In this document: one piece after another, positions 1 through 32,000 of the stretch | How positions within the stretch are numbered: position 1 is the first letter of the stretch | Layout: each line of letters starts with the position of its first letter | Position numbers and translations under genes: made by a program | Assembly (NCBI GenBank): GCA_031389045.1 | Contig: JANMSE010000539.1 | Span: forward strand, 1,846 to 33,845 | DNA length: 32,000 bases | DNA from: Deltaproteobacteria bacterium | GTDB lineage: Bacteria > Desulfobacterota > Binatia > Bin18 | Direction: 5' to 3' | Notes under the pieces: generated by a model | Database searches by the model: none | Seen by the model: only the letters and a program-made list of their open reading frames with translations | What the model was told of the DNA's origin: nothing

Positions 1-2819
1 AGCGCGCCCGGATAGAGGCCAAGGCGCAGGCGTTCGCGTAACCGGCCGTCCAACATGTGGTCCAGAGCGGCTTCCGCGCTCACTACGGTATCACCTTGAT
101 AATGCCCCACCATCACCGCATGGTCAGTAAAACCGAGGTGTCCGTGGACAATGCCCACCTTGACCCGCGGTTGTGGCACCGTTCGCTTGCGACGACGGCG
201 GGTCCCCATCGCGGCGGCGGCAAGCTCCTGCTCATCGGGATAGGCATCCGCCATGTCGCGGGCGAGGACAAGTCGTTCCGTTCCGCGCGTCCCTGCTGGT
301 GGAGTTTGCGGGAGGCGTGTGGTGTGACCAGTCTGCAATAAGTCGAGTAACGCGGGAAATGCCGCCTCGAATGCCGCCAGGTCCCCATGTTCGCAGTCCG
401 CATACCACGCACGGACCCCAGGTGGGATGCCGGTCTCCCACGGGACTCGTCCGTCACCCCGCGCGGTGGCGATGAAACGGAAGCGCTCGCCTTTGTCGGC
501 GCTGGCATCCACTTCCAACGCGACCGGCGTCTGTGGCGCACGGCCCGCGACGTACAGCATGCGCTGGGGATCAATCGGGCTCTGGTCCAATAGCGACCGC
601 GTCGCGAGGGCTGCGTGTAGTCGCGCTTCGTCGGGCAGTACCCACCCTTTGTCATCAGCCTGGGCAAATTGTCGCCAGGTATCAATCTTGAAGAAATCAA
701 AGCCACTCCCCGCGCCCGGCAGCATTTCGAGCACGCCGGAAAACTTACTGATCGTCTTCAACAATTTTTTGGCACTGTTCGTGAGATCAAGAAGCGTGAG
801 TTGCTTGAGGAGCTTATCGTGCCCGAAAAGCGTGCGCGGAATGACAAAACTGCCGCCATTGGGGGTTCCCAACATAAGGAAGCGTCCTCCCGGATGACGA
901 CAGATTCGCGCCCAAACATCCGGGTGATCGCCAATCATGGTGCGCACCACTAACCCCCCCATTGAGTGCGCTAACAGTCGCACCGGCTGTTGACCGCGGT
1001 CCGTCTCATCCAGCTTGATGCGCACTTGGTCCGCGAGCCGTCTGGCTTCATCACGAAGCGAGAGTCGCCAATCGAACGCGAAGGGCACCACCTCGTGCGT
1101 GCGACCGAGAAACTCAATCACGTCTTCGTAATACCCTTCAATGGGACCATCGGGCGTCACCCCGTCGGCACCAATGTGGAGCGCCTCCAACCCGCCAAAC
1201 AGCAAGTTCGGCAAGTTCAGCCATATTCGACTCCCGCTTCGTTTGAGGTGACTGCCCATAATACCGGGGAGCACGAAAACCACTGGCCGTGACCCAGTGG
1301 GTCGTGACCCAGTGGGTCGTGACCTATCACGCGCTTCGCGGGCAATCGGCGGACGTGGTTGGCCCTCAATGGGAGTGAATCCCGTGGGGGGCTTGTCGGT
1401 CCATAGCAAACCATCGCGGACCTTCTCGGCAGTGCGGTCGTTCGCGAAATAGTGAAAGTGGTTGACCTGCTCACCTTGATCGAAAAAGAACCGCCCGCCA
1501 GTTGTTCGCCGTGCCCCACCAATCATCGAGCTGGTATTGACCGCCAAGTCGTGGTCATCTTCATAGAAACGATCCAACACCAGCAGCTTCAGCTTGTCCC
1601 AGATTCCCCCCGCCTCGGTGTCGCCGGAGATCACGCTCAGGTCGGCGTTGACCGTCACGTCGAAGCGATTCAGAGATTTCACCAACGGTGCTGTCGGCAT
1701 CATCGCTTCCAACCCCGGTAACGTGCGCGGGTCGGTATGCTCCTTGACCATCGCGGTAATGAGATCGGTCGCCGCCTGAAAGAAGAGCGAGCCTTGCAAG
1801 CCAGCCAAACTGAGCGTGTTCATAATGACCGACAACCAACGGTCCAAGCGCTCCGAGGCGAGAGTCGAGCCACGTGCTGGACAGGCCACGCGCACGAACC
1901 GCTCAACCCGCGGCTGTTTCTTCTTGAGGAGATTATTCAATGTCGCGAGCGCGGCACGGTCATAGGCGCGGTTCACTTTTACCCCGTCCTCATCTTCGGT
2001 ATTCGCGAATAAGGCGACATCTCTCTCGTCAAACGGGTCCCGACCCGTGGCGACCGCCGCGCGACAGAGCAACTCACCAATCAACCCACCACGCGAATGG
2101 CTCACCAGATGCAAGCGGGCGTTGTCCGGGAGTTGATTGAGCAGGGCAATGGCGTTGTCGATCGGACTCTCCGTGAAGGTCCGATGCTGAAAGGCGTAGA
2201 CATGTTCGGGATACGTGCTGAACAGCGTCGCCCCGATTGTCCTTTGTGGTCCATCCCATAACGCGCCAAAGCTGCCTTCAAATGAAGACGCCGTGCCGTG
2301 GAGAAAAATCAGTAATGGACGGTCGGCTGGAGACGGCACGGTCACGGGTTCGAGCTTCACCGGTGTTGGTTGGAGACAGCGGTACAGGCCGGGGGTCGGA
2401 ACATGCTTCTTGTCCCACGCGCGCGCTAACCCAGCGACGGTCATGCCCGACAGATCAACGTCGAAGACCCGTACTGCCTTGATGGCCCAGCCGACGGGAC
2501 CACGGCTGGGGCCACCAAGTTCAATCTCGGTGGGAAAACTCAGATACTCACCGCCCGCGTCACGCCGCGGTTGCAGGTCAAAGTCCGCCCGGAACTGCCC
2601 CACCGTGGTCCACAGTGTGACTTCACCAGCGAGTTCGACTGCGATCACATCGTCATCAGTGACATGCAGGGAGACGAGTTTACCTTCCGCCGCCCGTGAT
2701 TTTTCGACGCGCACGGCGGCTCGTTGAGTCACTTTGAGTTTCCCATCAAATCGTTCGTGAGTGAGGGCGCTCGGCATGACACCAGTCACATCGTCGCCCG
2801 CGATTTTCATCGTCGGCAT
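1..2819 (-). CDS. Large multidomain protein, C-terminus lies beyond the window: N-terminal region, alpha/beta-hydrolase domain 1, alpha/beta-hydrolase (LCAT/PGAP1-like lipase) domain 2, start of a CHAT-type (caspase-fold) region
   Basis: Manual translation of the minus frame from ATG at 2819 stays open for about 939 codons to position 1. It is absent from the ORF track only because no stop lies in the window, and every listed minus ORF here is in another frame. Motifs: LLIFLHGTASSF...HLVSHSRGGL (hydrolase 1); VVFVLPGIMGSHL...FDWRLS...LLAHSMGGLV (hydrolase 2, GxSxG). It ends with VKVGIVHGHLGFTDHAVMVGHYQGDTVVSAEAALDHMLDGRLRERLRLGLYPG, which resembles the conserved lead-in of CHAT-domain proteins. 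Confidence 0.8.
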   Translation of the reverse strand, partial: MPTMKIAGDDVTGVMPSALTHERFDGKLKVTQRAAVRVEKSRAAEGKLVSLHVTDDDVIAVELAGEVTLWTTVGQFRADFDLQPRRDAGGEYLSFPTEIELGGPSRGPVGWAIKAVRVFDVDLSGMTVAGLARAWDKKHVPTPGLYRCLQPTPVKLEPVTVPSPADRPLLIFLHGTASSFEGSFGALWDGPQRTIGATLFSTYPEHVYAFQHRTFTESPIDNAIALLNQLPDNARLHLVSHSRGGLIGELLCRAAVATGRDPFDERDVALFANTEDEDGVKVNRAYDRAALATLNNLLKKKQPRVERFVRVACPARGSTLASERLDRWLSVIMNTLSLAGLQGSLFFQAATDLITAMVKEHTDPRTLPGLEAMMPTAPLVKSLNRFDVTVNADLSVISGDTEAGGIWDKLKLLVLDRFYEDDHDLAVNTSSMIGGARRTTGGRFFFDQGEQVNHFHYFANDRTAEKVRDGLLWTDKPPTGFTPIEGQPRPPIAREARDRSRPTGSRPTGSRPVVFVLPGIMGSHLKRSGSRIWLNLPNLLFGGLEALHIGADGVTPDGPIEGYYEDVIEFLGRTHEVVPFAFDWRLSLRDEARRLADQVRIKLDETDRGQQPVRLLAHSMGGLVVRTMIGDHPDVWARICRHPGGRFLMLGTPNGGSFVIPRTLFGHDKLLKQLTLLDLTNSAKKLLKTISKFSGVLEMLPGAGSGFDFFKIDTWRQFAQADDKGWVLPDEARLHAALATRSLLDQSPIDPQRMLYVAGRAPQTPVALEVDASADKGERFRFIATARGDGRVPWETGIPPGVRAWYADCEHGDLAAFEAAFPALLDLLQTGHTTRLPQTPPAGTRGTERLVLARDMADAYPDEQELAAAAMGTRRRRKRTVPQPRVKVGIVHGHLGFTDHAVMVGHYQGDTVVSAEAALDHMLDGRLRERLRLGLYPGA
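1289..1324. repeat. 15-bp tandem direct repeat (gtgacccagtgggtc x2.4) inside the large CDS
   Basis: Read directly from the sequence. It is in frame (5 aa) and encodes SRPTG-SRPTG-SRP in the linker between the two hydrolase domains. Confidence 0.9.
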
Positions 2820-2863
2820 GAGTGTTTTTCTCTTCGTGGCGGCGCGAAACCCGCCCGCGCCCA

Positions 2864-3709
2864 TTACGGTTCGGGAGCAAGAAACGGCCGATCAAATTTC
2901 ACCGAGCGACCTTCGAGCTGTGGGACTTGATTGTATCCCTCTTCCTTGAGGCGTTTGATGGTGCCTTGGTGCATCTGGCGATACGAGATCGTGCCACCGG
3001 CGGCCTTGAGGGTCTCGACCACGCAATAGGTGAGCGCGCCGTTGTAGCTCCCACCGATATAGGCATCGGCGGAGGTTTGGGTGTCGCGACAGCCAGTCAC
3101 CAGTAACTCCGGAATATTGGCATCGACGATGTCGGATTTCTTTCGCTTTGCCGTTGCGGAAGCGCGCAGGCTTCCCTTGACTTTCCCACGCAGTTTGCGG
3201 CCAGACTCCGCTTCCATAATATCTAACGGATTCGGCAAGAAACGGGGAATACTGGGGGCGTCTGGGGGCAACAGCACCCGTGTGTTCGATCCAGAGTGAC
3301 AGCAGTCCATGATGACGGTCAGACTCACACCGGCGCGTAAGCGGTTGAAAGTTGTGCGCAACCAATCGTCGAGCAGTGGCTTATGCCAATCGAGATCGGT
3401 CGGGCACAGGATTTCATCGCGTCGGTCGGGCTCGTCGCCATTGACATCAATCACGTTGGCCCCGTGTCCAGAGTAGTGCAGCAGCACCACATCACCGGAG
3501 CGTGCGTCGCGGACCAATTTGCTGATCGCCGCTTTCATCGCTTTGGTGGTCGCGGCGAAATCGGTCATCACCGCAACGTCCTTGCTGGCGAAGCCGTACA
3601 TTTGTGTCAGCACGCCTTTCATATTTTCCACATCGTTGACGCAGCCACGCAGGTCCGCGCCGGGGATTTTGTAGCGGTTAATGCCGATCAACAAGGCTTT
3701 CTTCGCCAT
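2864..3709 (-). CDS. Caspase-family (peptidase C14, metacaspase-like) protein
   Basis: 281-aa ORF. Catalytic dyad contexts HYSGHG (His) and DCCHSGS (Cys), with an N-terminal KALLIGINRY start typical of C14 peptidases. It lies 44 bp upstream of, and co-directional with, the large hydrolase-CHAT ORF. Confidence 0.9.
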   Translation of the reverse strand: MAKKALLIGINRYKIPGADLRGCVNDVENMKGVLTQMYGFASKDVAVMTDFAATTKAMKAAISKLVRDARSGDVVLLHYSGHGANVIDVNGDEPDRRDEILCPTDLDWHKPLLDDWLRTTFNRLRAGVSLTVIMDCCHSGSNTRVLLPPDAPSIPRFLPNPLDIMEAESGRKLRGKVKGSLRASATAKRKKSDIVDANIPELLVTGCRDTQTSADAYIGGSYNGALTYCVVETLKAAGGTISYRQMHQGTIKRLKEEGYNQVPQLEGRSVKFDRPFLAPEP

Positions 3710-3872
3710 GATCGTTGCCCTCCTCTCTGTCAGTTACGGTGCCTTCTACCAAAGTCCGTTTCGCGGTGTCTAGTCAGGCCAACTCCTGGCCCTCCAGCTC
3801 CCTGTTCTCTGGTTTCTCGTTATGCTATGCCCCCGGTGGGAGAAAGCCGTACTCAAAAAGGAGGAAAGAACC

Positions 3873-4175
3873 ATGCCGCTGTATCTGGACGAAATTTGGC
3901 TCAACGAAACCTCGCCGGAAAACACCAAGAAGATTCACCAAATGTTTCAAGGGGTGCTCAGTGGGAAAACCGGATTTCCCGCCGGCGTCACGCTCAAGGC
4001 CGGTCCGTGGGCATCCAACGAAGAGGCGAAGATTATTTTGATTCTCGACATTCAAGACCATTCCAAAACCTTCGTGCCGTTCTCGACAATCCTGGCGAAC
4101 GGCTTGATCTCGAAACGTCGGCTGACCCCGATCGTCGAGTGGAGCGCGATGGACGAGGTGGTGAAGGCGCTCTAA
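3873..4175 (+). CDS. Small hypothetical protein (100 aa), possibly a dimeric alpha/beta-barrel or DUF3303-like fold
   Basis: ATG at 3873 is preceded by aaaaaGGAGGaaagaacc (strong SD). The longer track ORF from 3822 lacks an SD. The family assignment is only a weak impression. Confidence 0.6.
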   Translation: MPLYLDEIWLNETSPENTKKIHQMFQGVLSGKTGFPAGVTLKAGPWASNEEAKIILILDIQDHSKTFVPFSTILANGLISKRRLTPIVEWSAMDEVVKAL

Positions 4176-4178
4176 CCA

Positions 4179-4202
4179 GGGGCTGGGGGTTGGGGGCTGG
4201 GG
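4179..4202 (+). other. Canonical G-quadruplex-forming motif G4-ct-G5-tt-G5-ct-G4
   Basis: ggggctgggggttgggggctgggg begins 4 nt after the stop codon of the 3873..4175 CDS. It has four G-runs of at least 4 with 2-nt loops. Confidence 0.7.
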
Positions 4203-4269
4203 ACTAGGTGAAGAAAAAAAAGAGCAACAAGAAAAGTCGCCCCTAACGCTTCATTTCAACGTCCGTCTT

Positions 4270-4290
4270 GCTAAAAGCTAAAAGCTAAAA
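4270..4290 (+). repeat. Tandem heptamer (gctaaaa)x3 forming the A-rich leader of the LOG gene
   Basis: gctaaaagctaaaagctaaaa is followed by aaa-ATG. No SD-like purine motif precedes the 4294 start. Confidence 0.8.
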
Positions 4291-4293
4291 AAA

Positions 4294-4860
4294 ATGCTTT
4301 CTCCCACTCCCCCACGACCACTCGCACTGACGGTGTACTGCGCCTCCAGTAAACGGGTCGCGCAGCCGTATCTTGATGTGGCGACGGAATTAGGTCGCCT
4401 CATCGCGCAACGCGGTCATACGCTGGTGTATGGCGGTGGCAACATTGGGCTCATGGGAGCTCTCGCCACAGCCGCGCTTACACATAATGGAAAAATACGC
4501 GGTGTGATCCTTGCTGGGTTTGTCGAAAGAGGCTACGCCCAGAGCGGCCATGAGATGCAGTCGGTGGACGATATGCGCTCACGCAAGCGTGGTCTCGACG
4601 AGCTTGGCGATGCGTTTATCGCGCTGCCTGGTGGCTTTGGCACCTTGGAAGAGATTCTGGAAATGATCTCGTTCAAACAGCTTGGCCTCCATCACAAGCC
4701 GATTGTCTTCGTGAATACCAACCACTATTTCGACGGCCTGTTGCAGCAATTTGAACGTGGCTTCACCGAAGCCTTCATTCACGAGCGGTTTCGGGAGTTG
4801 TATACGATAGTGATGACACCGAACGATGCACTGGAAGTAATTGAAGCAACAACACGGTAG
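4294..4860 (+). CDS. LOG family protein (cytokinin riboside 5'-monophosphate phosphoribohydrolase / TIGR00730-type)
   Basis: 188 aa. Motifs: VYCASS, LVYGGGNIGLMG, RKRGLDELGDAFIALPGGFGTLEEI (PGGxGTxxE). Confidence 0.9.
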   Translation: MLSPTPPRPLALTVYCASSKRVAQPYLDVATELGRLIAQRGHTLVYGGGNIGLMGALATAALTHNGKIRGVILAGFVERGYAQSGHEMQSVDDMRSRKRGLDELGDAFIALPGGFGTLEEILEMISFKQLGLHHKPIVFVNTNHYFDGLLQQFERGFTEAFIHERFRELYTIVMTPNDALEVIEATTR

Positions 4861-5279
4861 CGTAATAACTGAAGAGAGCGAAGCATCGCTCATCCTCACG
4901 GATGGTCTTTACCAGCCCCATCCGAGAACCCCCTCCGCGAAGAGACGCACGGCAACGCGTCTCCATCGAATCGCTGCTCCTGGTCTTCCCCTCACATTTC
5001 ATGAAGTCTGGCACGTAGGCACGGCTTCTTGCTAACCAATAGGTCGCTCACCGCGCCATCGCTAGAAGTGTTGAAATCACTGGGCTCTCGATAAGACGGC
5101 CACTGGGGGAGGATCGCCTGACTTGCCGCGAGGTCGGCGATCCATTCTTCTCAAGGAATTGCACGGGGTGTATCGCAAACTCTACTTCGCGGCCTATGCC
5201 TGCATCGTCCCAAGCGCGGTCTTGCTCAGTTTGATGCTTCTGTAGACGCTGCTAAGGGTTTAGATACGCCTGACCCATT

Positions 5280-6290
5280 CTACGCGCGCTCCCGCGCCAG
5301 CGTCCAATGCGCGGTTACCATCGCCGCGATGCCGGCGATCACCGTCGCGGAAATCCCTTTCCACGCGACCATCGCCGGAAACGAAAGGTCGACTATTCCT
5401 AGGACTTTCAGCACAAGAACAACCAGCAACGCGAACCCCAGACTCGCACCCGTGAACCACGCCACCCGTCCAAGACGCGCTGGTGAGGACGCGGCAGCCG
5501 GCGCGCGAATCACTCCGAGTTTGGCATCCACCCACGCATGCGGATGCGCGGACACCGCCATGAAGAAACAGAGCATCAGTCCGGTAATCACCGTATCGAT
5601 GCCTAATGCCGACGCGGGGATCGCGCCATAGCCACCTTCCGGCGTCAAGGGAAAAACCGCGCTCGCGATGATGGCGGTGATCACTCCGTTCCCCACCCCC
5701 CACGGCAATCCGTGTCGCCAGAAGAGATAGGAGAAAAACGACCCTTGCCAGCCGCGTTGCTCCGTCGCGACGTGGATTTCATGCAAGAACGGCCTATGAC
5801 TTGACGTTGCCGCCACTATCCCAGCCAATACCGCCCCAAGTCCGGCTAACACAAACGGCACTGTTTTTCGTTCCACCCCATCGGGAAAGAAGAACAGCAA
5901 AAACCCGAGGGCGACGAGCACCGCTGGTAACCAGAACAACAACAGACGGTTGAAGCCCAGGAACCACGGGTTGTTCGTCTGTTGCGCTTGCCACAAGAGT
6001 GGTGGGGCAGGGGGGTTGTTCAAGGCTGGTGGCACGAAAGCACCAGCCAGATGTTGTTGTAAAATGCCGATCAGTGTGGCCGGAGCACCAAAAAAGAGGA
6101 CCGGCAAGAAACCCACCACAAAGAATCGCCATGTGGTCCAGACCGACAGCGACCCTTCGCCGGGAAGTTGCGCGATGACGATCGCGCCGAAACTCCAATA
6201 GAGAATGAGCCAGACGACACTGACGATAGTGATAAAGATCGGTCGGACTTGGTGAAACTGGGGAAGAGGGCGGGGTGATGCCGAAGCCAT
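5280..6290 (-). CDS. Polytopic integral membrane protein, function unknown
   Basis: 336 aa with about 8 hydrophobic segments. GGAGGA lies 5 nt upstream of the ATG (acggaggaattgcATG). I recognised no family motif. Confidence 0.7.
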   Translation of the reverse strand: MASASPRPLPQFHQVRPIFITIVSVVWLILYWSFGAIVIAQLPGEGSLSVWTTWRFFVVGFLPVLFFGAPATLIGILQQHLAGAFVPPALNNPPAPPLLWQAQQTNNPWFLGFNRLLLFWLPAVLVALGFLLFFFPDGVERKTVPFVLAGLGAVLAGIVAATSSHRPFLHEIHVATEQRGWQGSFFSYLFWRHGLPWGVGNGVITAIIASAVFPLTPEGGYGAIPASALGIDTVITGLMLCFFMAVSAHPHAWVDAKLGVIRAPAAASSPARLGRVAWFTGASLGFALLVVLVLKVLGIVDLSFPAMVAWKGISATVIAGIAAMVTAHWTLARERA

Positions 6291-6419
6291 GCAATTCCTC
6301 CGTAGTGAGTACGTCCGCCCTTATAGGCGGTTTGCCGCGCATTCAGCAAGAGTGATACAACACGTCACGCGTATTTGGATGGAAACAAAGCACGTCGAAC
6401 GGAAAGCACGGTGAGGACA

Positions 6420-6681
6420 ATGGAAAACCCTGACCTGACACTGGAACTCACAGCCGACGAGATGCGGCGCTTGGTCGCGCAGGTAATGGAGCATCTCGTT
6501 GCTCACATCGAGTCATTACCACGGCAACCCGCGGTCGCTCTGGAAGGAGGCGCGCAGGTGGCTCGTCAACGGAAATTTTGTCATCCGTATTTGTGTCTTG
6601 TCGTTTCGCACTCACTGGGATCGGGTGCAAATGTGTCTGGAGGATATTCGCGCGGCGGTGGAGGCACTGTCGCCAGCGTGA
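6420..6681 (+). pseudogene. Relic of a group II PLP-dependent amino-acid decarboxylase; only the N- and C-terminal ends are retained, in different frames
   Basis: After an SD (gtGAGGAcaATG), MENPDLTLELTADEMRRLVAQVMEHLVAHIESLPRQP resembles decarboxylase N-termini. About 40 codons later, in the +1 frame, GNFVIRICVLSFRTHWDRVQMCLEDIRAAVEALSPA* resembles their C-termini. The roughly 380-aa catalytic core is missing. Confidence 0.45.
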
Positions 6682-6804
6682 GTGTCCGCGCGACGGTCGC
6701 CGCGCAATTGACAGGGCCACCGGTGCGTCGTAGTGAGCTGGGACATGAACGGCATCGGCAAGAGCAATCGCGGTAACACCCGCTGACAGAAAGGAGGACA
6801 GACA

Positions 6805-7683
6805 ATGGTTCAAGTGACAGAACTCGGATACCTGGGGGTCGGGGTCAAGAAGCTCGACGAATGGAAGCAGTTCGCGGCCAACATCGTTGGCATGGAAGTG
6901 GTGGACGAAGGCGAACGCGATCGCTGTTACCTGCGCATGGACTACCTGCATCATCGGTTGGTGCTGCATGCGGATAACAGCGATGACTTGCTGTACTTGG
7001 GGTTCCGCGTCGCTGGAGGCGAGGAGTTCCTGGAGATGCAGCACCAACTGTCGGCGGCGGGCATTCACTACCGCGTCGGCTCGGAAGAGGAAGCCAATGA
7101 GCGGCGCGTGCTTGAAGTGCTCAAGCTCAGTGATCCCTCTGGTAATCCCATTGAGATATTCCACGGCCCGGAGACGCAGTTTAACAAGCCCTTCTATCCG
7201 GGACGGCGCATGCACGGGAAATTCAGAACCGGCACCGGTGGCCTGGGGCACTGCATTATTCGCGAGGATGATGTGGCGGCGGCGTATCGGTTTTTCCGCC
7301 AGTTAGGCATGCGCGGTGGGGTCGAGTACAAAATCCGCATGGGCACTCATACGGTCACGCCGACGTTCATGCACTGTAATGATCGTGACCATACCGTGGC
7401 GTTCGGCATCGGCGCGATGAAGCGTCGCCTGAACCACGTGATGGTTGAGGTCGATAACCTGGATGATGTGGGGCTGGCCTACGAGATCGTGCGGGAACAG
7501 AAGATTCCCGTGGCCATCAAGCCGGGGAAACACTCGAACGACCACATGTACTCCTTCTATTTTCATACGCCCTCGGAGTGGCGGATTGAGTACGGGTGGG
7601 GGGGCAGACCGGCGACGTATCAATCGGAATACCACGTGCGCGACATCTACGGGCATGAGCCTGAAGAGGGGGGATTCAATTAG
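6805..7683 (+). CDS. Type I extradiol ring-cleavage dioxygenase (vicinal oxygen chelate family, BphC/HsaC-like)
   Basis: 292 aa with SD aaaGGAGGacagacaATG. Two-module VOC layout (LGYLGVGV...; GLGHCII...; HVMVEV...; GKHSNDHMYSFYF). Confidence 0.9.
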   Translation: MVQVTELGYLGVGVKKLDEWKQFAANIVGMEVVDEGERDRCYLRMDYLHHRLVLHADNSDDLLYLGFRVAGGEEFLEMQHQLSAAGIHYRVGSEEEANERRVLEVLKLSDPSGNPIEIFHGPETQFNKPFYPGRRMHGKFRTGTGGLGHCIIREDDVAAAYRFFRQLGMRGGVEYKIRMGTHTVTPTFMHCNDRDHTVAFGIGAMKRRLNHVMVEVDNLDDVGLAYEIVREQKIPVAIKPGKHSNDHMYSFYFHTPSEWRIEYGWGGRPATYQSEYHVRDIYGHEPEEGGFN

Positions 7684-7723
7684 GAGCGCGCGGGTTCCTT
7701 CAACAGTCCACAAGCGCACGCAG

Positions 7724-7753
7724 TCAGGAACCCCCTTGCTTTGGGGCTCCTGA
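7724..7753. terminator. Hairpin between convergent genes (possible bidirectional terminator)
   Basis: tcaggaacccc / ggggctcctga: 11-bp stem with one mismatch and an 8-nt loop. It lies between the dioxygenase stop (7683) and the PhoX-like stop (7776). There is no clear U-tract. Confidence 0.45.
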
Positions 7754-7775
7754 CCGCGCGACGGAAAGAGGTTGG

Positions 7776-9236
7776 TTATTTATCCTTTGCGTCGGAGCGG
7801 TTGAACCCCGTGATCTTCAGCACGTCGTCCGTCGCGTAATTATCCACGAGCGGCATGTTGGCATCGTTAGAGTGTTGGATGGCGACGTACGCGGTGGTTC
7901 CGTCCGCGGAAAAAATGAAACCGGTGGGTTCGGCGGACGAATCCTTGACGGATAGCACTTTAACGCACCCATCTGTCTTGATGTCACGATCAAGTCCGTC
8001 CCGCAGACACGCGAAGATGTCCCCGTTCGGATGGTCTTCGATGACATACAGAATCCCAGTCTTTGGTTGAAAATCCAGATTATCGAAAGAATTGAAATCC
8101 TGGTCTCCTTCCACGAACCGGTTGACGACGACCGAGCGCTGCGTGGCACTCGCCACTAAGGGGGTCGCATCAACACCACAGATCACCTCCGCGTAGTTGG
8201 ACACGCCTTCGTTCCCGGTGTTTGTCCAGCAAAAGCGCACGCCCGTGCCGGTAAAGGTGGGGTCTCCATGCAGGTCTTCTGGGCGGTAGTAGCCAGTGGC
8301 TCCGTTGGTGCGCGCATCGGTCCGGGCATTGGCGGCGCTCACCGCTACCCACGCCCCATTGCCAATTTCACACCCTTGGCCGAACTGTTGCGTGTTATTG
8401 ACGCAGGACACTTGCAGCGCGAACACACTTCCCGCCGCCAGTGGGGATTGTCCGAGGCTGGTGACTAGTCCGGTCCCGGTGCGGGGCGTGGTGGGGACGA
8501 ACTTGAAGAGCGCTCCACCGTCTCGGTCCGCGCCCCCCGTTCCAGGACGGAGTTCGTCTCCGGCGATGACCACGCCGCTTGATAAGATGTGTAATCCTTC
8601 CCAGGCCATGGTCGGGAGCGCCGTGCGCTTGACGATGTGGGCGGAGTCCGTCACCGCGCCAGTCGCGCGGTCAGTGACGGTTTGTTCCGTCGTGGTTAGT
8701 GGATCAAGAATCTCGTAGGCCCCACCATCATCGACTTCCTCGGTGGCGAGAATCGTTCCCCACGGGGTCGTGCGAATGCCATCGCAGCCATCCATGCCAC
8801 GCAGAATGGTGGCGACTTCCCCGGTTGTCAGATTGATGCGTTGCACGGATGGATTGAGTTTCCCATTGGATAAAGTGATGCGGTCCTCTTCGACACAGGT
8901 AATGAGGTGAGTTGGCTGCGTGGCGGGAAAGAAGGCCATCATGTCCGTGTTATGCCCCGCGCTCCGGGTCAGGTAGGTGGCTTTCAGCCCTCGTGCCAAC
9001 GCCACTTGGTCCCCAGCGGTTTGCGCGGGGGTACGGTACGGCCCAACAGTGGGCGGTGCTGAATCGCCGAGGGGTTTCTGGACGCCAAAATAGCGATTGG
9101 ATTGATTCTTGAGGCGCTCTTCTACTTGGAGACCAAAGTCCTTCGCGTCATCGGCGAGACTTGCTCCTGGAAAAATACTGCTCGTCACGAGGGTGGCGAG
9201 CAGGAACGATTGGGAATAGCGGTTGAGAAACTTCAT
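7776..9236 (-). CDS. Secreted PhoX-family / DUF839 beta-propeller phosphatase-like protein
   Basis: Start moved to MKFLNRY (ATG 9236), preceded by aAGGAGGttgttca. Signal peptide ends ...FPGASLA. PhoX-like motifs: GIRTTPWGTILATEE, YYRPEDLHGDP, FDNLDFQP, AYVAIQHS. Confidence 0.75.
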   Translation of the reverse strand: MKFLNRYSQSFLLATLVTSSIFPGASLADDAKDFGLQVEERLKNQSNRYFGVQKPLGDSAPPTVGPYRTPAQTAGDQVALARGLKATYLTRSAGHNTDMMAFFPATQPTHLITCVEEDRITLSNGKLNPSVQRINLTTGEVATILRGMDGCDGIRTTPWGTILATEEVDDGGAYEILDPLTTTEQTVTDRATGAVTDSAHIVKRTALPTMAWEGLHILSSGVVIAGDELRPGTGGADRDGGALFKFVPTTPRTGTGLVTSLGQSPLAAGSVFALQVSCVNNTQQFGQGCEIGNGAWVAVSAANARTDARTNGATGYYRPEDLHGDPTFTGTGVRFCWTNTGNEGVSNYAEVICGVDATPLVASATQRSVVVNRFVEGDQDFNSFDNLDFQPKTGILYVIEDHPNGDIFACLRDGLDRDIKTDGCVKVLSVKDSSAEPTGFIFSADGTTAYVAIQHSNDANMPLVDNYATDDVLKITGFNRSDAKDK

Positions 9237-9332
9237 TGAACAACCTCCTTCACACGAGACAGACAAAGTCGCGTTCAGCTACGAGCGTAAACGCGCTGGC
9301 AAGTGGTCTATCACTTGCCGTGTTGTGTCCCG

Positions 9333-9361
9333 ATGTGGAAAAGATGAAATTCTCGTGACAA
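9333..9361 (-). promoter_or_regulatory. Pho-box-like array upstream of the PhoX-like gene
   Basis: Minus strand reads TTGTCAC-gaga-ATTTCAT-cttt-TCCACAT, three units phased at exactly 11 bp (6/7, 5/7 and 3/7 matches to CTGTCAT/C). It lies about 97 nt upstream of the ATG. Confidence 0.45.
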
Positions 9362-9383
9362 AAGGTAACTCGTCTGGTGTGAG

Positions 9384-10367
9384 TTAGGCCGCTCCCTCAA
9401 GGCTGGGGACTCGTCGTGGCGTGATGGGGAGGCAAACTCGGAACGTCGAACCGCGTCCGACTTCGCTCTCAACCGTGATAGTGCCGCCCAGCAATTCGAG
9501 CAAACGCTTCACAATGTGTAACCCCAATCCCGTGCCTCCGTACCGGCGCGAGTCCGAGCCGTCGAGTTGTCGGAAGGGCTCAAAAATCACCGCCAATTTC
9601 TCCTGGGGAATTCCGATTCCGGTATCCGTCACGCTGATCTCTACTCCTTCTTGATAGCGCTGGGCCGTGACGGTGATGCTTCCGCGCTCGGTGAACTTCG
9701 CCGCGTTGCTCAGCAGATTCTTGAGCACCAATTTGAGATTCTTGGCGTCGGTGAGGACCGGTCGCAGGTCGGGGGCGCTCTGCCACACACACCTCAGGCC
9801 AGAGAGCTCCCATAACTCACGGGTTTCATGCTCCAGTTCCTCGAACAGCTTCGGCACTAAAACTTCTTTCACATTGAGACTCGTGCTGTTGGTCTCCAGG
9901 CTCCGGAGCTTCAGCAAGTCAGAGATAAATTCGAGCTGGACGGAAGCGTTTTTGTGAATTTTGCCTACCGCGTCGGCTTGTTCGGAGGTGAGAGGCCCAA
10001 AGGTCCCGGCACTCAACATTTCACCATAGCCCAGGATAATGCTGAGCGGGGTCCGCAGCTCGTGTGAGATGGTCGCCACGAACTCAGATTTGGCCCGGTT
10101 TGCGACCTCAGCCGCTTCCTTGGAGACGAGTGTTGCCTCCAACTGCGTCGCCATCTGGTTAAATTGCATGGCCAGCTCGGTGAACTCGTCCCGCCCTGTG
10201 ATCGCGAGACGATGCCGGAGGTCACCTTGGCCAATGGTGAAGACCCCCTGCATCAAATCTTTCAAGGGGGTGTGGATACCGCGGATAAGGAGGAAACTCG
10301 CGCCCACCCCACTGAGGAGGAAAGCGAGGAGCAAGACGGCGAGTCGCCACAGAGCGCGCTCTACCAC
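9384..10367 (-). CDS. Sensor histidine kinase, C-terminal part (TM2-HAMP-HisKA-HATPase_c)
   Basis: H-box SHELRTPL, N-box LLSNAAKFT, G-boxes DTGIGI and GGTGLGL. The GTG-started ORF overlaps the upstream sensor ORF by 146 nt in another frame. Confidence 0.8.
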   Translation of the reverse strand: MVERALWRLAVLLLAFLLSGVGASFLLIRGIHTPLKDLMQGVFTIGQGDLRHRLAITGRDEFTELAMQFNQMATQLEATLVSKEAAEVANRAKSEFVATISHELRTPLSIILGYGEMLSAGTFGPLTSEQADAVGKIHKNASVQLEFISDLLKLRSLETNSTSLNVKEVLVPKLFEELEHETRELWELSGLRCVWQSAPDLRPVLTDAKNLKLVLKNLLSNAAKFTERGSITVTAQRYQEGVEISVTDTGIGIPQEKLAVIFEPFRQLDGSDSRRYGGTGLGLHIVKRLLELLGGTITVESEVGRGSTFRVCLPITPRRVPSLEGAA

Positions 10368-11238
10368 GTGCGTCGCCTCTTGCTCCGCCGCTTGCAGCTC
10401 GTGTTGGGGTCAACGCTTGAATATGGTCATCCAGGAGGTCGTCGAGCTGGCCGCGGAGGACGAGGAACTGCTGGATTCCGGCTTGCAACTGGTCGTCCGC
10501 CGCGAGCATCTCCTGAATCCGAGACAGGATTTGTGGGAAGAGGGTTTCCAGCTCGCCAACCCAGCGCCGTTCTTCCTCAGTCAGACGGAGTCGGCTCAAG
10601 ACGGCGAGGTGCGTTTGAAAGTCAGTGGCATTGTCAAAAATCCGCGTGTGGTAGTCTCGCTGGTGCGTCCGCAGGTAGTGACCAAGCCACGTGCCAACCT
10701 CGGCGCTATCCGCCTCCAGAGACACGGACTCTTCAATTTTTTGCTGTCCGTCTGGTCCTATCCGGTCGATGTGGGCCTGGAAGCGATCATCAATGATATC
10801 GTCGAGCGTATCAAAGTTGATGGCCACGGTCGCGAAGAGTTTTTCCTGCTGATCCTTACGGTCCATCAGCGTCTGCCCAAGCGTGCGAAACTCTCGGTAG
10901 AGCGCCTCGACCTGCTCTCCGAGGGTTTTGCTCCGCGCGGTCTGGCTCAAGCCGTTGTACTGGGCGTGGAAGTGGGCAAAGTCCGCCGTATCCTTGGCCA
11001 CACGGTCCCGATATTTGGGGTCCCCGGTATCCAGATACTTTAAGACTCCCAGGCCGGTACCAATGACGTTGATCTCCATTTCATACGCAGCGGCGCTGGT
11101 TGGTTGCCTCACATTGGTGACCTCATATAGCGCCTGCTCGACTGTCCTGAGCGCCTGATAGATCACCGCGATCGTCCCGAGGCCGATGAGCAAAATCAGC
11201 GTGACCCCTAGAAAAATCCTCTTCGTGATTGTCATCAC
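10222..11238 (-). CDS. Sensor histidine kinase, N-terminal part (TM1 plus a helical periplasmic CHASE3/4HB-like sensor); the frame is lost near 10400-10415
   Basis: N-terminal TM (IFLGVTLILLIGLGTIAVIY) followed by about 270 aa of helical sensor. The last roughly 60 codons are Arg/Pro-rich nonsense. The kinase frame upstream of 10367 reads PQHELQAAEQEATHVVERALW, continuous in sense with ...LDDHIQAL. Confidence 0.7.
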   Translation of the reverse strand: MMTITKRIFLGVTLILLIGLGTIAVIYQALRTVEQALYEVTNVRQPTSAAAYEMEINVIGTGLGVLKYLDTGDPKYRDRVAKDTADFAHFHAQYNGLSQTARSKTLGEQVEALYREFRTLGQTLMDRKDQQEKLFATVAINFDTLDDIIDDRFQAHIDRIGPDGQQKIEESVSLEADSAEVGTWLGHYLRTHQRDYHTRIFDNATDFQTHLAVLSRLRLTEEERRWVGELETLFPQILSRIQEMLAADDQLQAGIQQFLVLRGQLDDLLDDHIQALTPTRAASGGARGDARGRARSVATRRLAPRFPPQWGGREFPPYPRYPHPLERFDAGGLHHWPR

Positions 11239-11421
11239 ATACTCCTAATTGCCCACTATAAAATATGTTTCCTCCTAAAACCACTGAGATTATACGGAAA
11301 TTTTTATTTTTCCATAAGGGTTATTGTGTATTTTTCTGACTGATCGAGCACTCCAAATGAAGATGTCTAAATTCACATCGCCAAGAGCGGTCTTGCTTGA
11401 GCGGTAGCGTCCGGTCCCGCC

Positions 11422-11637
11422 TTATGCGCCGAATCGCCAGTGGGTCAGGGCTTGGAAAAATCCCCAGAGCATCCCCCCAACCATCGCCAATGTCGTCACC
11501 GCAAGGATTAGCTCCGCGAGGTTCTCTTGCGTCACGTTCCGGTTCCACCACCGCCGACGTAGAAAAGAATGTGGCTGGGTAAACGGTGGGAGTATCTCCC
11601 GCGCGGTATCCGTTCTCTGTCCAATGATTGCTTCCAT
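11422..11637 (-). CDS. Small hypothetical membrane protein (71 aa, C-terminal TM)
   Basis: GGAGGA lies 6 nt upstream of the ATG (catGGAGGAtacagcATG). One hydrophobic helix: LAELILAVTTLAMVGGMLWGFF. Confidence 0.45.
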   Translation of the reverse strand: MEAIIGQRTDTAREILPPFTQPHSFLRRRWWNRNVTQENLAELILAVTTLAMVGGMLWGFFQALTHWRFGA

Positions 11638-11871
11638 GCTGTATCCTCCATGACAAAAGGTGAATCGTTCTCATTCGGCTATCCTGCCGCGGACCATTCC
11701 TCGGCAAGTTCTTCAGTATATTTGACGGTCATTCTCCTGCTCGCTGTTGACGAGCAGGTGACGTGAGAAAGAACATTTGGTGAAGGACGAACGCCTCGAC
11801 GGAGGGTCTTCGATGAAATAGGGATTGCCAGTCCCGGGTTGCAAATCCAGATTGTCAAACGAGAGGAAGGA

Positions 11872-11932
11872 GAGGTTGCTGAACAATGAGCAGCAACCTC
11901 TCCGGGGAAGAGGCCGCCGGGCAAGCGGCCTC
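11872..11932. repeat. Two adjacent perfect GC-rich hairpins in an ORF-poor region
   Basis: gaggttgctg-N9-cagcaacctc (10-bp stem, 11872..11900) and gaggccgc-N7-gcggcctc (8-bp stem, 11910..11932). Confidence 0.7.
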
Positions 11933-12069
11933 GGGGGAGGGATGAGAGGCTTGTAGTGTAAGCGGGCTCCGTTACGCGAGGATGACAGACTCGTGAAAGT
12001 TTGGTGGAAAAAATGTCACGGTCGCCGCGTCGTGGAGCAGTGACATGAAGTTCGTGAGTTTCAAGGTCC

Positions 12070-12220
12070 CTCTCCCGGCTGAGCAATGGCATGAAGTTAA
12101 GGAAGTTTTTGTCGCAGGAGAAATCACCCCCACGCCTCCCCCTGCCGGGGGTTTCAACCCCCGGTTTGCTGCGAGCAGCGCCTTTCGGCTTAACTTCATG
12201 CCATTGCCCGGCTGGGAGAG
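12070..12220. repeat. Long imperfect inverted repeat (about 32-nt arms with a 19-bp perfect core) enclosing an inner hairpin
   Basis: gcaatggcatgaagttaag (12083..12101) pairs with cttaacttcatgccattgc (12189..12207). Flanks ctctcccggctg / ccggctgggagag are partly complementary. The inner hairpin is ccggggg-tttcaa-cccccgg (12145..12164). The element lies just 3' of the PEMT-like gene (stop at 12254). Confidence 0.75.
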
Positions 12221-12253
12221 GACTAGGGTGGGGGGGATCACGTGACCTTTCCC

Positions 12254-12793
12254 TTATTGCTCGAAATAGGCACCAGCAAGGTAATAGATCGTTTGCAGAG
12301 CCGGCAGCAAATACCAGTCGTCATGCGGAAAGCGCATGGCGAGGAAAAAGCCCCAGATGGAGAATAACGTGCCCACGTACTGGGGGTGGTTGAGCAGCGA
12401 AAAGGGGAACTCGCGACACCACGGGACCCGATACCCAAACTTATTGCCATAAAAGACTCCGACCTTGCCCAACCGATAGAACACGCTGAAGTTGAGAAAC
12501 TGTCCGGCGATGATCGCCGCCGTTCCCACCGTGAGGACAACGAAGTCTCGGCTCATCAACGACGGGAGGAGTCCATACCCGTGGAGATAGCACCACCCGA
12601 AAAACACCGCGAGTTGAATCCCCTTGAAGCAAAAAAAGAGTTTCTGTAGGACAGAAACCGGGTCCCCCAAAGCCATCACTCTCGGACGGGCGCAAAAGGC
12701 CCGAAAGGACTCGGGCGCACGCCACGCCCAGACGTAACACACGCGTTCGAGGCTCAGTAAGACAGCGGCAACCACAAAGGCCCAGAGACTCAT
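12254..12793 (-). CDS. PEMT-family (phospholipid / isoprenylcysteine-type) membrane methyltransferase
   Basis: Start placed at MSLWAF (ATG 12793), which forms an ATGA overlap with the upstream gene's stop. 179 aa with about 4 TM segments. C-terminal motif: LLNHPQYVGTLFSIWGFFL. Confidence 0.8.
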   Translation of the reverse strand: MSLWAFVVAAVLLSLERVCYVWAWRAPESFRAFCARPRVMALGDPVSVLQKLFFCFKGIQLAVFFGWCYLHGYGLLPSLMSRDFVVLTVGTAAIIAGQFLNFSVFYRLGKVGVFYGNKFGYRVPWCREFPFSLLNHPQYVGTLFSIWGFFLAMRFPHDDWYLLPALQTIYYLAGAYFEQ

Positions 12794-15120
12794 AGCGCTG
12801 CTCCTTTCCGCGCCTGCAACGCCTGCACGAGTCGAGAAGGGCTGGTGTAGTACGCCGCGATGTCGGTGAACGGATCGGTGGCCAGTTTCACGAACCAAAT
12901 CATCGCACTGCGAAAATCGTGCTCCCACACGAGATAGGAGACGTGTCCCAGGACAACCGCTCCCGTCAACAGAAGCCATTGCCACGCGACCGTGGGGGTG
13001 ACCGCGGCGAGCGTCTCCCACGTCGCCGACCCAGCACTTACTAGATGCAGGACAGGAATCAGGAGATACGCGGCGACAATGATCGTTTTCTTACGGGTGT
13101 TCAGCCCCAGGAGCAATTTCTCCTTGTCATGGCATGGTGGCTCGAGGATGGCATGACCAAGCTGCCGCACAAACAGCGCGGCCAACCCTAGCGACATCGC
13201 CAGAGTGAGGTTCGAGAAAATCAAAAAATAACAATAAATAAACACGCTGGAACTGAGCAAGTGGAAAAATTGGTTAATCAGGTTGCTATGCGAAGCGACG
13301 TGGTCATCGTGCTTGCGCTCCATGATCTCCGTATAAAAACTCTTCAGAGGCTGGGGCACCCGCAACGCGGGAACCCGCACTGCGGGAACCCGTACCAGAC
13401 TCCCGAGCATTTCTCGAATGAGATGTGAACGCATGATCTTCTCCCTCCCTGGGTGTTGTTCTTCGCTTAACCACCACGCATCGCTCTGCATCGTTCGCGC
13501 CGCGCGTAGCAGCTTGTCCTGTAACTCTTGATAATCGGCCTCCGTGAAATCCAAACTACTCAGACAGCGACCCGTGCCGACCCAACTCAGCGTGACCCCC
13601 TCCGCGCGCAGGTAGTATTGCAGGAGCCAGTTGTAGCGACTCGGTTCCTTGAAGAGCACGGTCCAGACCGTGCCGAAATGCACGATCCGCAGTGGCAACG
13701 AGGAGGCGGCGAGTTGCTGATTGGTCGCGAGCACCCATTGCGCGCACCGTTGTTTGGCTGTGTCGTACACCTGCGCCGTGTCCGGCTGCGTGACCCAACG
13801 CAAGAACTCATTCATGGCGCCCATGACCAGCGGATGCGCGGAGAACGTGCCAATCACATACGCGATGCGCATCGGGTGCTCGCTATCAAACCGCTTCATC
13901 AGCTCCCGCTTGCCGCACACCACGCCGATGGGCATCCCCCCGGCCACCGTTTTGCCGTAGACGACCACATCCGCCTGCACGCCAAAATACGCTTGCGCGC
14001 CGCCGGGGGCGAGGCGAAAACCGGTGTACACTTCGTCGAAGATCAGCGGGATGTCACAGGCCGTGCACACTGCGCGCAGTGTCCGCAACCATTCAGCGTA
14101 GGAGGTGGAGGAATCCTCGGTTTTGCGCACGCCACTCATGAGTAACACGGTATCACTCGGAGGTGGTGAATTAGGGTGGAACGATTGCACCGGATTGATG
14201 AGCACGGCGGCGATCTCTTTGGCCCGCCACCGAATAAGGTCGAGCGAGGCCGGATGGACGTCCTTGAGCGTGAGACAATCGTTCAGCTCGCGCTCACTGC
14301 CCAGTCCGGCCTGCACGCCATCCCACCAGCCATGATACGCCCCGGAAAAGCAGACGATCAATTTGCGGCGGGTATTGAACCGCGCCATCCGCACGGCGGC
14401 CATCACCGCTTCGGTGCCGCTCATGTGGAACGACACTTCATCCATACGCGAGATGGATTTGAGCAGGGTAATGTTTTCCGCCACCACCGGGTGGAGTGGC
14501 CCCAATACCGGCCCCAAGTCCTTTACCTGCTCCCACCCCTTTTGCATCCACTCCTTGTAGCGGTCGAACCCCGCGACATTGAGGCCATACGAGCCGCTCA
14601 CATCTAAGGTCCAATGCCCATCGAGATCACGTAATTTCGGACCTGCCGACGCGGTCACGACCGAGCAGAGGCTGAATTTTTCACGCATCAGGCGCATAAA
14701 TGGAAACGGTACCCGATTGGCATCAGTGAAACGCAAATCCGAGAAGCTCTCGCGAATCTCATTGCCCCAGGCGATCGAACGCGCATAGTGCGTCTGGAAA
14801 AAACTGGCCAATCGGTCGAGGGCCTGTTTACGCAGCGCCACCCAGCGCTCCCCGCCGCCGTCCGCCCGGACAAACTCCTCGTCCGAATAGGCATACGACT
14901 TCACCCATGTGGACAACCGCCGGGAGACCGTCGGTGCCAGTGCCAGCGCCCGCAGGGTCATCACCGCCGTGACCAGCTTGCGCCCCACGACAACGACGAC
15001 GCACAGCACGCACAGCAGCCCCAGCGTAAGCCAGGCATTCCCCCATTCTACGGTGGAAATCCCTGTCGCGTGCGGGAGCCATTCCGCACCCGTGTGTCGC
15101 AGCCACTCAGTCAGTTTCAT
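12790..15120 (-). CDS. Fusion protein: N-terminal TM anchor, class-III (glutamate-1-semialdehyde aminomutase-like) PLP aminotransferase, and a C-terminal Mpo1/DUF962-like membrane domain
   Basis: 776 aa. Aminotransferase motifs: HMSGTEAVMAAVRMAR, FSGAYHGWWDG, FDEVYTGFRLAPGGAQAYFGV, YGKTVAGGMPIG (Lys). C-terminal SHSNLINQFFH and LGHAILEP match the HxNxxNxxxH and GHxxxE signatures of DUF962/Mpo1. Confidence 0.85.
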   Translation of the reverse strand: MKLTEWLRHTGAEWLPHATGISTVEWGNAWLTLGLLCVLCVVVVVGRKLVTAVMTLRALALAPTVSRRLSTWVKSYAYSDEEFVRADGGGERWVALRKQALDRLASFFQTHYARSIAWGNEIRESFSDLRFTDANRVPFPFMRLMREKFSLCSVVTASAGPKLRDLDGHWTLDVSGSYGLNVAGFDRYKEWMQKGWEQVKDLGPVLGPLHPVVAENITLLKSISRMDEVSFHMSGTEAVMAAVRMARFNTRRKLIVCFSGAYHGWWDGVQAGLGSERELNDCLTLKDVHPASLDLIRWRAKEIAAVLINPVQSFHPNSPPPSDTVLLMSGVRKTEDSSTSYAEWLRTLRAVCTACDIPLIFDEVYTGFRLAPGGAQAYFGVQADVVVYGKTVAGGMPIGVVCGKRELMKRFDSEHPMRIAYVIGTFSAHPLVMGAMNEFLRWVTQPDTAQVYDTAKQRCAQWVLATNQQLAASSLPLRIVHFGTVWTVLFKEPSRYNWLLQYYLRAEGVTLSWVGTGRCLSSLDFTEADYQELQDKLLRAARTMQSDAWWLSEEQHPGREKIMRSHLIREMLGSLVRVPAVRVPALRVPQPLKSFYTEIMERKHDDHVASHSNLINQFFHLLSSSVFIYCYFLIFSNLTLAMSLGLAALFVRQLGHAILEPPCHDKEKLLLGLNTRKKTIIVAAYLLIPVLHLVSAGSATWETLAAVTPTVAWQWLLLTGAVVLGHVSYLVWEHDFRSAMIWFVKLATDPFTDIAAYYTSPSRLVQALQARKGAAL

Positions 15121-15122
15121 CT

Positions 15123-16448
15123 CTACATCCTCCTTTCCACGGTTCCGTGGTCAAACCTCGATGGGGTAGCAAAAAGTTGGGGCGCGGGATGATGTGAACC
15201 ACACGCTTCCGTCAGCAGCGTGGCGAACTGTTCCACGATACTCGACCAGTCAAAAGCGACGATGTGCTCACGTGCCTGTCGTCGTATCCGGAGGAGCGAC
15301 CACGGCTCACGCACGAGCGTGGCGGCGGAGTCGACGAAGGCGGTCGCGTCTCCATACGGGGCCAGCAGCCCAGTTTCGCCATGACGAATGTGCGCATGGG
15401 CCGCGGCGTAGTCATAGGCGAGCACCACCAACCCGCTGGCCATCGCTTCCAGCGTGACATTGCCAAAGGTTTCCGTTTCACTCGGAAAAAGAAAAATATC
15501 CGCCGACGCATAATGGGTCGCGAGCGGCTCACCGGTCTGGAGCCCAGCGAAGATGAGATCGGGATGGGTGTTCTGAAGGCTGGCGCGCAGGGGGCCATCC
15601 CCGACGATGACACACGTGACCGCACCCCCGCGCCGCCGCATGGCGTGGTAGGCCGTGATCGCAAGGGGGACATTTTTCTCGGGCGCGAGCCGCCCCACGG
15701 ACAACACCACCAGGTCGTGCTCCGTCACGCCCCACTGCGCCCGGAGTTCCGCGCACCGACGTGCCGGAGTGAACCGGTGGCTGTCCACGCCGCGGCCGAG
15801 AACCGAGACATTGCGGACGCCAAGGGTATGGAGGCGGTCGCGCTGATCGCTACTCGGGACCAACGTCCCGTGCGTGCGGTTATGAAAGCCGCGCAGGTAG
15901 CGGAAAACCAGAGGTTGCAACCAGCCCACGCGATAGTACGTGGAGTAGCTGTGGAAGTTTGTATGAAAACCGCTGACGACCGGAATGCCAAGCCGCCGTG
16001 CACTGGACAGCGCGGACCATCCCAGCGGTCCTTCCGTCGCCACATACACCACATCGGGTCGGTGTCGGGCCCACGCACGACGCAACGCGCGTCCCGCCGG
16101 CAGGCCAAACTGCATGCCCCCAGACCCAGGCAACGGGAGGCCATGAACCAGGGTCACCGCTGAGTCGCGGTGCCCGCCGGCACCATCCGCCAGCCGCTGC
16201 CGTGGCCGCACCACGGACACCGTGTGCCCGCGCGTACGGAGTCCTTTCACCAGATGGGATAAGGTGAGCGCGACGCCGTTAATCTCCGGGGGATAGGTTT
16301 CACTGACGATGCTGATATGTCGCGGCTGGAACGCGCGCTGGGGGGACTCGATCCGTACCGAAGCCGGAGGCTGGTTCAACGCAATCGGCAAGCGAAGAGC
16401 ATCGTGAACGAAAGAAGAATTTTGCACTTGTGAGTATTCCTCCAACAC
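15123..16448 (-). CDS. GT4-family (glycosyltransferase group 1) enzyme, SqdX/Agt-like lipid glycosyltransferase candidate
   Basis: Start moved to GTG 16448, preceded by agaGGAGGggcggct. N-terminus ISIVSETYPPEINGVALT. C-terminal FLFPSETETFGNVTLEAMASGL (EX7E region). Its stop abuts the ATG of the next gene with no intervening bases. Confidence 0.85.
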   Translation of the reverse strand: MLEEYSQVQNSSFVHDALRLPIALNQPPASVRIESPQRAFQPRHISIVSETYPPEINGVALTLSHLVKGLRTRGHTVSVVRPRQRLADGAGGHRDSAVTLVHGLPLPGSGGMQFGLPAGRALRRAWARHRPDVVYVATEGPLGWSALSSARRLGIPVVSGFHTNFHSYSTYYRVGWLQPLVFRYLRGFHNRTHGTLVPSSDQRDRLHTLGVRNVSVLGRGVDSHRFTPARRCAELRAQWGVTEHDLVVLSVGRLAPEKNVPLAITAYHAMRRRGGAVTCVIVGDGPLRASLQNTHPDLIFAGLQTGEPLATHYASADIFLFPSETETFGNVTLEAMASGLVVLAYDYAAAHAHIRHGETGLLAPYGDATAFVDSAATLVREPWSLLRIRRQAREHIVAFDWSSIVEQFATLLTEACGSHHPAPQLFATPSRFDHGTVERRM

Positions 16449-16493
16449 AGCCGCCCCTCCTCTACATGATTTCGCATAGCGTAGTCTCACATT

Positions 16494-16544
16494 GTTACAT
16501 GCTGTTGTTCCTCGCTTGAAATTTGCGTGACGCGCGTGTGACCG
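16494..16544 (-). promoter_or_regulatory. Pho-box-like array oriented toward the GT4 operon
   Basis: Minus strand reads CGGTCAC-acgc-GCGTCAC-gcaa-ATTTCAA-gcga-GGAACAA-cagc-ATGTAAC. Five units with 11-bp phasing, scoring 6/7, 5/7, 4/7, 2/7 and 5/7. Confidence 0.45.
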
Positions 16545-16564
16545 CGATCCACGGATTCTTCATC

Positions 16565-16609
16565 CTTTCATCTCCGTTTCACACGGGTGTCATTGTTCTC
16601 CGCTATATG
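16565..16609 (+). promoter_or_regulatory. Pho-box-like array plus a -10 element oriented toward the 16663 operon
   Basis: CTTTCAT-ctcc-GTTTCAC-acgg-GTGTCAT (6/7, 5/7, 6/7; 11-bp phasing), then exactly 10 bp to TATATG (16604..16609). This is the classical Pho promoter geometry, where the box replaces the -35. Confidence 0.6.
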
Positions 16610-16662
16610 AGAGCCACAGTAGCTCTGGCCCGCCCGTCTAATACTGCCGTGGAGGAGGACGC

Positions 16663-17007
16663 ATGGAGAAGGATGAGCTCGCGGTGGCCGATCACTTACG
16701 CAATCAACTTGGCGTATTCTACTGGACGATGCGGCGCGGTGGTGACCTGGAAATCGCCGTGCGACAATTGCAAACGGAGGTGTGTTGGACCGAGCGAGAA
16801 ACCCTCTCTTGGTGTCGCTGCACCCCCCCCACGCTGTTCGCGCGCTGGAGTCAGACGCAGCTCACGTCATTATTGGGAGAAGCGAAGCAGGTGCTCAGCC
16901 GCGCGGAACAGTGTCTATCCGTGAGGGAGCCGCTTGAGAGCATCCAGCTCGGGGAGAGCGAGGCTCACGGCGACAACCCGGAAGTCGTTAGTGGACTGTG
17001 GGCATGA
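16663..17007 (+). CDS. Hypothetical protein (114 aa)
   Basis: SD gtGGAGGAGGacgcATG. Its stop overlaps the next start as ATGA (17004..17007), implying translational coupling. No family recognised. Confidence 0.5.
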   Translation: MEKDELAVADHLRNQLGVFYWTMRRGGDLEIAVRQLQTEVCWTERETLSWCRCTPPTLFARWSQTQLTSLLGEAKQVLSRAEQCLSVREPLESIQLGESEAHGDNPEVVSGLWA

Positions 17008-17675
17008 CACGGGTCCCGGTGGTGGTCGCACTGGTCGTTGTGCTCCAGGTGGAAACTGGGCGGGCGGAGCACCCGCCCGACAAGATCATTTCCTTGGAGA
17101 CGTTCGAGGCCGCCCCGCTGAAGGGTTTCCCGCCACACTGGGAAAGTCGCGGCGATAAAGCCAACGCGCGAGCCATGTACTGGATCGAGCAAGAAGAGGG
17201 GAACAAGTTTCTCCATGCGCGCGCGAGCAAGCATGATATCCAAATCGGGCTTGTTCGCGAGATCGACCCCCAGCGGTTTCCCCGACTGCGGTGGCGGTGG
17301 CGAGCCAAACAACTCCCACTCGGCGGCGATGAACGGGCCGCGGCGACCTACCACTCGGCCGCCGGGGTCTATATCATTTTTGATAGTCGCATCGTTCCCC
17401 GCATCCTCAAGTATGTGTGGAGCGCGGCCCTCCCTGTCGGATCGCGGTTGCAGAACCCATTCTATTGGCGCGGGCGCACCATCGTGCTTCGCAGTGGCCC
17501 CTCCGCCCTCGGCCAATGGCAGCAAGAGACGGTCAATTTCCATCAGGATTACAAGGACTGCTTCGCCAGCGAGCCTGGGACCGTGCTTGGTATCGCCCTG
17601 CTCACCAGCGCCGACGTGTCCAAGAGTGAGGCTGAAGCGGACTATGATGACTTCGCGCTGCACCCAGCGGAGTAA
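17004..17675 (+). CDS. DUF3047-family secreted protein
   Basis: Start at MTRVP (ATG 17004). Signal-like VVVALVVVLQVETGRA. Motifs: FPRLRWRWRAKQLPLGGDER, AAGVYIIFD, GIALLTSAD. Confidence 0.7.
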   Translation: MTRVPVVVALVVVLQVETGRAEHPPDKIISLETFEAAPLKGFPPHWESRGDKANARAMYWIEQEEGNKFLHARASKHDIQIGLVREIDPQRFPRLRWRWRAKQLPLGGDERAAATYHSAAGVYIIFDSRIVPRILKYVWSAALPVGSRLQNPFYWRGRTIVLRSGPSALGQWQQETVNFHQDYKDCFASEPGTVLGIALLTSADVSKSEAEADYDDFALHPAE

Positions 17676-17947
17676 TGAAACGTGGGTGTCATTGTCAGCC
17701 AATGGATTCGCGTCATCATGGCCTCAGGCGCGGAGATTATGATGTCGGGGGTAGGCGGTATGCTCCTCATCATCATCACTGTCGTCGTCGTCGTGATCAT
17801 TATTGTCGGCGCCGTGAGGTGGTTCAATCCCCGATAGCGCGCGCCGAAGTCCCGTAACAGAAAGTTCAAGACCGTACGATGTCGCTGTAACATCGCGTCG
17901 CGAAAATGTACGCATCACGAAGAGTGGTAGGTGTGGAGGTTCGCGGT

Positions 17948-18703
17948 ATGGGAATGGATGTGTTACGACAACCGGAATTCATTTTTCCTTCACGGCTCCT
18001 GACTGGGATAACATCTGGTGACGAGGTCGATACCCTCATCGTCTCGGATGTCCATTTGGGCACCGATCTCAGTCGTCCCGATGCCCTGCTGGCGATGCTC
18101 AAAAGCCATGTGTTTCGCCGTCTCATTTTATTGGGCGACATTTTCGACACCCTGGATTTTCGTCGCCTTCCGCGCGCGCACTGGCATCTGCTCACGTATA
18201 TCCGCGCGCTCTGTCAGCCTGAGCAGCGAGTCGAAGTGGTCTGGGTGGAAGGCAATCACGATCATCTGCTGTCGATGGTCACTCGCAGTTTTCTCGGCAT
18301 CCCGATCCACAAGCGGTATGAATGGACGTTCCGTGGACAGCGCTTCCTGGCCATGCACGGACATCAATTCGACACCTTCATCCATCGGCATCCGGTCATC
18401 ACCGATGTCGCCTGTTGGGTGTATGAAACCCTCCAGCGCCACGAGGGGAGTGACCACCGGTACAGTCGCGCGCTCAAGCACAAGAGTAAGGGGTGGCTGC
18501 GCATGTCCGAGGCCGTGGCGACGCGGGCGGCGTCCTACGCCGTGCGCCGCGAGGTGGACACGATCTTCTGTGGCCACACCCATCGCTCCTTATCGGCCAC
18601 GTTTGGCGCGGTGACGTATCACAACGCGGGCTGTTGGACCGATACGCCCGCGTCGTTCATTACCATTGGCACCCGTGGCGTCGAGGTGCATCAATATCAC
18701 TGA
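17948..18703 (+). CDS. Calcineurin-like metallophosphoesterase of the LpxH / PlcP-like type
   Basis: Start moved to ATG 17948 (GGAGG 8 nt upstream). Motifs: LIVSDVHLG, LLGDIFD, GNHD, HGHQFD, GHTH. Confidence 0.8.
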   Translation: MGMDVLRQPEFIFPSRLLTGITSGDEVDTLIVSDVHLGTDLSRPDALLAMLKSHVFRRLILLGDIFDTLDFRRLPRAHWHLLTYIRALCQPEQRVEVVWVEGNHDHLLSMVTRSFLGIPIHKRYEWTFRGQRFLAMHGHQFDTFIHRHPVITDVACWVYETLQRHEGSDHRYSRALKHKSKGWLRMSEAVATRAASYAVRREVDTIFCGHTHRSLSATFGAVTYHNAGCWTDTPASFITIGTRGVEVHQYH

Positions 18704-19031
18704 GGCGGGACCCCGACCGCGAAAAGGACTCACGATGTCACTGCCCTTCCTCTCGACTCTTCACGATCGCTTGTTCGATACGATCCATCGACGCTAACTC
18801 ATCTATAATACCTGTACTGTCCTCTCTCACCGCGCGGTTCCATCCATGTGTCACTTAGGTCCACCGCGCCTACGGGGGGCTGTGGCGCTACTGCCTCTTC
18901 CTGGGTAAAAAATGACCTCTCTGGTCCGACATGGCAGGGTGGAGTAGCTTCGCGGCGGCGATATTCACTCGCGTACTTAGCGAAGCACTCCGCGGACCGA
19001 CAGAAAACGAGAAAGCAAAAGGAGGATTTCC

Positions 19032-19154
19032 GTGACAGATCAAGAGAGGAGAAGAAGGAATAGACATGCGAAGACGATAGTTTATGGTGCTCCTCGTCCT
19101 TGCGGGGAACATAAGAGAACGGTATCGAACAGTGTAAAGTCGATCTTGCTGTGA
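19032..19154 (+). CDS. Candidate upstream small ORF (40 aa, Arg-rich), possibly coupled to the EEP gene
   Basis: aaaAGGAGGAtttccGTG gives MTDQERRRRNRHAKTIVYGAPRPCGEHKRTVSNSVKSILL*. The stop at 19152..19154 is 3 nt before the EEP ATG, which has no SD of its own. The ORF is below the track's size cut-off. Confidence 0.3.
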   Translation: MTDQERRRRNRHAKTIVYGAPRPCGEHKRTVSNSVKSILL

Positions 19155-19157
19155 TGC

Positions 19158-19895
19158 ATGATGAGAGTCGCTACCTACAACCTGTTGAAGGGCGGAACAA
19201 AACGAATCCATTGGCTCAAGATGATCGCAGAGCACCAAGTCGATTTGCTCCTGGCTCAGGAATCCGGCCCGCGGGATCACTACCTCCCGCCTCTCACGTA
19301 TCCCGACCTGCGAGGGCAGGCGGTGTGGGACATGGCCACGCCGAACCGCTGGGGAAGCGCCATCTTCGCAAAAACCGGCGCTGTGAAACAACTCCAAATC
19401 CCGAGATTCAACGGCTGGGTCGTGGGAGCGGAAATCACGGGTTTCGCGTGGCGACGTAAGGTCAACCGTCCGCTGACGGTCTTCAGCGTGCACGTGCCGT
19501 ACGGGCAGGGGGGCTATGTGAAACAAATGCACGCCTTGCTCGACGAGATCGCGCGCCTTGCCGTCGGGAAAGACGTCATCATCGGCGGGGACTTTAATCT
19601 GTCGATCAGCAATGTGCCCAGCGCGGATAAACCGATCAACAAGCGCAATGCGGCGATACAAGCACGACTCATGGAAGAATTCGGACTGATGAACTGTTGG
19701 CGGGAAGCGAACCCAGGGCGACAACCGGCGCAAACGCTCCGGTGGACGGGAAATCGCACGATCCCCTATCACTGCGATGGCATTTTCGCGCCTGCGCATT
19801 GGAGGACTCGACTGCGGTCGTGCTCCGTATTGTCAGGCGCGGAATGGGATCACCTGAGTGATCACAATCCCGTCATTGTGACATTTGCAGACTGA
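19158..19895 (+). CDS. Endonuclease/exonuclease/phosphatase (EEP) family hydrolase
   Basis: 245 aa. Motifs: RVATYNLL, LLLAQE, SVHVP, IIGGDFN, WDHLSDHNPVIV. Confidence 0.85.
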   Translation: MMRVATYNLLKGGTKRIHWLKMIAEHQVDLLLAQESGPRDHYLPPLTYPDLRGQAVWDMATPNRWGSAIFAKTGAVKQLQIPRFNGWVVGAEITGFAWRRKVNRPLTVFSVHVPYGQGGYVKQMHALLDEIARLAVGKDVIIGGDFNLSISNVPSADKPINKRNAAIQARLMEEFGLMNCWREANPGRQPAQTLRWTGNRTIPYHCDGIFAPAHWRTRLRSCSVLSGAEWDHLSDHNPVIVTFAD

Positions 19896-19896
19896 C

Positions 19897-20051
19897 GGTG
19901 GTTTGATCTAGCGGTGCCACTCTTTGCGGTAGTCCACTGCTAAGTAGACCCGCGGAAATAGTTATGCTCGCAATCTTCAAAAATCATGAGGGAAGTCCTA
20001 AAGCTGAGCATAAATCTTTTTGCGGTCCTACTTAGCCATCATTAGACCACC
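19897..20051. repeat. AT-richer element made of three nested inverted repeats (long imperfect hairpin)
   Basis: ggtggt..tcta (19897..19910) pairs with tagaccacc (20043..20051). gctaagtagacccgc (19939..19953) pairs with gcggtcctacttagc (20022..20036) at 13/15. ttatgctc (19962..19969) pairs with gagcataa (20006..20013) at 8/8. It starts 2 nt after the EEP stop. Confidence 0.65.
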
Positions 20052-20282
20052 ATCTGGCGCCCACGACGCAAGGTCAGTGGCATATCAGTGAACTCAACAT
20101 CACTGTACACCTCACGAAAGATGCTCTCGAAGCGTAACGCATCGGCAGCACCGCGCGAGAGATCTGAAAACTTGCCGTCACGTCTCGTCGCACCGAGATA
20201 TGGGAAGGCTTCGTGCCGCGGCCCAGGCTGAAAAGTGACTCACAACTGGCCGCTTGAGTGCGCCAAGGTCGTGTGGACTGAT

Positions 20283-20735
20283 TTAGACCGTGACCTTGAG
20301 CCGCCGGCCAACCCGCGTCACGCGCCGGGTTCTTTTCGCTGGAGAGCGAGCCGGGGTCGTGCGCCATTGCTGGAGCCCACGACGGATATAGTCGGGGTCG
20401 AGATTCAGAGCCTCACAAATGGAGACGAAAGAAAAAGGCCATTCCGGCTCGTCACGAAAAAACCATTCCTCGGTTTCTTGACCCAAACGACGGGCACGAG
20501 GGGTCGTGGCGGTGACATGCGTCTTGAAGCAGGTCACCGCATCGGTGAGGATCGCGCTGAGCAAGGCGTTCACCCCATGCTTCAGCGCGGACAGTGGCGA
20601 GAAAAACTGTTCTGGCAGAATCACATCCTGGGGAACGTCCGTGCTCCGCTCCAGTCGCATTTCGAGAGGGAGCGCTGAGGAACGTGAAGAAGGCGGCAAG
20701 GCGTCTTGTCGTGTGAGTTGCGGGTGTCGCAGCAT
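20283..20735 (-). CDS. Hypothetical protein (150 aa) with a basic C-terminus, possibly HTH-containing
   Basis: SGGAAGGA-type SD 8 nt upstream of the ATG. The segment WPFSFVSICEALNLDPDYIRRGL looks like a helix-turn-helix. A complete Pho-type promoter lies directly upstream. Confidence 0.5.
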   Translation of the reverse strand: MLRHPQLTRQDALPPSSRSSALPLEMRLERSTDVPQDVILPEQFFSPLSALKHGVNALLSAILTDAVTCFKTHVTATTPRARRLGQETEEWFFRDEPEWPFSFVSICEALNLDPDYIRRGLQQWRTTPARSPAKRTRRVTRVGRRLKVTV

Positions 20736-20769
20736 GGAAAAATCCTTCCGATGAGCTTCCAGGCGAAGA

Positions 20770-20825
20770 ATCCTACGTGGCGGAGGTTACACCACCATGA
20801 CAGTGCGGAGACATCTTTATGACAG
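20770..20825 (-). promoter_or_regulatory. Best Pho-box array in the window, with a -10 element
   Basis: Minus strand reads CTGTCAT-aaag-ATGTCTC-cgca-CTGTCAT-ggtg-GTGTAAC (7/7, 5/7, 7/7, 5/7; exact 11-bp phasing), then 10 bp to TAGGAT (20775..20770). It is about 62 nt upstream of the 20735 ATG and in the shared intergenic region with the GDPD gene. Confidence 0.7.
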
Positions 20826-20945
20826 GGATTGGGCTGCTCTTTTCGCTAACCTGCTGTGATCTCTTATTCACGGAACAGCCATTCTCTTGAAACATTCGTT
20901 CCGTATGGTCACGAGCAAAATTGTCCGTGACAGGAGGAAAGTGCT

Positions 20946-22187
20946 ATGCGTCAAGGGTTAGCGATAGTCGGGCTCGCCACGGTTCTCTCAACGTTCCCCA
21001 ACCAGTCGATGATCGCGTCCGCCGACAACGACAAGAATGGGTCGAAAAAACCGCTCAATGTCCAAGTCGGTCCACGCCCCTATTACCTGGTCGAAGATAT
21101 GGACCCAGGGCCGCTCAAGACCGCGCTTCAGCGATGTAGCGACAAGCCGCTCAAGAAAACCAACTTTTCCATTGGTCACCGCGGCGCACCGCTCCAGTTC
21201 CCCGAACATACCAAGGAGTCCTACGAAGCCGCCGCCCGCATGGGAGCTGGGATCGTGGAATGCGACGTGACGTTCACCAAGGACAAGGAGCTTGTCTGCC
21301 GTCACTCGCAGTGTGACCTCCACACCACGACCAATATCCTCGCGACTCCCTTGGCGGCCAAGTGCTCCGTCCCCTTCACCCCGGCTGATCCCGTGGCTGG
21401 GACGCCGGCCCAAGCGCAGTGCTGCACGAGTGACATCACGCTTGATGAGTTCAAGACGTTGCGTGGCAAGATGGATGCGTTTAATCCCGATGGCACCACG
21501 GTCGCGGAATACCTGGACGGGACTCCGAGCTGGCGCACCGACCTCTACTCCTACGATGGCACGCTCTTGAGCCATGCGGAGAGCATTGAGTTATTCAAGA
21601 CGCTGGATGTGGGGATGACCCCGGAACTCAAGGCGCCCAACGTACCGATGCCATTCCAAGGGACCTACACACAAGCACAGTATGCCCAGCAGATGATCGA
21701 CGAATACAAGGCGGCTGGCGTGTCTCCAAGGAAGGTGTGGCCACAATCATTCAGCCTGAATGACGTACTGTATTGGATTCAGCGCGAGCCCGCCTTTGGC
21801 AAGCAGGCGGTCTACCTCGACGATGCCAATGTGCCGAGCGAACTCCCGTCGGCAACTGATTTGCGGTCGTATGCCGCGCAAGGCGTGAAGATTGTCGCGC
21901 CGCCGATGTGGGCATTGATCGCTTTGCAGGGCAATCGGATTGTGCCCTCCCAGTATGCCGCGAATGCCCGCGCGGCCCGTTTGGGTCTCATCACGTGGAC
22001 CCTCGAGCGGTCCGGGCTCCTCACGGATGGTGGGGGCTTTTACTATCAGACGGTGAGTCCCGTTATCCATAAGCCAGGAGACATGCTGAACGTGCTTCAC
22101 GTCCTCGCCAAGGACGTCGGGATTCTCGGCATCTTCTCTGACTGGCCCGGGACGGTGACGTATTACGCGAACTGTATGGGACGGTAG
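20946..22187 (+). CDS. Secreted glycerophosphodiester phosphodiesterase (GDPD family)
   Basis: 413 aa with SD acAGGAGGaaagtgctATG and a signal peptide. Motifs: [16 protein letters not shown] and [14 protein letters not shown]. Confidence 0.9.
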
Positions 22188-22281
22188 TCGTCTTCCGTGC
22201 GCACGGATAGTGGGGAACAGGGCCATGCGTGACCCTGTTCCCCACTATGGGCGGACGCTTCTCGCACAGGGGAAGTATCCG

Positions 22282-24177
22282 TTAATTCAGGCGGGCAATA
22301 CGGCCTTCAATCGCGGCGGAAAACGGTTGCGTTAAGGATTGGACGTGGACAATCAGCGCGTCCAGATCGACCGGACCACCAACAGGGTTCGTCCCTTGGA
22401 GCAGGACGGTGAAATTATCTCCACCCGCCGCGAGGAAGCTGTTGACGACCACGGAGTAGGTCGCGCTTCGGTCAATCAGGGTGCCGTTTCGACGGACCTC
22501 GACGATACGGTCATTTGCTGGGCGATTATTGTCCCAGGTGTACGTCAGCCCCGCGGCCTTGAGAATGCGCGGGAACGGCTGCGGTGCCGCCCACTGTTGA
22601 TTCAAGAGGTCGTAGACTTGCTGGCCGGTCAAACTCATCTTGACCAAACTATTGCCAAACGGTTGGACCGCGAAAAGCTCACCCCACGTGACTTCTCCCG
22701 CGCGCAGATCGGCGCGGATGCCACCAGGATTCATAAAAGCAAAGTCGGCCTGCACGGCGGCCCGTTGCGCGTCGGCGATGAGATTCCCTAATGCCGACTC
22801 TCCCGCCGCGTTTTCGACTTGCAGGATATCCGCGGCGGCTTGGCCAATCACTTGATTCACCAACGGCGCCACGGTTTCCTCGGCCTGTGCCACCAATTGC
22901 GCGACTCGTGGATGCGGCGTTAATCCCGGTCCGGCATCAGCGAAGGTCGTGATAATCGACGCCGATTTGGTCACGACATCACGGCTTCTGGCGTTAATCC
23001 CCAGGGTGATGTCCGCGTAGGCTGTACTGGCCGAGAACGCCTGCGTCAGCAAAATCTCCTTGCCGTTACGGTTCTTCAGCAGCACATTGGTAAAGGAGTG
23101 GGCATGACCGGAGACCACGACATCGATGTCATCGTCGAGGCGCTGCACGATGTCCTGAATATCCGTTCCGGTGACGACCGCACTACCGGGTTGCGTCGGC
23201 CCTTGATAGGTCGTTTGCCGTCCACCCTGGTGAATGAGCACCACAAAAGTGCGGATTCCCCACGCTTTCAGTCGCGTGACGTAGCGATTAATCGCGTCCG
23301 CTTCATCAAGAAAGGTGATCCCCGCCACGCCAGTCGGTGTGACAATCGTGGGCGTCTGGCGCAGCACTGCCCCGATAAAGGCAATCGGAACGCCTCTGAC
23401 CATTTTGATTACGTATGGGTCAATGAGCGGCTTCCTATCGGCGGTGCGGACGGCATTGGCGCACACGTACGGAAATTTCGCTCCCCGATAGGGGTCTTCC
23501 AAGAAGGGGCCAGTTTCATGGTTGCCACCGTCCAACAGCCGGAGCAGCTCATCCTTGCCTTCGTCGAATTCATGGTTCCCCAAGGTGCCGACCAGATTGC
23601 ATTTCGGATTGTTTGGGTATCGGTATGAGCAGTATCTGTTGGTCAGCAGGTTGAGAAAGGAGATTGAGGGTTCATCCTGTAACAACGCCGACGCCGGCGG
23701 CGTGGCACCCACATGATCCCCGGCATGCACGATGAATGTGCGATCTTCCATGCCCGCTTGCGCCGCGTTGAGGTAGGAGGCGAGCACCGCGGCCCCACCA
23801 ACCGGGCGGTTGGCCACCAGTCGCCCAGCGGAGAGCTGGCCGTGGAAATCGTTGATCGCCAGGAGTTTGACTTGCAGCGTCTCTCCTCCTCCCTGATGCG
23901 CGCGGACTTGCTGGTCGAGCGAGCGCGGAGCCTGCCACGACACCGGAATGCGCGCGGTCTCGCGGAGAGATTGGAGCATTTCCTCCGCTTCATCATGTTC
24001 ATGGCCGACACGACACATCTCCTGCGCGGTGGCTTCGAGCGTCATCAGCAAGGCACTGACACACAGCAGTGCCCCGACATATCCCCCACGCCAGCGCGTC
24101 TCGCGCCATGCCCGAAACGAGAGCCATCTTCTTGGCGTGACGGCCTCCGACGTTGTCCATCTGAATCTTGTCAACAT
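22282..24177 (-). CDS. Bifunctional metallophosphatase / 5'-nucleotidase (UshA-like), secreted
   Basis: Start moved to MLTRFRW (ATG 24177), preceded by cAAGGAGGtcgggat. Motifs: LLAINDFHGQL, HAGDHVG, GNHEFD, HQGG, SGHAH. The C-terminal 5'-nucleotidase domain has FMNPGGIRADL. Confidence 0.9.
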   Translation of the reverse strand: MLTRFRWTTSEAVTPRRWLSFRAWRETRWRGGYVGALLCVSALLMTLEATAQEMCRVGHEHDEAEEMLQSLRETARIPVSWQAPRSLDQQVRAHQGGGETLQVKLLAINDFHGQLSAGRLVANRPVGGAAVLASYLNAAQAGMEDRTFIVHAGDHVGATPPASALLQDEPSISFLNLLTNRYCSYRYPNNPKCNLVGTLGNHEFDEGKDELLRLLDGGNHETGPFLEDPYRGAKFPYVCANAVRTADRKPLIDPYVIKMVRGVPIAFIGAVLRQTPTIVTPTGVAGITFLDEADAINRYVTRLKAWGIRTFVVLIHQGGRQTTYQGPTQPGSAVVTGTDIQDIVQRLDDDIDVVVSGHAHSFTNVLLKNRNGKEILLTQAFSASTAYADITLGINARSRDVVTKSASIITTFADAGPGLTPHPRVAQLVAQAEETVAPLVNQVIGQAAADILQVENAAGESALGNLIADAQRAAVQADFAFMNPGGIRADLRAGEVTWGELFAVQPFGNSLVKMSLTGQQVYDLLNQQWAAPQPFPRILKAAGLTYTWDNNRPANDRIVEVRRNGTLIDRSATYSVVVNSFLAAGGDNFTVLLQGTNPVGGPVDLDALIVHVQSLTQPFSAAIEGRIARLN

Positions 24178-24252
24178 ATCCCGACCTCCTTGTAGGAATG
24201 TCACACGGGTGATGCGGTCCTCGTGCGCGTGCGAGGACATATCACTACCTGT

Positions 24253-24292
24253 GTGAACGGATGACGAGGTCCGTATGAAATGTTCGTGACGG
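24253..24292 (-). promoter_or_regulatory. Weaker Pho-box-like array upstream of the 5'-nucleotidase gene
   Basis: Minus strand reads CCGTCAC-gaac-ATTTCAT-acgg-ACCTCGT-catc-CGTTCAC (6/7, 5/7, 3/7, 5/7), phased at 11 bp. The proximal unit is 76 nt from the ATG. Confidence 0.35.
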
Positions 24293-24334
24293 GAGAGACG
24301 TGGTTCTCCCGTCAGAGATCGGAAGGGGCCGAAG

Positions 24335-24360
24335 CCGCCCGACGATTGATCGTCGGGCGG
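24335..24360 (-). terminator. Perfect 11-bp GC-rich hairpin downstream of the phytase-like gene
   Basis: ccgcccgacga-ttga-tcgtcgggcgg, 54 nt past the stop at 24414. A second 9-bp hairpin sits at 24288..24311. There is no strong U-tract. Confidence 0.5.
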
Positions 24361-24413
24361 AGGGAGGGAGGACACGGCAAGTCCCGATGTGTCCGCCTGT
24401 CGCGTGATGGGAT

Positions 24414-25943
24414 TTAGTCGTGGTGATCGTGGTCGTCGTCTTCGTCGTCATCCTCGTCATCAAGCGGAGGCCGGTATCCCGCCAGATCACTCGCCGAAGC
24501 CTTGTAGGCATGCAGGACGCCGGGGATCAACACATAGCCAGTCGGTACTGGGCCGACCTCAATACCGTTCAACGTAGTGGGTTGATCCAGATCGCGCTGG
24601 ACACTGCGCCCATTGAAATCCACATACACGTCGAACTGGACGCCACCGCCGTTTTGCGTGACGGAGTAATCGTTGTCAGTGCCCGCGAGGATCAGAAAGG
24701 CCCCCCCCCGCAGTCGTGGCCCAATCGTCAAGCCTTCCCACTTCTCCGCTTTCTTGCCATTGGGCAGCACCGTGTTGGCGGCGAGGTCGATGAACACCGC
24801 TGACTTCGTCACCGGCGTGATCCCGACGGCGGCTAAGTTCCCGTCGTTCGGGAGAGGAAGGCTGGCGATATTCGTCGCGCCAGTGATGTCGATGCGGTAG
24901 ACGCGCTTGCCGCCAGTCACGCTCGCTCCCGCTGGATCATCGACACCGATGCCGCGGTTGTCCCGTTCCAGGATCAAGAACTCGAGGTTGTTAAGCGCCA
25001 CGATGGCGGACAGTCCGATGTTCCGTCCTTGGCGAGGATCCGTGGCGGTCCCTGTCCCACCAGCCGCGAGGATACGCGCCAAAATATCCGCTTGTCGTTC
25101 AAGCTGGTACGCGTACTGCGCGGTGCTCTGACGATAGGTTGGACTCTGAGGGTCATTATCGAACACCACAATGCGGAGGTTGCGACCATTACGACCGTTG
25201 TTGGGGCTCGGTTCGTTGACCAGCGGGTCCTGAAGCACCGCATAGAGCGTCTTCCCGTCTGGCGTCACGGCTAACCCTTCGAAGCCGCGATTATCCTGCC
25301 GTCCGGCGTTGAGTCCACCGTCGCGATCGGCGACATAGTTGGTGTTGCCACTGACCTTAGGAACCAGATTAGCAGGCGTCTCGAACACCGCGACCAACAT
25401 GCCACGACGGTTGAATTCGTAGATGGAGGGGCCGTACTCGTCGGAGACGAGAAAATGACCGTTCCGTGGATCAATGACGAGCCCTTCCGGATCGAAGCTG
25501 CGCCCGAGCGTCGCCACATTGCCGTTGAGCGCGAGGGGATTCAGACCATTCAGCGCGGTCGGTTCCGCGAGCGGATGAGTGGGCGCGGAGAGGATGCCTC
25601 TCGGATCGCTGAACTTGATCGTTTCTTTCACCCGGAATCGAGAAATCGCGCCGGTCACGGGATGGACCTTGATTTCGAATCGCTGGACGCGGGTCGAATA
25701 GTTCAGGACGCCGCCACCAGGACCGCGATCCGATAATGCCCACCATTCATCCTCGGTGGGGTCGTAATACATATCCGAGAAGAAACCGAGCCGTCCGGCA
25801 TTGGCGCCGGGTTTACGGGTGGCATCGAGTGTGTGTCCGGCGATCGTGAGGCCGTTGACGAAAGCGGGCTCCGCCCAAACCACGGAGCGAGGGCTCGTGA
25901 ACAAGAGACCGGTTAGCGCAAGTGGAAGCCAGAAAAGCCGCAT
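24414..25943 (-). CDS. Secreted 'esterase-like activity of phytase' family protein with an acidic/His C-terminal tail
   Basis: Start moved to MRLFWLPLAL (ATG 25943), preceded by gAAAGGAGtcactcc, with a signal peptide. Motifs: FDPEGLVIDPRNGHFLVSDEYGPSIYEF and FEGLAVTPDGKTLYAVLQ. The tail is DDEDDDEDDDHDHHD*. Confidence 0.85.
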   Translation of the reverse strand: MRLFWLPLALTGLLFTSPRSVVWAEPAFVNGLTIAGHTLDATRKPGANAGRLGFFSDMYYDPTEDEWWALSDRGPGGGVLNYSTRVQRFEIKVHPVTGAISRFRVKETIKFSDPRGILSAPTHPLAEPTALNGLNPLALNGNVATLGRSFDPEGLVIDPRNGHFLVSDEYGPSIYEFNRRGMLVAVFETPANLVPKVSGNTNYVADRDGGLNAGRQDNRGFEGLAVTPDGKTLYAVLQDPLVNEPSPNNGRNGRNLRIVVFDNDPQSPTYRQSTAQYAYQLERQADILARILAAGGTGTATDPRQGRNIGLSAIVALNNLEFLILERDNRGIGVDDPAGASVTGGKRVYRIDITGATNIASLPLPNDGNLAAVGITPVTKSAVFIDLAANTVLPNGKKAEKWEGLTIGPRLRGGAFLILAGTDNDYSVTQNGGGVQFDVYVDFNGRSVQRDLDQPTTLNGIEVGPVPTGYVLIPGVLHAYKASASDLAGYRPPLDDEDDDEDDDHDHHD

Positions 25944-26018
25944 GGAGTGACTCCTTTCTGAAGAGGTCGCCTGAGATTTGTGGTGACGACCGCACAGATA
26001 TTTCCTGGGCCGCTTGTT

Positions 26019-26058
26019 ATCCCACCACTGTGACAAAATGATGACCAGTTCACGACAT
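26019..26058 (-). promoter_or_regulatory. Pho-box-like array upstream of the phytase-like gene
   Basis: Minus strand reads ATGTCGT-gaac-TGGTCAT-catt-TTGTCAC-agtg-GTGGGAT (5/7, 5/7, 6/7, 4/7) with exact 11-bp phasing. The proximal unit is 76 nt from the ATG. Confidence 0.5.
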
Positions 26059-26091
26059 TCTTGTTACGGTTTTCCGAAGCGCCGGGTCAAT

Positions 26092-26334
26092 TCAGTGGAA
26101 ACCAGGAGGTCGGCTCCCATTCTCCCGTGATTTTCTCCTGTCCACCGAGATGGCGGTACAGGTCCCGAGCTCTCCTTTGTGAGAGACTCGCTGCCGCCAC
26201 ACGATGCCGCCGACTTCCACGAAGACCGCCCATCCGTCGCGGCCTTCTGGACGGATACTCGCGACGCGCACGCGTTGACCTAAAGTGGCTTCCAATCGAT
26301 TTTCGACCAGGAGGATGACTTCACTTGTTGTCAT
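26092..26334 (-). CDS. Small hypothetical protein (80 aa) with a faint GvpO-like motif
   Basis: Start taken at MTTSEV (tGGAG about 10 nt upstream). The DGWAVFVEV...KGEL pattern recalls the DGW-x-V-x-VEV...GEL core of GvpO-type proteins, but this is weak. Confidence 0.4.
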   Translation of the reverse strand: MTTSEVILLVENRLEATLGQRVRVASIRPEGRDGWAVFVEVGGIVWRQRVSHKGELGTCTAISVDRRKSRENGSRPPGFH

Positions 26335-26606
26335 ATTTGAGTACTCCAGTATTTTCGCGGCCGTGCTCATTTCCTATTGGGGAACAAGGGGAGAGAAGGC
26401 TGCCGCTCATTCCTCAGCAACCTTCTCCGGTTGAGAGGCGCGCATTGGGATTGCGGCCTCGGGGGAGGGGAGAGGGTCGTGAAGAAGTATGCCGGCGGAG
26501 TGTTACCGGATGATGAAGGGAAGATGAAGAATCGATCTTATTTCGCGAGTGGCTGGGTTTTTCGTTGCCACGCTGGGGAAGGCGGTGGAACGGGGGAAAT
26601 ATCCGG

Positions 26607-27194
26607 TCATCCTTCTCCGCGCTCAGTATGAAGGTAACGGTCGTTGAAATCCGCGACGAGTTGTTCGCAGAGGTGCTGGATACGATGGCGGGACCCGATA
26701 CGCAGCCAGGTGCCGCGAAACGCCTCGACCGGCGCGGAGGCCGGGGCGAGGAGCGACGCGCTCCGCACAGAGTCCCGCACTTGCTGGGTAACGGTTTTGG
26801 TCACTACCGCGGATAACGCGATCCCAGAGGTTTTTCCATTCGGCGATTGGATCGGCACCCCAAGGACGATGAGGGTCCAGTCCGCTTCTGCTTGTACAAG
26901 GTGTACGTAGGGGAAAGCACTCAGGGCCTGTGCGACATGCTCTTCCACCTCGTGTGCCATATCTTCGCCCGCGGTGACTGTCAGTTTGATCCGAACGGAG
27001 GATGGCGCGGGTTCTCCGACCGCGGGTGGGGGAAACAACGCGGTGAAGGGGTCCGCCGTGGAGGCAACACCCGCTTGGTCCGTCGCGGGGAGAGTCGGGT
27101 CAGCGGACGGGTTCTTTGCTCGCGCCGGTGTCGGGGAGCGTTCGTGCGACTCTCGGTCAGCCAACAGGTCTGGGGTTTTCTTGCGTTTCGCCAT
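26607..27194 (-). CDS. Hypothetical protein (195 aa): basic N-terminal peptide, Pro/Ala-rich disordered linker, globular C-terminal domain; ParA-partner-like layout
   Basis: SD GGAGAG 9 nt upstream. N-terminus MAKRKKTPDLL, then low-complexity P/A/S/T sequence. It overlaps the 3' end of the ParA-like ORF by 38 nt. Confidence 0.6.
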   Translation of the reverse strand: MAKRKKTPDLLADRESHERSPTPARAKNPSADPTLPATDQAGVASTADPFTALFPPPAVGEPAPSSVRIKLTVTAGEDMAHEVEEHVAQALSAFPYVHLVQAEADWTLIVLGVPIQSPNGKTSGIALSAVVTKTVTQQVRDSVRSASLLAPASAPVEAFRGTWLRIGSRHRIQHLCEQLVADFNDRYLHTERGEG

Positions 27195-27447
27195 CTACGA
27201 TTCTCTCCGTCAGTTGTTGATAGTCCAGCGCACCAGACGAGCCTGGCGCGTATTCATAGATGGTCTGCCCACACCCAGGTGCTTCGGAGAGACGCACGCT
27301 GTAGCGGATGGGTTGACAGAGTTGCACCTCGTAATGCGCGTGGAGTTGTTGCAAAACCTCCTGTGATTTCTTCACGCGCCCGTCAAGAAAGGTGGGGACA
27401 ATCTTGCCCACGCCCCCTTTCGTCAGAAAAACCGCGATCTTTCTCAT
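27157..27447 (-). CDS. Mini ParA/MinD-like protein (96 aa); P-loop fused in frame to the C-terminal segment, ATPase core missing
   Basis: MRKIAVFLTKGGVGK (deviant Walker A) is joined directly to IVPTFLDGRVKKSQEVLQQL...IRYSVRLSEAPGCGQTIYEYAPGSSGALDYQQL, matching the ParA C-terminus (IPRNVRLSEAPSxGxPI..YD). About 130 aa, including Walker A' and Walker B, are absent. Confidence 0.7.
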   Translation of the reverse strand: MRKIAVFLTKGGVGKIVPTFLDGRVKKSQEVLQQLHAHYEVQLCQPIRYSVRLSEAPGCGQTIYEYAPGSSGALDYQQLTERIVDGETQENPRPVG

Positions 27448-27451
27448 TGCT

Positions 27452-27712
27452 TCAGGCCGCCGCGCCGTTGCCGGTCGTGTATTCCGCTTTCGCTTCAGCG
27501 ATGAGGTCCTCCACCTGTTCGCCCCCTTCAGCCACGAGAGTCTGGAGTGTGTCGGTCAGCAAGAGCCCGCCTTGGATCGCCAATTTCGCCACTGGACGGA
27601 CCACCGCGCCGACCACAGGCAACAACACGGGAATTGCCATCACCGCACCCAAGCCAAGGAGCACTGGCCCCCCCCATCCACTAAGCACGAGAATATCTTC
27701 AAGCAGTGCCAT
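27452..27712 (-). CDS. DUF5132-type small membrane protein (86 aa)
   Basis: MALLEDIL..GPVLLGLGAVMAIPVLLPVVGAVVRPVAKLAIQGG, then an acidic amphipathic helix (EQVEDLIAEAKAEY). It is a paralog of the 29904..30179 product. Its stop is 4 nt before the ParA-like ATG. Confidence 0.8.
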   Translation of the reverse strand: MALLEDILVLSGWGGPVLLGLGAVMAIPVLLPVVGAVVRPVAKLAIQGGLLLTDTLQTLVAEGGEQVEDLIAEAKAEYTTGNGAAA

Positions 27713-27725
27713 TAATCTCCCCCCT

Positions 27726-27765
27726 TTATCACGAAAATTTCATATAATTGTCATGCGCGTGCAAT
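27726..27765 (+). promoter_or_regulatory. Pho-box-like array, plus orientation, in the divergent control region
   Basis: TTATCAC-gaaa-ATTTCAT-ataa-TTGTCAT-gcgc-GTGCAAT (5/7, 5/7, 6/7, 4/7) with exact 11-bp phasing, in an AT-rich patch. It is more than 200 nt upstream of the 27972 start. Confidence 0.45.
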
Positions 27766-27849
27766 ATCCCATCAGGCTCCCCAACGCGATAGCTCGTGAA
27801 CCGACTTATTGCCTACCGAGGGACTTCTGTGCAAAGAGTGATGCCTCCT

Positions 27850-27889
27850 GTTGCAGGATTATTACCTTTTTATGACACAAGTGTGACAA
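27850..27889 (-). promoter_or_regulatory. Pho-box-like array, minus orientation, in the divergent control region
   Basis: Minus strand reads TTGTCAC-actt-GTGTCAT-aaaa-AGGTAAT-aatc-CTGCAAC (6/7, 6/7, 4/7, 5/7), phased at 11 bp. An AATAAT -10-like hexamer overlaps unit 3. It is about 160 nt upstream of the 27712 start. Confidence 0.5.
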
Positions 27890-27971
27890 CACAATCGACC
27901 CTCGCACCGCTGTTCGCGGACACGAGCTGAACATGGTACACCTCGTCGAGGCCATATAAGGAGTGACATAT

Positions 27972-28163
27972 ATGACGGATCCCTTTCCATCTCAACAAGA
28001 TCATCGCGAAGAGACCGAGAACAAAGCCGAGCAAATCGCTTCGTATCTCAGGCACAAACCTCAAGACTTAATCGATATCAAACGCTTAATGCACCGTTTT
28101 TGCGCGTCAGCGAAGGATTTCCAAAGAGCGTTCGTGCTCTTGGAACAACCGGTGAGGAACTAA
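27972..28163 (+). CDS. Small hypothetical helical protein (63 aa)
   Basis: AAGGAG 8 nt upstream of ATG 27972. It is the first gene of the plus-strand operon. No family recognised. Confidence 0.55.
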   Translation: MTDPFPSQQDHREETENKAEQIASYLRHKPQDLIDIKRLMHRFCASAKDFQRAFVLLEQPVRN

Positions 28164-28193
28164 TCAGGCGGGACGCGAGTCAGGAGCGAGGAT

Positions 28194-29078
28194 ATGGCTG
28201 AAAAACAACGGAGAAAAAGAAAACCCCTTGTCCACGCGCCAAAACCTGCGCGACGAGGCGTAGTGCCGCCACTGTCCGTAGAGACCGCGGCTACGGCGGA
28301 GGACAGCCCTACGGTAGACGAGAGAGGCAGTGGCGAAACAGCGTACGACAAACGGATGGCGAGTGTAGATATCTCTTCCCAAGAGGAGGAGGCACTGGCC
28401 GGGGTGCTACGGATATCCGATGTCACCCAAGAAACAGATGTGAGTACTATTACTGATGAAAGGAGAAGTGTTATGGCGCAGAGAAGCGAGACCATGAATG
28501 AAAGCGGGATTACCAGCACTGGAACCGCCCTTAGGGACGGGGTTGTTGATAGCCTCAAGGGCATCAATGAAATCGGCACCGAACTGGTCGACTTGGTTGG
28601 CAATACCCTGTCGGGAACACTGCGAACGACCGGAGTAGTGGCAAGAGATGGTCTCTCGGTTGCCAAGGATGTGGTCGTGGGAGCGGTGCAGACCGTTGCC
28701 GATGTCGGGACAGGACTGACAACGCATGCCAAGAATGTGGCAAGAGGAGTGGTGACAGGCGTGGGTGAAGTGGGAGGAGACGTGGTCGACGTGGCTCAGC
28801 AGACCGTCAAGGGCGTCATTACCGGAGTCGCTGACCTGGGTGCCATGGTCGGCGACGTCGCCGGGCGGGCCGCGCTCGGAACAGTCGCGGTCGCGCAAGA
28901 AATTGGCGGCAATGTCGGAGGATTAGCGCGCTCAACGGTCGAAGGCACACTCGAAGCCGCCGATGCGATTGGCAGGGCGGCGGTGAAAACCGCGACGCAT
29001 CTCCTTGTGTCCGTGGTCGGCGGCGTCAAAGAGGTGCTCAGCGCCGCGTTGCCGCGAGCCAGCGCGTCGAGAGAGTAA
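28194..29078 (+). CDS. Repeat protein (294 aa): basic N-terminal peptide, acidic linker, and about eight 22-residue (2x11) G/V/A-rich amphipathic repeats
   Basis: SD AGGAGcgAGGAt-ATG. N-terminus MAEKQRRKRKP. Repeats include VAKDVVVGAVQTVADVGTGLTT / HAKNVARGVVTGVGEVGGDVVD / VAQQTVKGVITGVADLGAMVGD. It is collinear with the 31321..31968 product. Confidence 0.75.
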   Translation: MAEKQRRKRKPLVHAPKPARRGVVPPLSVETAATAEDSPTVDERGSGETAYDKRMASVDISSQEEEALAGVLRISDVTQETDVSTITDERRSVMAQRSETMNESGITSTGTALRDGVVDSLKGINEIGTELVDLVGNTLSGTLRTTGVVARDGLSVAKDVVVGAVQTVADVGTGLTTHAKNVARGVVTGVGEVGGDVVDVAQQTVKGVITGVADLGAMVGDVAGRAALGTVAVAQEIGGNVGGLARSTVEGTLEAADAIGRAAVKTATHLLVSVVGGVKEVLSAALPRASASRE

Positions 29079-29275
29079 TCGTCCATTCGTTGATATGGAG
29101 ACGATGTCGTCATGCCCGCGCAGGCGGGTGTGACGCTTCTCCGGGCCACCCCGCACAATCATAGATTCCCTCTCACCTTTTCATCATCTTGTAACAAAGC
29201 CGACACCTTCAGATAACCTAAAGCTGCGATGCTGCTATCGTGGTCTTAGGAACATTCCTGAAAGGAGTCCGCAGC

Positions 29276-29656
29276 GTGAGTGACGCATCTTCTTATATCC
29301 ATCATGCTTTAGAAGGTCGGCTCCGCGTTAAAAGCGCTTTGGTCAAGGGGTCGTGGCGGAAGGCGCGAGAGGTGGAGGCGTATTTCCAGCACCGTGATGG
29401 GATCTCCGAGATTTCAGCGAATCCCACGACCGGGAGCGTGCTGTTTTACTACGACGCGCAACGCCTCAGTCAACGAGAGATTGTAGCCGAGTTGTCCGCT
29501 GGCGGATATTTGGCGCCCAGTGAGCATTTCCAGCCGCATCACCTGGTGCCGGTGACGGTGAAAACCTCCAAAGCCTCGGGCCAGAGCCTCGTGGCCACCA
29601 TTGTCACCTCCACCGTGGAAACCGCGCTCCAGTTGCTCGTGCACGCGCTGATCTAA
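29276..29656 (+). CDS. HMA2-like (heavy-metal-associated-like, ferredoxin-fold) protein, cysteine-free (126 aa)
   Basis: Start moved to GTG 29276 (AAAGGAG 8 nt upstream). Signature: HHALEGRLRVKSALVKGS...ISEISANPTTGSVLFYYD. There is no Cys anywhere in the protein. Confidence 0.7.
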   Translation: MSDASSYIHHALEGRLRVKSALVKGSWRKAREVEAYFQHRDGISEISANPTTGSVLFYYDAQRLSQREIVAELSAGGYLAPSEHFQPHHLVPVTVKTSKASGQSLVATIVTSTVETALQLLVHALI

Positions 29657-29903
29657 CCCAGTGGAGAGGAACCCTACGACCGCAGACGGCCGGCGCAGTC
29701 GCCTGCGCCGTTCTTTTCTGTCAAGCCGCGGCCCCCGGCTTTTCCCCTTTCCTACTGAGTCAGCAGCCCACAACCAACCTCCCTCCCAATACATCGAAAC
29801 TCGACTCATTGATTCTCACGCCGGAATGCCGCATAAAGCATCCCTTGGTCAATGTTACATTTTTGTTGCAGTGAGATGAACTTGCTGTGACATCGGAAGG
29901 AGG

Positions 29904-30179
29904 TTGCTCATGGCGTTACTTGGTGACGTATTTGGTAATTTGGGAGGAGCGGTGCTGATCGGTATCGGTGCGGCGTTGGTGGCTCCCCTGTTGCTCCCCG
30001 CGGCTGGGGCAATACTCCGCCCCGTGGTCAAAGGGGTGATCAAAGGAGGATTCCACCTCGCGGACACCCTTCAGGAAGTGCTCGCCGAAGGGAGTGAACA
30101 ACTGAGTGACCTGATGGCGGAAGTCCAGGCGGAACGGGCCGCGTCAGTGGCGGCAACACTGCGGACTACAGAACAATGA
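29904..30179 (+). CDS. DUF5132-type small membrane protein (91 aa)
   Basis: SD GGAAGGAGGttgctcATG. MALLGDVFGNLGGAVLIGIGAALVAPLLLPAAGAILRPVVKGVIKGG, then an acidic helix (EQLSDLMAEVQAE). Its stop overlaps the next start (ATGA). Confidence 0.85.
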   Translation: MLMALLGDVFGNLGGAVLIGIGAALVAPLLLPAAGAILRPVVKGVIKGGFHLADTLQEVLAEGSEQLSDLMAEVQAERAASVAATLRTTEQ

Positions 30180-30721
30180 CCCGCGAAGGCATCACGGTCG
30201 TTCATGCCATTCCTGGCCGCATTCGGCTGAAGATCGCCAGCCTGCGCGATAACTCGACGCTCGCCAGCGAACTCCAACACCGACTGGTCGCGATTCAGGG
30301 CGTGAAGCAGGTCGAGACCAATCCGCGGACCGGCAGCGTCCTCATTCTCTACGATGCGGCGGCAATGGCTTCACCCGAAGCGTTGCTCACGCTGGCCGCG
30401 CCGCTCTCGCAACTCTTCCCAGGGCTGGATCTCAAGGATTTGCCGGCGTGGGCCTCCTCCACAAATGGTGCGCATCCCACTCCGTCCCTCGCCCAAAGCG
30501 TGGCTGGCTTTTTCGGGTCTCTCAACCAGAAGATCGACACCGCCACCGGCGGGGTCGCGGACCTCAAGATTTTGCTCCCACTGGGGCTCTTTCTCTTCGG
30601 CATCAGATCGCTGCTGTCGTCCGAAAAGCGTGCCATCCCGACGTGGTACGACTTCTTCTGGTTCGCGCTCGGCACCTATTTCATGATGCATCCGAAGCCG
30701 GGCGAGAAGACCCCACCCTGA
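30176..30721 (+). CDS. HMA2-like domain protein with a C-terminal membrane anchor (181 aa), cysteine-free
   Basis: VVHAIPGRIRLKIASLRDNS...VKQVETNPRTGSVLILYD, followed by two hydrophobic segments (ILLPLGLFLFGIRSLL; WYDFFWFALGTYFMM). Confidence 0.8.
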   Translation: MTREGITVVHAIPGRIRLKIASLRDNSTLASELQHRLVAIQGVKQVETNPRTGSVLILYDAAAMASPEALLTLAAPLSQLFPGLDLKDLPAWASSTNGAHPTPSLAQSVAGFFGSLNQKIDTATGGVADLKILLPLGLFLFGIRSLLSSEKRAIPTWYDFFWFALGTYFMMHPKPGEKTPP

Positions 30722-30824
30722 TTCCCCGCGCTGAGAAGCGCCTGTTGTCCTGGGCCTCCGGCAACCATAACCCCTTTGCCAGCGTTTGCTGCTTCAACAC
30801 TGTAACAATACTTGGGGGAACTCC

Positions 30825-31091
30825 ATGCACGATGCGTACTTCAAATTCCGGGTTGGGGACATCGTCACCCATAAGGGGTTTCTCTATCCGCGCCGACAAC
30901 CCGTCGTGCAGCGTTTCGAGATTGTCGGACAAACGCTGGTGGCCTGCCCTGGCGCGGTTCAGCGGTTTTATTACATCCGCACCGTGGGCGAGCCGGAGCA
31001 ACATGAGACCACACACGGGGCCACGCTCCGCGTGGAGGAATCGAGTCTGTCGCCTTTACCTGATGACGAAGTTGAAAGTCGCGCGGCCTAA
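30825..31091 (+). CDS. Small hypothetical protein (88 aa), probably beta-rich
   Basis: Start taken at MHDAYFKFRVGDIV (gggggaa upstream). No family recognised. Confidence 0.45.
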   Translation: MHDAYFKFRVGDIVTHKGFLYPRRQPVVQRFEIVGQTLVACPGAVQRFYYIRTVGEPEQHETTHGATLRVEESSLSPLPDDEVESRAA

Positions 31092-31149
31092 CGCGATCAG
31101 GAGGCGTTTACTACAGCGGTTTGCACTTGAACGAAGAGAGAAAGAAAGT

Positions 31150-31179
31150 AGGCCGGAATAAGCGGAGCGTTTCCGGCCT
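31150..31179 (+). terminator. Hairpin between the 88-aa gene and the second repeat-protein gene
   Basis: aggccggaa-N12-ttccggcct (9-bp perfect stem). There is no U-tract, so its function is uncertain. Confidence 0.35.
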
Positions 31180-31320
31180 GTACGCTCGCGCCGGGAACGG
31201 CCTACGGCCTTATCCCGGCCTACCGAAAGAGATGTCTCCTCGCTCCAATGAAAACCGCTGCATTGATATGTTTTTCACAATTTTCCCAGTCGCGAGGCTG
31301 GAGCAGAAAGGGAATCAGTA

Positions 31321-31968
31321 ATGACAACAGAAGAAAGTGGGTACGGCGAGGAGATCGCCGAGAGAATCGGTCAGACCGGAACCGCCGTGAAAGATGGCAT
31401 CATTGGCAGTCTGCGTGGTCTCAATGAAATCGAGGCCGAGATTGTCAGCCTCGTGCGCAACTCGGTTTCTCACGCGTTGCGAGCGACCGGTGCCGTGGCG
31501 ACCGATGGGGTCACCGTGACGCGCGACGTGGTCAAAGGCGCGTTGCAGGCGACCGAGGAAGTCGGCGCGGGACTGACGGTTGGCGTCAAGAGTGTCGCCA
31601 AGGGCGTCATCATGGGCGTGAGCGATGTTGGCGGTGATGTCCTGAACACCGCTTATCATGTCGTGAAAGGCGTGGTGGCGGGCGCGGCGGAGGTTGGTGC
31701 CGATGTTGGCGTGGTCGCCAGTCGTGCGGTGCAGGGTGTCGTTGAAGCGACCAAGGAAATCGGCGGCAATGTGGGCACTGTCACCCAAGCGGCGGTCGCC
31801 GGCGCTCTCGCCGGCGCTGGGGCCATCAGTACCAACGCCGTCCAGGTCGTTCGCGATCTGATGATTGGTGTTGTCGAAGGTGTGTTCACGGTGGCGTCCG
31901 CCGCGTTGCCACGATCATCCAGGGCTGCCTCAGCAATCGCGGAAGCCGGAGAGCAGCAGGCCGCGTAG
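31321..31968 (+). CDS. Repeat protein paralog (215 aa) with about seven 22-residue amphipathic G/V/A-rich repeats
   Basis: Collinear with the 28194..29078 product: GTAVKDGIIGSLRGLNEIEAEIVSLV aligns with GTALRDGVVDSLKGINEIGTELVDLV, and ...ASAALPRSS aligns with ...LSAALPRAS. It lacks the basic and acidic N-terminal extension. Confidence 0.75.
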   Translation: MTTEESGYGEEIAERIGQTGTAVKDGIIGSLRGLNEIEAEIVSLVRNSVSHALRATGAVATDGVTVTRDVVKGALQATEEVGAGLTVGVKSVAKGVIMGVSDVGGDVLNTAYHVVKGVVAGAAEVGADVGVVASRAVQGVVEATKEIGGNVGTVTQAAVAGALAGAGAISTNAVQVVRDLMIGVVEGVFTVASAALPRSSRAASAIAEAGEQQAA

Positions 31969-32000
31969 TGTTTCCTGGGAGCACAGGCGTCTCGCCGGCA

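Follow-up and report, generated by a model that had tools for sequence, protein, structure and literature searches.

Organisation of the operon

The question raised by this locus is whether a glycosyltransferase, a membrane aminotransferase and a methyltransferase encoded together act in succession on one phosphorus-free membrane lipid, as the earlier note had proposed. Three minus-strand open reading frames were confirmed in the window (the whole 32,000-nucleotide stretch analysed), and products of 441, 776 and 179 aa were also predicted by an independent gene caller on an identical contig. The first gene (15123..16448) encodes a GT4 glycosyltransferase and starts at a GTG at 16448 preceded by GGAGG (alternative starts at 16490 and 16379). 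The second (12790..15120) encodes a fusion of a membrane anchor, a class-III aminotransferase and an Mpo1-like membrane domain, and the third (12254..12793) a PEMT-family integral-membrane SAM methyltransferase. The TAG stop of the GT4 gene (15125-15123) is separated by a 2-nt spacer, not joined without a gap as had been described, from the fusion ATG (15120-15118), which has AGGAGG upstream; the reported ATGA overlap between fusion stop and PEMT start (12793-12790) was found. The three genes are translationally coupled. Membrane association had been assigned to all three products and holds for the fusion and for the PEMT-family protein, whose hydrophobicity profile contains hydrophobic segments, whereas no transmembrane helix was predicted from the profile of the GT4 protein. 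Full-text literature searches turned up no account of these enzymes acting together; the earlier note was likewise aware of no described pathway of this kind.

Phosphate-related context

A Pho-box-like direct repeat, GTCACACGCGCGTCAC (GTCAC-N6-GTCAC; 16527..16542, minus strand), was located 86 bp upstream of the GT4 GTG, with an 11-bp period and a third half-site, TTCAA, following. Exact matches numbered 1 in the window against 0.05 expected by chance, and sites with at most one mismatch numbered 22 over the whole window against 8.3 ± 3.0 expected. In related loci, 25 of 44 GTCAY-N6-GTCAY sites lay in the 300-bp upstream stretches of cluster genes, and these stretches account for 7.9% of the sequence (binomial P = 9e-17); the motif occurred in this position in 22 related loci, and 23 permuted-core controls gave 0–3 such sites. 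The repeats claimed upstream of the operon are borne out by an exact match and by enrichment.

The phosphate-scavenging neighbours that had been mentioned were also recovered by Pfam. Divergent from the operon lies a PlcP-like metallophosphoesterase (17906..18703, plus strand; Pfam Metallophos), a candidate phospholipase C supplying diacylglycerol, which aligned end to end with P. aeruginosa PlcP (PA3219) at 30% identity (E 2e-22). PhoX, GDPD, 5'-nucleotidase, phytase-like and EEP proteins were matched elsewhere in the window, and related loci carry PhoX/PhoU/PlcP/BtaAB. Judged by its predicted gene content, the window is a phosphate-scavenging island. This setting among hydrolases that dismantle phosphorus compounds, together with the reversibility of transaminases, would suit a catabolic role in which the aminotransferase deaminates amino-lipid head groups (PE, PS, ornithine lipid) and so helps to dismantle phospholipids in phosphate stress. 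Such a role would leave the conserved methyltransferase, GT4 and flippase-like genes (below) unexplained, and PlcP or GDPD frees phosphorus without deamination; we regard it as highly improbable.

The glycosyltransferase

The GT4 protein (Pfam Glyco_transf_4 and Glycos_transf_1) was 51% identical across the whole catalytic region to P. aeruginosa PA0842/Agt2 (E 3e-130), the product of the gene downstream of plcH-plcR, and was assigned as an Agt2-type diacylglycerol glycosyltransferase, as the earlier label of an Agt-type lipid enzyme anticipated. Its best NCBIfam match, GpgS, scored 158.8 bits, far under the 480-bit cutoff, and the protein is closer to Agt2. Agt2 has been proven experimentally to form glucuronosyl-diacylglycerol (GADG) from UDP-GlcA and diacylglycerol (DAG) and is induced by Pi stress (PMC8528852).

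The aminotransferase–Mpo1-like fusion

More than 120 homologues of the fusion were found at 69–87% identity with length unchanged. An N-terminal hydrophobic anchor (aa 24-57; 14950..15051, minus strand; Kyte-Doolittle peak 2.43), also found in unfused aminotransferases of ~560–585 aa, is followed by a PLP-dependent class-III aminotransferase domain (aa ~124-552; 13465..14751, minus strand). The class-III assignment made earlier was upheld by an Aminotran_3 score of 112.8 bits and by the predicted PLP lysine, K390 (codon 13951-13953), which lies in an invariant YGKT-AGG-P motif and is itself invariant among homologues. Among solved structures, the best relative was the AMT domain of mycosubtilin synthase MycA (6kfm; 177.7 bits, residues 126-528); the best glutamate-1-semialdehyde aminomutase scored 117 bits, and class-III C-6' aminotransferases were detectable relatives (7lld, 78 bits; 6cbk, 38 bits).

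The fusion is named 'glutamate-1-semialdehyde 2,1-aminomutase' in the JGI automatic annotation. This name, the frequency of GT4 enzymes in polysaccharide synthesis and the occurrence of related AMT domains in PKS/NRPS megasynthases would fit a product that is no membrane lipid, whether from haem synthesis (HemL), exopolysaccharide or LPS decoration, or secondary metabolism. HemL identity was rejected on an equivalog score of 167 against a cutoff of 527 and on the MycA AMT domain being the nearest solved relative. The fusion is moreover membrane-anchored and joined to a membrane domain, the GT4 is 51% identical to a proven DAG glycosyltransferase, the surroundings are Pho boxes and Pi-scavenging genes, and no polysaccharide export or polymerase genes or PKS/NRPS genes were seen among Pfam-scanned window ORFs or conserved neighbours. 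A non-lipid role is accordingly given very little weight.

The C-terminal part of the fusion (aa 586-776; 12793..13365, minus strand) was assigned from Pfam and homologues as an all-helical membrane domain of Mpo1-like/DUF962 type. Here the earlier assignment to DUF962/Mpo1 was sustained in part: the Pfam score is sub-threshold in the fusion itself (16.6 against a cutoff of 24 bits), and a weak match was obtained in 19 of 49 close homologues, but distant full-length homologues scored higher (P0140, 38.6 bits; P0125, 22.2 bits), and His, Asp and Glu residues are invariant. These residues (H607, H611, H620, H656, E660, D665, E667, D749 and D753, four of them His) are common to the fusion domain and the stand-alone partners of the split clade. 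The 'dioxygenase-like' label, which takes its cue from a sub-threshold family match, is tentative. An AF2 model of the domain (pLDDT 85.7) had nine helices and gave no fold match in the PDB.

The methyltransferase

For the 179-aa product (minus strand), PEMT was the best Pfam match (52 bits against a cutoff of 25), in agreement with the PEMT-type enzyme proposed earlier; no NCBIfam equivalog match was obtained. Of the 21 fused-clade loci with sufficient flanking sequence, 13 have a PEMT gene as the next one downstream of the fusion. In the split clade of Alphaproteobacteria the methyltransferase is instead an unrelated PmtA-like class-I enzyme, whose best curated match was phospholipid N-methyltransferase PmtA (136.5 bits, the next at 71; cutoff 390). 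This replacement by an unrelated fold argues that methylation belongs to the pathway. For either fold, the closest relatives of known function N-methylate lipid amines.

The same pathway might instead end in O-methylation, for example of a glucuronate carboxylate to its ester, giving a neutral or cationic amino-glycolipid and not a quaternary-ammonium lipid. The superfamily of the PEMT Pfam family includes carboxyl O-methyltransferases, GADG, the likely GT4 product, has a free carboxylate, and the lack of an NCBIfam equivalog match points the same way. Against it stand the preference of the alphaproteobacterial replacement for PmtA and the match of the window protein to PEMT itself, and we consider O-methylation unlikely.

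Conservation of the cluster

The co-occurrence analysis suggested earlier was carried out on 60 related loci whose flanks were long enough. An Mpo1-like partner accompanied the aminotransferase in 59 of them (fused to it in 21, encoded by an adjacent gene in 38), so that by gene arrangement the two make up a Rosetta-stone pair. A GT4 of Agt1 or Agt2 type lay within 6 kb in 53/60, and a lipid N-methyltransferase-type gene was present in 36/60; the association spans phyla and couples the GT4 to the membrane aminotransferase, Mpo1-like domain and methyltransferase in hundreds of genomes. The second GT4 type shared ~50% identity with the P. aeruginosa glycosyltransferase adjoining plcP, which, identified by position, we take to be Agt1/PA3218. 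GT4, methyltransferase and Mpo1-like genes form, in that order, one same-strand run in Alphaproteobacteria, where 13 loci have a flippase-like gene of the UPF0104 (MprF/GpgF-type) family beside the cluster. Cultured carriers include Nitrospira moscoviensis and Methylobacterium aquaticum.

Counting against a single pathway are the 7/60 loci in which aminotransferase, Mpo1-like and methyltransferase genes occur with no GT4 close by, and the 24/60 without the methyltransferase. Co-location could stem from co-regulation in a Pho lipid island: the GT4 would make GADG or MGDG as in Pseudomonas, and the aminotransferase/Mpo1-like pair and methyltransferase would act on another P-free or amino lipid. 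Candidates include a lipid whose beta-amino fatty acyl chain derives from a beta-keto acyl precursor, an aminopropanediol lipid from amination of oxidised diacylglycerol, or modified head groups of ornithine, homoserine or PE type. Such a split is favoured by the kinship of the aminotransferase, whose best solved relative is a beta-ketoacyl-aminating domain, and by the seven GT4-free loci, including a Sphingomonas plasmid on which aminotransferase, Mpo1-like and methyltransferase genes adjoin phosphatidylserine decarboxylase. In six related loci btaA-btaB, a separate pathway, adjoin the fusion gene, so Pho lipid genes do aggregate. Conversely, a GT4 is a much commoner neighbour of the pair than the PlcP homologue is (19/60 loci, and in L001), two different Agt types were both recruited, the genes are tightly coupled in the window and run on one strand in Alphaproteobacteria, and the GT4 is the sole head-group donor enzyme conserved among cluster neighbours. 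Separate pathways are judged possible but doubtful.

Proposed pathway and relation to known systems

The reading we favour, at a probability of roughly 0.55, is that the Pho-regulated operon extends PlcP-Agt lipid renovation, the glycolipid head group being aminated and then N-methylated. On phosphate starvation, the PlcP-like phosphoesterase would free diacylglycerol from phospholipids, and the Agt2-type GT4 would add a sugar to it, the likeliest product being glucuronosyl- (or glucosyl-) diacylglycerol. A hydroxyl-bearing head-group carbon would be turned by the fusion into a carbonyl, the proposed catalyst being the His-rich, probably Fe-dependent Mpo1-like domain, and transaminated with PLP on Lys390 to an amino-glycolipid. 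The new amine would be N-methylated with SAM, as PE is to PC, giving a P-free, N-containing (cationic or zwitterionic) PE/PC surrogate. The basis in hand is gene structure and coupling, family membership, close GT4-Agt2 homology, the conserved association of the genes, the exchange of one methyltransferase fold for another and the enrichment of Pho boxes; from it we infer what the aminotransferase acts on, that the Mpo1-like domain is oxidative, that methylation is on nitrogen and not on oxygen, and what the product is. The earlier interpretation is partly supported, its computationally testable elements having held or been strengthened and its chemistry staying conditional.

The PlcP-Agt systems (P. 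aeruginosa PA3219/PA3218/PA0842; SAR11; Agrobacterium Agt) have in common with the window a PlcP-like metallophosphoesterase, an Agt2-type GT4 (51%), an upstream Pho box, a Pi-stress context and an expected DAG-based P-free glycolipid intermediate (PMC4796936), but end at MGDG/GADG and lack the aminotransferase, Mpo1-like domain and methyltransferase. The BtaA/BtaB betaine lipid (DGTS) is likewise a P-free, N-methylated, Pho-regulated surrogate in which nitrogen is installed before SAM methylation; it differs in using SAM aminocarboxypropyl transfer in place of the carbonyl transamination proposed here, the methyltransferases of the cluster are PEMT or PmtA-like and not BtaB, and no BtaA (DUF3419) was found in the window. 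GpgSDF (GlcN-phosphatidylglycerol) and HexSDF (aminohexosyl glycolipid) combine a GT4 lipid glycosyltransferase with a second, amine-exposing enzyme and are accompanied by the UPF0104 flippase-like family (PMC12713373), as are alphaproteobacterial versions of the cluster. They unmask the amine by GlcNAc deacetylation and have no methyltransferase, whereas the window cluster has an aminotransferase and no deacetylase. The two folds that bacteria are known to use for lipid N-methylation in PE to PC conversion (PEMT, PmtA) are both represented in the cluster, but neither enzyme reaches an equivalog cutoff and the context implies a non-phospholipid amine substrate.

Amination through hydroxyl and carbonyl to a PLP-installed amine is also the logic of ArnA/ArnB (Ara4N) and of the aminoglycoside C-6' dehydrogenases with class-III C-6' aminotransferases (NeoN/GenB). 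Those routes are soluble, act on nucleotide-sugar or pseudo-oligosaccharide substrates and use NAD- or FAD-dependent oxidoreductases, whereas here a membrane Mpo1-like domain is proposed as the oxidant, with a substrate that would be linked to lipid. Yeast Mpo1, an Fe2+-dependent 2-hydroxy fatty acid dioxygenase (PF06127/DUF962), is the one member of its family to have been characterised; it shortens free 2-hydroxy fatty acids by decarboxylation (PMC10398889). The window domain has a weak-to-significant family match to it and the H-x-N-x(4)-N/Q-x(3)-H signature in common, and yeast Mpo1 is likewise helical and sits in the membrane, where it acts on lipid-anchored hydroxy-acids (PMC10398889); the window domain is very divergent (~190 aa, extra helices, fused to or paired with an aminotransferase) and its activity putative. 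No activity that would place an aminatable carbonyl on a sugar is known for yeast Mpo1, which counts against the pathway, as does the amination of beta-ketoacyl thioesters, not sugars, by the MycA AMT domain. MycA resembles the proposal for the fusion in aminating a carbonyl on a lipid-like substrate, but is an embedded PKS/NRPS domain working on an ACP-bound beta-ketoacyl chain, whereas the fusion is an independent membrane protein, and neither a carrier protein nor a synthase is encoded close by.

The operon probably makes an undescribed N-containing, P-free membrane lipid that occurs in many soil bacteria, and the cultured carriers N. moscoviensis and M. aquaticum make the proposed pathway testable.

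Operon structure and the Agt-type glycosyltransferase

Three open reading frames were read on the minus strand of the window at 12254-16448, and the same products (a 441-aa GT4 glycosyltransferase, a 776-aa fusion of an aminotransferase with an Mpo1-like domain, and a 179-aa PEMT-type protein) were predicted independently by gene calling on a public contig of identical sequence. The GT4 stop codon (TAG, 15125-15123) is separated by two bases from the ATG of the fusion gene at 15120, which is preceded by an AGGAGG ribosome-binding site, and the fusion stop overlaps the start of the third gene in an ATGA at 12793-12790. The earlier note had described these junctions correctly except for the first, which it gave as gapless and which is a 2-nt spacer. 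It had also called all three products membrane-associated; by hydropathy this holds for the fusion (one N-terminal anchor and several C-terminal helices) and the PEMT protein (hydrophobic segments), and no membrane segment was found in the GT4.

Both GT-B Pfam halves are present in the GT4 (Glyco_transf_4, 107.7 bits; Glycos_transf_1, 98.8 bits), and its top NCBIfam matches, GpgS (158.8 bits) and alpha-monoglucosyl-DAG synthase (89.6 bits), are each under their own cutoff. A P. aeruginosa gene at 52.6% identity was retrieved by tblastn from plasmid records and identified as PA0842 (Agt2) because of its context (cerN, plcH, plcR, the glycosyltransferase, then ackA and pta). BLASTP of the GT4 with PA0842 gave 51% identity (E 3e-130) over residues 41-439, the catalytic region. 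PA0842 is induced four-fold on Pi depletion, has a Pho box, and forms glucuronic acid-diacylglycerol from UDP-GlcA and diacylglycerol (DAG), in E. coli as well as with the purified enzyme (PMC8528852). Judged by sequence, Agt2 is the closest documented characterised relative of the GT4, which is predicted from its fold, this similarity and its association with a Pho-box-like repeat and a PlcP-like gene to be an Agt2-type DAG glycosyltransferase of the PlcP-Agt pathway; the first reading of the operon had proposed an enzyme of the SqdX/Agt type.

Aminotransferase domain of the fusion protein

The fusion scored 112.8 bits against Pfam Aminotran_3 (cutoff 30.5), and the PLP lysine K390, within YGKT-AGG-P, was invariant in 44 homologues and in 8 diverse ones. 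This score and the conserved lysine place the protein among predicted class-III (fold-type I) PLP aminotransferases, in agreement with its initial assignment. The nearest solved relative was the AMT domain of mycosubtilin synthase (MycA; 6kfm, 177.7 bits), with glutamate-semialdehyde aminomutases at 117 bits or less. The JGI auto-annotation as HemL (glutamate-1-semialdehyde 2,1-aminomutase) was rejected on the TIGR00713 score (166.9 bits against a cutoff of 527.3), on the 776-aa length with transmembrane segments as against a soluble protein of ~430 aa, and on the greater closeness of the MycA AMT domain. Catabolic deamination is a less likely role for this domain than amination of a lipid head group. 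Four related proteins, P0123 (1189 aa), P0124 (872 aa), P0126 and P0127, have long N-terminal extensions and no Mpo1-like C-terminus, one of them with a weak GT2 match (22.4 bits), which suggests other fusion partners for the aminotransferase family.

Mpo1-like domain

The C-terminal 190 aa of the fusion scored 16.6 bits against the Pfam Mpo1-like family (PF06127/DUF962), under the gathering cutoff of 24. A weak match was obtained in 19 of 49 close homologues; P0125, a homologue of the fusion, reached 22.2 bits, and P0140, a distant homologue of full length, was alone in passing the cutoff (38.6 bits), so membership is assigned by transitive homology. Residues H607, H611, H620, H656, E660, D665, E667, D749 and D753 were invariant in this domain and persisted in stand-alone versions at ~30% identity; N616 and Q617 were likewise invariant across fused and stand-alone forms, alongside the four histidines. 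AlphaFold (AF2) modelled the domain as an all-helical nine-helix bundle (pLDDT 85.7) with no similar fold in a comparison against solved structures, and domain packing was unreadable in the full-length model (pLDDT 55, pTM 0.45). The DUF962/Mpo1 assignment of the earlier note thus falls short at the Pfam cutoff and is upheld by the conserved His signature, the helical membrane domain and transitive homology; the domain is taken as a divergent Mpo1-like superfamily member in which a metal site is probable. The yeast enzyme Mpo1 acts as a dioxygenase on 2-hydroxy fatty acids and depends on Fe2+ (PMC10398889).

In P. aeruginosa NZ_CP137508.1, two genes away from plcP-agt1, a 105-aa product is annotated "Mpo1-like protein" (locus L087, 5656-5973). 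The His signature of the window domain aligns with this protein, the likeness being at motif level only (BLAST E 9; hhalign probability 1%). Jones et al. described an unidentified P. aeruginosa Pi-stress glycolipid of m/z 786.7, with the same DAG fragment as GADG at 788.6 (PMC8528852). The mass, 2 Da lower, would be consistent with a uronate head group oxidised to the keto form, and is a tentative lead.

Methyltransferases of the fused and split clades

The third gene scored 52 bits against Pfam PEMT (PF04191; cutoff 25), and with its hydrophobic segments the product is assigned, as it had been at the outset, to the PEMT family of polytopic membrane proteins, with a predicted role as lipid N-methyltransferase. 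Among the loci compared, PEMT was confined to the clade in which aminotransferase and Mpo1-like domain form one protein (13 loci). Its place is taken in 20 loci of the split clade, mostly alphaproteobacterial, by a class-I SAM methyltransferase whose best curated match is the phospholipid N-methyltransferase PmtA (136.5 bits; next match 71). Bacteria are known to N-methylate lipid amines with enzymes of the PEMT and PmtA folds. That the same slot is filled by two unrelated methyltransferase folds is the most telling feature of the cluster; the PmtA-like replacement in Alphaproteobacteria indirectly supports predicted N-methylation of a lipid primary amine, and O-methylation by these enzymes is the less likely reading.

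Conservation and gene neighbourhood

More than 120 cluster representatives of ~766 aa are 69-87% identical to the fusion, and a scan of one genome per GTDB species yielded at least 591 relatives. Full-length fusions occur in Binatia-like "delta" MAGs, Rokubacteria/Methylomirabilota, Nitrospira (including the cultured N. moscoviensis NSP M-1, which has the fusion, PEMT and an Agt1-type GT4), Vicinamibacterales and some Gammaproteobacteria. A shorter aminotransferase without the C-terminal domain occurs in Alpha-, Beta-, Gamma- and Zetaproteobacteria, Acidobacteriaceae, Verrucomicrobiota and others, with M. aquaticum DSM 16371, Roseomonas, Muricoccus and Pelomonas among its carriers. The cultured carriers include Roseomonas sp. 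KE2513, Muricoccus radiodurans, Pelomonas sp. V22, which lacks the methyltransferase, and Sphingomonas parapaucimobilis YK209, in which no GT4 is adjacent. In genomes with the shorter form, a ~190-210-aa homologue of the missing domain directly adjoins the aminotransferase, and the two are a Rosetta-stone pair.

Neighbouring genes were counted by targeted tblastn in ±8 kb flanks of the 60 loci with enough flank, because all-versus-all ORF clustering was noisy owing to conserved alternative-frame ORFs in GC-rich DNA. An Mpo1-like partner was present in 59 loci (21 fused, 38 separate), an Agt-type GT4 within 6 kb in 53 (22 Agt2-like, 31 of a second type), a methyltransferase in 36 and a PlcP-like gene in 19. 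The co-occurrence analysis of fusion, GT4 and PEMT genes that the earlier note had called for came out in its favour. GT4s of the second type share ~50% identity with the glycosyltransferase beside plcP in P. aeruginosa, which its position identifies as Agt1. In Alphaproteobacteria the GT4, methyltransferase and Mpo1-like genes form one same-strand run.

In 13 alphaproteobacterial loci (L036, L038, L039, L041, L049, L050, L052-L054, L056, L061, L071 and L083) the Agt1-type GT4 is followed, at ~+4.9 kb relative to the aminotransferase, by a flippase-like UPF0104/LPG_synthase_TM gene of the MprF/GpgF type, which scores 27 bits across the whole profile, under the cutoff of 33.4. The GpgSDF and HexSDF amino-glycolipid operons carry a gene of the UPF0104 family (PMC12713373).

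PhoX, PhoU and a phosphate-selective porin are encoded in related loci. No BtaA (DUF3419) match was found within 8 kb of the window's aminotransferase; only six related loci (L017, L019, L021, L023, L024 and L031; Pseudomonadota MAGs) have btaA (DUF3419, 373 bits) with a btaB-like methyltransferase, 1-2 kb upstream of the fusion and usually together with a PlcP-like gene, and all six lack PEMT. On the Sphingomonas parapaucimobilis plasmid NZ_CP155753.1 (locus L084, 7985-12077), the aminotransferase gene and one for phosphatidylserine decarboxylase are divergently oriented, and the former is followed by an Mpo1-like gene and then a PmtA-like methyltransferase gene; there is a Pho-box-like site at 8844-8859 and no GT4 nearby.

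A GT4 association tighter than that of PlcP, translational coupling in the window's operon and the lack of any other conserved head-group donor enzyme in the cluster favour a shared pathway over the main rival, co-regulation of the genes without one, to which weight is lent by the affinity of the aminotransferase to the AMT type acting on beta-keto acyl substrates, by the Sphingomonas locus with its decarboxylase neighbour and missing GT4, and by the clusters that combine BtaAB with the fusion.

Pho boxes and phosphate-scavenging genes

A Pho-box-like repeat, GTCACACGCGCGTCAC, lies at 16527-16542, 86 bp ahead of the GT4 start codon; chance would give 0.05 exact matches per window. The motif GTCAY-N6-GTCAY agrees with the PhoB consensus CTGTCATNNNNCTGTCAT cited in PMC8528852. 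In a survey of 85 sequences (1.28 Mb), 25 of 44 such sites fell within 300 bp upstream of a cluster gene, a zone of 7.9% of the sequence (binomial 9e-17; the loci are not fully independent, but their spacers differ). These upstream sites are spread over 22 loci and several phyla, and permutations of the core (n=23) gave 0-3 of them. The window holds 22 sites at one mismatch or fewer (8.3 ± 3.0 expected), among them 9344-9359, 78 bp upstream of PhoX, three overlapping sites at 20786-20823 beside the GDPD gene, and sites at 24275-24290, 26030-26056 and 27861-27887. The repeats that had been noticed upstream of the operon were thus corroborated, and the operon, with a PhoB-type repeat in its promoter conserved in orthologous loci, is a predicted member of the Pho regulon.

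The phosphate-scavenging enzymes said to lie nearby were also recovered: PhoX, a PlcP-like phosphoesterase, an EEP hydrolase, GDPD, 5'-nucleotidase and a phytase-like protein are encoded in the window, in an island spanning the whole region (7776-9359 and 17906-26056). The candidate PlcP-like gene, 1.4 kb from the GT4, scored 43.8 bits against Metallophos and is 30% identical over its full length to PA3219, the PlcP of P. aeruginosa (E 2e-22); PA3219 is 46-47% identical to other characterised PlcPs (PMC8528852). Beside this setting, non-lipid roles of the genes are the less likely reading.

Promoter and terminator scans gave sites no more numerous than in shuffled sequence, and an Rfam scan of the window gave no match. 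The ~1 kb downstream of PEMT (11239-12253), with no Pfam or Rfam match, has Pho-box-like sites at 11747-11762 and 11971-11997 and two terminator-like hairpins; it may be regulatory or contain a small gene that is not annotated. A sensor histidine kinase is seemingly split at 9384-11238 (-): a 338-aa N-terminal ORF without a Pfam domain (10222-11238) overlaps a HAMP-HisKA-HATPase ORF (9384-10367) by 146 nt in a different frame; the two may be distinct genes, or the split may come from a frameshift or from misassembly. At 16663-17675 (+), divergent from the GT4, a 114-aa ORF without a family match runs a few bases into the beginning of a DUF3047 gene. The gene calls of the identical contig (L089) include both, and among the other loci DUF3047 recurs near the cluster in L014 alone. 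Unrelated genes encode a caspase-domain protein (Peptidase_C14, 2864-3709, -), a LOG-family protein (4294-4860, +), an extradiol dioxygenase (6805-7683, +) and an HMA_2 metal-binding protein (30176-30721, +).

Proposed pathway

One of the major ways of adapting to scarce phosphate is to exchange phospholipids for lipids free of phosphorus, and the known bacterial surrogates are glycolipids, the betaine lipid DGTS and amino-acid lipids. The operon is classified as Pho-regulated phosphorus-free lipid synthesis built on PlcP-Agt, and its best-supported model extends that known lipid renovation pathway. PlcP would release DAG and the Agt2-type GT4 would put a sugar on it, two predicted steps with homology to characterised enzymes behind them. 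The later steps are inferred from domain families, the fusion, gene order and methyltransferase replacement: the Mpo1-like domain would oxidise the head group to a carbonyl, the fused aminotransferase would aminate this carbonyl at the cytoplasmic membrane face, and PEMT would N-methylate the amine with SAM. Candidate products are an amino-deoxy-glucuronosyl-DAG (zwitterionic, and a betaine once trimethylated), a 6-amino-6-deoxy-hexosyl-DAG, and an aminopentosyl-DAG, to which oxidative decarboxylation of GADG in the manner of ArnA/ArnB would lead.

A Pho-regulated membrane-lipid role of the operon is given a probability of about 85%. Specific amination and methylation of an Agt glycolipid is favoured by a narrow balance of the evidence, and a new phosphorus-free class of DAG glycolipids, whose sugar would be aminated in the membrane before receiving one to three methyl groups, is a tentative proposal on which we stand slightly short of even odds.

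Full-text searches of open-access papers and preprints, in which absence is not proof, found no description of this enzyme combination, in line with the novelty first claimed for it, and returned only PlcP-Agt, GpgSDF and Mpo1 background. To our knowledge, the pair of class-III aminotransferase and Mpo1-like oxygenase has had no earlier link to lipid head-group chemistry. The hypothesis is directly testable, since carriers include cultured strains besides the dominant uncultured soil phyla.

Confirmation of the product could establish a new class of lipid; a glucuronate-based version would be a "betaine glycolipid" in the true sense, mimicking PE/PC. Amine-bearing lipids change surface charge and with it cationic peptide resistance and phage attachment. 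If the model is true, a transaminase route to an N-methylated amino-glycolipid would be both a new lipid class and new enzymology, would give bacterial Mpo1-like/DUF962 proteins their first function, and would correct a large family auto-annotated as HemL. The pathway would then have a wide distribution among uncultured lineages of soil (Binatia, Rokubacteria, Nitrospira, Acidobacteriota) as well as Alpha- and Betaproteobacteria, and could explain unidentified nitrogen-containing glycolipids in environmental lipidomes.

Follow-up and report, generated by a model that had tools for sequence, protein, structure and literature searches.

The locus described here raises the question of what purpose is served by two operons of small, mostly uncharacterised genes in the window (the whole 32,000-nt stretch of DNA that was analysed). 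Sequence comparison makes it somewhat probable, in our judgement, that the region is the accessory and organising part of a Pho-controlled calcium-pump system. As its core we propose a triad of a CoBaHMA-fused P2A ATPase, a DUF5132 membrane protein and a hairpin-anchored CoBaHMA protein. The features are listed in Table 1.

Table 1. Features of the cluster, with positions in the whole window
Feature	Position	Strand	Basis or remark
Whole cluster, 11 ORFs	26092-31968	minus operon and plus operon	ORF list
80-aa conserved small protein	26092..26334 (extendable to 26370 = 92 aa)	minus	ORF; 80 aa on L001
195-aa ParA-partner/adaptor candidate	26607..27194	minus	family alignment and AF2 model
ParA remnant, 96 aa	27157..27447	minus	alignment to ParA orthologues of 246-252 aa
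DUF5132 protein a, 86 aa	27452..27712	minus	Pfam PF17195, 28.4 bits (cut-off 25)
Pho-box-like array A	27727..27765	plus	three overlapping pattern matches
Pho-box-like array B	27861..27888	minus	0-mismatch match at 27872-27888
63-aa conserved small protein	27972..28163 (start possible at 27963 = 66 aa)	plus	ORF; 63 aa in L001
294-aa repeat protein	28194..29078	plus	autocorrelation and family search
Stand-alone CoBaHMA (HMA_2) protein, 126-138 aa	29276..29656	plus	Pfam HMA_2, 37.7 bits (cut-off 30)
GC-rich hairpin and T-run	29691..29710	plus	possible terminator/attenuator
DUF5132 protein b, 89-91 aa	29910..30179	plus	Pfam PF17195, 36.2 bits (cut-off 25)
CoBaHMA-hairpin membrane protein, 181 aa	30176..30721	plus	Pfam HMA_2, 88.2 bits (cut-off 30)
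88-aa conserved small protein	30825..31091 (extendable to 30786)	plus	ORF
215-aa repeat protein (short paralogue)	31321..31968	plus	AF2 model; alpha-solenoid domain alone
Spacer to next operon gene	31969..32000	plus	gene of putative CoBaHMA-fused P2A-type Ca2+-ATPase starts at ~32051, ~50 nt past the window

Gene content and the pump gene beyond the window edge

The earlier note had listed 11 small proteins, and each of them corresponds to an ORF with a size matching an independent gene call on the identical contig L001 (80, 195, 96, 86, 63, 294, 126, 89, 181, 88 and 215 aa). The cluster also proved to be the conserved syntenic unit that had been assumed. Orthologues of ten of the 11 genes, the three orphans included, keep a conserved order in the related metagenome contigs L005-L012 and L095, which argues that these ORFs are genes and did not arise by chance; the position of the eleventh, the 96-aa ParA remnant, is occupied in the relatives by a full-length ParA gene. 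In line with the note, Pfam calls DUF5132 and HMA_2 twice each above the cut-offs, and three pairs of paralogues exist: DUF5132 a and b (54% identity), the 138-aa and 181-aa CoBaHMA proteins (37% over 70 aa, E=2e-11) and the 294-aa and 215-aa repeat proteins (52% over 185 aa, E=9e-50).

The note had further found no enzymatic or transport signature. This holds within the window but not for the operon as a whole, and the absent transport signature is an artefact of the window edge. L001, which equals the window sequence and reaches ~600 nt further, contains at its position 7813 a gene whose product reads VHVVPGRTRYKV... (the CoBaHMA motif), followed by Cation_ATPase_N sequence. Thus, the cluster has a transport core, since its plus operon ends in a gene for a CoBaHMA-fused ATPase of the P2A Ca2+ type. 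Full-length orthologues of 1027-1076 aa contain HMA_2, Cation_ATPase_N, E1-E2, Hydrolase and Cation_ATPase_C domains. Among PDB entries, the closest are SPCA1 (1e-149), Listeria LMCA1 (1e-141) and SERCA (1e-115), and the conserved residues comprise DKTGT, PEGLP, N/E in M5 and N..D in M6. The protein is therefore probably a Ca2+ pump of the P2A type, similar to PMR1, SPCA and LMCA1. Its score with the best NCBIfam model, that of PMR1-type Ca2+-ATPases, is 633 bits and thus below the equivalog cut-off of 798, which assigns it to a divergent subgroup. The metK gene is conserved 3' of the pump gene, and the Ca2+-pump reading does not account for it.

The DUF5132/CoBaHMA pair and its association with P-type ATPases

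The domain that Pfam calls HMA_2 is the CoBaHMA domain known from calcyanin. The stand-alone CoBaHMA protein, with orthologues in L005-L012, has the signature H-x4-G-R-x-R-x-K and no cysteines. In the 181-aa protein the domain is N-terminal, and two short hydrophobic helices form a conserved pair at the C-terminus; among its homologues (74 clusters) H10, A11, P13, G14, R15 and R17 are invariant, and the C-terminal motif D-L-K-x-L-x-P-L...W-Y-D-F-x-W-F is conserved. The translational coupling proposed for this gene is borne out by the overlap of its start with the stop of DUF5132 b (gaacaATGAccc, i.e. ATGA, at 30176-30179). DUF5132 a, whose gene opens the minus-strand operon, consists of a hydrophobic Gly/Ala/Pro-rich N-terminal segment and an acidic helix; in L007-L010, L012 and L095 its orthologue is the leading gene of the ParA operon. 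The DUF5132 proteins are acidic (pI 4.06 for protein a, 4.6 for protein b) whereas the CoBaHMA proteins are basic (pI 9.3). The acidic positions of the DUF5132 helix, which is predicted to be cytoplasmic, are conserved across 74 sequences.

New here is the association of the DUF5132 and CoBaHMA-hairpin genes with CoBaHMA-bearing P-type ATPases. A CoBaHMA-hairpin gene is present in each of the 75 species loci that we analysed, and an ATPase was counted if it was located within 6 kb. A DUF5132 gene lies directly 5' on the same strand in 71 loci, a P-type ATPase gene is present in 66, and 64 have both. The ATPases of these loci carry an N-terminal CoBaHMA domain in 70 of 74 cases and CxxC in a single one. 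The triad is kept with P2A pumps (Binatia-like loci, Magnetospirillum) and also with P1B pumps (cyanobacteria, L015), so that the DUF5132/CoBaHMA pair is in itself no evidence for calcium. The cyanobacterial loci and several others lack the genes for the repeat proteins and for ParA and the adaptor, and these could have a separate function.

According to the earlier note, the cluster could not be matched to any described system. Indeed, no experimentally characterised system fits, but the parts are known from Microcystis, where two DUF5132 and two CoBaHMA genes flank ccyA, which in cyanobacteria marks the presence of intracellular granules of calcium carbonate (CaCO3), and are both co-localised and co-expressed with it and with a Ca2+/H+ exchanger. 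This set of two DUF5132 and two CoBaHMA genes is common to the ccyA locus and our cluster; the module is barely studied rather than wholly undescribed.

Between the two CoBaHMA genes, the GC-rich hairpin may divide the plus-strand genes between two transcription units. Taken on its own this is a weak indication, and hairpins with a T-run are in total as numerous as expected by chance. Exactly at this point, relatives have insertions of PadR (L009), a two-component system (L095) or ~3 kb (L012).

Repeat proteins, ParA remnant and small orphans

The 294-aa protein begins with the basic sequence MAEKQRRKRKP (MAEKxRRKR is common to its orthologues), followed by an acidic disordered stretch up to residue ~100 and a domain of ~185 aa with eight helix-turn units of 22 residues (autocorrelation peaks at lags 22 and 44). 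It has no Pfam match; the family comprises 296 representative clusters at E<=1e-3. For the 215-aa paralogue, an AF2 model from a 29-sequence alignment (pLDDT 86.4, pTM 0.77) has nine helices of 17-25 residues, and its closest counterparts in the PDB are helical repeat proteins that were designed de novo. Both repeat proteins are thus predicted with confidence to be folded, compact alpha-solenoids with a 22-residue period.

This period and fold argue against phasin- or perilipin-like amphipathic coats of 11-mer helices, as which the repeat proteins had been interpreted, and weak sub-threshold matches to Phasin_2/CsmC/REF were found in only a few family members. That the cluster serves an inclusion or organelle we regard as unlikely.

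We prefer the reading as part of a pump system. The short repeat-protein gene is located directly 5' of the ATPase gene in seven loci (L001, L007, L009, L012, L091, L094 and L095); in L005 alone the long paralogue precedes the pump gene, with an 83-aa orthologue of the 88-aa protein encoded between them. Further, in one natural protein (P0100) a CoBaHMA-hairpin and the repeat domain are joined in a single chain. More distant proteins of the repeat family occur in unrelated stress or storage contexts, which counts against a shared role with pumps.

Of the ParA-plus-partner positioning module postulated by the note, both genes are intact in relatives: a full-length ParA gene, its 3' end overlapped by the partner gene, is present in L008, L009, L010, L012 and L095. 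Here, however, ParA is a deletion remnant. Approximately 160 internal codons were lost in frame; Walker A (KGGVGK) and ~80 residues at the C-terminus are kept, and the remaining part has 84-88% identity to the 246-252 aa orthologues. In the DNA alignment the loss appears as a single clean gap of 480 nt, and each of the two junctions has CAAG microhomology. Pfam and a further profile search gave only sub-threshold NifH/CbiA-type matches. The remnant is predicted to have no ATPase activity, because everything between the two retained parts is missing; judged by these alignments, the positioning module is broken in this genome.

The 195-aa adaptor candidate (family of 13 clusters) starts with the invariant basic peptide MAKRKKTPDLLA, consistent with the basic N-terminus that had been noticed (MAKRKKTPDxLA throughout the family). 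Next come ~55 aa of disordered linker and, at the C-terminus, an alpha/beta domain that is conserved. The AF2 model has a pLDDT of ~90 at residues 66-190 and a disordered N-terminus, and it weakly matches LptE/PelC (TM 0.2-0.5).

Three small proteins have conserved positions. The gene for the 80-aa protein, the last of the minus-strand operon, has an orthologue 3' of the partner gene in L008 (E=3.9e-48), and the protein has no matches in Pfam, NCBIfam or PADLOC. The 63-aa protein, in which no domain of known type was found, is encoded at the start of the plus-strand unit, and orthologous genes lie 5' of the long repeat-protein gene in L007, L008 and L009 (E=8e-17 to 2.7e-29). The 88-aa protein, without sequence matches in Pfam or PDB, has orthologues in L005, L007, L009 and L012 (E=2e-20 to 3e-32), encoded after the CoBaHMA-hairpin or long repeat gene and before the short repeat or ATPase gene.

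Phosphate context and proposed mechanism

The Pho-box-like arrays reported for the divergent control region were corroborated. Array A has four half-sites in 11-bp phase (TATCAC, TTTCAT, TGTCAT and TGCAAT, separated by gaaaa, ataat and gcgcg); array B consists of a perfect TGTCAC-acttg-TGTCAT and another phased half-site, with a -10-like AATAAT behind it on the minus strand (promoter-like match, 27887->27858). The pattern TGTCAY-N5-TGTCAY with <=2 mismatches matched 25 times in the window and 7.2 +/- 2.7 times in 100 shuffled versions, none of which reached 25 (3.5-fold enrichment). Within the window, phased arrays are also located 5' of PhoX and the phytase-like gene. In the orthologous divergent promoter, L009 (one perfect match) and L007 have phased arrays at the same place, and L008 and L009 have minus-strand boxes. 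Both the enrichment and the recurrence in three relatives are new here. L005, L012 and L091 have weak Pho boxes or none in their control regions, which counts against Pho control.

The phosphate-starvation setting likewise stood up. In the window the cluster neighbours genes for PhoX, Metallophos, GDPD, 5'-nucleotidase and a phytase-like protein. Its place beside pst/pho/phosphatase genes, also new here, was found in at least five contexts: pstSCA/ppx/CHAD, PhoU-PHO4/two-component/OprP/pstS, PhoA/Metallophos, PhoR-PhoB-PhoU-pstBA and 5'-NT/GDPD.

We infer ion specificity, transport direction, induction by Pi limitation and all protein-protein contacts in the following scheme. Under Pi limitation, a PhoB-type regulator would bind the two phased arrays and switch on both operons, as motifs and context suggest. 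Homology and the conserved ion-site residues point to an ATPase that would export Ca2+ (possibly Mn2+) from the cytosol. The CoBaHMA domains of the pump, the free protein and the anchored protein may form a regulatory and assembly network, in which their conserved basic patches would bind the conserved acidic DUF5132 helices and/or anionic lipids. The two alpha-solenoid proteins may dock onto this membrane complex, in keeping with the natural fusion. In relatives, the ParA ATPase and the MAKRKK adaptor would spread the assemblies through the cell; since the deletion destroyed ParA, positioning would be lost or dispensable in this genome. The system could clear Ca2+ freed as polyphosphate is consumed, fill a Ca-rich store, or provide Ca2+/Mn2+ for the co-induced secreted metallophosphatases (PhoX, phytase-like, 5'-nucleotidase).

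A cation pump gene beside the cluster and the DUF5132/CoBaHMA core

The most likely reading is that the small genes at 26092-31968 form the accessory, organising part of a pump system for Ca2+ (possibly Mn2+) under predicted Pho control. All 11 open reading frames are present, and an independent gene call on a contig of assembly GCA_043751455.1 (L001), identical to this stretch of the window, gave exactly the sizes listed in the earlier note. The two DUF5132 and two HMA2-like proteins named there were confirmed by Pfam, all four above the curated cut-offs: the 86- and 91-aa proteins match DUF5132 (PF17195; 28.4 and 36.2 bits, cut-off 25), and the 138- and 181-aa proteins match HMA_2 (PF19991; 37.7 and 88.2 bits, cut-off 30). 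Three component types had been described as paralogue pairs, and the identities within the pairs are indeed 54% (DUF5132), 37% (CoBaHMA) and 52% (repeat proteins). The proposed translational coupling of DUF5132 b to the CoBaHMA-hairpin gene is reflected in a stop/start overlap (ATGA). The three orphans have orthologues at the same positions in related contigs and are thus genes. A PDB sequence search with the 88-aa protein returned no relative, and neither Rfam families nor tRNAs were found in the window. None of the ten proteins submitted (the cluster products except DUF5132 b) matched a PADLOC model, and a defence-system reading was dropped for this reason. The organism is probably a relative of Candidatus Binatia, the best named matches being Binatia MAGs with 60-62% identity. 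The contig CAZUFQ010000055.1 (L012) is labelled "uncultured Enterobacteriaceae", yet it carries the full Binatia-type cluster at 57% identity; this bin is probably mislabelled.

The impression that no product of the region has a transport signature is an artefact of the window edge, because the 11 small genes precede the gene of a Ca2+-type pump that lies outside. L001 reaches approximately 600 nt past the window end, and its next gene starts approximately 80 nt after the gene of the 215-aa protein; the product carries the CoBaHMA-type motif VHVVPGRTRYKV at its start, followed by the N-terminal domain of a cation P-type ATPase. The pump of the window organism is known from its first 254 residues, and the ion-site alignment was made with the orthologue from the related locus L005. 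Full-length orthologues of 1027-1076 aa with the domains HMA_2, Cation_ATPase_N, E1-E2, Hydrolase and Cation_ATPase_C are found in the same gene order in L005, L007, L009, L094 and L095. The N-terminal CoBaHMA domain of the orthologous pump is a borderline HMA_2 match (29.2 bits, cut-off 30). Among solved structures, SPCA1, a Ca2+/Mn2+ pump, comes closest (1e-149), followed by LMCA1, a Ca2+ pump of Listeria (1e-141), and SERCA (1e-115). Over its whole length the protein can be aligned with SPCA1 and LMCA1, and the L005 orthologue keeps DKTGT, the PEGLP motif of M4 and the ion ligands of M5 and M6 including Asn/Asp in M6. The best NCBIfam model, TIGR01522 (PMR1-type Ca2+-ATPase), gives 633 bits, which is below the equivalog cut-off of 798; we therefore assign the pump to a divergent P2A subgroup and infer its substrate.

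In five related loci metK, encoding S-adenosylmethionine synthetase, lies directly 3' of the CoBaHMA-fused pump gene (see the table), and its start overlaps the pump stop in L094 and L007; the window stops before this position. Genes for other divalent-cation transporters (TerC, CorA and MgtE) are located in or beside the clusters of three relatives. A DUF3047 gene also recurs near the cluster in three relatives, while the large window ORFs scanned with Pfam gave no DUF3047 match.

Coordinates of features in the window and in related loci
Feature	Locus	Coordinates	Strand	Remark
DUF5132 a	window	27452-27712	-
DUF5132/CoBaHMA part of plus operon	window	29276-30721	+
Pho-box-like array	window	27727-27765	+	divergent promoter
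Pho-box-like array	window	27861-27888	-	divergent promoter
Phased Pho-box-like array	window	9344-9360
Phased Pho-box-like array	window	11971-11998
Phased Pho-box-like array	window	16527-16593
Phased Pho-box-like array	window	20786-20824
Phased Pho-box-like array	window	24275-24291
Phased Pho-box-like array	window	26019-26057
Sensor histidine kinase	window	9384-11238	-	two overlapping frames
Kinase part	window	10222-11238	-	no domain match; may be sensor part
Kinase part	window	9384-10367	-	HAMP-HisKA-HATPase_c
Putative lipid genes	window	12254-16490	-
Peptidase_C14 gene	window	2864-3709	-
metK	L005	10674-11921
metK	L007	322-1554
metK	L091	13898-15079
metK	L094	13904-15115
metK	L095	13924-15192
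TerC gene	L095	8081-8761
CorA gene	L094	15102-16103
MgtE gene	L005	12015-13007
DUF3047 gene	L005	2395-3069
DUF3047 gene	L008	8830-9504
DUF3047 gene	L095	2688-3392
Extended pump cluster	L087	6258-10851		Magnetospirillum MAG
Receiver-fused repeat protein gene	L093	8001-8912

The HMA_2 domain corresponds to CoBaHMA, which was originally recognised in calcyanin, a protein that marks cyanobacteria with intracellular amorphous CaCO3 (bioRxiv 10.1101/2024.07.07.602159; PMC8890360). Its hallmarks are a conserved His ahead of strand beta1 and conserved basic residues replacing the CxxC metal site (PMC8890360). All three copies at this locus carry the conserved His and the basic signature, the motifs being VVHAIPGRIRLK in the 181-aa protein, IHHALEGRLRVK in the 138-aa protein and VHVVPGRTRYK in the pump; none has CxxC, and the 138-aa protein is free of cysteine. 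In 22 homologues of the 181-aa protein, H10, R15 and R17 are invariant. CoBaHMA domains in general have a ferredoxin-like fold with an additional strand beta0. In DUF5132, a long helix comes after a hydrophobic segment at the N-terminus, both in the window sequence and in the consensus of 74 sequences, in agreement with the description of the Microcystis DUF5132 proteins (bioRxiv 10.1101/2024.07.07.602159). Acidic residues are conserved in this helix, and the DUF5132 proteins as a whole are acidic, while the CoBaHMA proteins are basic. Judging from these sequences, the DUF5132 helix may be the partner of the CoBaHMA basic patch; in the literature, anionic lipids are proposed instead.

A species-level scan, with the alignment of the 181-aa family as query and one genome per species, returned at least 226 loci, of which 80 were kept. 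These originate from Binatia, Desulfobacterota-like MAGs, Magnetospirillum, Actinomycetota, Chloroflexi and many cyanobacteria. Among the 75 kept loci with a clear anchor, 71 have a DUF5132 gene directly upstream of the CoBaHMA-hairpin gene and in the same orientation, 66 have a P-type ATPase gene within 6 kb of it, and 64 have both. A CoBaHMA-like N-terminus is present in 70 of the 74 associated pumps and CxxC in a single one. The triad of DUF5132, CoBaHMA-hairpin protein and CoBaHMA-fused pump spans pump classes, with P2A pumps in the Binatia-like and Magnetospirillum loci and P1B pumps in cyanobacteria and in the related locus L015; this implies that the DUF5132/CoBaHMA pair goes with CoBaHMA-fused pumps as such and not with one ion. 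The occurrence of the triad in several phyla suggests a portable module that regulates or organises pumps, not a metal chaperone. In the Magnetospirillum MAG locus L087, the genes for a CoBaHMA P2A pump, a CoBaHMA protein, DUF5132, the CoBaHMA-hairpin protein and a weak member of the repeat family (E=6e-9) lie together, and thus the extended version is not confined to the Binatia-like clade.

These data bear on the idea that the cluster is a metal-resistance operon in which the HMA-like proteins act as heavy-metal chaperones. We consider this very improbable, despite weak secondary matches to the classical HMA domain (E=0.005 and 0.16) and to a copper-chaperone model (E=0.019) and despite the P1B heavy-metal class of the pumps associated in cyanobacteria. 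In this clade the pump is P2A and not P1B, Pho boxes serve as the control sites, no gene for a metal sensor turned up among those of the cluster in the window, and the very definition of CoBaHMA places basic residues where the metal site would be. The chaperone reading was dropped because of the absence of CxxC.

Predicted Pho control and a decayed ParA gene

The Pho-box-like arrays reported for the control region of the cluster are present at the divergent promoter, two in number and one with a perfect match. The E. coli-type pattern (two TGTCAY half-sites 11 bp apart, at most two mismatches) occurs 25 times in the window, compared to 7.2 +/- 2.7 times in shuffled sequence. Phased arrays precede PhoX, the phytase-like gene and several other genes of the phosphate island, which also contains genes for a sensor kinase, Metallophos, GDPD and 5'-nucleotidase proteins. 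Further, arrays recur at the orthologous divergent promoter in the related loci L007, L008 and L009. Related clusters adjoin pstSCA/ppx/CHAD, PhoU-PHO4/two-component/OprP/pstS, PhoA, PhoR-PhoB-PhoU-pstBA or 5'-nucleotidase/GDPD genes. Based on the box arrays and this recurrent phosphate-gene context we predict Pho control, a prediction that is well supported at the sequence level. A PhoB-type regulator gene was not found beside the sensor kinase of the window, and phoBR is not claimed for it. Our literature search found nothing relevant on a Pho-regulated bacterial Ca2+-ATPase or on Binatia phosphate biology.

Several details of the island deserve mention. The sensor histidine kinase gene is seemingly split over two overlapping frames, which may be due to a frameshift or an assembly error. 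The Pho-box match at 24275 is located inside a long 5' extension of the 5'-nucleotidase ORF, and the gene therefore probably starts downstream of the GTG at 24375. Three minus-strand genes of the island may serve the synthesis of membrane lipids free of phosphorus. Their products are a membrane protein of 776 aa that carries a class-III aminotransferase domain, a GT4 glycosyltransferase and a multi-pass protein of 255 aa which by eye resembles a lipid or isoprenylcysteine methyltransferase. A gene for a caspase-domain (Peptidase_C14) protein, unrelated to the cluster, lies at the opposite end of the window.

The 96-aa protein of the minus operon, previously taken for a mini-ParA, turned out to be the product of a decayed gene. 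It is 84-88% identical to the two ends of a 246-252-aa ParA, and approximately 160 residues between them are missing. At the DNA level this corresponds to one clean in-frame gap of 480 nt flanked on either side by CAAG. What is left of the ATPase is KGGVGK and approximately 80 residues at the C-terminus, and the Pfam scores are below the cut-offs, while the 246-252-aa orthologues match ParA/CbiA. The remnant is devoid of Walker A', Walker B and the switch regions, which makes ATP hydrolysis impossible. ParA is eroded further in L007 and absent from L005, L087, L091 and L094, where the rest of the cluster is kept.

The basic N-terminus noted earlier in the partner-like protein is real, its sequence MAKRKKTPDxLA being invariant, and in five relatives the gene overlaps that of a full ParA at the downstream side. 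With this N-terminus, a predicted disordered linker and a well-predicted alpha/beta C-terminal domain, the 195-aa protein fits a ParA adaptor and is a candidate for this role. A fold search with the C-terminal domain gave weak LptE/PelC-like matches, and neither Pfam nor the fold search recognised a DNA-binding domain.

Type Ib partition loci typically comprise small ParA genes and small, basic-tailed partners. A similar layout is found here, and the ParA gene is decaying, as would be expected if the two genes were the leftover of a plasmid or island partition system unrelated to their neighbours. However, in all five genomic backgrounds where it was found, the DUF5132-ParA-partner operon runs divergently from the CoBaHMA cluster, and the partner, which has no recognisable DNA-binding domain, is conserved despite the loss of ParA. 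The only mobile-element gene seen near the examined loci, that of a DDE_3 transposase, belongs to the distant locus L092, and none was seen near the syntenic clusters. A partition origin is thus very improbable in our opinion.

McdA-McdB of carboxysomes is a ParA/MinD cargo-positioning pair, and a basic N-terminal peptide next to ParA is the usual layout of such McdAB-type systems. The relatives resemble this pair in the deviant Walker A of ParA and in the overlapping downstream partner gene, the product of which has the basic N-terminal peptide and a disordered linker. In contrast to McdA-McdB, the alpha/beta C-terminal domain of the partner is without a counterpart among known adaptors, and in the window genome ParA is deleted.

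A family of 22-residue repeat proteins

The two repeat proteins of the plus operon had been regarded as amphipathic and coat-like. Their period is 22 residues, not 11, and eight units with the consensus K-G-x-V-x-G-V-x-[DE]-V-G-G-[DN]-V-x2-A-A-x3-V follow each other. The AlphaFold2 model of the 215-aa protein, based on 29 diverse homologues, shows nine antiparallel helices (pLDDT 86, pTM 0.77), which corresponds to a compact soluble solenoid and not to a coat-like protein. In both fold and profile comparisons with the PDB, it is matched best by helical repeat proteins designed de novo (TM 0.59-0.70; DHR4 and others, 5cwb, 6vfi). The regular helix-turn-helix solenoid is common to both, but the DHR proteins are artificial, and the match points only to a predicted idealised alpha-solenoid fold; a natural solved relative of the repeat domain was not found in the PDB fold and profile searches.

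In an exhaustive search (E<=1e-3) the family comprised 296 clusters at 50% identity, and no Pfam family was found for it. Members with 48-65% identity are almost always encoded between the CoBaHMA-hairpin gene and the pump gene, and the homologue P0100 is a continuous fusion of a CoBaHMA-hairpin protein and the repeat domain. In P0097 the repeat domain seems to be joined to the N-terminus of the ATPase, but this looks like a frameshifted gene call and was dropped as evidence. The 294-aa protein carries a conserved basic N-terminal peptide, MAEKxRRKR.

Phasin profiles did not match the repeat proteins of the window. Among 29 family members, two gave sub-threshold matches to Phasin_2 (best E=6e-4), one matched CsmC (5e-5) and one REF (0.09). 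A phasin or LEA reading finds support neither in matches above the curated thresholds nor in the confidently folded model. W-type calcyanin consists of CoBaHMA and (GlyZip)3 (Benzerara et al. 2022, PMC8890360). The likeness to it lies in the combination of CoBaHMA with conserved His and basic residues and Gly/Ala-rich helical-hairpin repeats, which are on one chain in P0100 and in neighbouring genes here. However, calcyanin has three largely apolar GlyZip motifs of approximately 50 residues with G-x3-G and a central Gly-Pro, whereas the window proteins have eight units with regular charges, a 22-residue period and no Gly-Pro, and thus fall outside the (GlyZip)3 definition. Homology between the two kinds of repeats was not detected, and GlyZip-type proteins adjoining the module were absent from every fetched locus when these were scanned for the pattern; after these scans a calcyanin reading of the repeat proteins was dropped.

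Alternatively, the repeat proteins and the orphans could be general stress or dormancy proteins, LEA-like or membrane-protective, which share a starvation-induced promoter with the pump and form no common complex. Distant family members are encoded beside BON, MlaDE, HSP20 and a ribosome hibernation factor, or together with Usp in a cluster for glycogen and trehalose. Fusions to receiver domains occur in some members, and the Val-, Ala- and Gly-rich composition with its regular charges is in line with such a role. In view of the almost constant position of the closer members next to the pump gene, the fusion to a CoBaHMA-hairpin protein and a confident solenoid model unlike the disordered LEA proteins, we regard this as quite improbable. 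The receiver-fused members form a sub-family of approximately 303 aa with a CheY-like domain (P0253, P0256, P0258-P0261, P0264, P0265, P0267 and P0270), and in L093 such a protein is encoded inside a GlgE/TreS/GlgB glycogen-trehalose cluster.

Proposed function and related systems

We rate the cluster as a P-type pump operon that also comprises an uncharacterised accessory module, found across phyla, and genes for scaffolding and positioning that are particular to the lineage. Operon continuity, pump class, triad rule, conserved acidic and basic surfaces, Pho boxes and the ParA deletion are all established at the level of sequence. In the proposed pump system PhoB would activate the cluster, the pump would export Ca2+ from the cytosol, the CoBaHMA proteins would contact DUF5132 and the solenoid repeat proteins would dock, while in the relatives ParA would drive distribution. 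The purpose could be the clearing of Ca2+ released as polyphosphate is consumed. It could also be the supply of Ca2+ or Mn2+ to co-induced secreted metallophosphatases, in line with the TerC, CorA and MgtE genes of the relatives, or the filling of a Ca-rich store.

It is conceivable, along the lines of the earlier note, that the cluster builds and positions a discrete intracellular inclusion or organelle, such as a store of amorphous Ca-carbonate or Ca-polyphosphate. The pump would load it, the hairpin and DUF5132 proteins would mark its membrane, the solenoids would serve as coat or matrix, and ParA with its adaptor would space the bodies along the nucleoid. ParA and the adaptor belong to the same divergent unit in five relatives, with a basic N-terminus in the adaptor and also in the 294-aa protein. 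Genes of the same DUF5132/CoBaHMA set border ccyA, which marks the formation of CaCO3 granules inside cells. Calcyanin has an analogous layout of CoBaHMA and glycine-rich helical-hairpin repeats, P0100 joins a CoBaHMA-hairpin to repeats, one relative adjoins ppx and a CHAD protein gene, and a few repeat-family members have the weak Phasin_2, CsmC and REF matches. We nevertheless consider this rather unlikely, since ParA is destroyed here and eroded or absent in five relatives though the rest is kept, and since the predicted solenoids of the repeat proteins are compact and soluble and fit neither GlyZip nor phasins. Carbonic anhydrase, bicarbonate transporter and polyphosphate kinase were not seen among the annotated genes of the window and the loci examined. 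Only tentatively, then, can the cluster be viewed as a ccyA-independent toolkit for an intracellular calcium store induced by Pi starvation in uncultured Binatia-type soil bacteria. If this were true, the DUF5132/CoBaHMA pair would be the core common to the cluster and to cyanobacterial CaCO3 biomineralisation.

The earlier note could match the cluster to no described system. This stands in so far as it is not a calcyanin, phasin, heavy-metal or known defence system, but the ccyA neighbourhood does share the DUF5132/CoBaHMA set. In Microcystis aeruginosa PCC 7806 this neighbourhood holds candidate genes for intracellular amorphous CaCO3, and the set comprises two DUF5132 proteins, a CoBaHMA protein with a C-terminal helical hairpin and a further CoBaHMA protein, on the same strand as a Ca2+ transporter gene, with which they are co-expressed (bioRxiv 10.1101/2024.07.07.602159). 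It is the closest described counterpart and shows the same pairing of parts as the window cluster. Microcystis has a Ca2+/H+ exchanger and calcyanin, whereas the window has a CoBaHMA-fused P2A ATPase and unrelated 22-mer solenoids; Pho boxes and the ParA/adaptor operon are features of the window cluster.

In the literature, CoBaHMA and DUF5132 have so far appeared as domains of unknown role beside the cyanobacterial marker gene for intracellular CaCO3. The Binatia-type version adds predicted Pho control, a new natural alpha-solenoid family and a ParA/adaptor pair of its own. Should the parts assemble into one complex, phosphate starvation would be linked to calcium handling in abundant uncultured soil bacteria, and an intact version such as that of L009 or L095 would be a tractable entry point to bacterial calcium compartmentalisation.

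Two further comparisons concern the small membrane proteins. P2A Ca2+-ATPases have small single-pass regulators such as phospholamban and sarcolipin. As in these pairs, a small single-span membrane protein is encoded alongside the pump here; unlike in them, the pump has an extra N-terminal CoBaHMA domain and the accessory proteins, the regulatory role of which is conjecture, are unrelated to regulins. Ferrosome fez clusters reportedly make an iron-storage organelle with a P1B-6 ATPase and small membrane proteins. The window cluster resembles them as a P-type ATPase operon with several tiny membrane proteins and a predicted induction by nutrient stress, but pump class, regulon and accessory proteins are all different.

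Follow-up and report, generated by a model that had tools for sequence, protein, structure and literature searches.

What controls the two divergent arms of an uncharacterised gene cluster embedded among phosphate-scavenging genes, and do the Pho-box-like arrays between these arms act on the genes that they point at? The window, i.e., the whole 32-kb stretch of DNA analysed here, is a Pho island that contains PhoX, a phytase-like gene, a 5'-nucleotidase, a GDPD, a metallophosphoesterase and GT4/PEMT lipid genes, and CTGTCAT-type arrays precede the genes of this island. No PhoB-like gene is present within the 32-kb window, and an orphan HAMP-HisKA kinase is found beside phoX. The gap at 27713..27971 (259 nt) is the entire space between two divergent genes of the cluster. 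The leftward arm consists of DUF5132 gene 'a', a truncated ParA-like gene and a 195-aa gene, in this order. The rightward arm starts with a 63-aa gene, which is kept in all relatives and is preceded by the RBS AAGGAG (27959..27964), and continues with the gene for a 294-aa repeat protein (28194..29078). The two genes flanking the gap are:

27452..27712, minus strand, DUF5132 gene 'a', 86 aa (Pfam PF17195, 28.4 bits; called in L001)
27972..28163, plus strand, 63-aa gene, ATG at 27972, first in the rightward arm

Small ORFs within the gap (44 aa on the plus strand, 49 aa on the minus strand and a 42-aa call in L001) were rejected as genes, because indels of 1-2 nt in alignment A1 break their frames across the relatives.

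A sequence-only reading of this gap had described two arrays of four heptamers each, phased by exactly 11 bp and each lying across the gap from the gene that it points at. Reading the coordinates on both strands confirms all eight heptamers at their claimed positions, the phasing of both arrays is exact, and the far-side geometry is borne out:

27726..27758, plus strand, array A, three credible Pho-type units TTATCAC.gaaa, ATTTCAT.ataa and TTGTCAT.gcgc
27726, 27737, 27748 and 27759 (starts), plus strand, array A heptamers TTATCAC, ATTTCAT, TTGTCAT and GTGCAAT
27759..27765, plus strand, fourth word GTGCAAT, a marginal Pho unit (1.1 bits) in the 10-nt gap before a candidate -10
27850..27889, minus strand, array B, units TTGTCAC.actt, GTGTCAT.aaaa, AGGTAAT.aatc and CTGCAAC.agga
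27889, 27878, 27867 and 27856 (starts), minus strand, array B heptamers TTGTCAC, GTGTCAT, AGGTAAT and CTGCAAC

Array A, pointing right, begins at a distance of 14 nt from the start codon (ATG) of the minus-strand DUF5132 gene 'a'; array B points to the left, and the distance of its first base to the ATG of the plus-strand 63-aa gene is 83 nt. The count of four units per array holds only in part: the first three of each array are credible (5.0-10.2 bits), whereas the fourth is marginal in both. The individual units score 5.0, 8.4 and 9.3 bits in array A and 10.2, 10.1, 5.5 and, for the fourth word CTGCAAC, 2.1 bits in array B. Within and around GTGCAAT, G27761, A27764 and A27766 are invariant in the alignment. 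The arrays are convergent, each contains three good units of 11 nt (yTGTmAy followed by 4 nt), and a palindrome of 21-23 bp lies between them.

PHO boxes consist of direct-repeat units of 11 nt, seven of which are well conserved and four less so (PMC4415409). At least two head-to-tail repeats of this length define such a box, and each array contains three units of at least 5 bits. A matrix for the 11-nt unit was trained on 18 units outside the cluster, taken from the boxes that precede phosphate-scavenging genes in other parts of the window. When the 32-kb window is scanned with this held-out matrix, array B ranks first (dimer 27868..27889 on the minus strand, 20.4 bits) and array A fifth (dimer 27737..27758 on the plus strand, 17.8 bits). 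Such repeats could have been equally frequent in coding DNA, but at a threshold of at least 12 bits this window contains no match in 23.7 kb of coding DNA versus 21 matches in 5.4 kb of non-coding DNA. None of 5000 dinucleotide shuffles of the 259-nt region attains the three- or four-unit scores seen in the gap, while 6 of 5000 reach the weaker two-unit score. The published PHO consensus NTKTMAYHWWHYNKTMAY (PMC8601176), with at most one mismatch, is matched 8 times in 32 kb versus 0.49 expected, and two of these matches are in the gap. In the published work, this consensus could be transferred between E. coli and Pseudomonas putida. Exact matches number just two in 32 kb, one of which is located in this region (27738..27754, plus strand); the site at 27861..27877 on the minus strand, within array B, has one mismatch. 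The box of phoX reads TTGTCACGAGAATTTCAT and the corresponding site in the gap TTATCACGAAAATTTCAT, with the phoX site being identical to array A at 16 of 18 positions. The same motif is found upstream of phoX, the phytase-like gene, the 5'-nucleotidase and others in the window, and upstream of pstS in the Nitrospiraceae locus L019.

Both arrays are retained in register in five orthologous lineages (array A in L005, L012, L014, L007 and L009), and the 294-aa proteins of these lineages are 53-81% identical. The core positions of array B are conserved at 0.88 versus 0.65 for its spacers, and this register-specific conservation fits protein-binding units. The whole 259 nt are 75% conserved, with hardly any filler, and the best Pho units do not coincide with the most conserved blocks of the gap. 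In L011 and L017, both of which lack the divergent leftward gene, array B has decayed. A metagenome scan for more orthologous intergenic regions added nothing usable, and the contigs of P0008 and P0005 provided no further orthologous region, as the region was missing or there was no DNA. The proposed identity as Pho boxes is upheld by the match to the boxes of the same genome, to the published consensus and by the conservation in register in five lineages. The sites are quite probably of the PhoB type, and with the same probability the cluster is Pho-regulated. Two other candidates were discarded. An inverted repeat flanking array B (27817..27831 and 27890..27904) is present in the closest relative only, and centromere-like repeats for the ParA-like ATPase were dismissed because the same motif precedes phoX and pstS.

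The link between the cluster and phosphate, which had been deduced from the arrays, is borne out by related clusters in other phyla, which adjoin pstS-pstB-phoU, phoB-phoR or PiT and contain canonical Pho promoters. These related clusters, in which the same type of box is used, come from Nitrospirota and Methylomirabilota, plus one unclassified MAG with a PhoR-like kinase. The neighbours are pstS, pstB and phoU in L019, a PhoB-like regulator, PhoU and PstB in L022, PiT, a PhoR-like kinase and a PhoB-like regulator in L023, and a PhoR-like kinase in L018. The pstS promoter of L019 is composed of four TGTAAy units, a 10-nt gap and the hexamer TATTGT. The Binatia-type clusters themselves contain no gene for a response regulator.

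The -10 hexamer is located exactly 10 nt past the last unit in 9 of 11 reference promoters, including pstS of the Nitrospiraceae relative. Candidate hexamers in the gap are:

27765..27770, plus strand, candidate -10 TATCCC, exactly 10 nt past unit 3 of array A, predicted start ~27777
27840..27835, minus strand, candidate -10 CACTCT, 9 nt past unit 4 of array B, predicted start ~27828
27863..27858, minus strand, alternative leftward -10 AATAAT, with GTCACA 18 nt upstream, predicted start ~27851

Array A obeys the 10-nt spacing rule. Its candidate hexamer TATCCC is weak in the window (-0.8 on an E. coli matrix), and the aligned rightward hexamers read TACCCC, TATCCC, TACCCT, TATAGT (in L007) and CAGAGT. 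L017 contains the sigma-70-like pair TAGACG-N17-TATAAC 11 nt upstream of the palindrome, which places the rightward start upstream of the palindrome in this lineage, too. The leftward candidate CACTCT is also weak (-0.1 on the E. coli matrix), and its gap is 9 nt instead of the canonical 10 nt. The relatives have CATTTT, TACTCT, TACCTT or TATTCT, with A2 and T6 being invariant (columns T157 and A153 of alignment A1), and in L009 the gap from array B to this hexamer is 7 nt. The alternative AATAAT/GTCACA pair is the sole sigma-70-like match of the promoter scan; A2, T3 and T6 of AATAAT are invariant in the alignment, and its gap to unit 2 is 8 nt, not 10 nt. A sigma-70 scan of the alignment returned several weak, mutually exclusive promoter readings on both strands and settled no direction. 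One further block stands out by its conservation:

27823..27833, conserved block ACTTCTGTGCA, which reads TTGCAC on the minus strand (27833..27828), conservation 0.88

This TTGCAC block is fixed at 17 nt from CAATAA (27810..27805), and in seven lineages the length of the spacer is constant and its sequence variable. The block could belong to a weak promoter of the plus or of the minus strand. A sigma-54 promoter at the conserved TTGCA blocks was rejected by eye, since the GG/GC spacing is off by one and not conserved.

The chance that array A drives the rightward operon appears to be even. For array B and the leftward operon the balance is equally level; its decay in L011 and L017 after loss of the leftward gene was counted in favour of array B serving this gene. 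That both arrays drive their far genes with overlapping leaders is a tentative proposal, somewhat less than evenly probable. Overlapping 5' UTRs, as deduced from the site geometry, are plausible, with a predicted overlap of ~50-75 nt and leaders of ~116-139 nt and ~195 nt.

The predicted transcript overlap contains an imperfect palindrome, the second copy of which is located further to the right in the cluster:

27789..27811, imperfect palindrome ATAGCTCG-N5-CGACTTAT(TG), candidate repressor operator, with PadR as the putative repressor
29789..29811, second copy ATACATCG-N5-CGACTCAT TG, directly after padR in the relatives

The segment 27801..27811 is the most conserved 11-nt block of the gap (0.95), and in L017 the palindrome is a perfect inverted repeat. 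Each Binatia-type cluster contains exactly two copies of the motif. The motif is absent from the other-phylum clusters scanned (L018-L026 and L029), in which no padR was noticed on a non-systematic check. A padR gene was confirmed in L005, L006/L007 and L009/L010 and inferred in L017; in the window it is deleted, yet the palindrome motif persists. The motif usually given for characterised PadR proteins is ATGT-N8-ACAT, from which the cluster motif ATAGATCG-N5-CGATCTAT differs. The arrangement resembles that of PadR repressors with palindromic operators in that the inverted repeat occurs twice in the cluster, with one copy right after padR. Judged by this arrangement, the palindrome is probably the operator of a cluster-encoded PadR repressor that is present in the relatives and lost here.

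Pho-type arrays are not confined to the gap. Three more were found in and next to the cluster:

29178..29233, plus strand, array C and its -10: TTTTCAT, TTGTAAC, CCGACAC and AGATAAC, then 10 nt and GATGCT (GATAAT in relatives)
29850..29893, minus strand, array D: ATGTCAC, AGTTCAT, CTGCAAC and ATGTAAC (8.5, 4.6, 2.7 and 7.8 bits)
26498..26530, minus strand, array E: TCTTCAT, CCTTCAT and CGGTAAC, then 10 nt and CATACT

Array C (dimer of 17.6 bits) matches the published consensus exactly, is conserved in six loci and has analogues in Methylomirabilota L023 and Desulfobulbus L021; by its sequence it is a canonical Pho-type promoter of the HMA_2 gene. Array E precedes an ORF of 80 aa in the interval that separates the cluster from the phytase-like gene. 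Array D directly adjoins the RBS of DUF5132 gene 'b' on the plus strand (ATG at 29910), faces away from this gene and is conserved in four lineages. No -10-like hexamer conserved across lineages follows array D: the window has a weak GATGCT (1.4 bits, gap of 11 nt), which has no counterpart in L006. In the cassette alignment A7, array D is homologous to array B unit by unit. Array B together with the palindrome is a cassette, of which a second copy lies upstream of DUF5132 gene 'b' in the same orientation, at a place where there is no divergent gene. In the relatives, padR is located to the left of this second cassette, on the same strand as DUF5132 gene 'b', so a leftward promoter there would produce only antisense RNA. 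The existence of a second copy without a divergent gene weakens a simple model in which every array drives the gene on its far side. Arrays A and D each lie directly against the RBS of one of the DUF5132 paralogues, facing away from that gene, and this placement suggests that their function is tied to the adjacent gene.

The best overall explanation is a composite control region of a Pho-regulon member, to which we give an even chance. At low Pi, a phosphorylated PhoB homologue would bind each array head-to-tail and recruit RNA polymerase to promoters that have no -35 element. Array A would fire rightward from the -10 at ~27765..27770, with a start at ~27777, and would serve the 63-aa gene, the gene for the 294-aa repeat protein and later genes. 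Array B would fire leftward from the -10 at ~27840..27835 or 27863..27858, with a start at ~27828 or 27851, and would serve the operon of DUF5132 gene 'a', the ParA-like gene and the 195-aa gene. The two leaders would be complementary over ~50-75 nt, centred on the palindrome. What the data show are the sites with their statistics and conservation, and the phosphate context; that the binding protein is PhoB, that it activates and does not repress, where the transcripts start and overlap, and that the palindrome belongs to PadR are deductions. Mutual antisense control of the two arms is speculation, and a regulatory role of the overlap appears improbable.

Instead of firing across the gap, the arrays could be genuine PhoB sites whose effect, mostly occlusion or repression, falls on the neighbouring genes, with neither far-side transcription nor transcript overlap, a reading that is unlikely but has to be reckoned with. 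Array A would then overlap a proximal promoter of DUF5132 gene 'a' with a leader of ~20-30 nt, array D would do the same for DUF5132 gene 'b', array B would be part of the transcribed leader of the 63-aa operon, and parts of the cluster would be shut off at low Pi. The best conserved sigma-70-like signal of the minus strand, a -10-like hexamer at 27752..27747 (GACAAT, GATAAT or TACAAT), is indeed located inside array A; however, nACAAT on the minus strand is the reverse complement of A-TTGT and is automatically conserved if unit 3 is a Pho unit. The reverse orientation of arrays A and D next to the RBS of the two DUF5132 paralogues, an analogue of array D in Methylomirabilota L023, the homology of the B and D cassettes upstream of plus-strand genes and the lack of a lineage-conserved -10 at the canonical distance from array D are all in line with an action on the adjacent gene, and PHO boxes can repress as well as activate (PMC4415409). 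Against it stand the exact 10-nt spacing between array A and the rightward -10, which is TATAGT in L007, the decay of array B once the leftward gene is lost, and array C, which in the same cluster is predicted to be a canonical activating promoter.

It is decidedly improbable that the repeats are bound by another OmpR-family or cluster-specific regulator and resemble Pho boxes at the family level only. Direct repeats of 11 bp are common to regulators of the OmpR/PhoB family, and the cluster arrays are rich in TGTAAC and TGCAAy; conservation is highest in the TGCAAy units, although the Pho matrix gives them low scores. Moreover, the strong arrays of L017 adjoin cluster-associated genes and not known pho genes. 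On the other hand, the same unit type forms the pstS promoter of L019 and precedes phoX, the phytase-like gene and the 5'-nucleotidase in the window, the Binatia-type clusters have no response regulator of their own, and the regulators near the cluster in other phyla are PhoB-like and located beside PhoR, PhoU or PstB. Very little probability falls to the proposal that RNA-level elements, such as a structured leader or a palindrome hairpin, or ordinary sigma-70 hexamers account for the conservation and that the Pho-like words are incidental. TTGTCA does resemble a -35 and words ending in AAT a -10, the conservation extends throughout the 259 nt, and RNAalifold predicts a hairpin at the palindrome in which G-U pairs are allowed only on the plus strand. 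However, this hairpin shows little covariation, with compensatory changes in just 2 of 20 pairs, and the two small hairpins predicted for the putative rightward leader of seven lineages are unconvincing (covariation term of -0.59 kcal/mol). Furthermore, a search of 27400..28300 against Rfam matched no family at E values up to 1, only one sigma-70-like pair was found, composition-matched shuffles never reach the array scores, and conservation in a specific register fits protein-binding units.

The preferred composite control region shares several features with the PhoB promoters of E. coli and other Proteobacteria, such as those of pstS and phoA, i.e., 11-nt direct repeats (7 + 4) with the core CTGTCAT/TKTMAY in several tandem units (PMC4415409, PMC8601176), a predicted placement of the array at the -35 about 10 nt upstream of a weak -10, and the presence of the motif before phosphate-scavenging genes of the same genome. 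In contrast to these promoters, two arrays face each other across one gap, each beside the start of the other gene. The predicted leaders of 116-195 nt also exceed the derived distances of 46-82 nt between array end and start codon at the other promoters of the window. Unlike in E. coli, the host is a Binatia-like MAG, and the sites are predicted from sequence. Overlapping long 5' UTRs of divergent genes also occur at the 'excludon' loci of Listeria. In Staphylococcus aureus, the divergent pairs tagG/tagH and pdf1/SA0943 have promoters located beyond each other and hence complementary leaders, and RNase III cleaves this duplex and thereby co-regulates the two neighbours (PMC3386247). For the gap described here, the overlap is solely a prediction from the geometry of the sites, one activator would serve both promoters, and a palindromic operator would be located in the overlap.

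The cluster comprises HMA_2/CoBaHMA and DUF5132 proteins, a Ca-type P-ATPase with an N-terminal HMA_2 domain, a MetK (SAM-synthetase) paralogue, a ParA-like ATPase and repeat proteins of 215-294 aa. The family of the 294-aa protein has no sequence relative in the PDB and no match in Pfam or NCBIfam, and its AlphaFold model (pLDDT of 37.7) is too poor for a fold search. Apart from a correlation with carbonate inclusions inside cyanobacterial cells, no role of CoBaHMA and DUF5132 proteins is known to us. In Microcystis, the ccyA neighbourhood contains the same set of families, i.e., DUF5132, HMA_2 (CoBaHMA) and a calcium-type transporter, and these DUF5132, CoBaHMA/HMA_2 and Ca2+ transporter genes are linked to intracellular amorphous CaCO3 (bioRxiv 10.1101/2024.07.07.602159). 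The present cluster differs by the absence of calcyanin and by the additional ParA-like protein, MetK paralogue and repeat proteins. It also differs by its link to phosphate regulation, which the DUF5132 and HMA passages of the preprint do not mention.

PHO boxes and overlapping divergent promoters are both already known, and the new element is the target cluster. It is a bold and rather improbable proposal that one phosphate-responsive activator, two convergent promoters and an overlap across a PadR operator would constitute a bidirectional, antisense-coupled switch for this widespread cluster with its helical-repeat proteins, and that in Binatia, Nitrospirota, Methylomirabilota and Desulfobacterota the cluster would form an intracellular structure or a system of membranes that depends on phosphate. 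Two independent lines, the internal Pho-type promoters and the linkage to pst, phoU, phoBR or PiT in several phyla, tie this conserved cluster of unknown function to the phosphate regulon, and phosphate supply is thus a concrete condition under which to seek its phenotype.

The gap between the divergent genes of the uncharacterised cluster (27713..27971) is entirely intergenic, 259 nt long with a GC content of 0.48, and contains two arrays of 11-nt PhoB-type units, the rightward array A and the leftward array B. The plus-strand words TTATCAC/ATTTCAT/TTGTCAT/GTGCAAT (starts 27726, 27737, 27748 and 27759) and the minus-strand words TTGTCAC/GTGTCAT/AGGTAAT/CTGCAAC (starts 27889, 27878, 27867 and 27856), proposed in a sequence-only reading, were recovered by direct reading and by script, and their 11-bp phasing is exact in both arrays. 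Each array adjoins the start of the opposite-strand gene, as that reading had claimed, and the convergent arrangement is real.

Features of the cluster
27452..27712, minus strand: DUF5132 gene (86 aa), left flank of the gap
ATG at 27972, plus strand: 63-aa gene, right flank of the gap, followed by the gene for a 294-aa repeat protein
28194..29078, plus strand: gene for the 294-aa protein
29178..29221, plus strand: array C, canonical promoter for the HMA_2 gene
29893..29850, minus strand: array D, abutting the RBS of the second DUF5132 gene (DUF5132b) and pointing away from it
31321..31968, plus strand: gene for a 215-aa paralogue of the 294-aa protein

Support for these repeats as Pho boxes is strong and comes from a held-out matrix, shuffles, the contrast between coding and non-coding DNA and a published consensus. 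The 11-nt unit matrix leaves out the main-gap sites; its 18 training units all come from promoters elsewhere than the cluster, namely those of the phoX, 5'-nucleotidase, phytase-like and GT4 genes, of genes with 114-aa and 150-aa products and of a gene at ~11999 with no known function. With this matrix, 27868..27889(-) is the top two-unit site of the whole window (20.4 bits) and 27737..27758(+) the fifth-best (17.8 bits), and the observed three- and four-unit scores were reached in 0/5000 dinucleotide-preserving shuffles of the 259-nt gap. Repeats with 11-bp phasing are not equally frequent in coding DNA: with a cut-off of 12 bits, the matrix has 21 matches in the 5.4 kb that is non-coding and none in the 23.7 kb that is coding. 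The degenerate PHO-box consensus NTKTMAYHWWHYNKTMAY, used for cross-species promoter design (PMC8601176), matches exactly at two places in 32 kb, 27738..27754(+) and 29179..29195(+), and at eight places in the window with up to one mismatch, compared with 0.49 expected. In sequence, the main-gap sites agree with this consensus and with PHO boxes as structurally defined in PMC4415409. Unit scores are 5.0, 8.4, 9.3 and 1.1 bits in array A and 10.2, 10.1, 5.5 and 2.1 bits in array B; thus, the first three words of each proposed four-unit array stand, while the fourth words, at 1.1 and 2.1 bits, are marginal.

The window is a phosphate-scavenging island.

Genes and Pho-type arrays of the window
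7776..9266, minus strand: PhoX gene
9340..9361, minus strand: array before phoX
11967..12021, minus strand: array
12254..16490, minus strand: GT4 glycosyltransferase, aminotransferase and PEMT-like genes
16512..16544, minus strand: array, back to back with the next
16565..16597, plus strand: array, back to back with the preceding one
16998..17675, plus strand: DUF3047 gene
17906..18703, plus strand: metallophosphoesterase gene
20782..20825, minus strand: array
20946..22187, plus strand: GDPD gene
22282..about 24180, minus strand: 5'-nucleotidase gene
24249..24292, minus strand: array
24414..25943, minus strand: phytase-like gene
26026..26069, minus strand: array
26498..26530, minus strand: array

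In a crude CTGTCAY scan, the best 11-bp-phased matches cluster in a few intergenic regions ahead of island genes, where the units, read in register, fit yTGTCAy or yTTTCAy followed by 4 nt. The phoX-promoter site TTGTCACGAGAATTTCAT is identical to TTATCACGAAAATTTCAT of the main gap at 16/18 positions.

The island extends over 7776..26069, and its pair of arrays at 16512..16597 is back to back, in contrast to the main-gap arrays. The longest 5'-nucleotidase ORF (22282..24375, minus strand) is over-extended at its 5' end and encloses the array at 24249..24292, after which an RBS and ATG are found near 24178. Just upstream of another array, a 33-nt inverted repeat (12069..12101/12189..12221, 91% complementary, arms 87 nt apart) may represent either a hairpin or a small mobile element. 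A HAMP-HisKA-HATPase histidine kinase (9384..10367, minus strand) adjoins phoX with no response regulator nearby; PhoR/PnpS models match its kinase core only, and its N-terminus overlaps the ORF 10222..11238. The C-terminal tail of the phytase-like protein, DDEDDDEDDDHDHHD, is acidic and rich in histidine and may bind metal.

Only nine relatives of the 294-aa protein are present in the protein database (53-96% identity). The intergenic regions of 11 orthologous contigs from six distinct lineages align over their whole length (alignment A1), and in 5/6 lineages (L005, L012/13, L014/15, L006/7 and L009/10) the divergent gene pair persists and both arrays sit at unchanged positions with their register intact. 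Their two-unit scores are 11.8-17.8 bits, and their three-unit scores were reached by at most 4/2000 shuffles. Conservation of core positions 2-7 exceeds that of the spacers in array B (0.88 versus 0.65) and in array A (0.84 versus 0.75). The leftward gene is missing in two lineages: in L011, deletions interrupt array B and array A lacks unit 1, and in L017, a Binatia MAG and seventh lineage alignable over the right half only (A3), array A is absent and array B weak.

The most conserved block of the main gap falls in a palindrome, ATAGCTCG-N5-CGACTTAT(TG), at 27789..27811, which is a perfect inverted repeat in L017. Exactly two copies are present per Binatia-type cluster, a group with padR wherever this was checked, and none was found in the other-phylum clusters scanned. 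The second copy directly follows padR, which is flanked by the HMA_2 gene and DUF5132b in L005, L006, L007 and L009 and probably also in L017, judging from a ~580-bp gap. In the window, padR is deleted (29661..29790), with ~25 N-terminal codons still alignable, yet both palindrome copies persist. The palindrome is a candidate PadR operator.

In 9/11 reference promoters, the gap from the last unit to the best -10-like hexamer is exactly 10 nt. Array A keeps this rule, with TATCCC (27765..27770) 10 nt after unit 3 and TACCCT, TATAGT or CAGAGT at this position in relatives; it would start rightward transcription at ~27777, giving a leader of ~195 nt. Sigma-70-like hexamers in L017 (TAGACG-N17-TATAAC, 11 nt before the palindrome) would likewise put the rightward start upstream of the palindrome, in agreement with array A. 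Array B has two candidate -10 elements, CACTCT (27840..27835; 9 nt after unit 4, A2 and T6 invariant) and AATAAT (27863..27858; 8 nt after unit 2, the sole match of a promoter scan), from which leftward transcription would start at ~27828 or ~27851 with a leader of ~116-139 nt. The predicted starts would thus give an overlap of ~50-75 nt, centred on the palindrome and close to the earlier estimate. Overlapping leaders are plausible; antisense control by them is speculative.

That the two arrays fire face to face across the gap is a tentative reading, to which we give somewhat less than even chances, because several features keep alive the alternative that the arrays work by occlusion of the genes next to them. 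The cluster contains two further arrays: six loci share array C, which in relatives is followed after 10 nt by GATAAT, and array D abuts the RBS of the gene that it points away from. The right half of the main gap is homologous to the region upstream of DUF5132b (27783..27900 and 29783..29909, alignment A7); in each cassette the palindrome is accompanied by a TGC block and an array of four minus-oriented units, and arrays B and D have the same orientation and can be matched unit for unit. This homology indicates an old internal duplication of the control region, and the second cassette has no leftward gene. In addition, array A itself includes a -10-like hexamer that is conserved on the minus strand.

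Paralogous gene pairs accompany the cassettes (DUF5132a/b, HMA_2 proteins of 138/181 aa and the 294/215-aa proteins). Neither the 294-aa nor the 215-aa protein matched a Pfam family; the former had no NCBIfam match, and its family has no sequence relative in the PDB. Its low-confidence AlphaFold model (pLDDT 37.7) predicts four ~42-residue helices in the conserved C-terminal half. The ParA-like gene (27157..27447, minus strand) carries a clean in-frame internal deletion relative to the 252-aa L005 homologue, keeping residues 1-15 and 176-251 and losing most of the ATPase core.

The cluster core (DUF5132, HMA_2 proteins, the 215-aa paralogue, a SAM-synthetase paralogue and a Ca-type P-ATPase bearing an HMA_2 domain at its N-terminus) was recovered by a genome scan from MAGs whose labels are Binatia, Nitrospirae/Nitrospiraceae, Methylomirabilota, Desulfobacterota lineages and Chromatiales. 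In several loci, pho genes adjoin it.

Phosphate genes beside the cluster
L019 (7260..9160): PstS (TIGR02136, 281.6 bits), PstB, PhoU
L022 (15100..20260): PhoB-like regulator, PhoU (TIGR02135), PstB
L023 (13200..17751): PiT, PhoR-like kinase, PhoB-like regulator
L018: PhoR-like kinase and regulator fragment

The MAGs of L019, L022 and L023 are Nitrospirota and Methylomirabilota. The L019 pstS promoter reads ATGTAAC-agaa-ATGTAAC-ggaa-CTGTAAC-attc-TTGTAAT, 10 nt, TATTGT, RBS and ATG, with units of the same type as those of the cluster arrays, and cluster genes of L019, L021 (labelled Desulfobulbus) and L023 (Methylomirabilota) have canonical arrays ahead of them. Membership of the cluster in the Pho regulon therefore draws on two independent kinds of evidence, sites and synteny with pho genes in other phyla, and the phosphate link first suggested for the cluster is strong. 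In L019 (8931..8950, minus strand), the -10 (TTTAAT) of the Pho-type promoter of a 103-aa ORF falls on the annotated start codon; transcription would start at about the second ATG, suggesting a leaderless mRNA.

Divergent genes whose leaders overlap are already known, for example S. aureus tagG/tagH, where RNase III processes the leaders (PMC3386247), so the proposed architecture would add an instance but no new principle. So far, discussion of DUF5132 and HMA_2/CoBaHMA proteins is limited to their place beside ccyA in Microcystis (bioRxiv 10.1101/2024.07.07.602159), and a full-text search gave this preprint as the only paper to mention DUF5132. The main value of the phosphate link is the handle it provides on an uncharacterised cluster present in several phyla.
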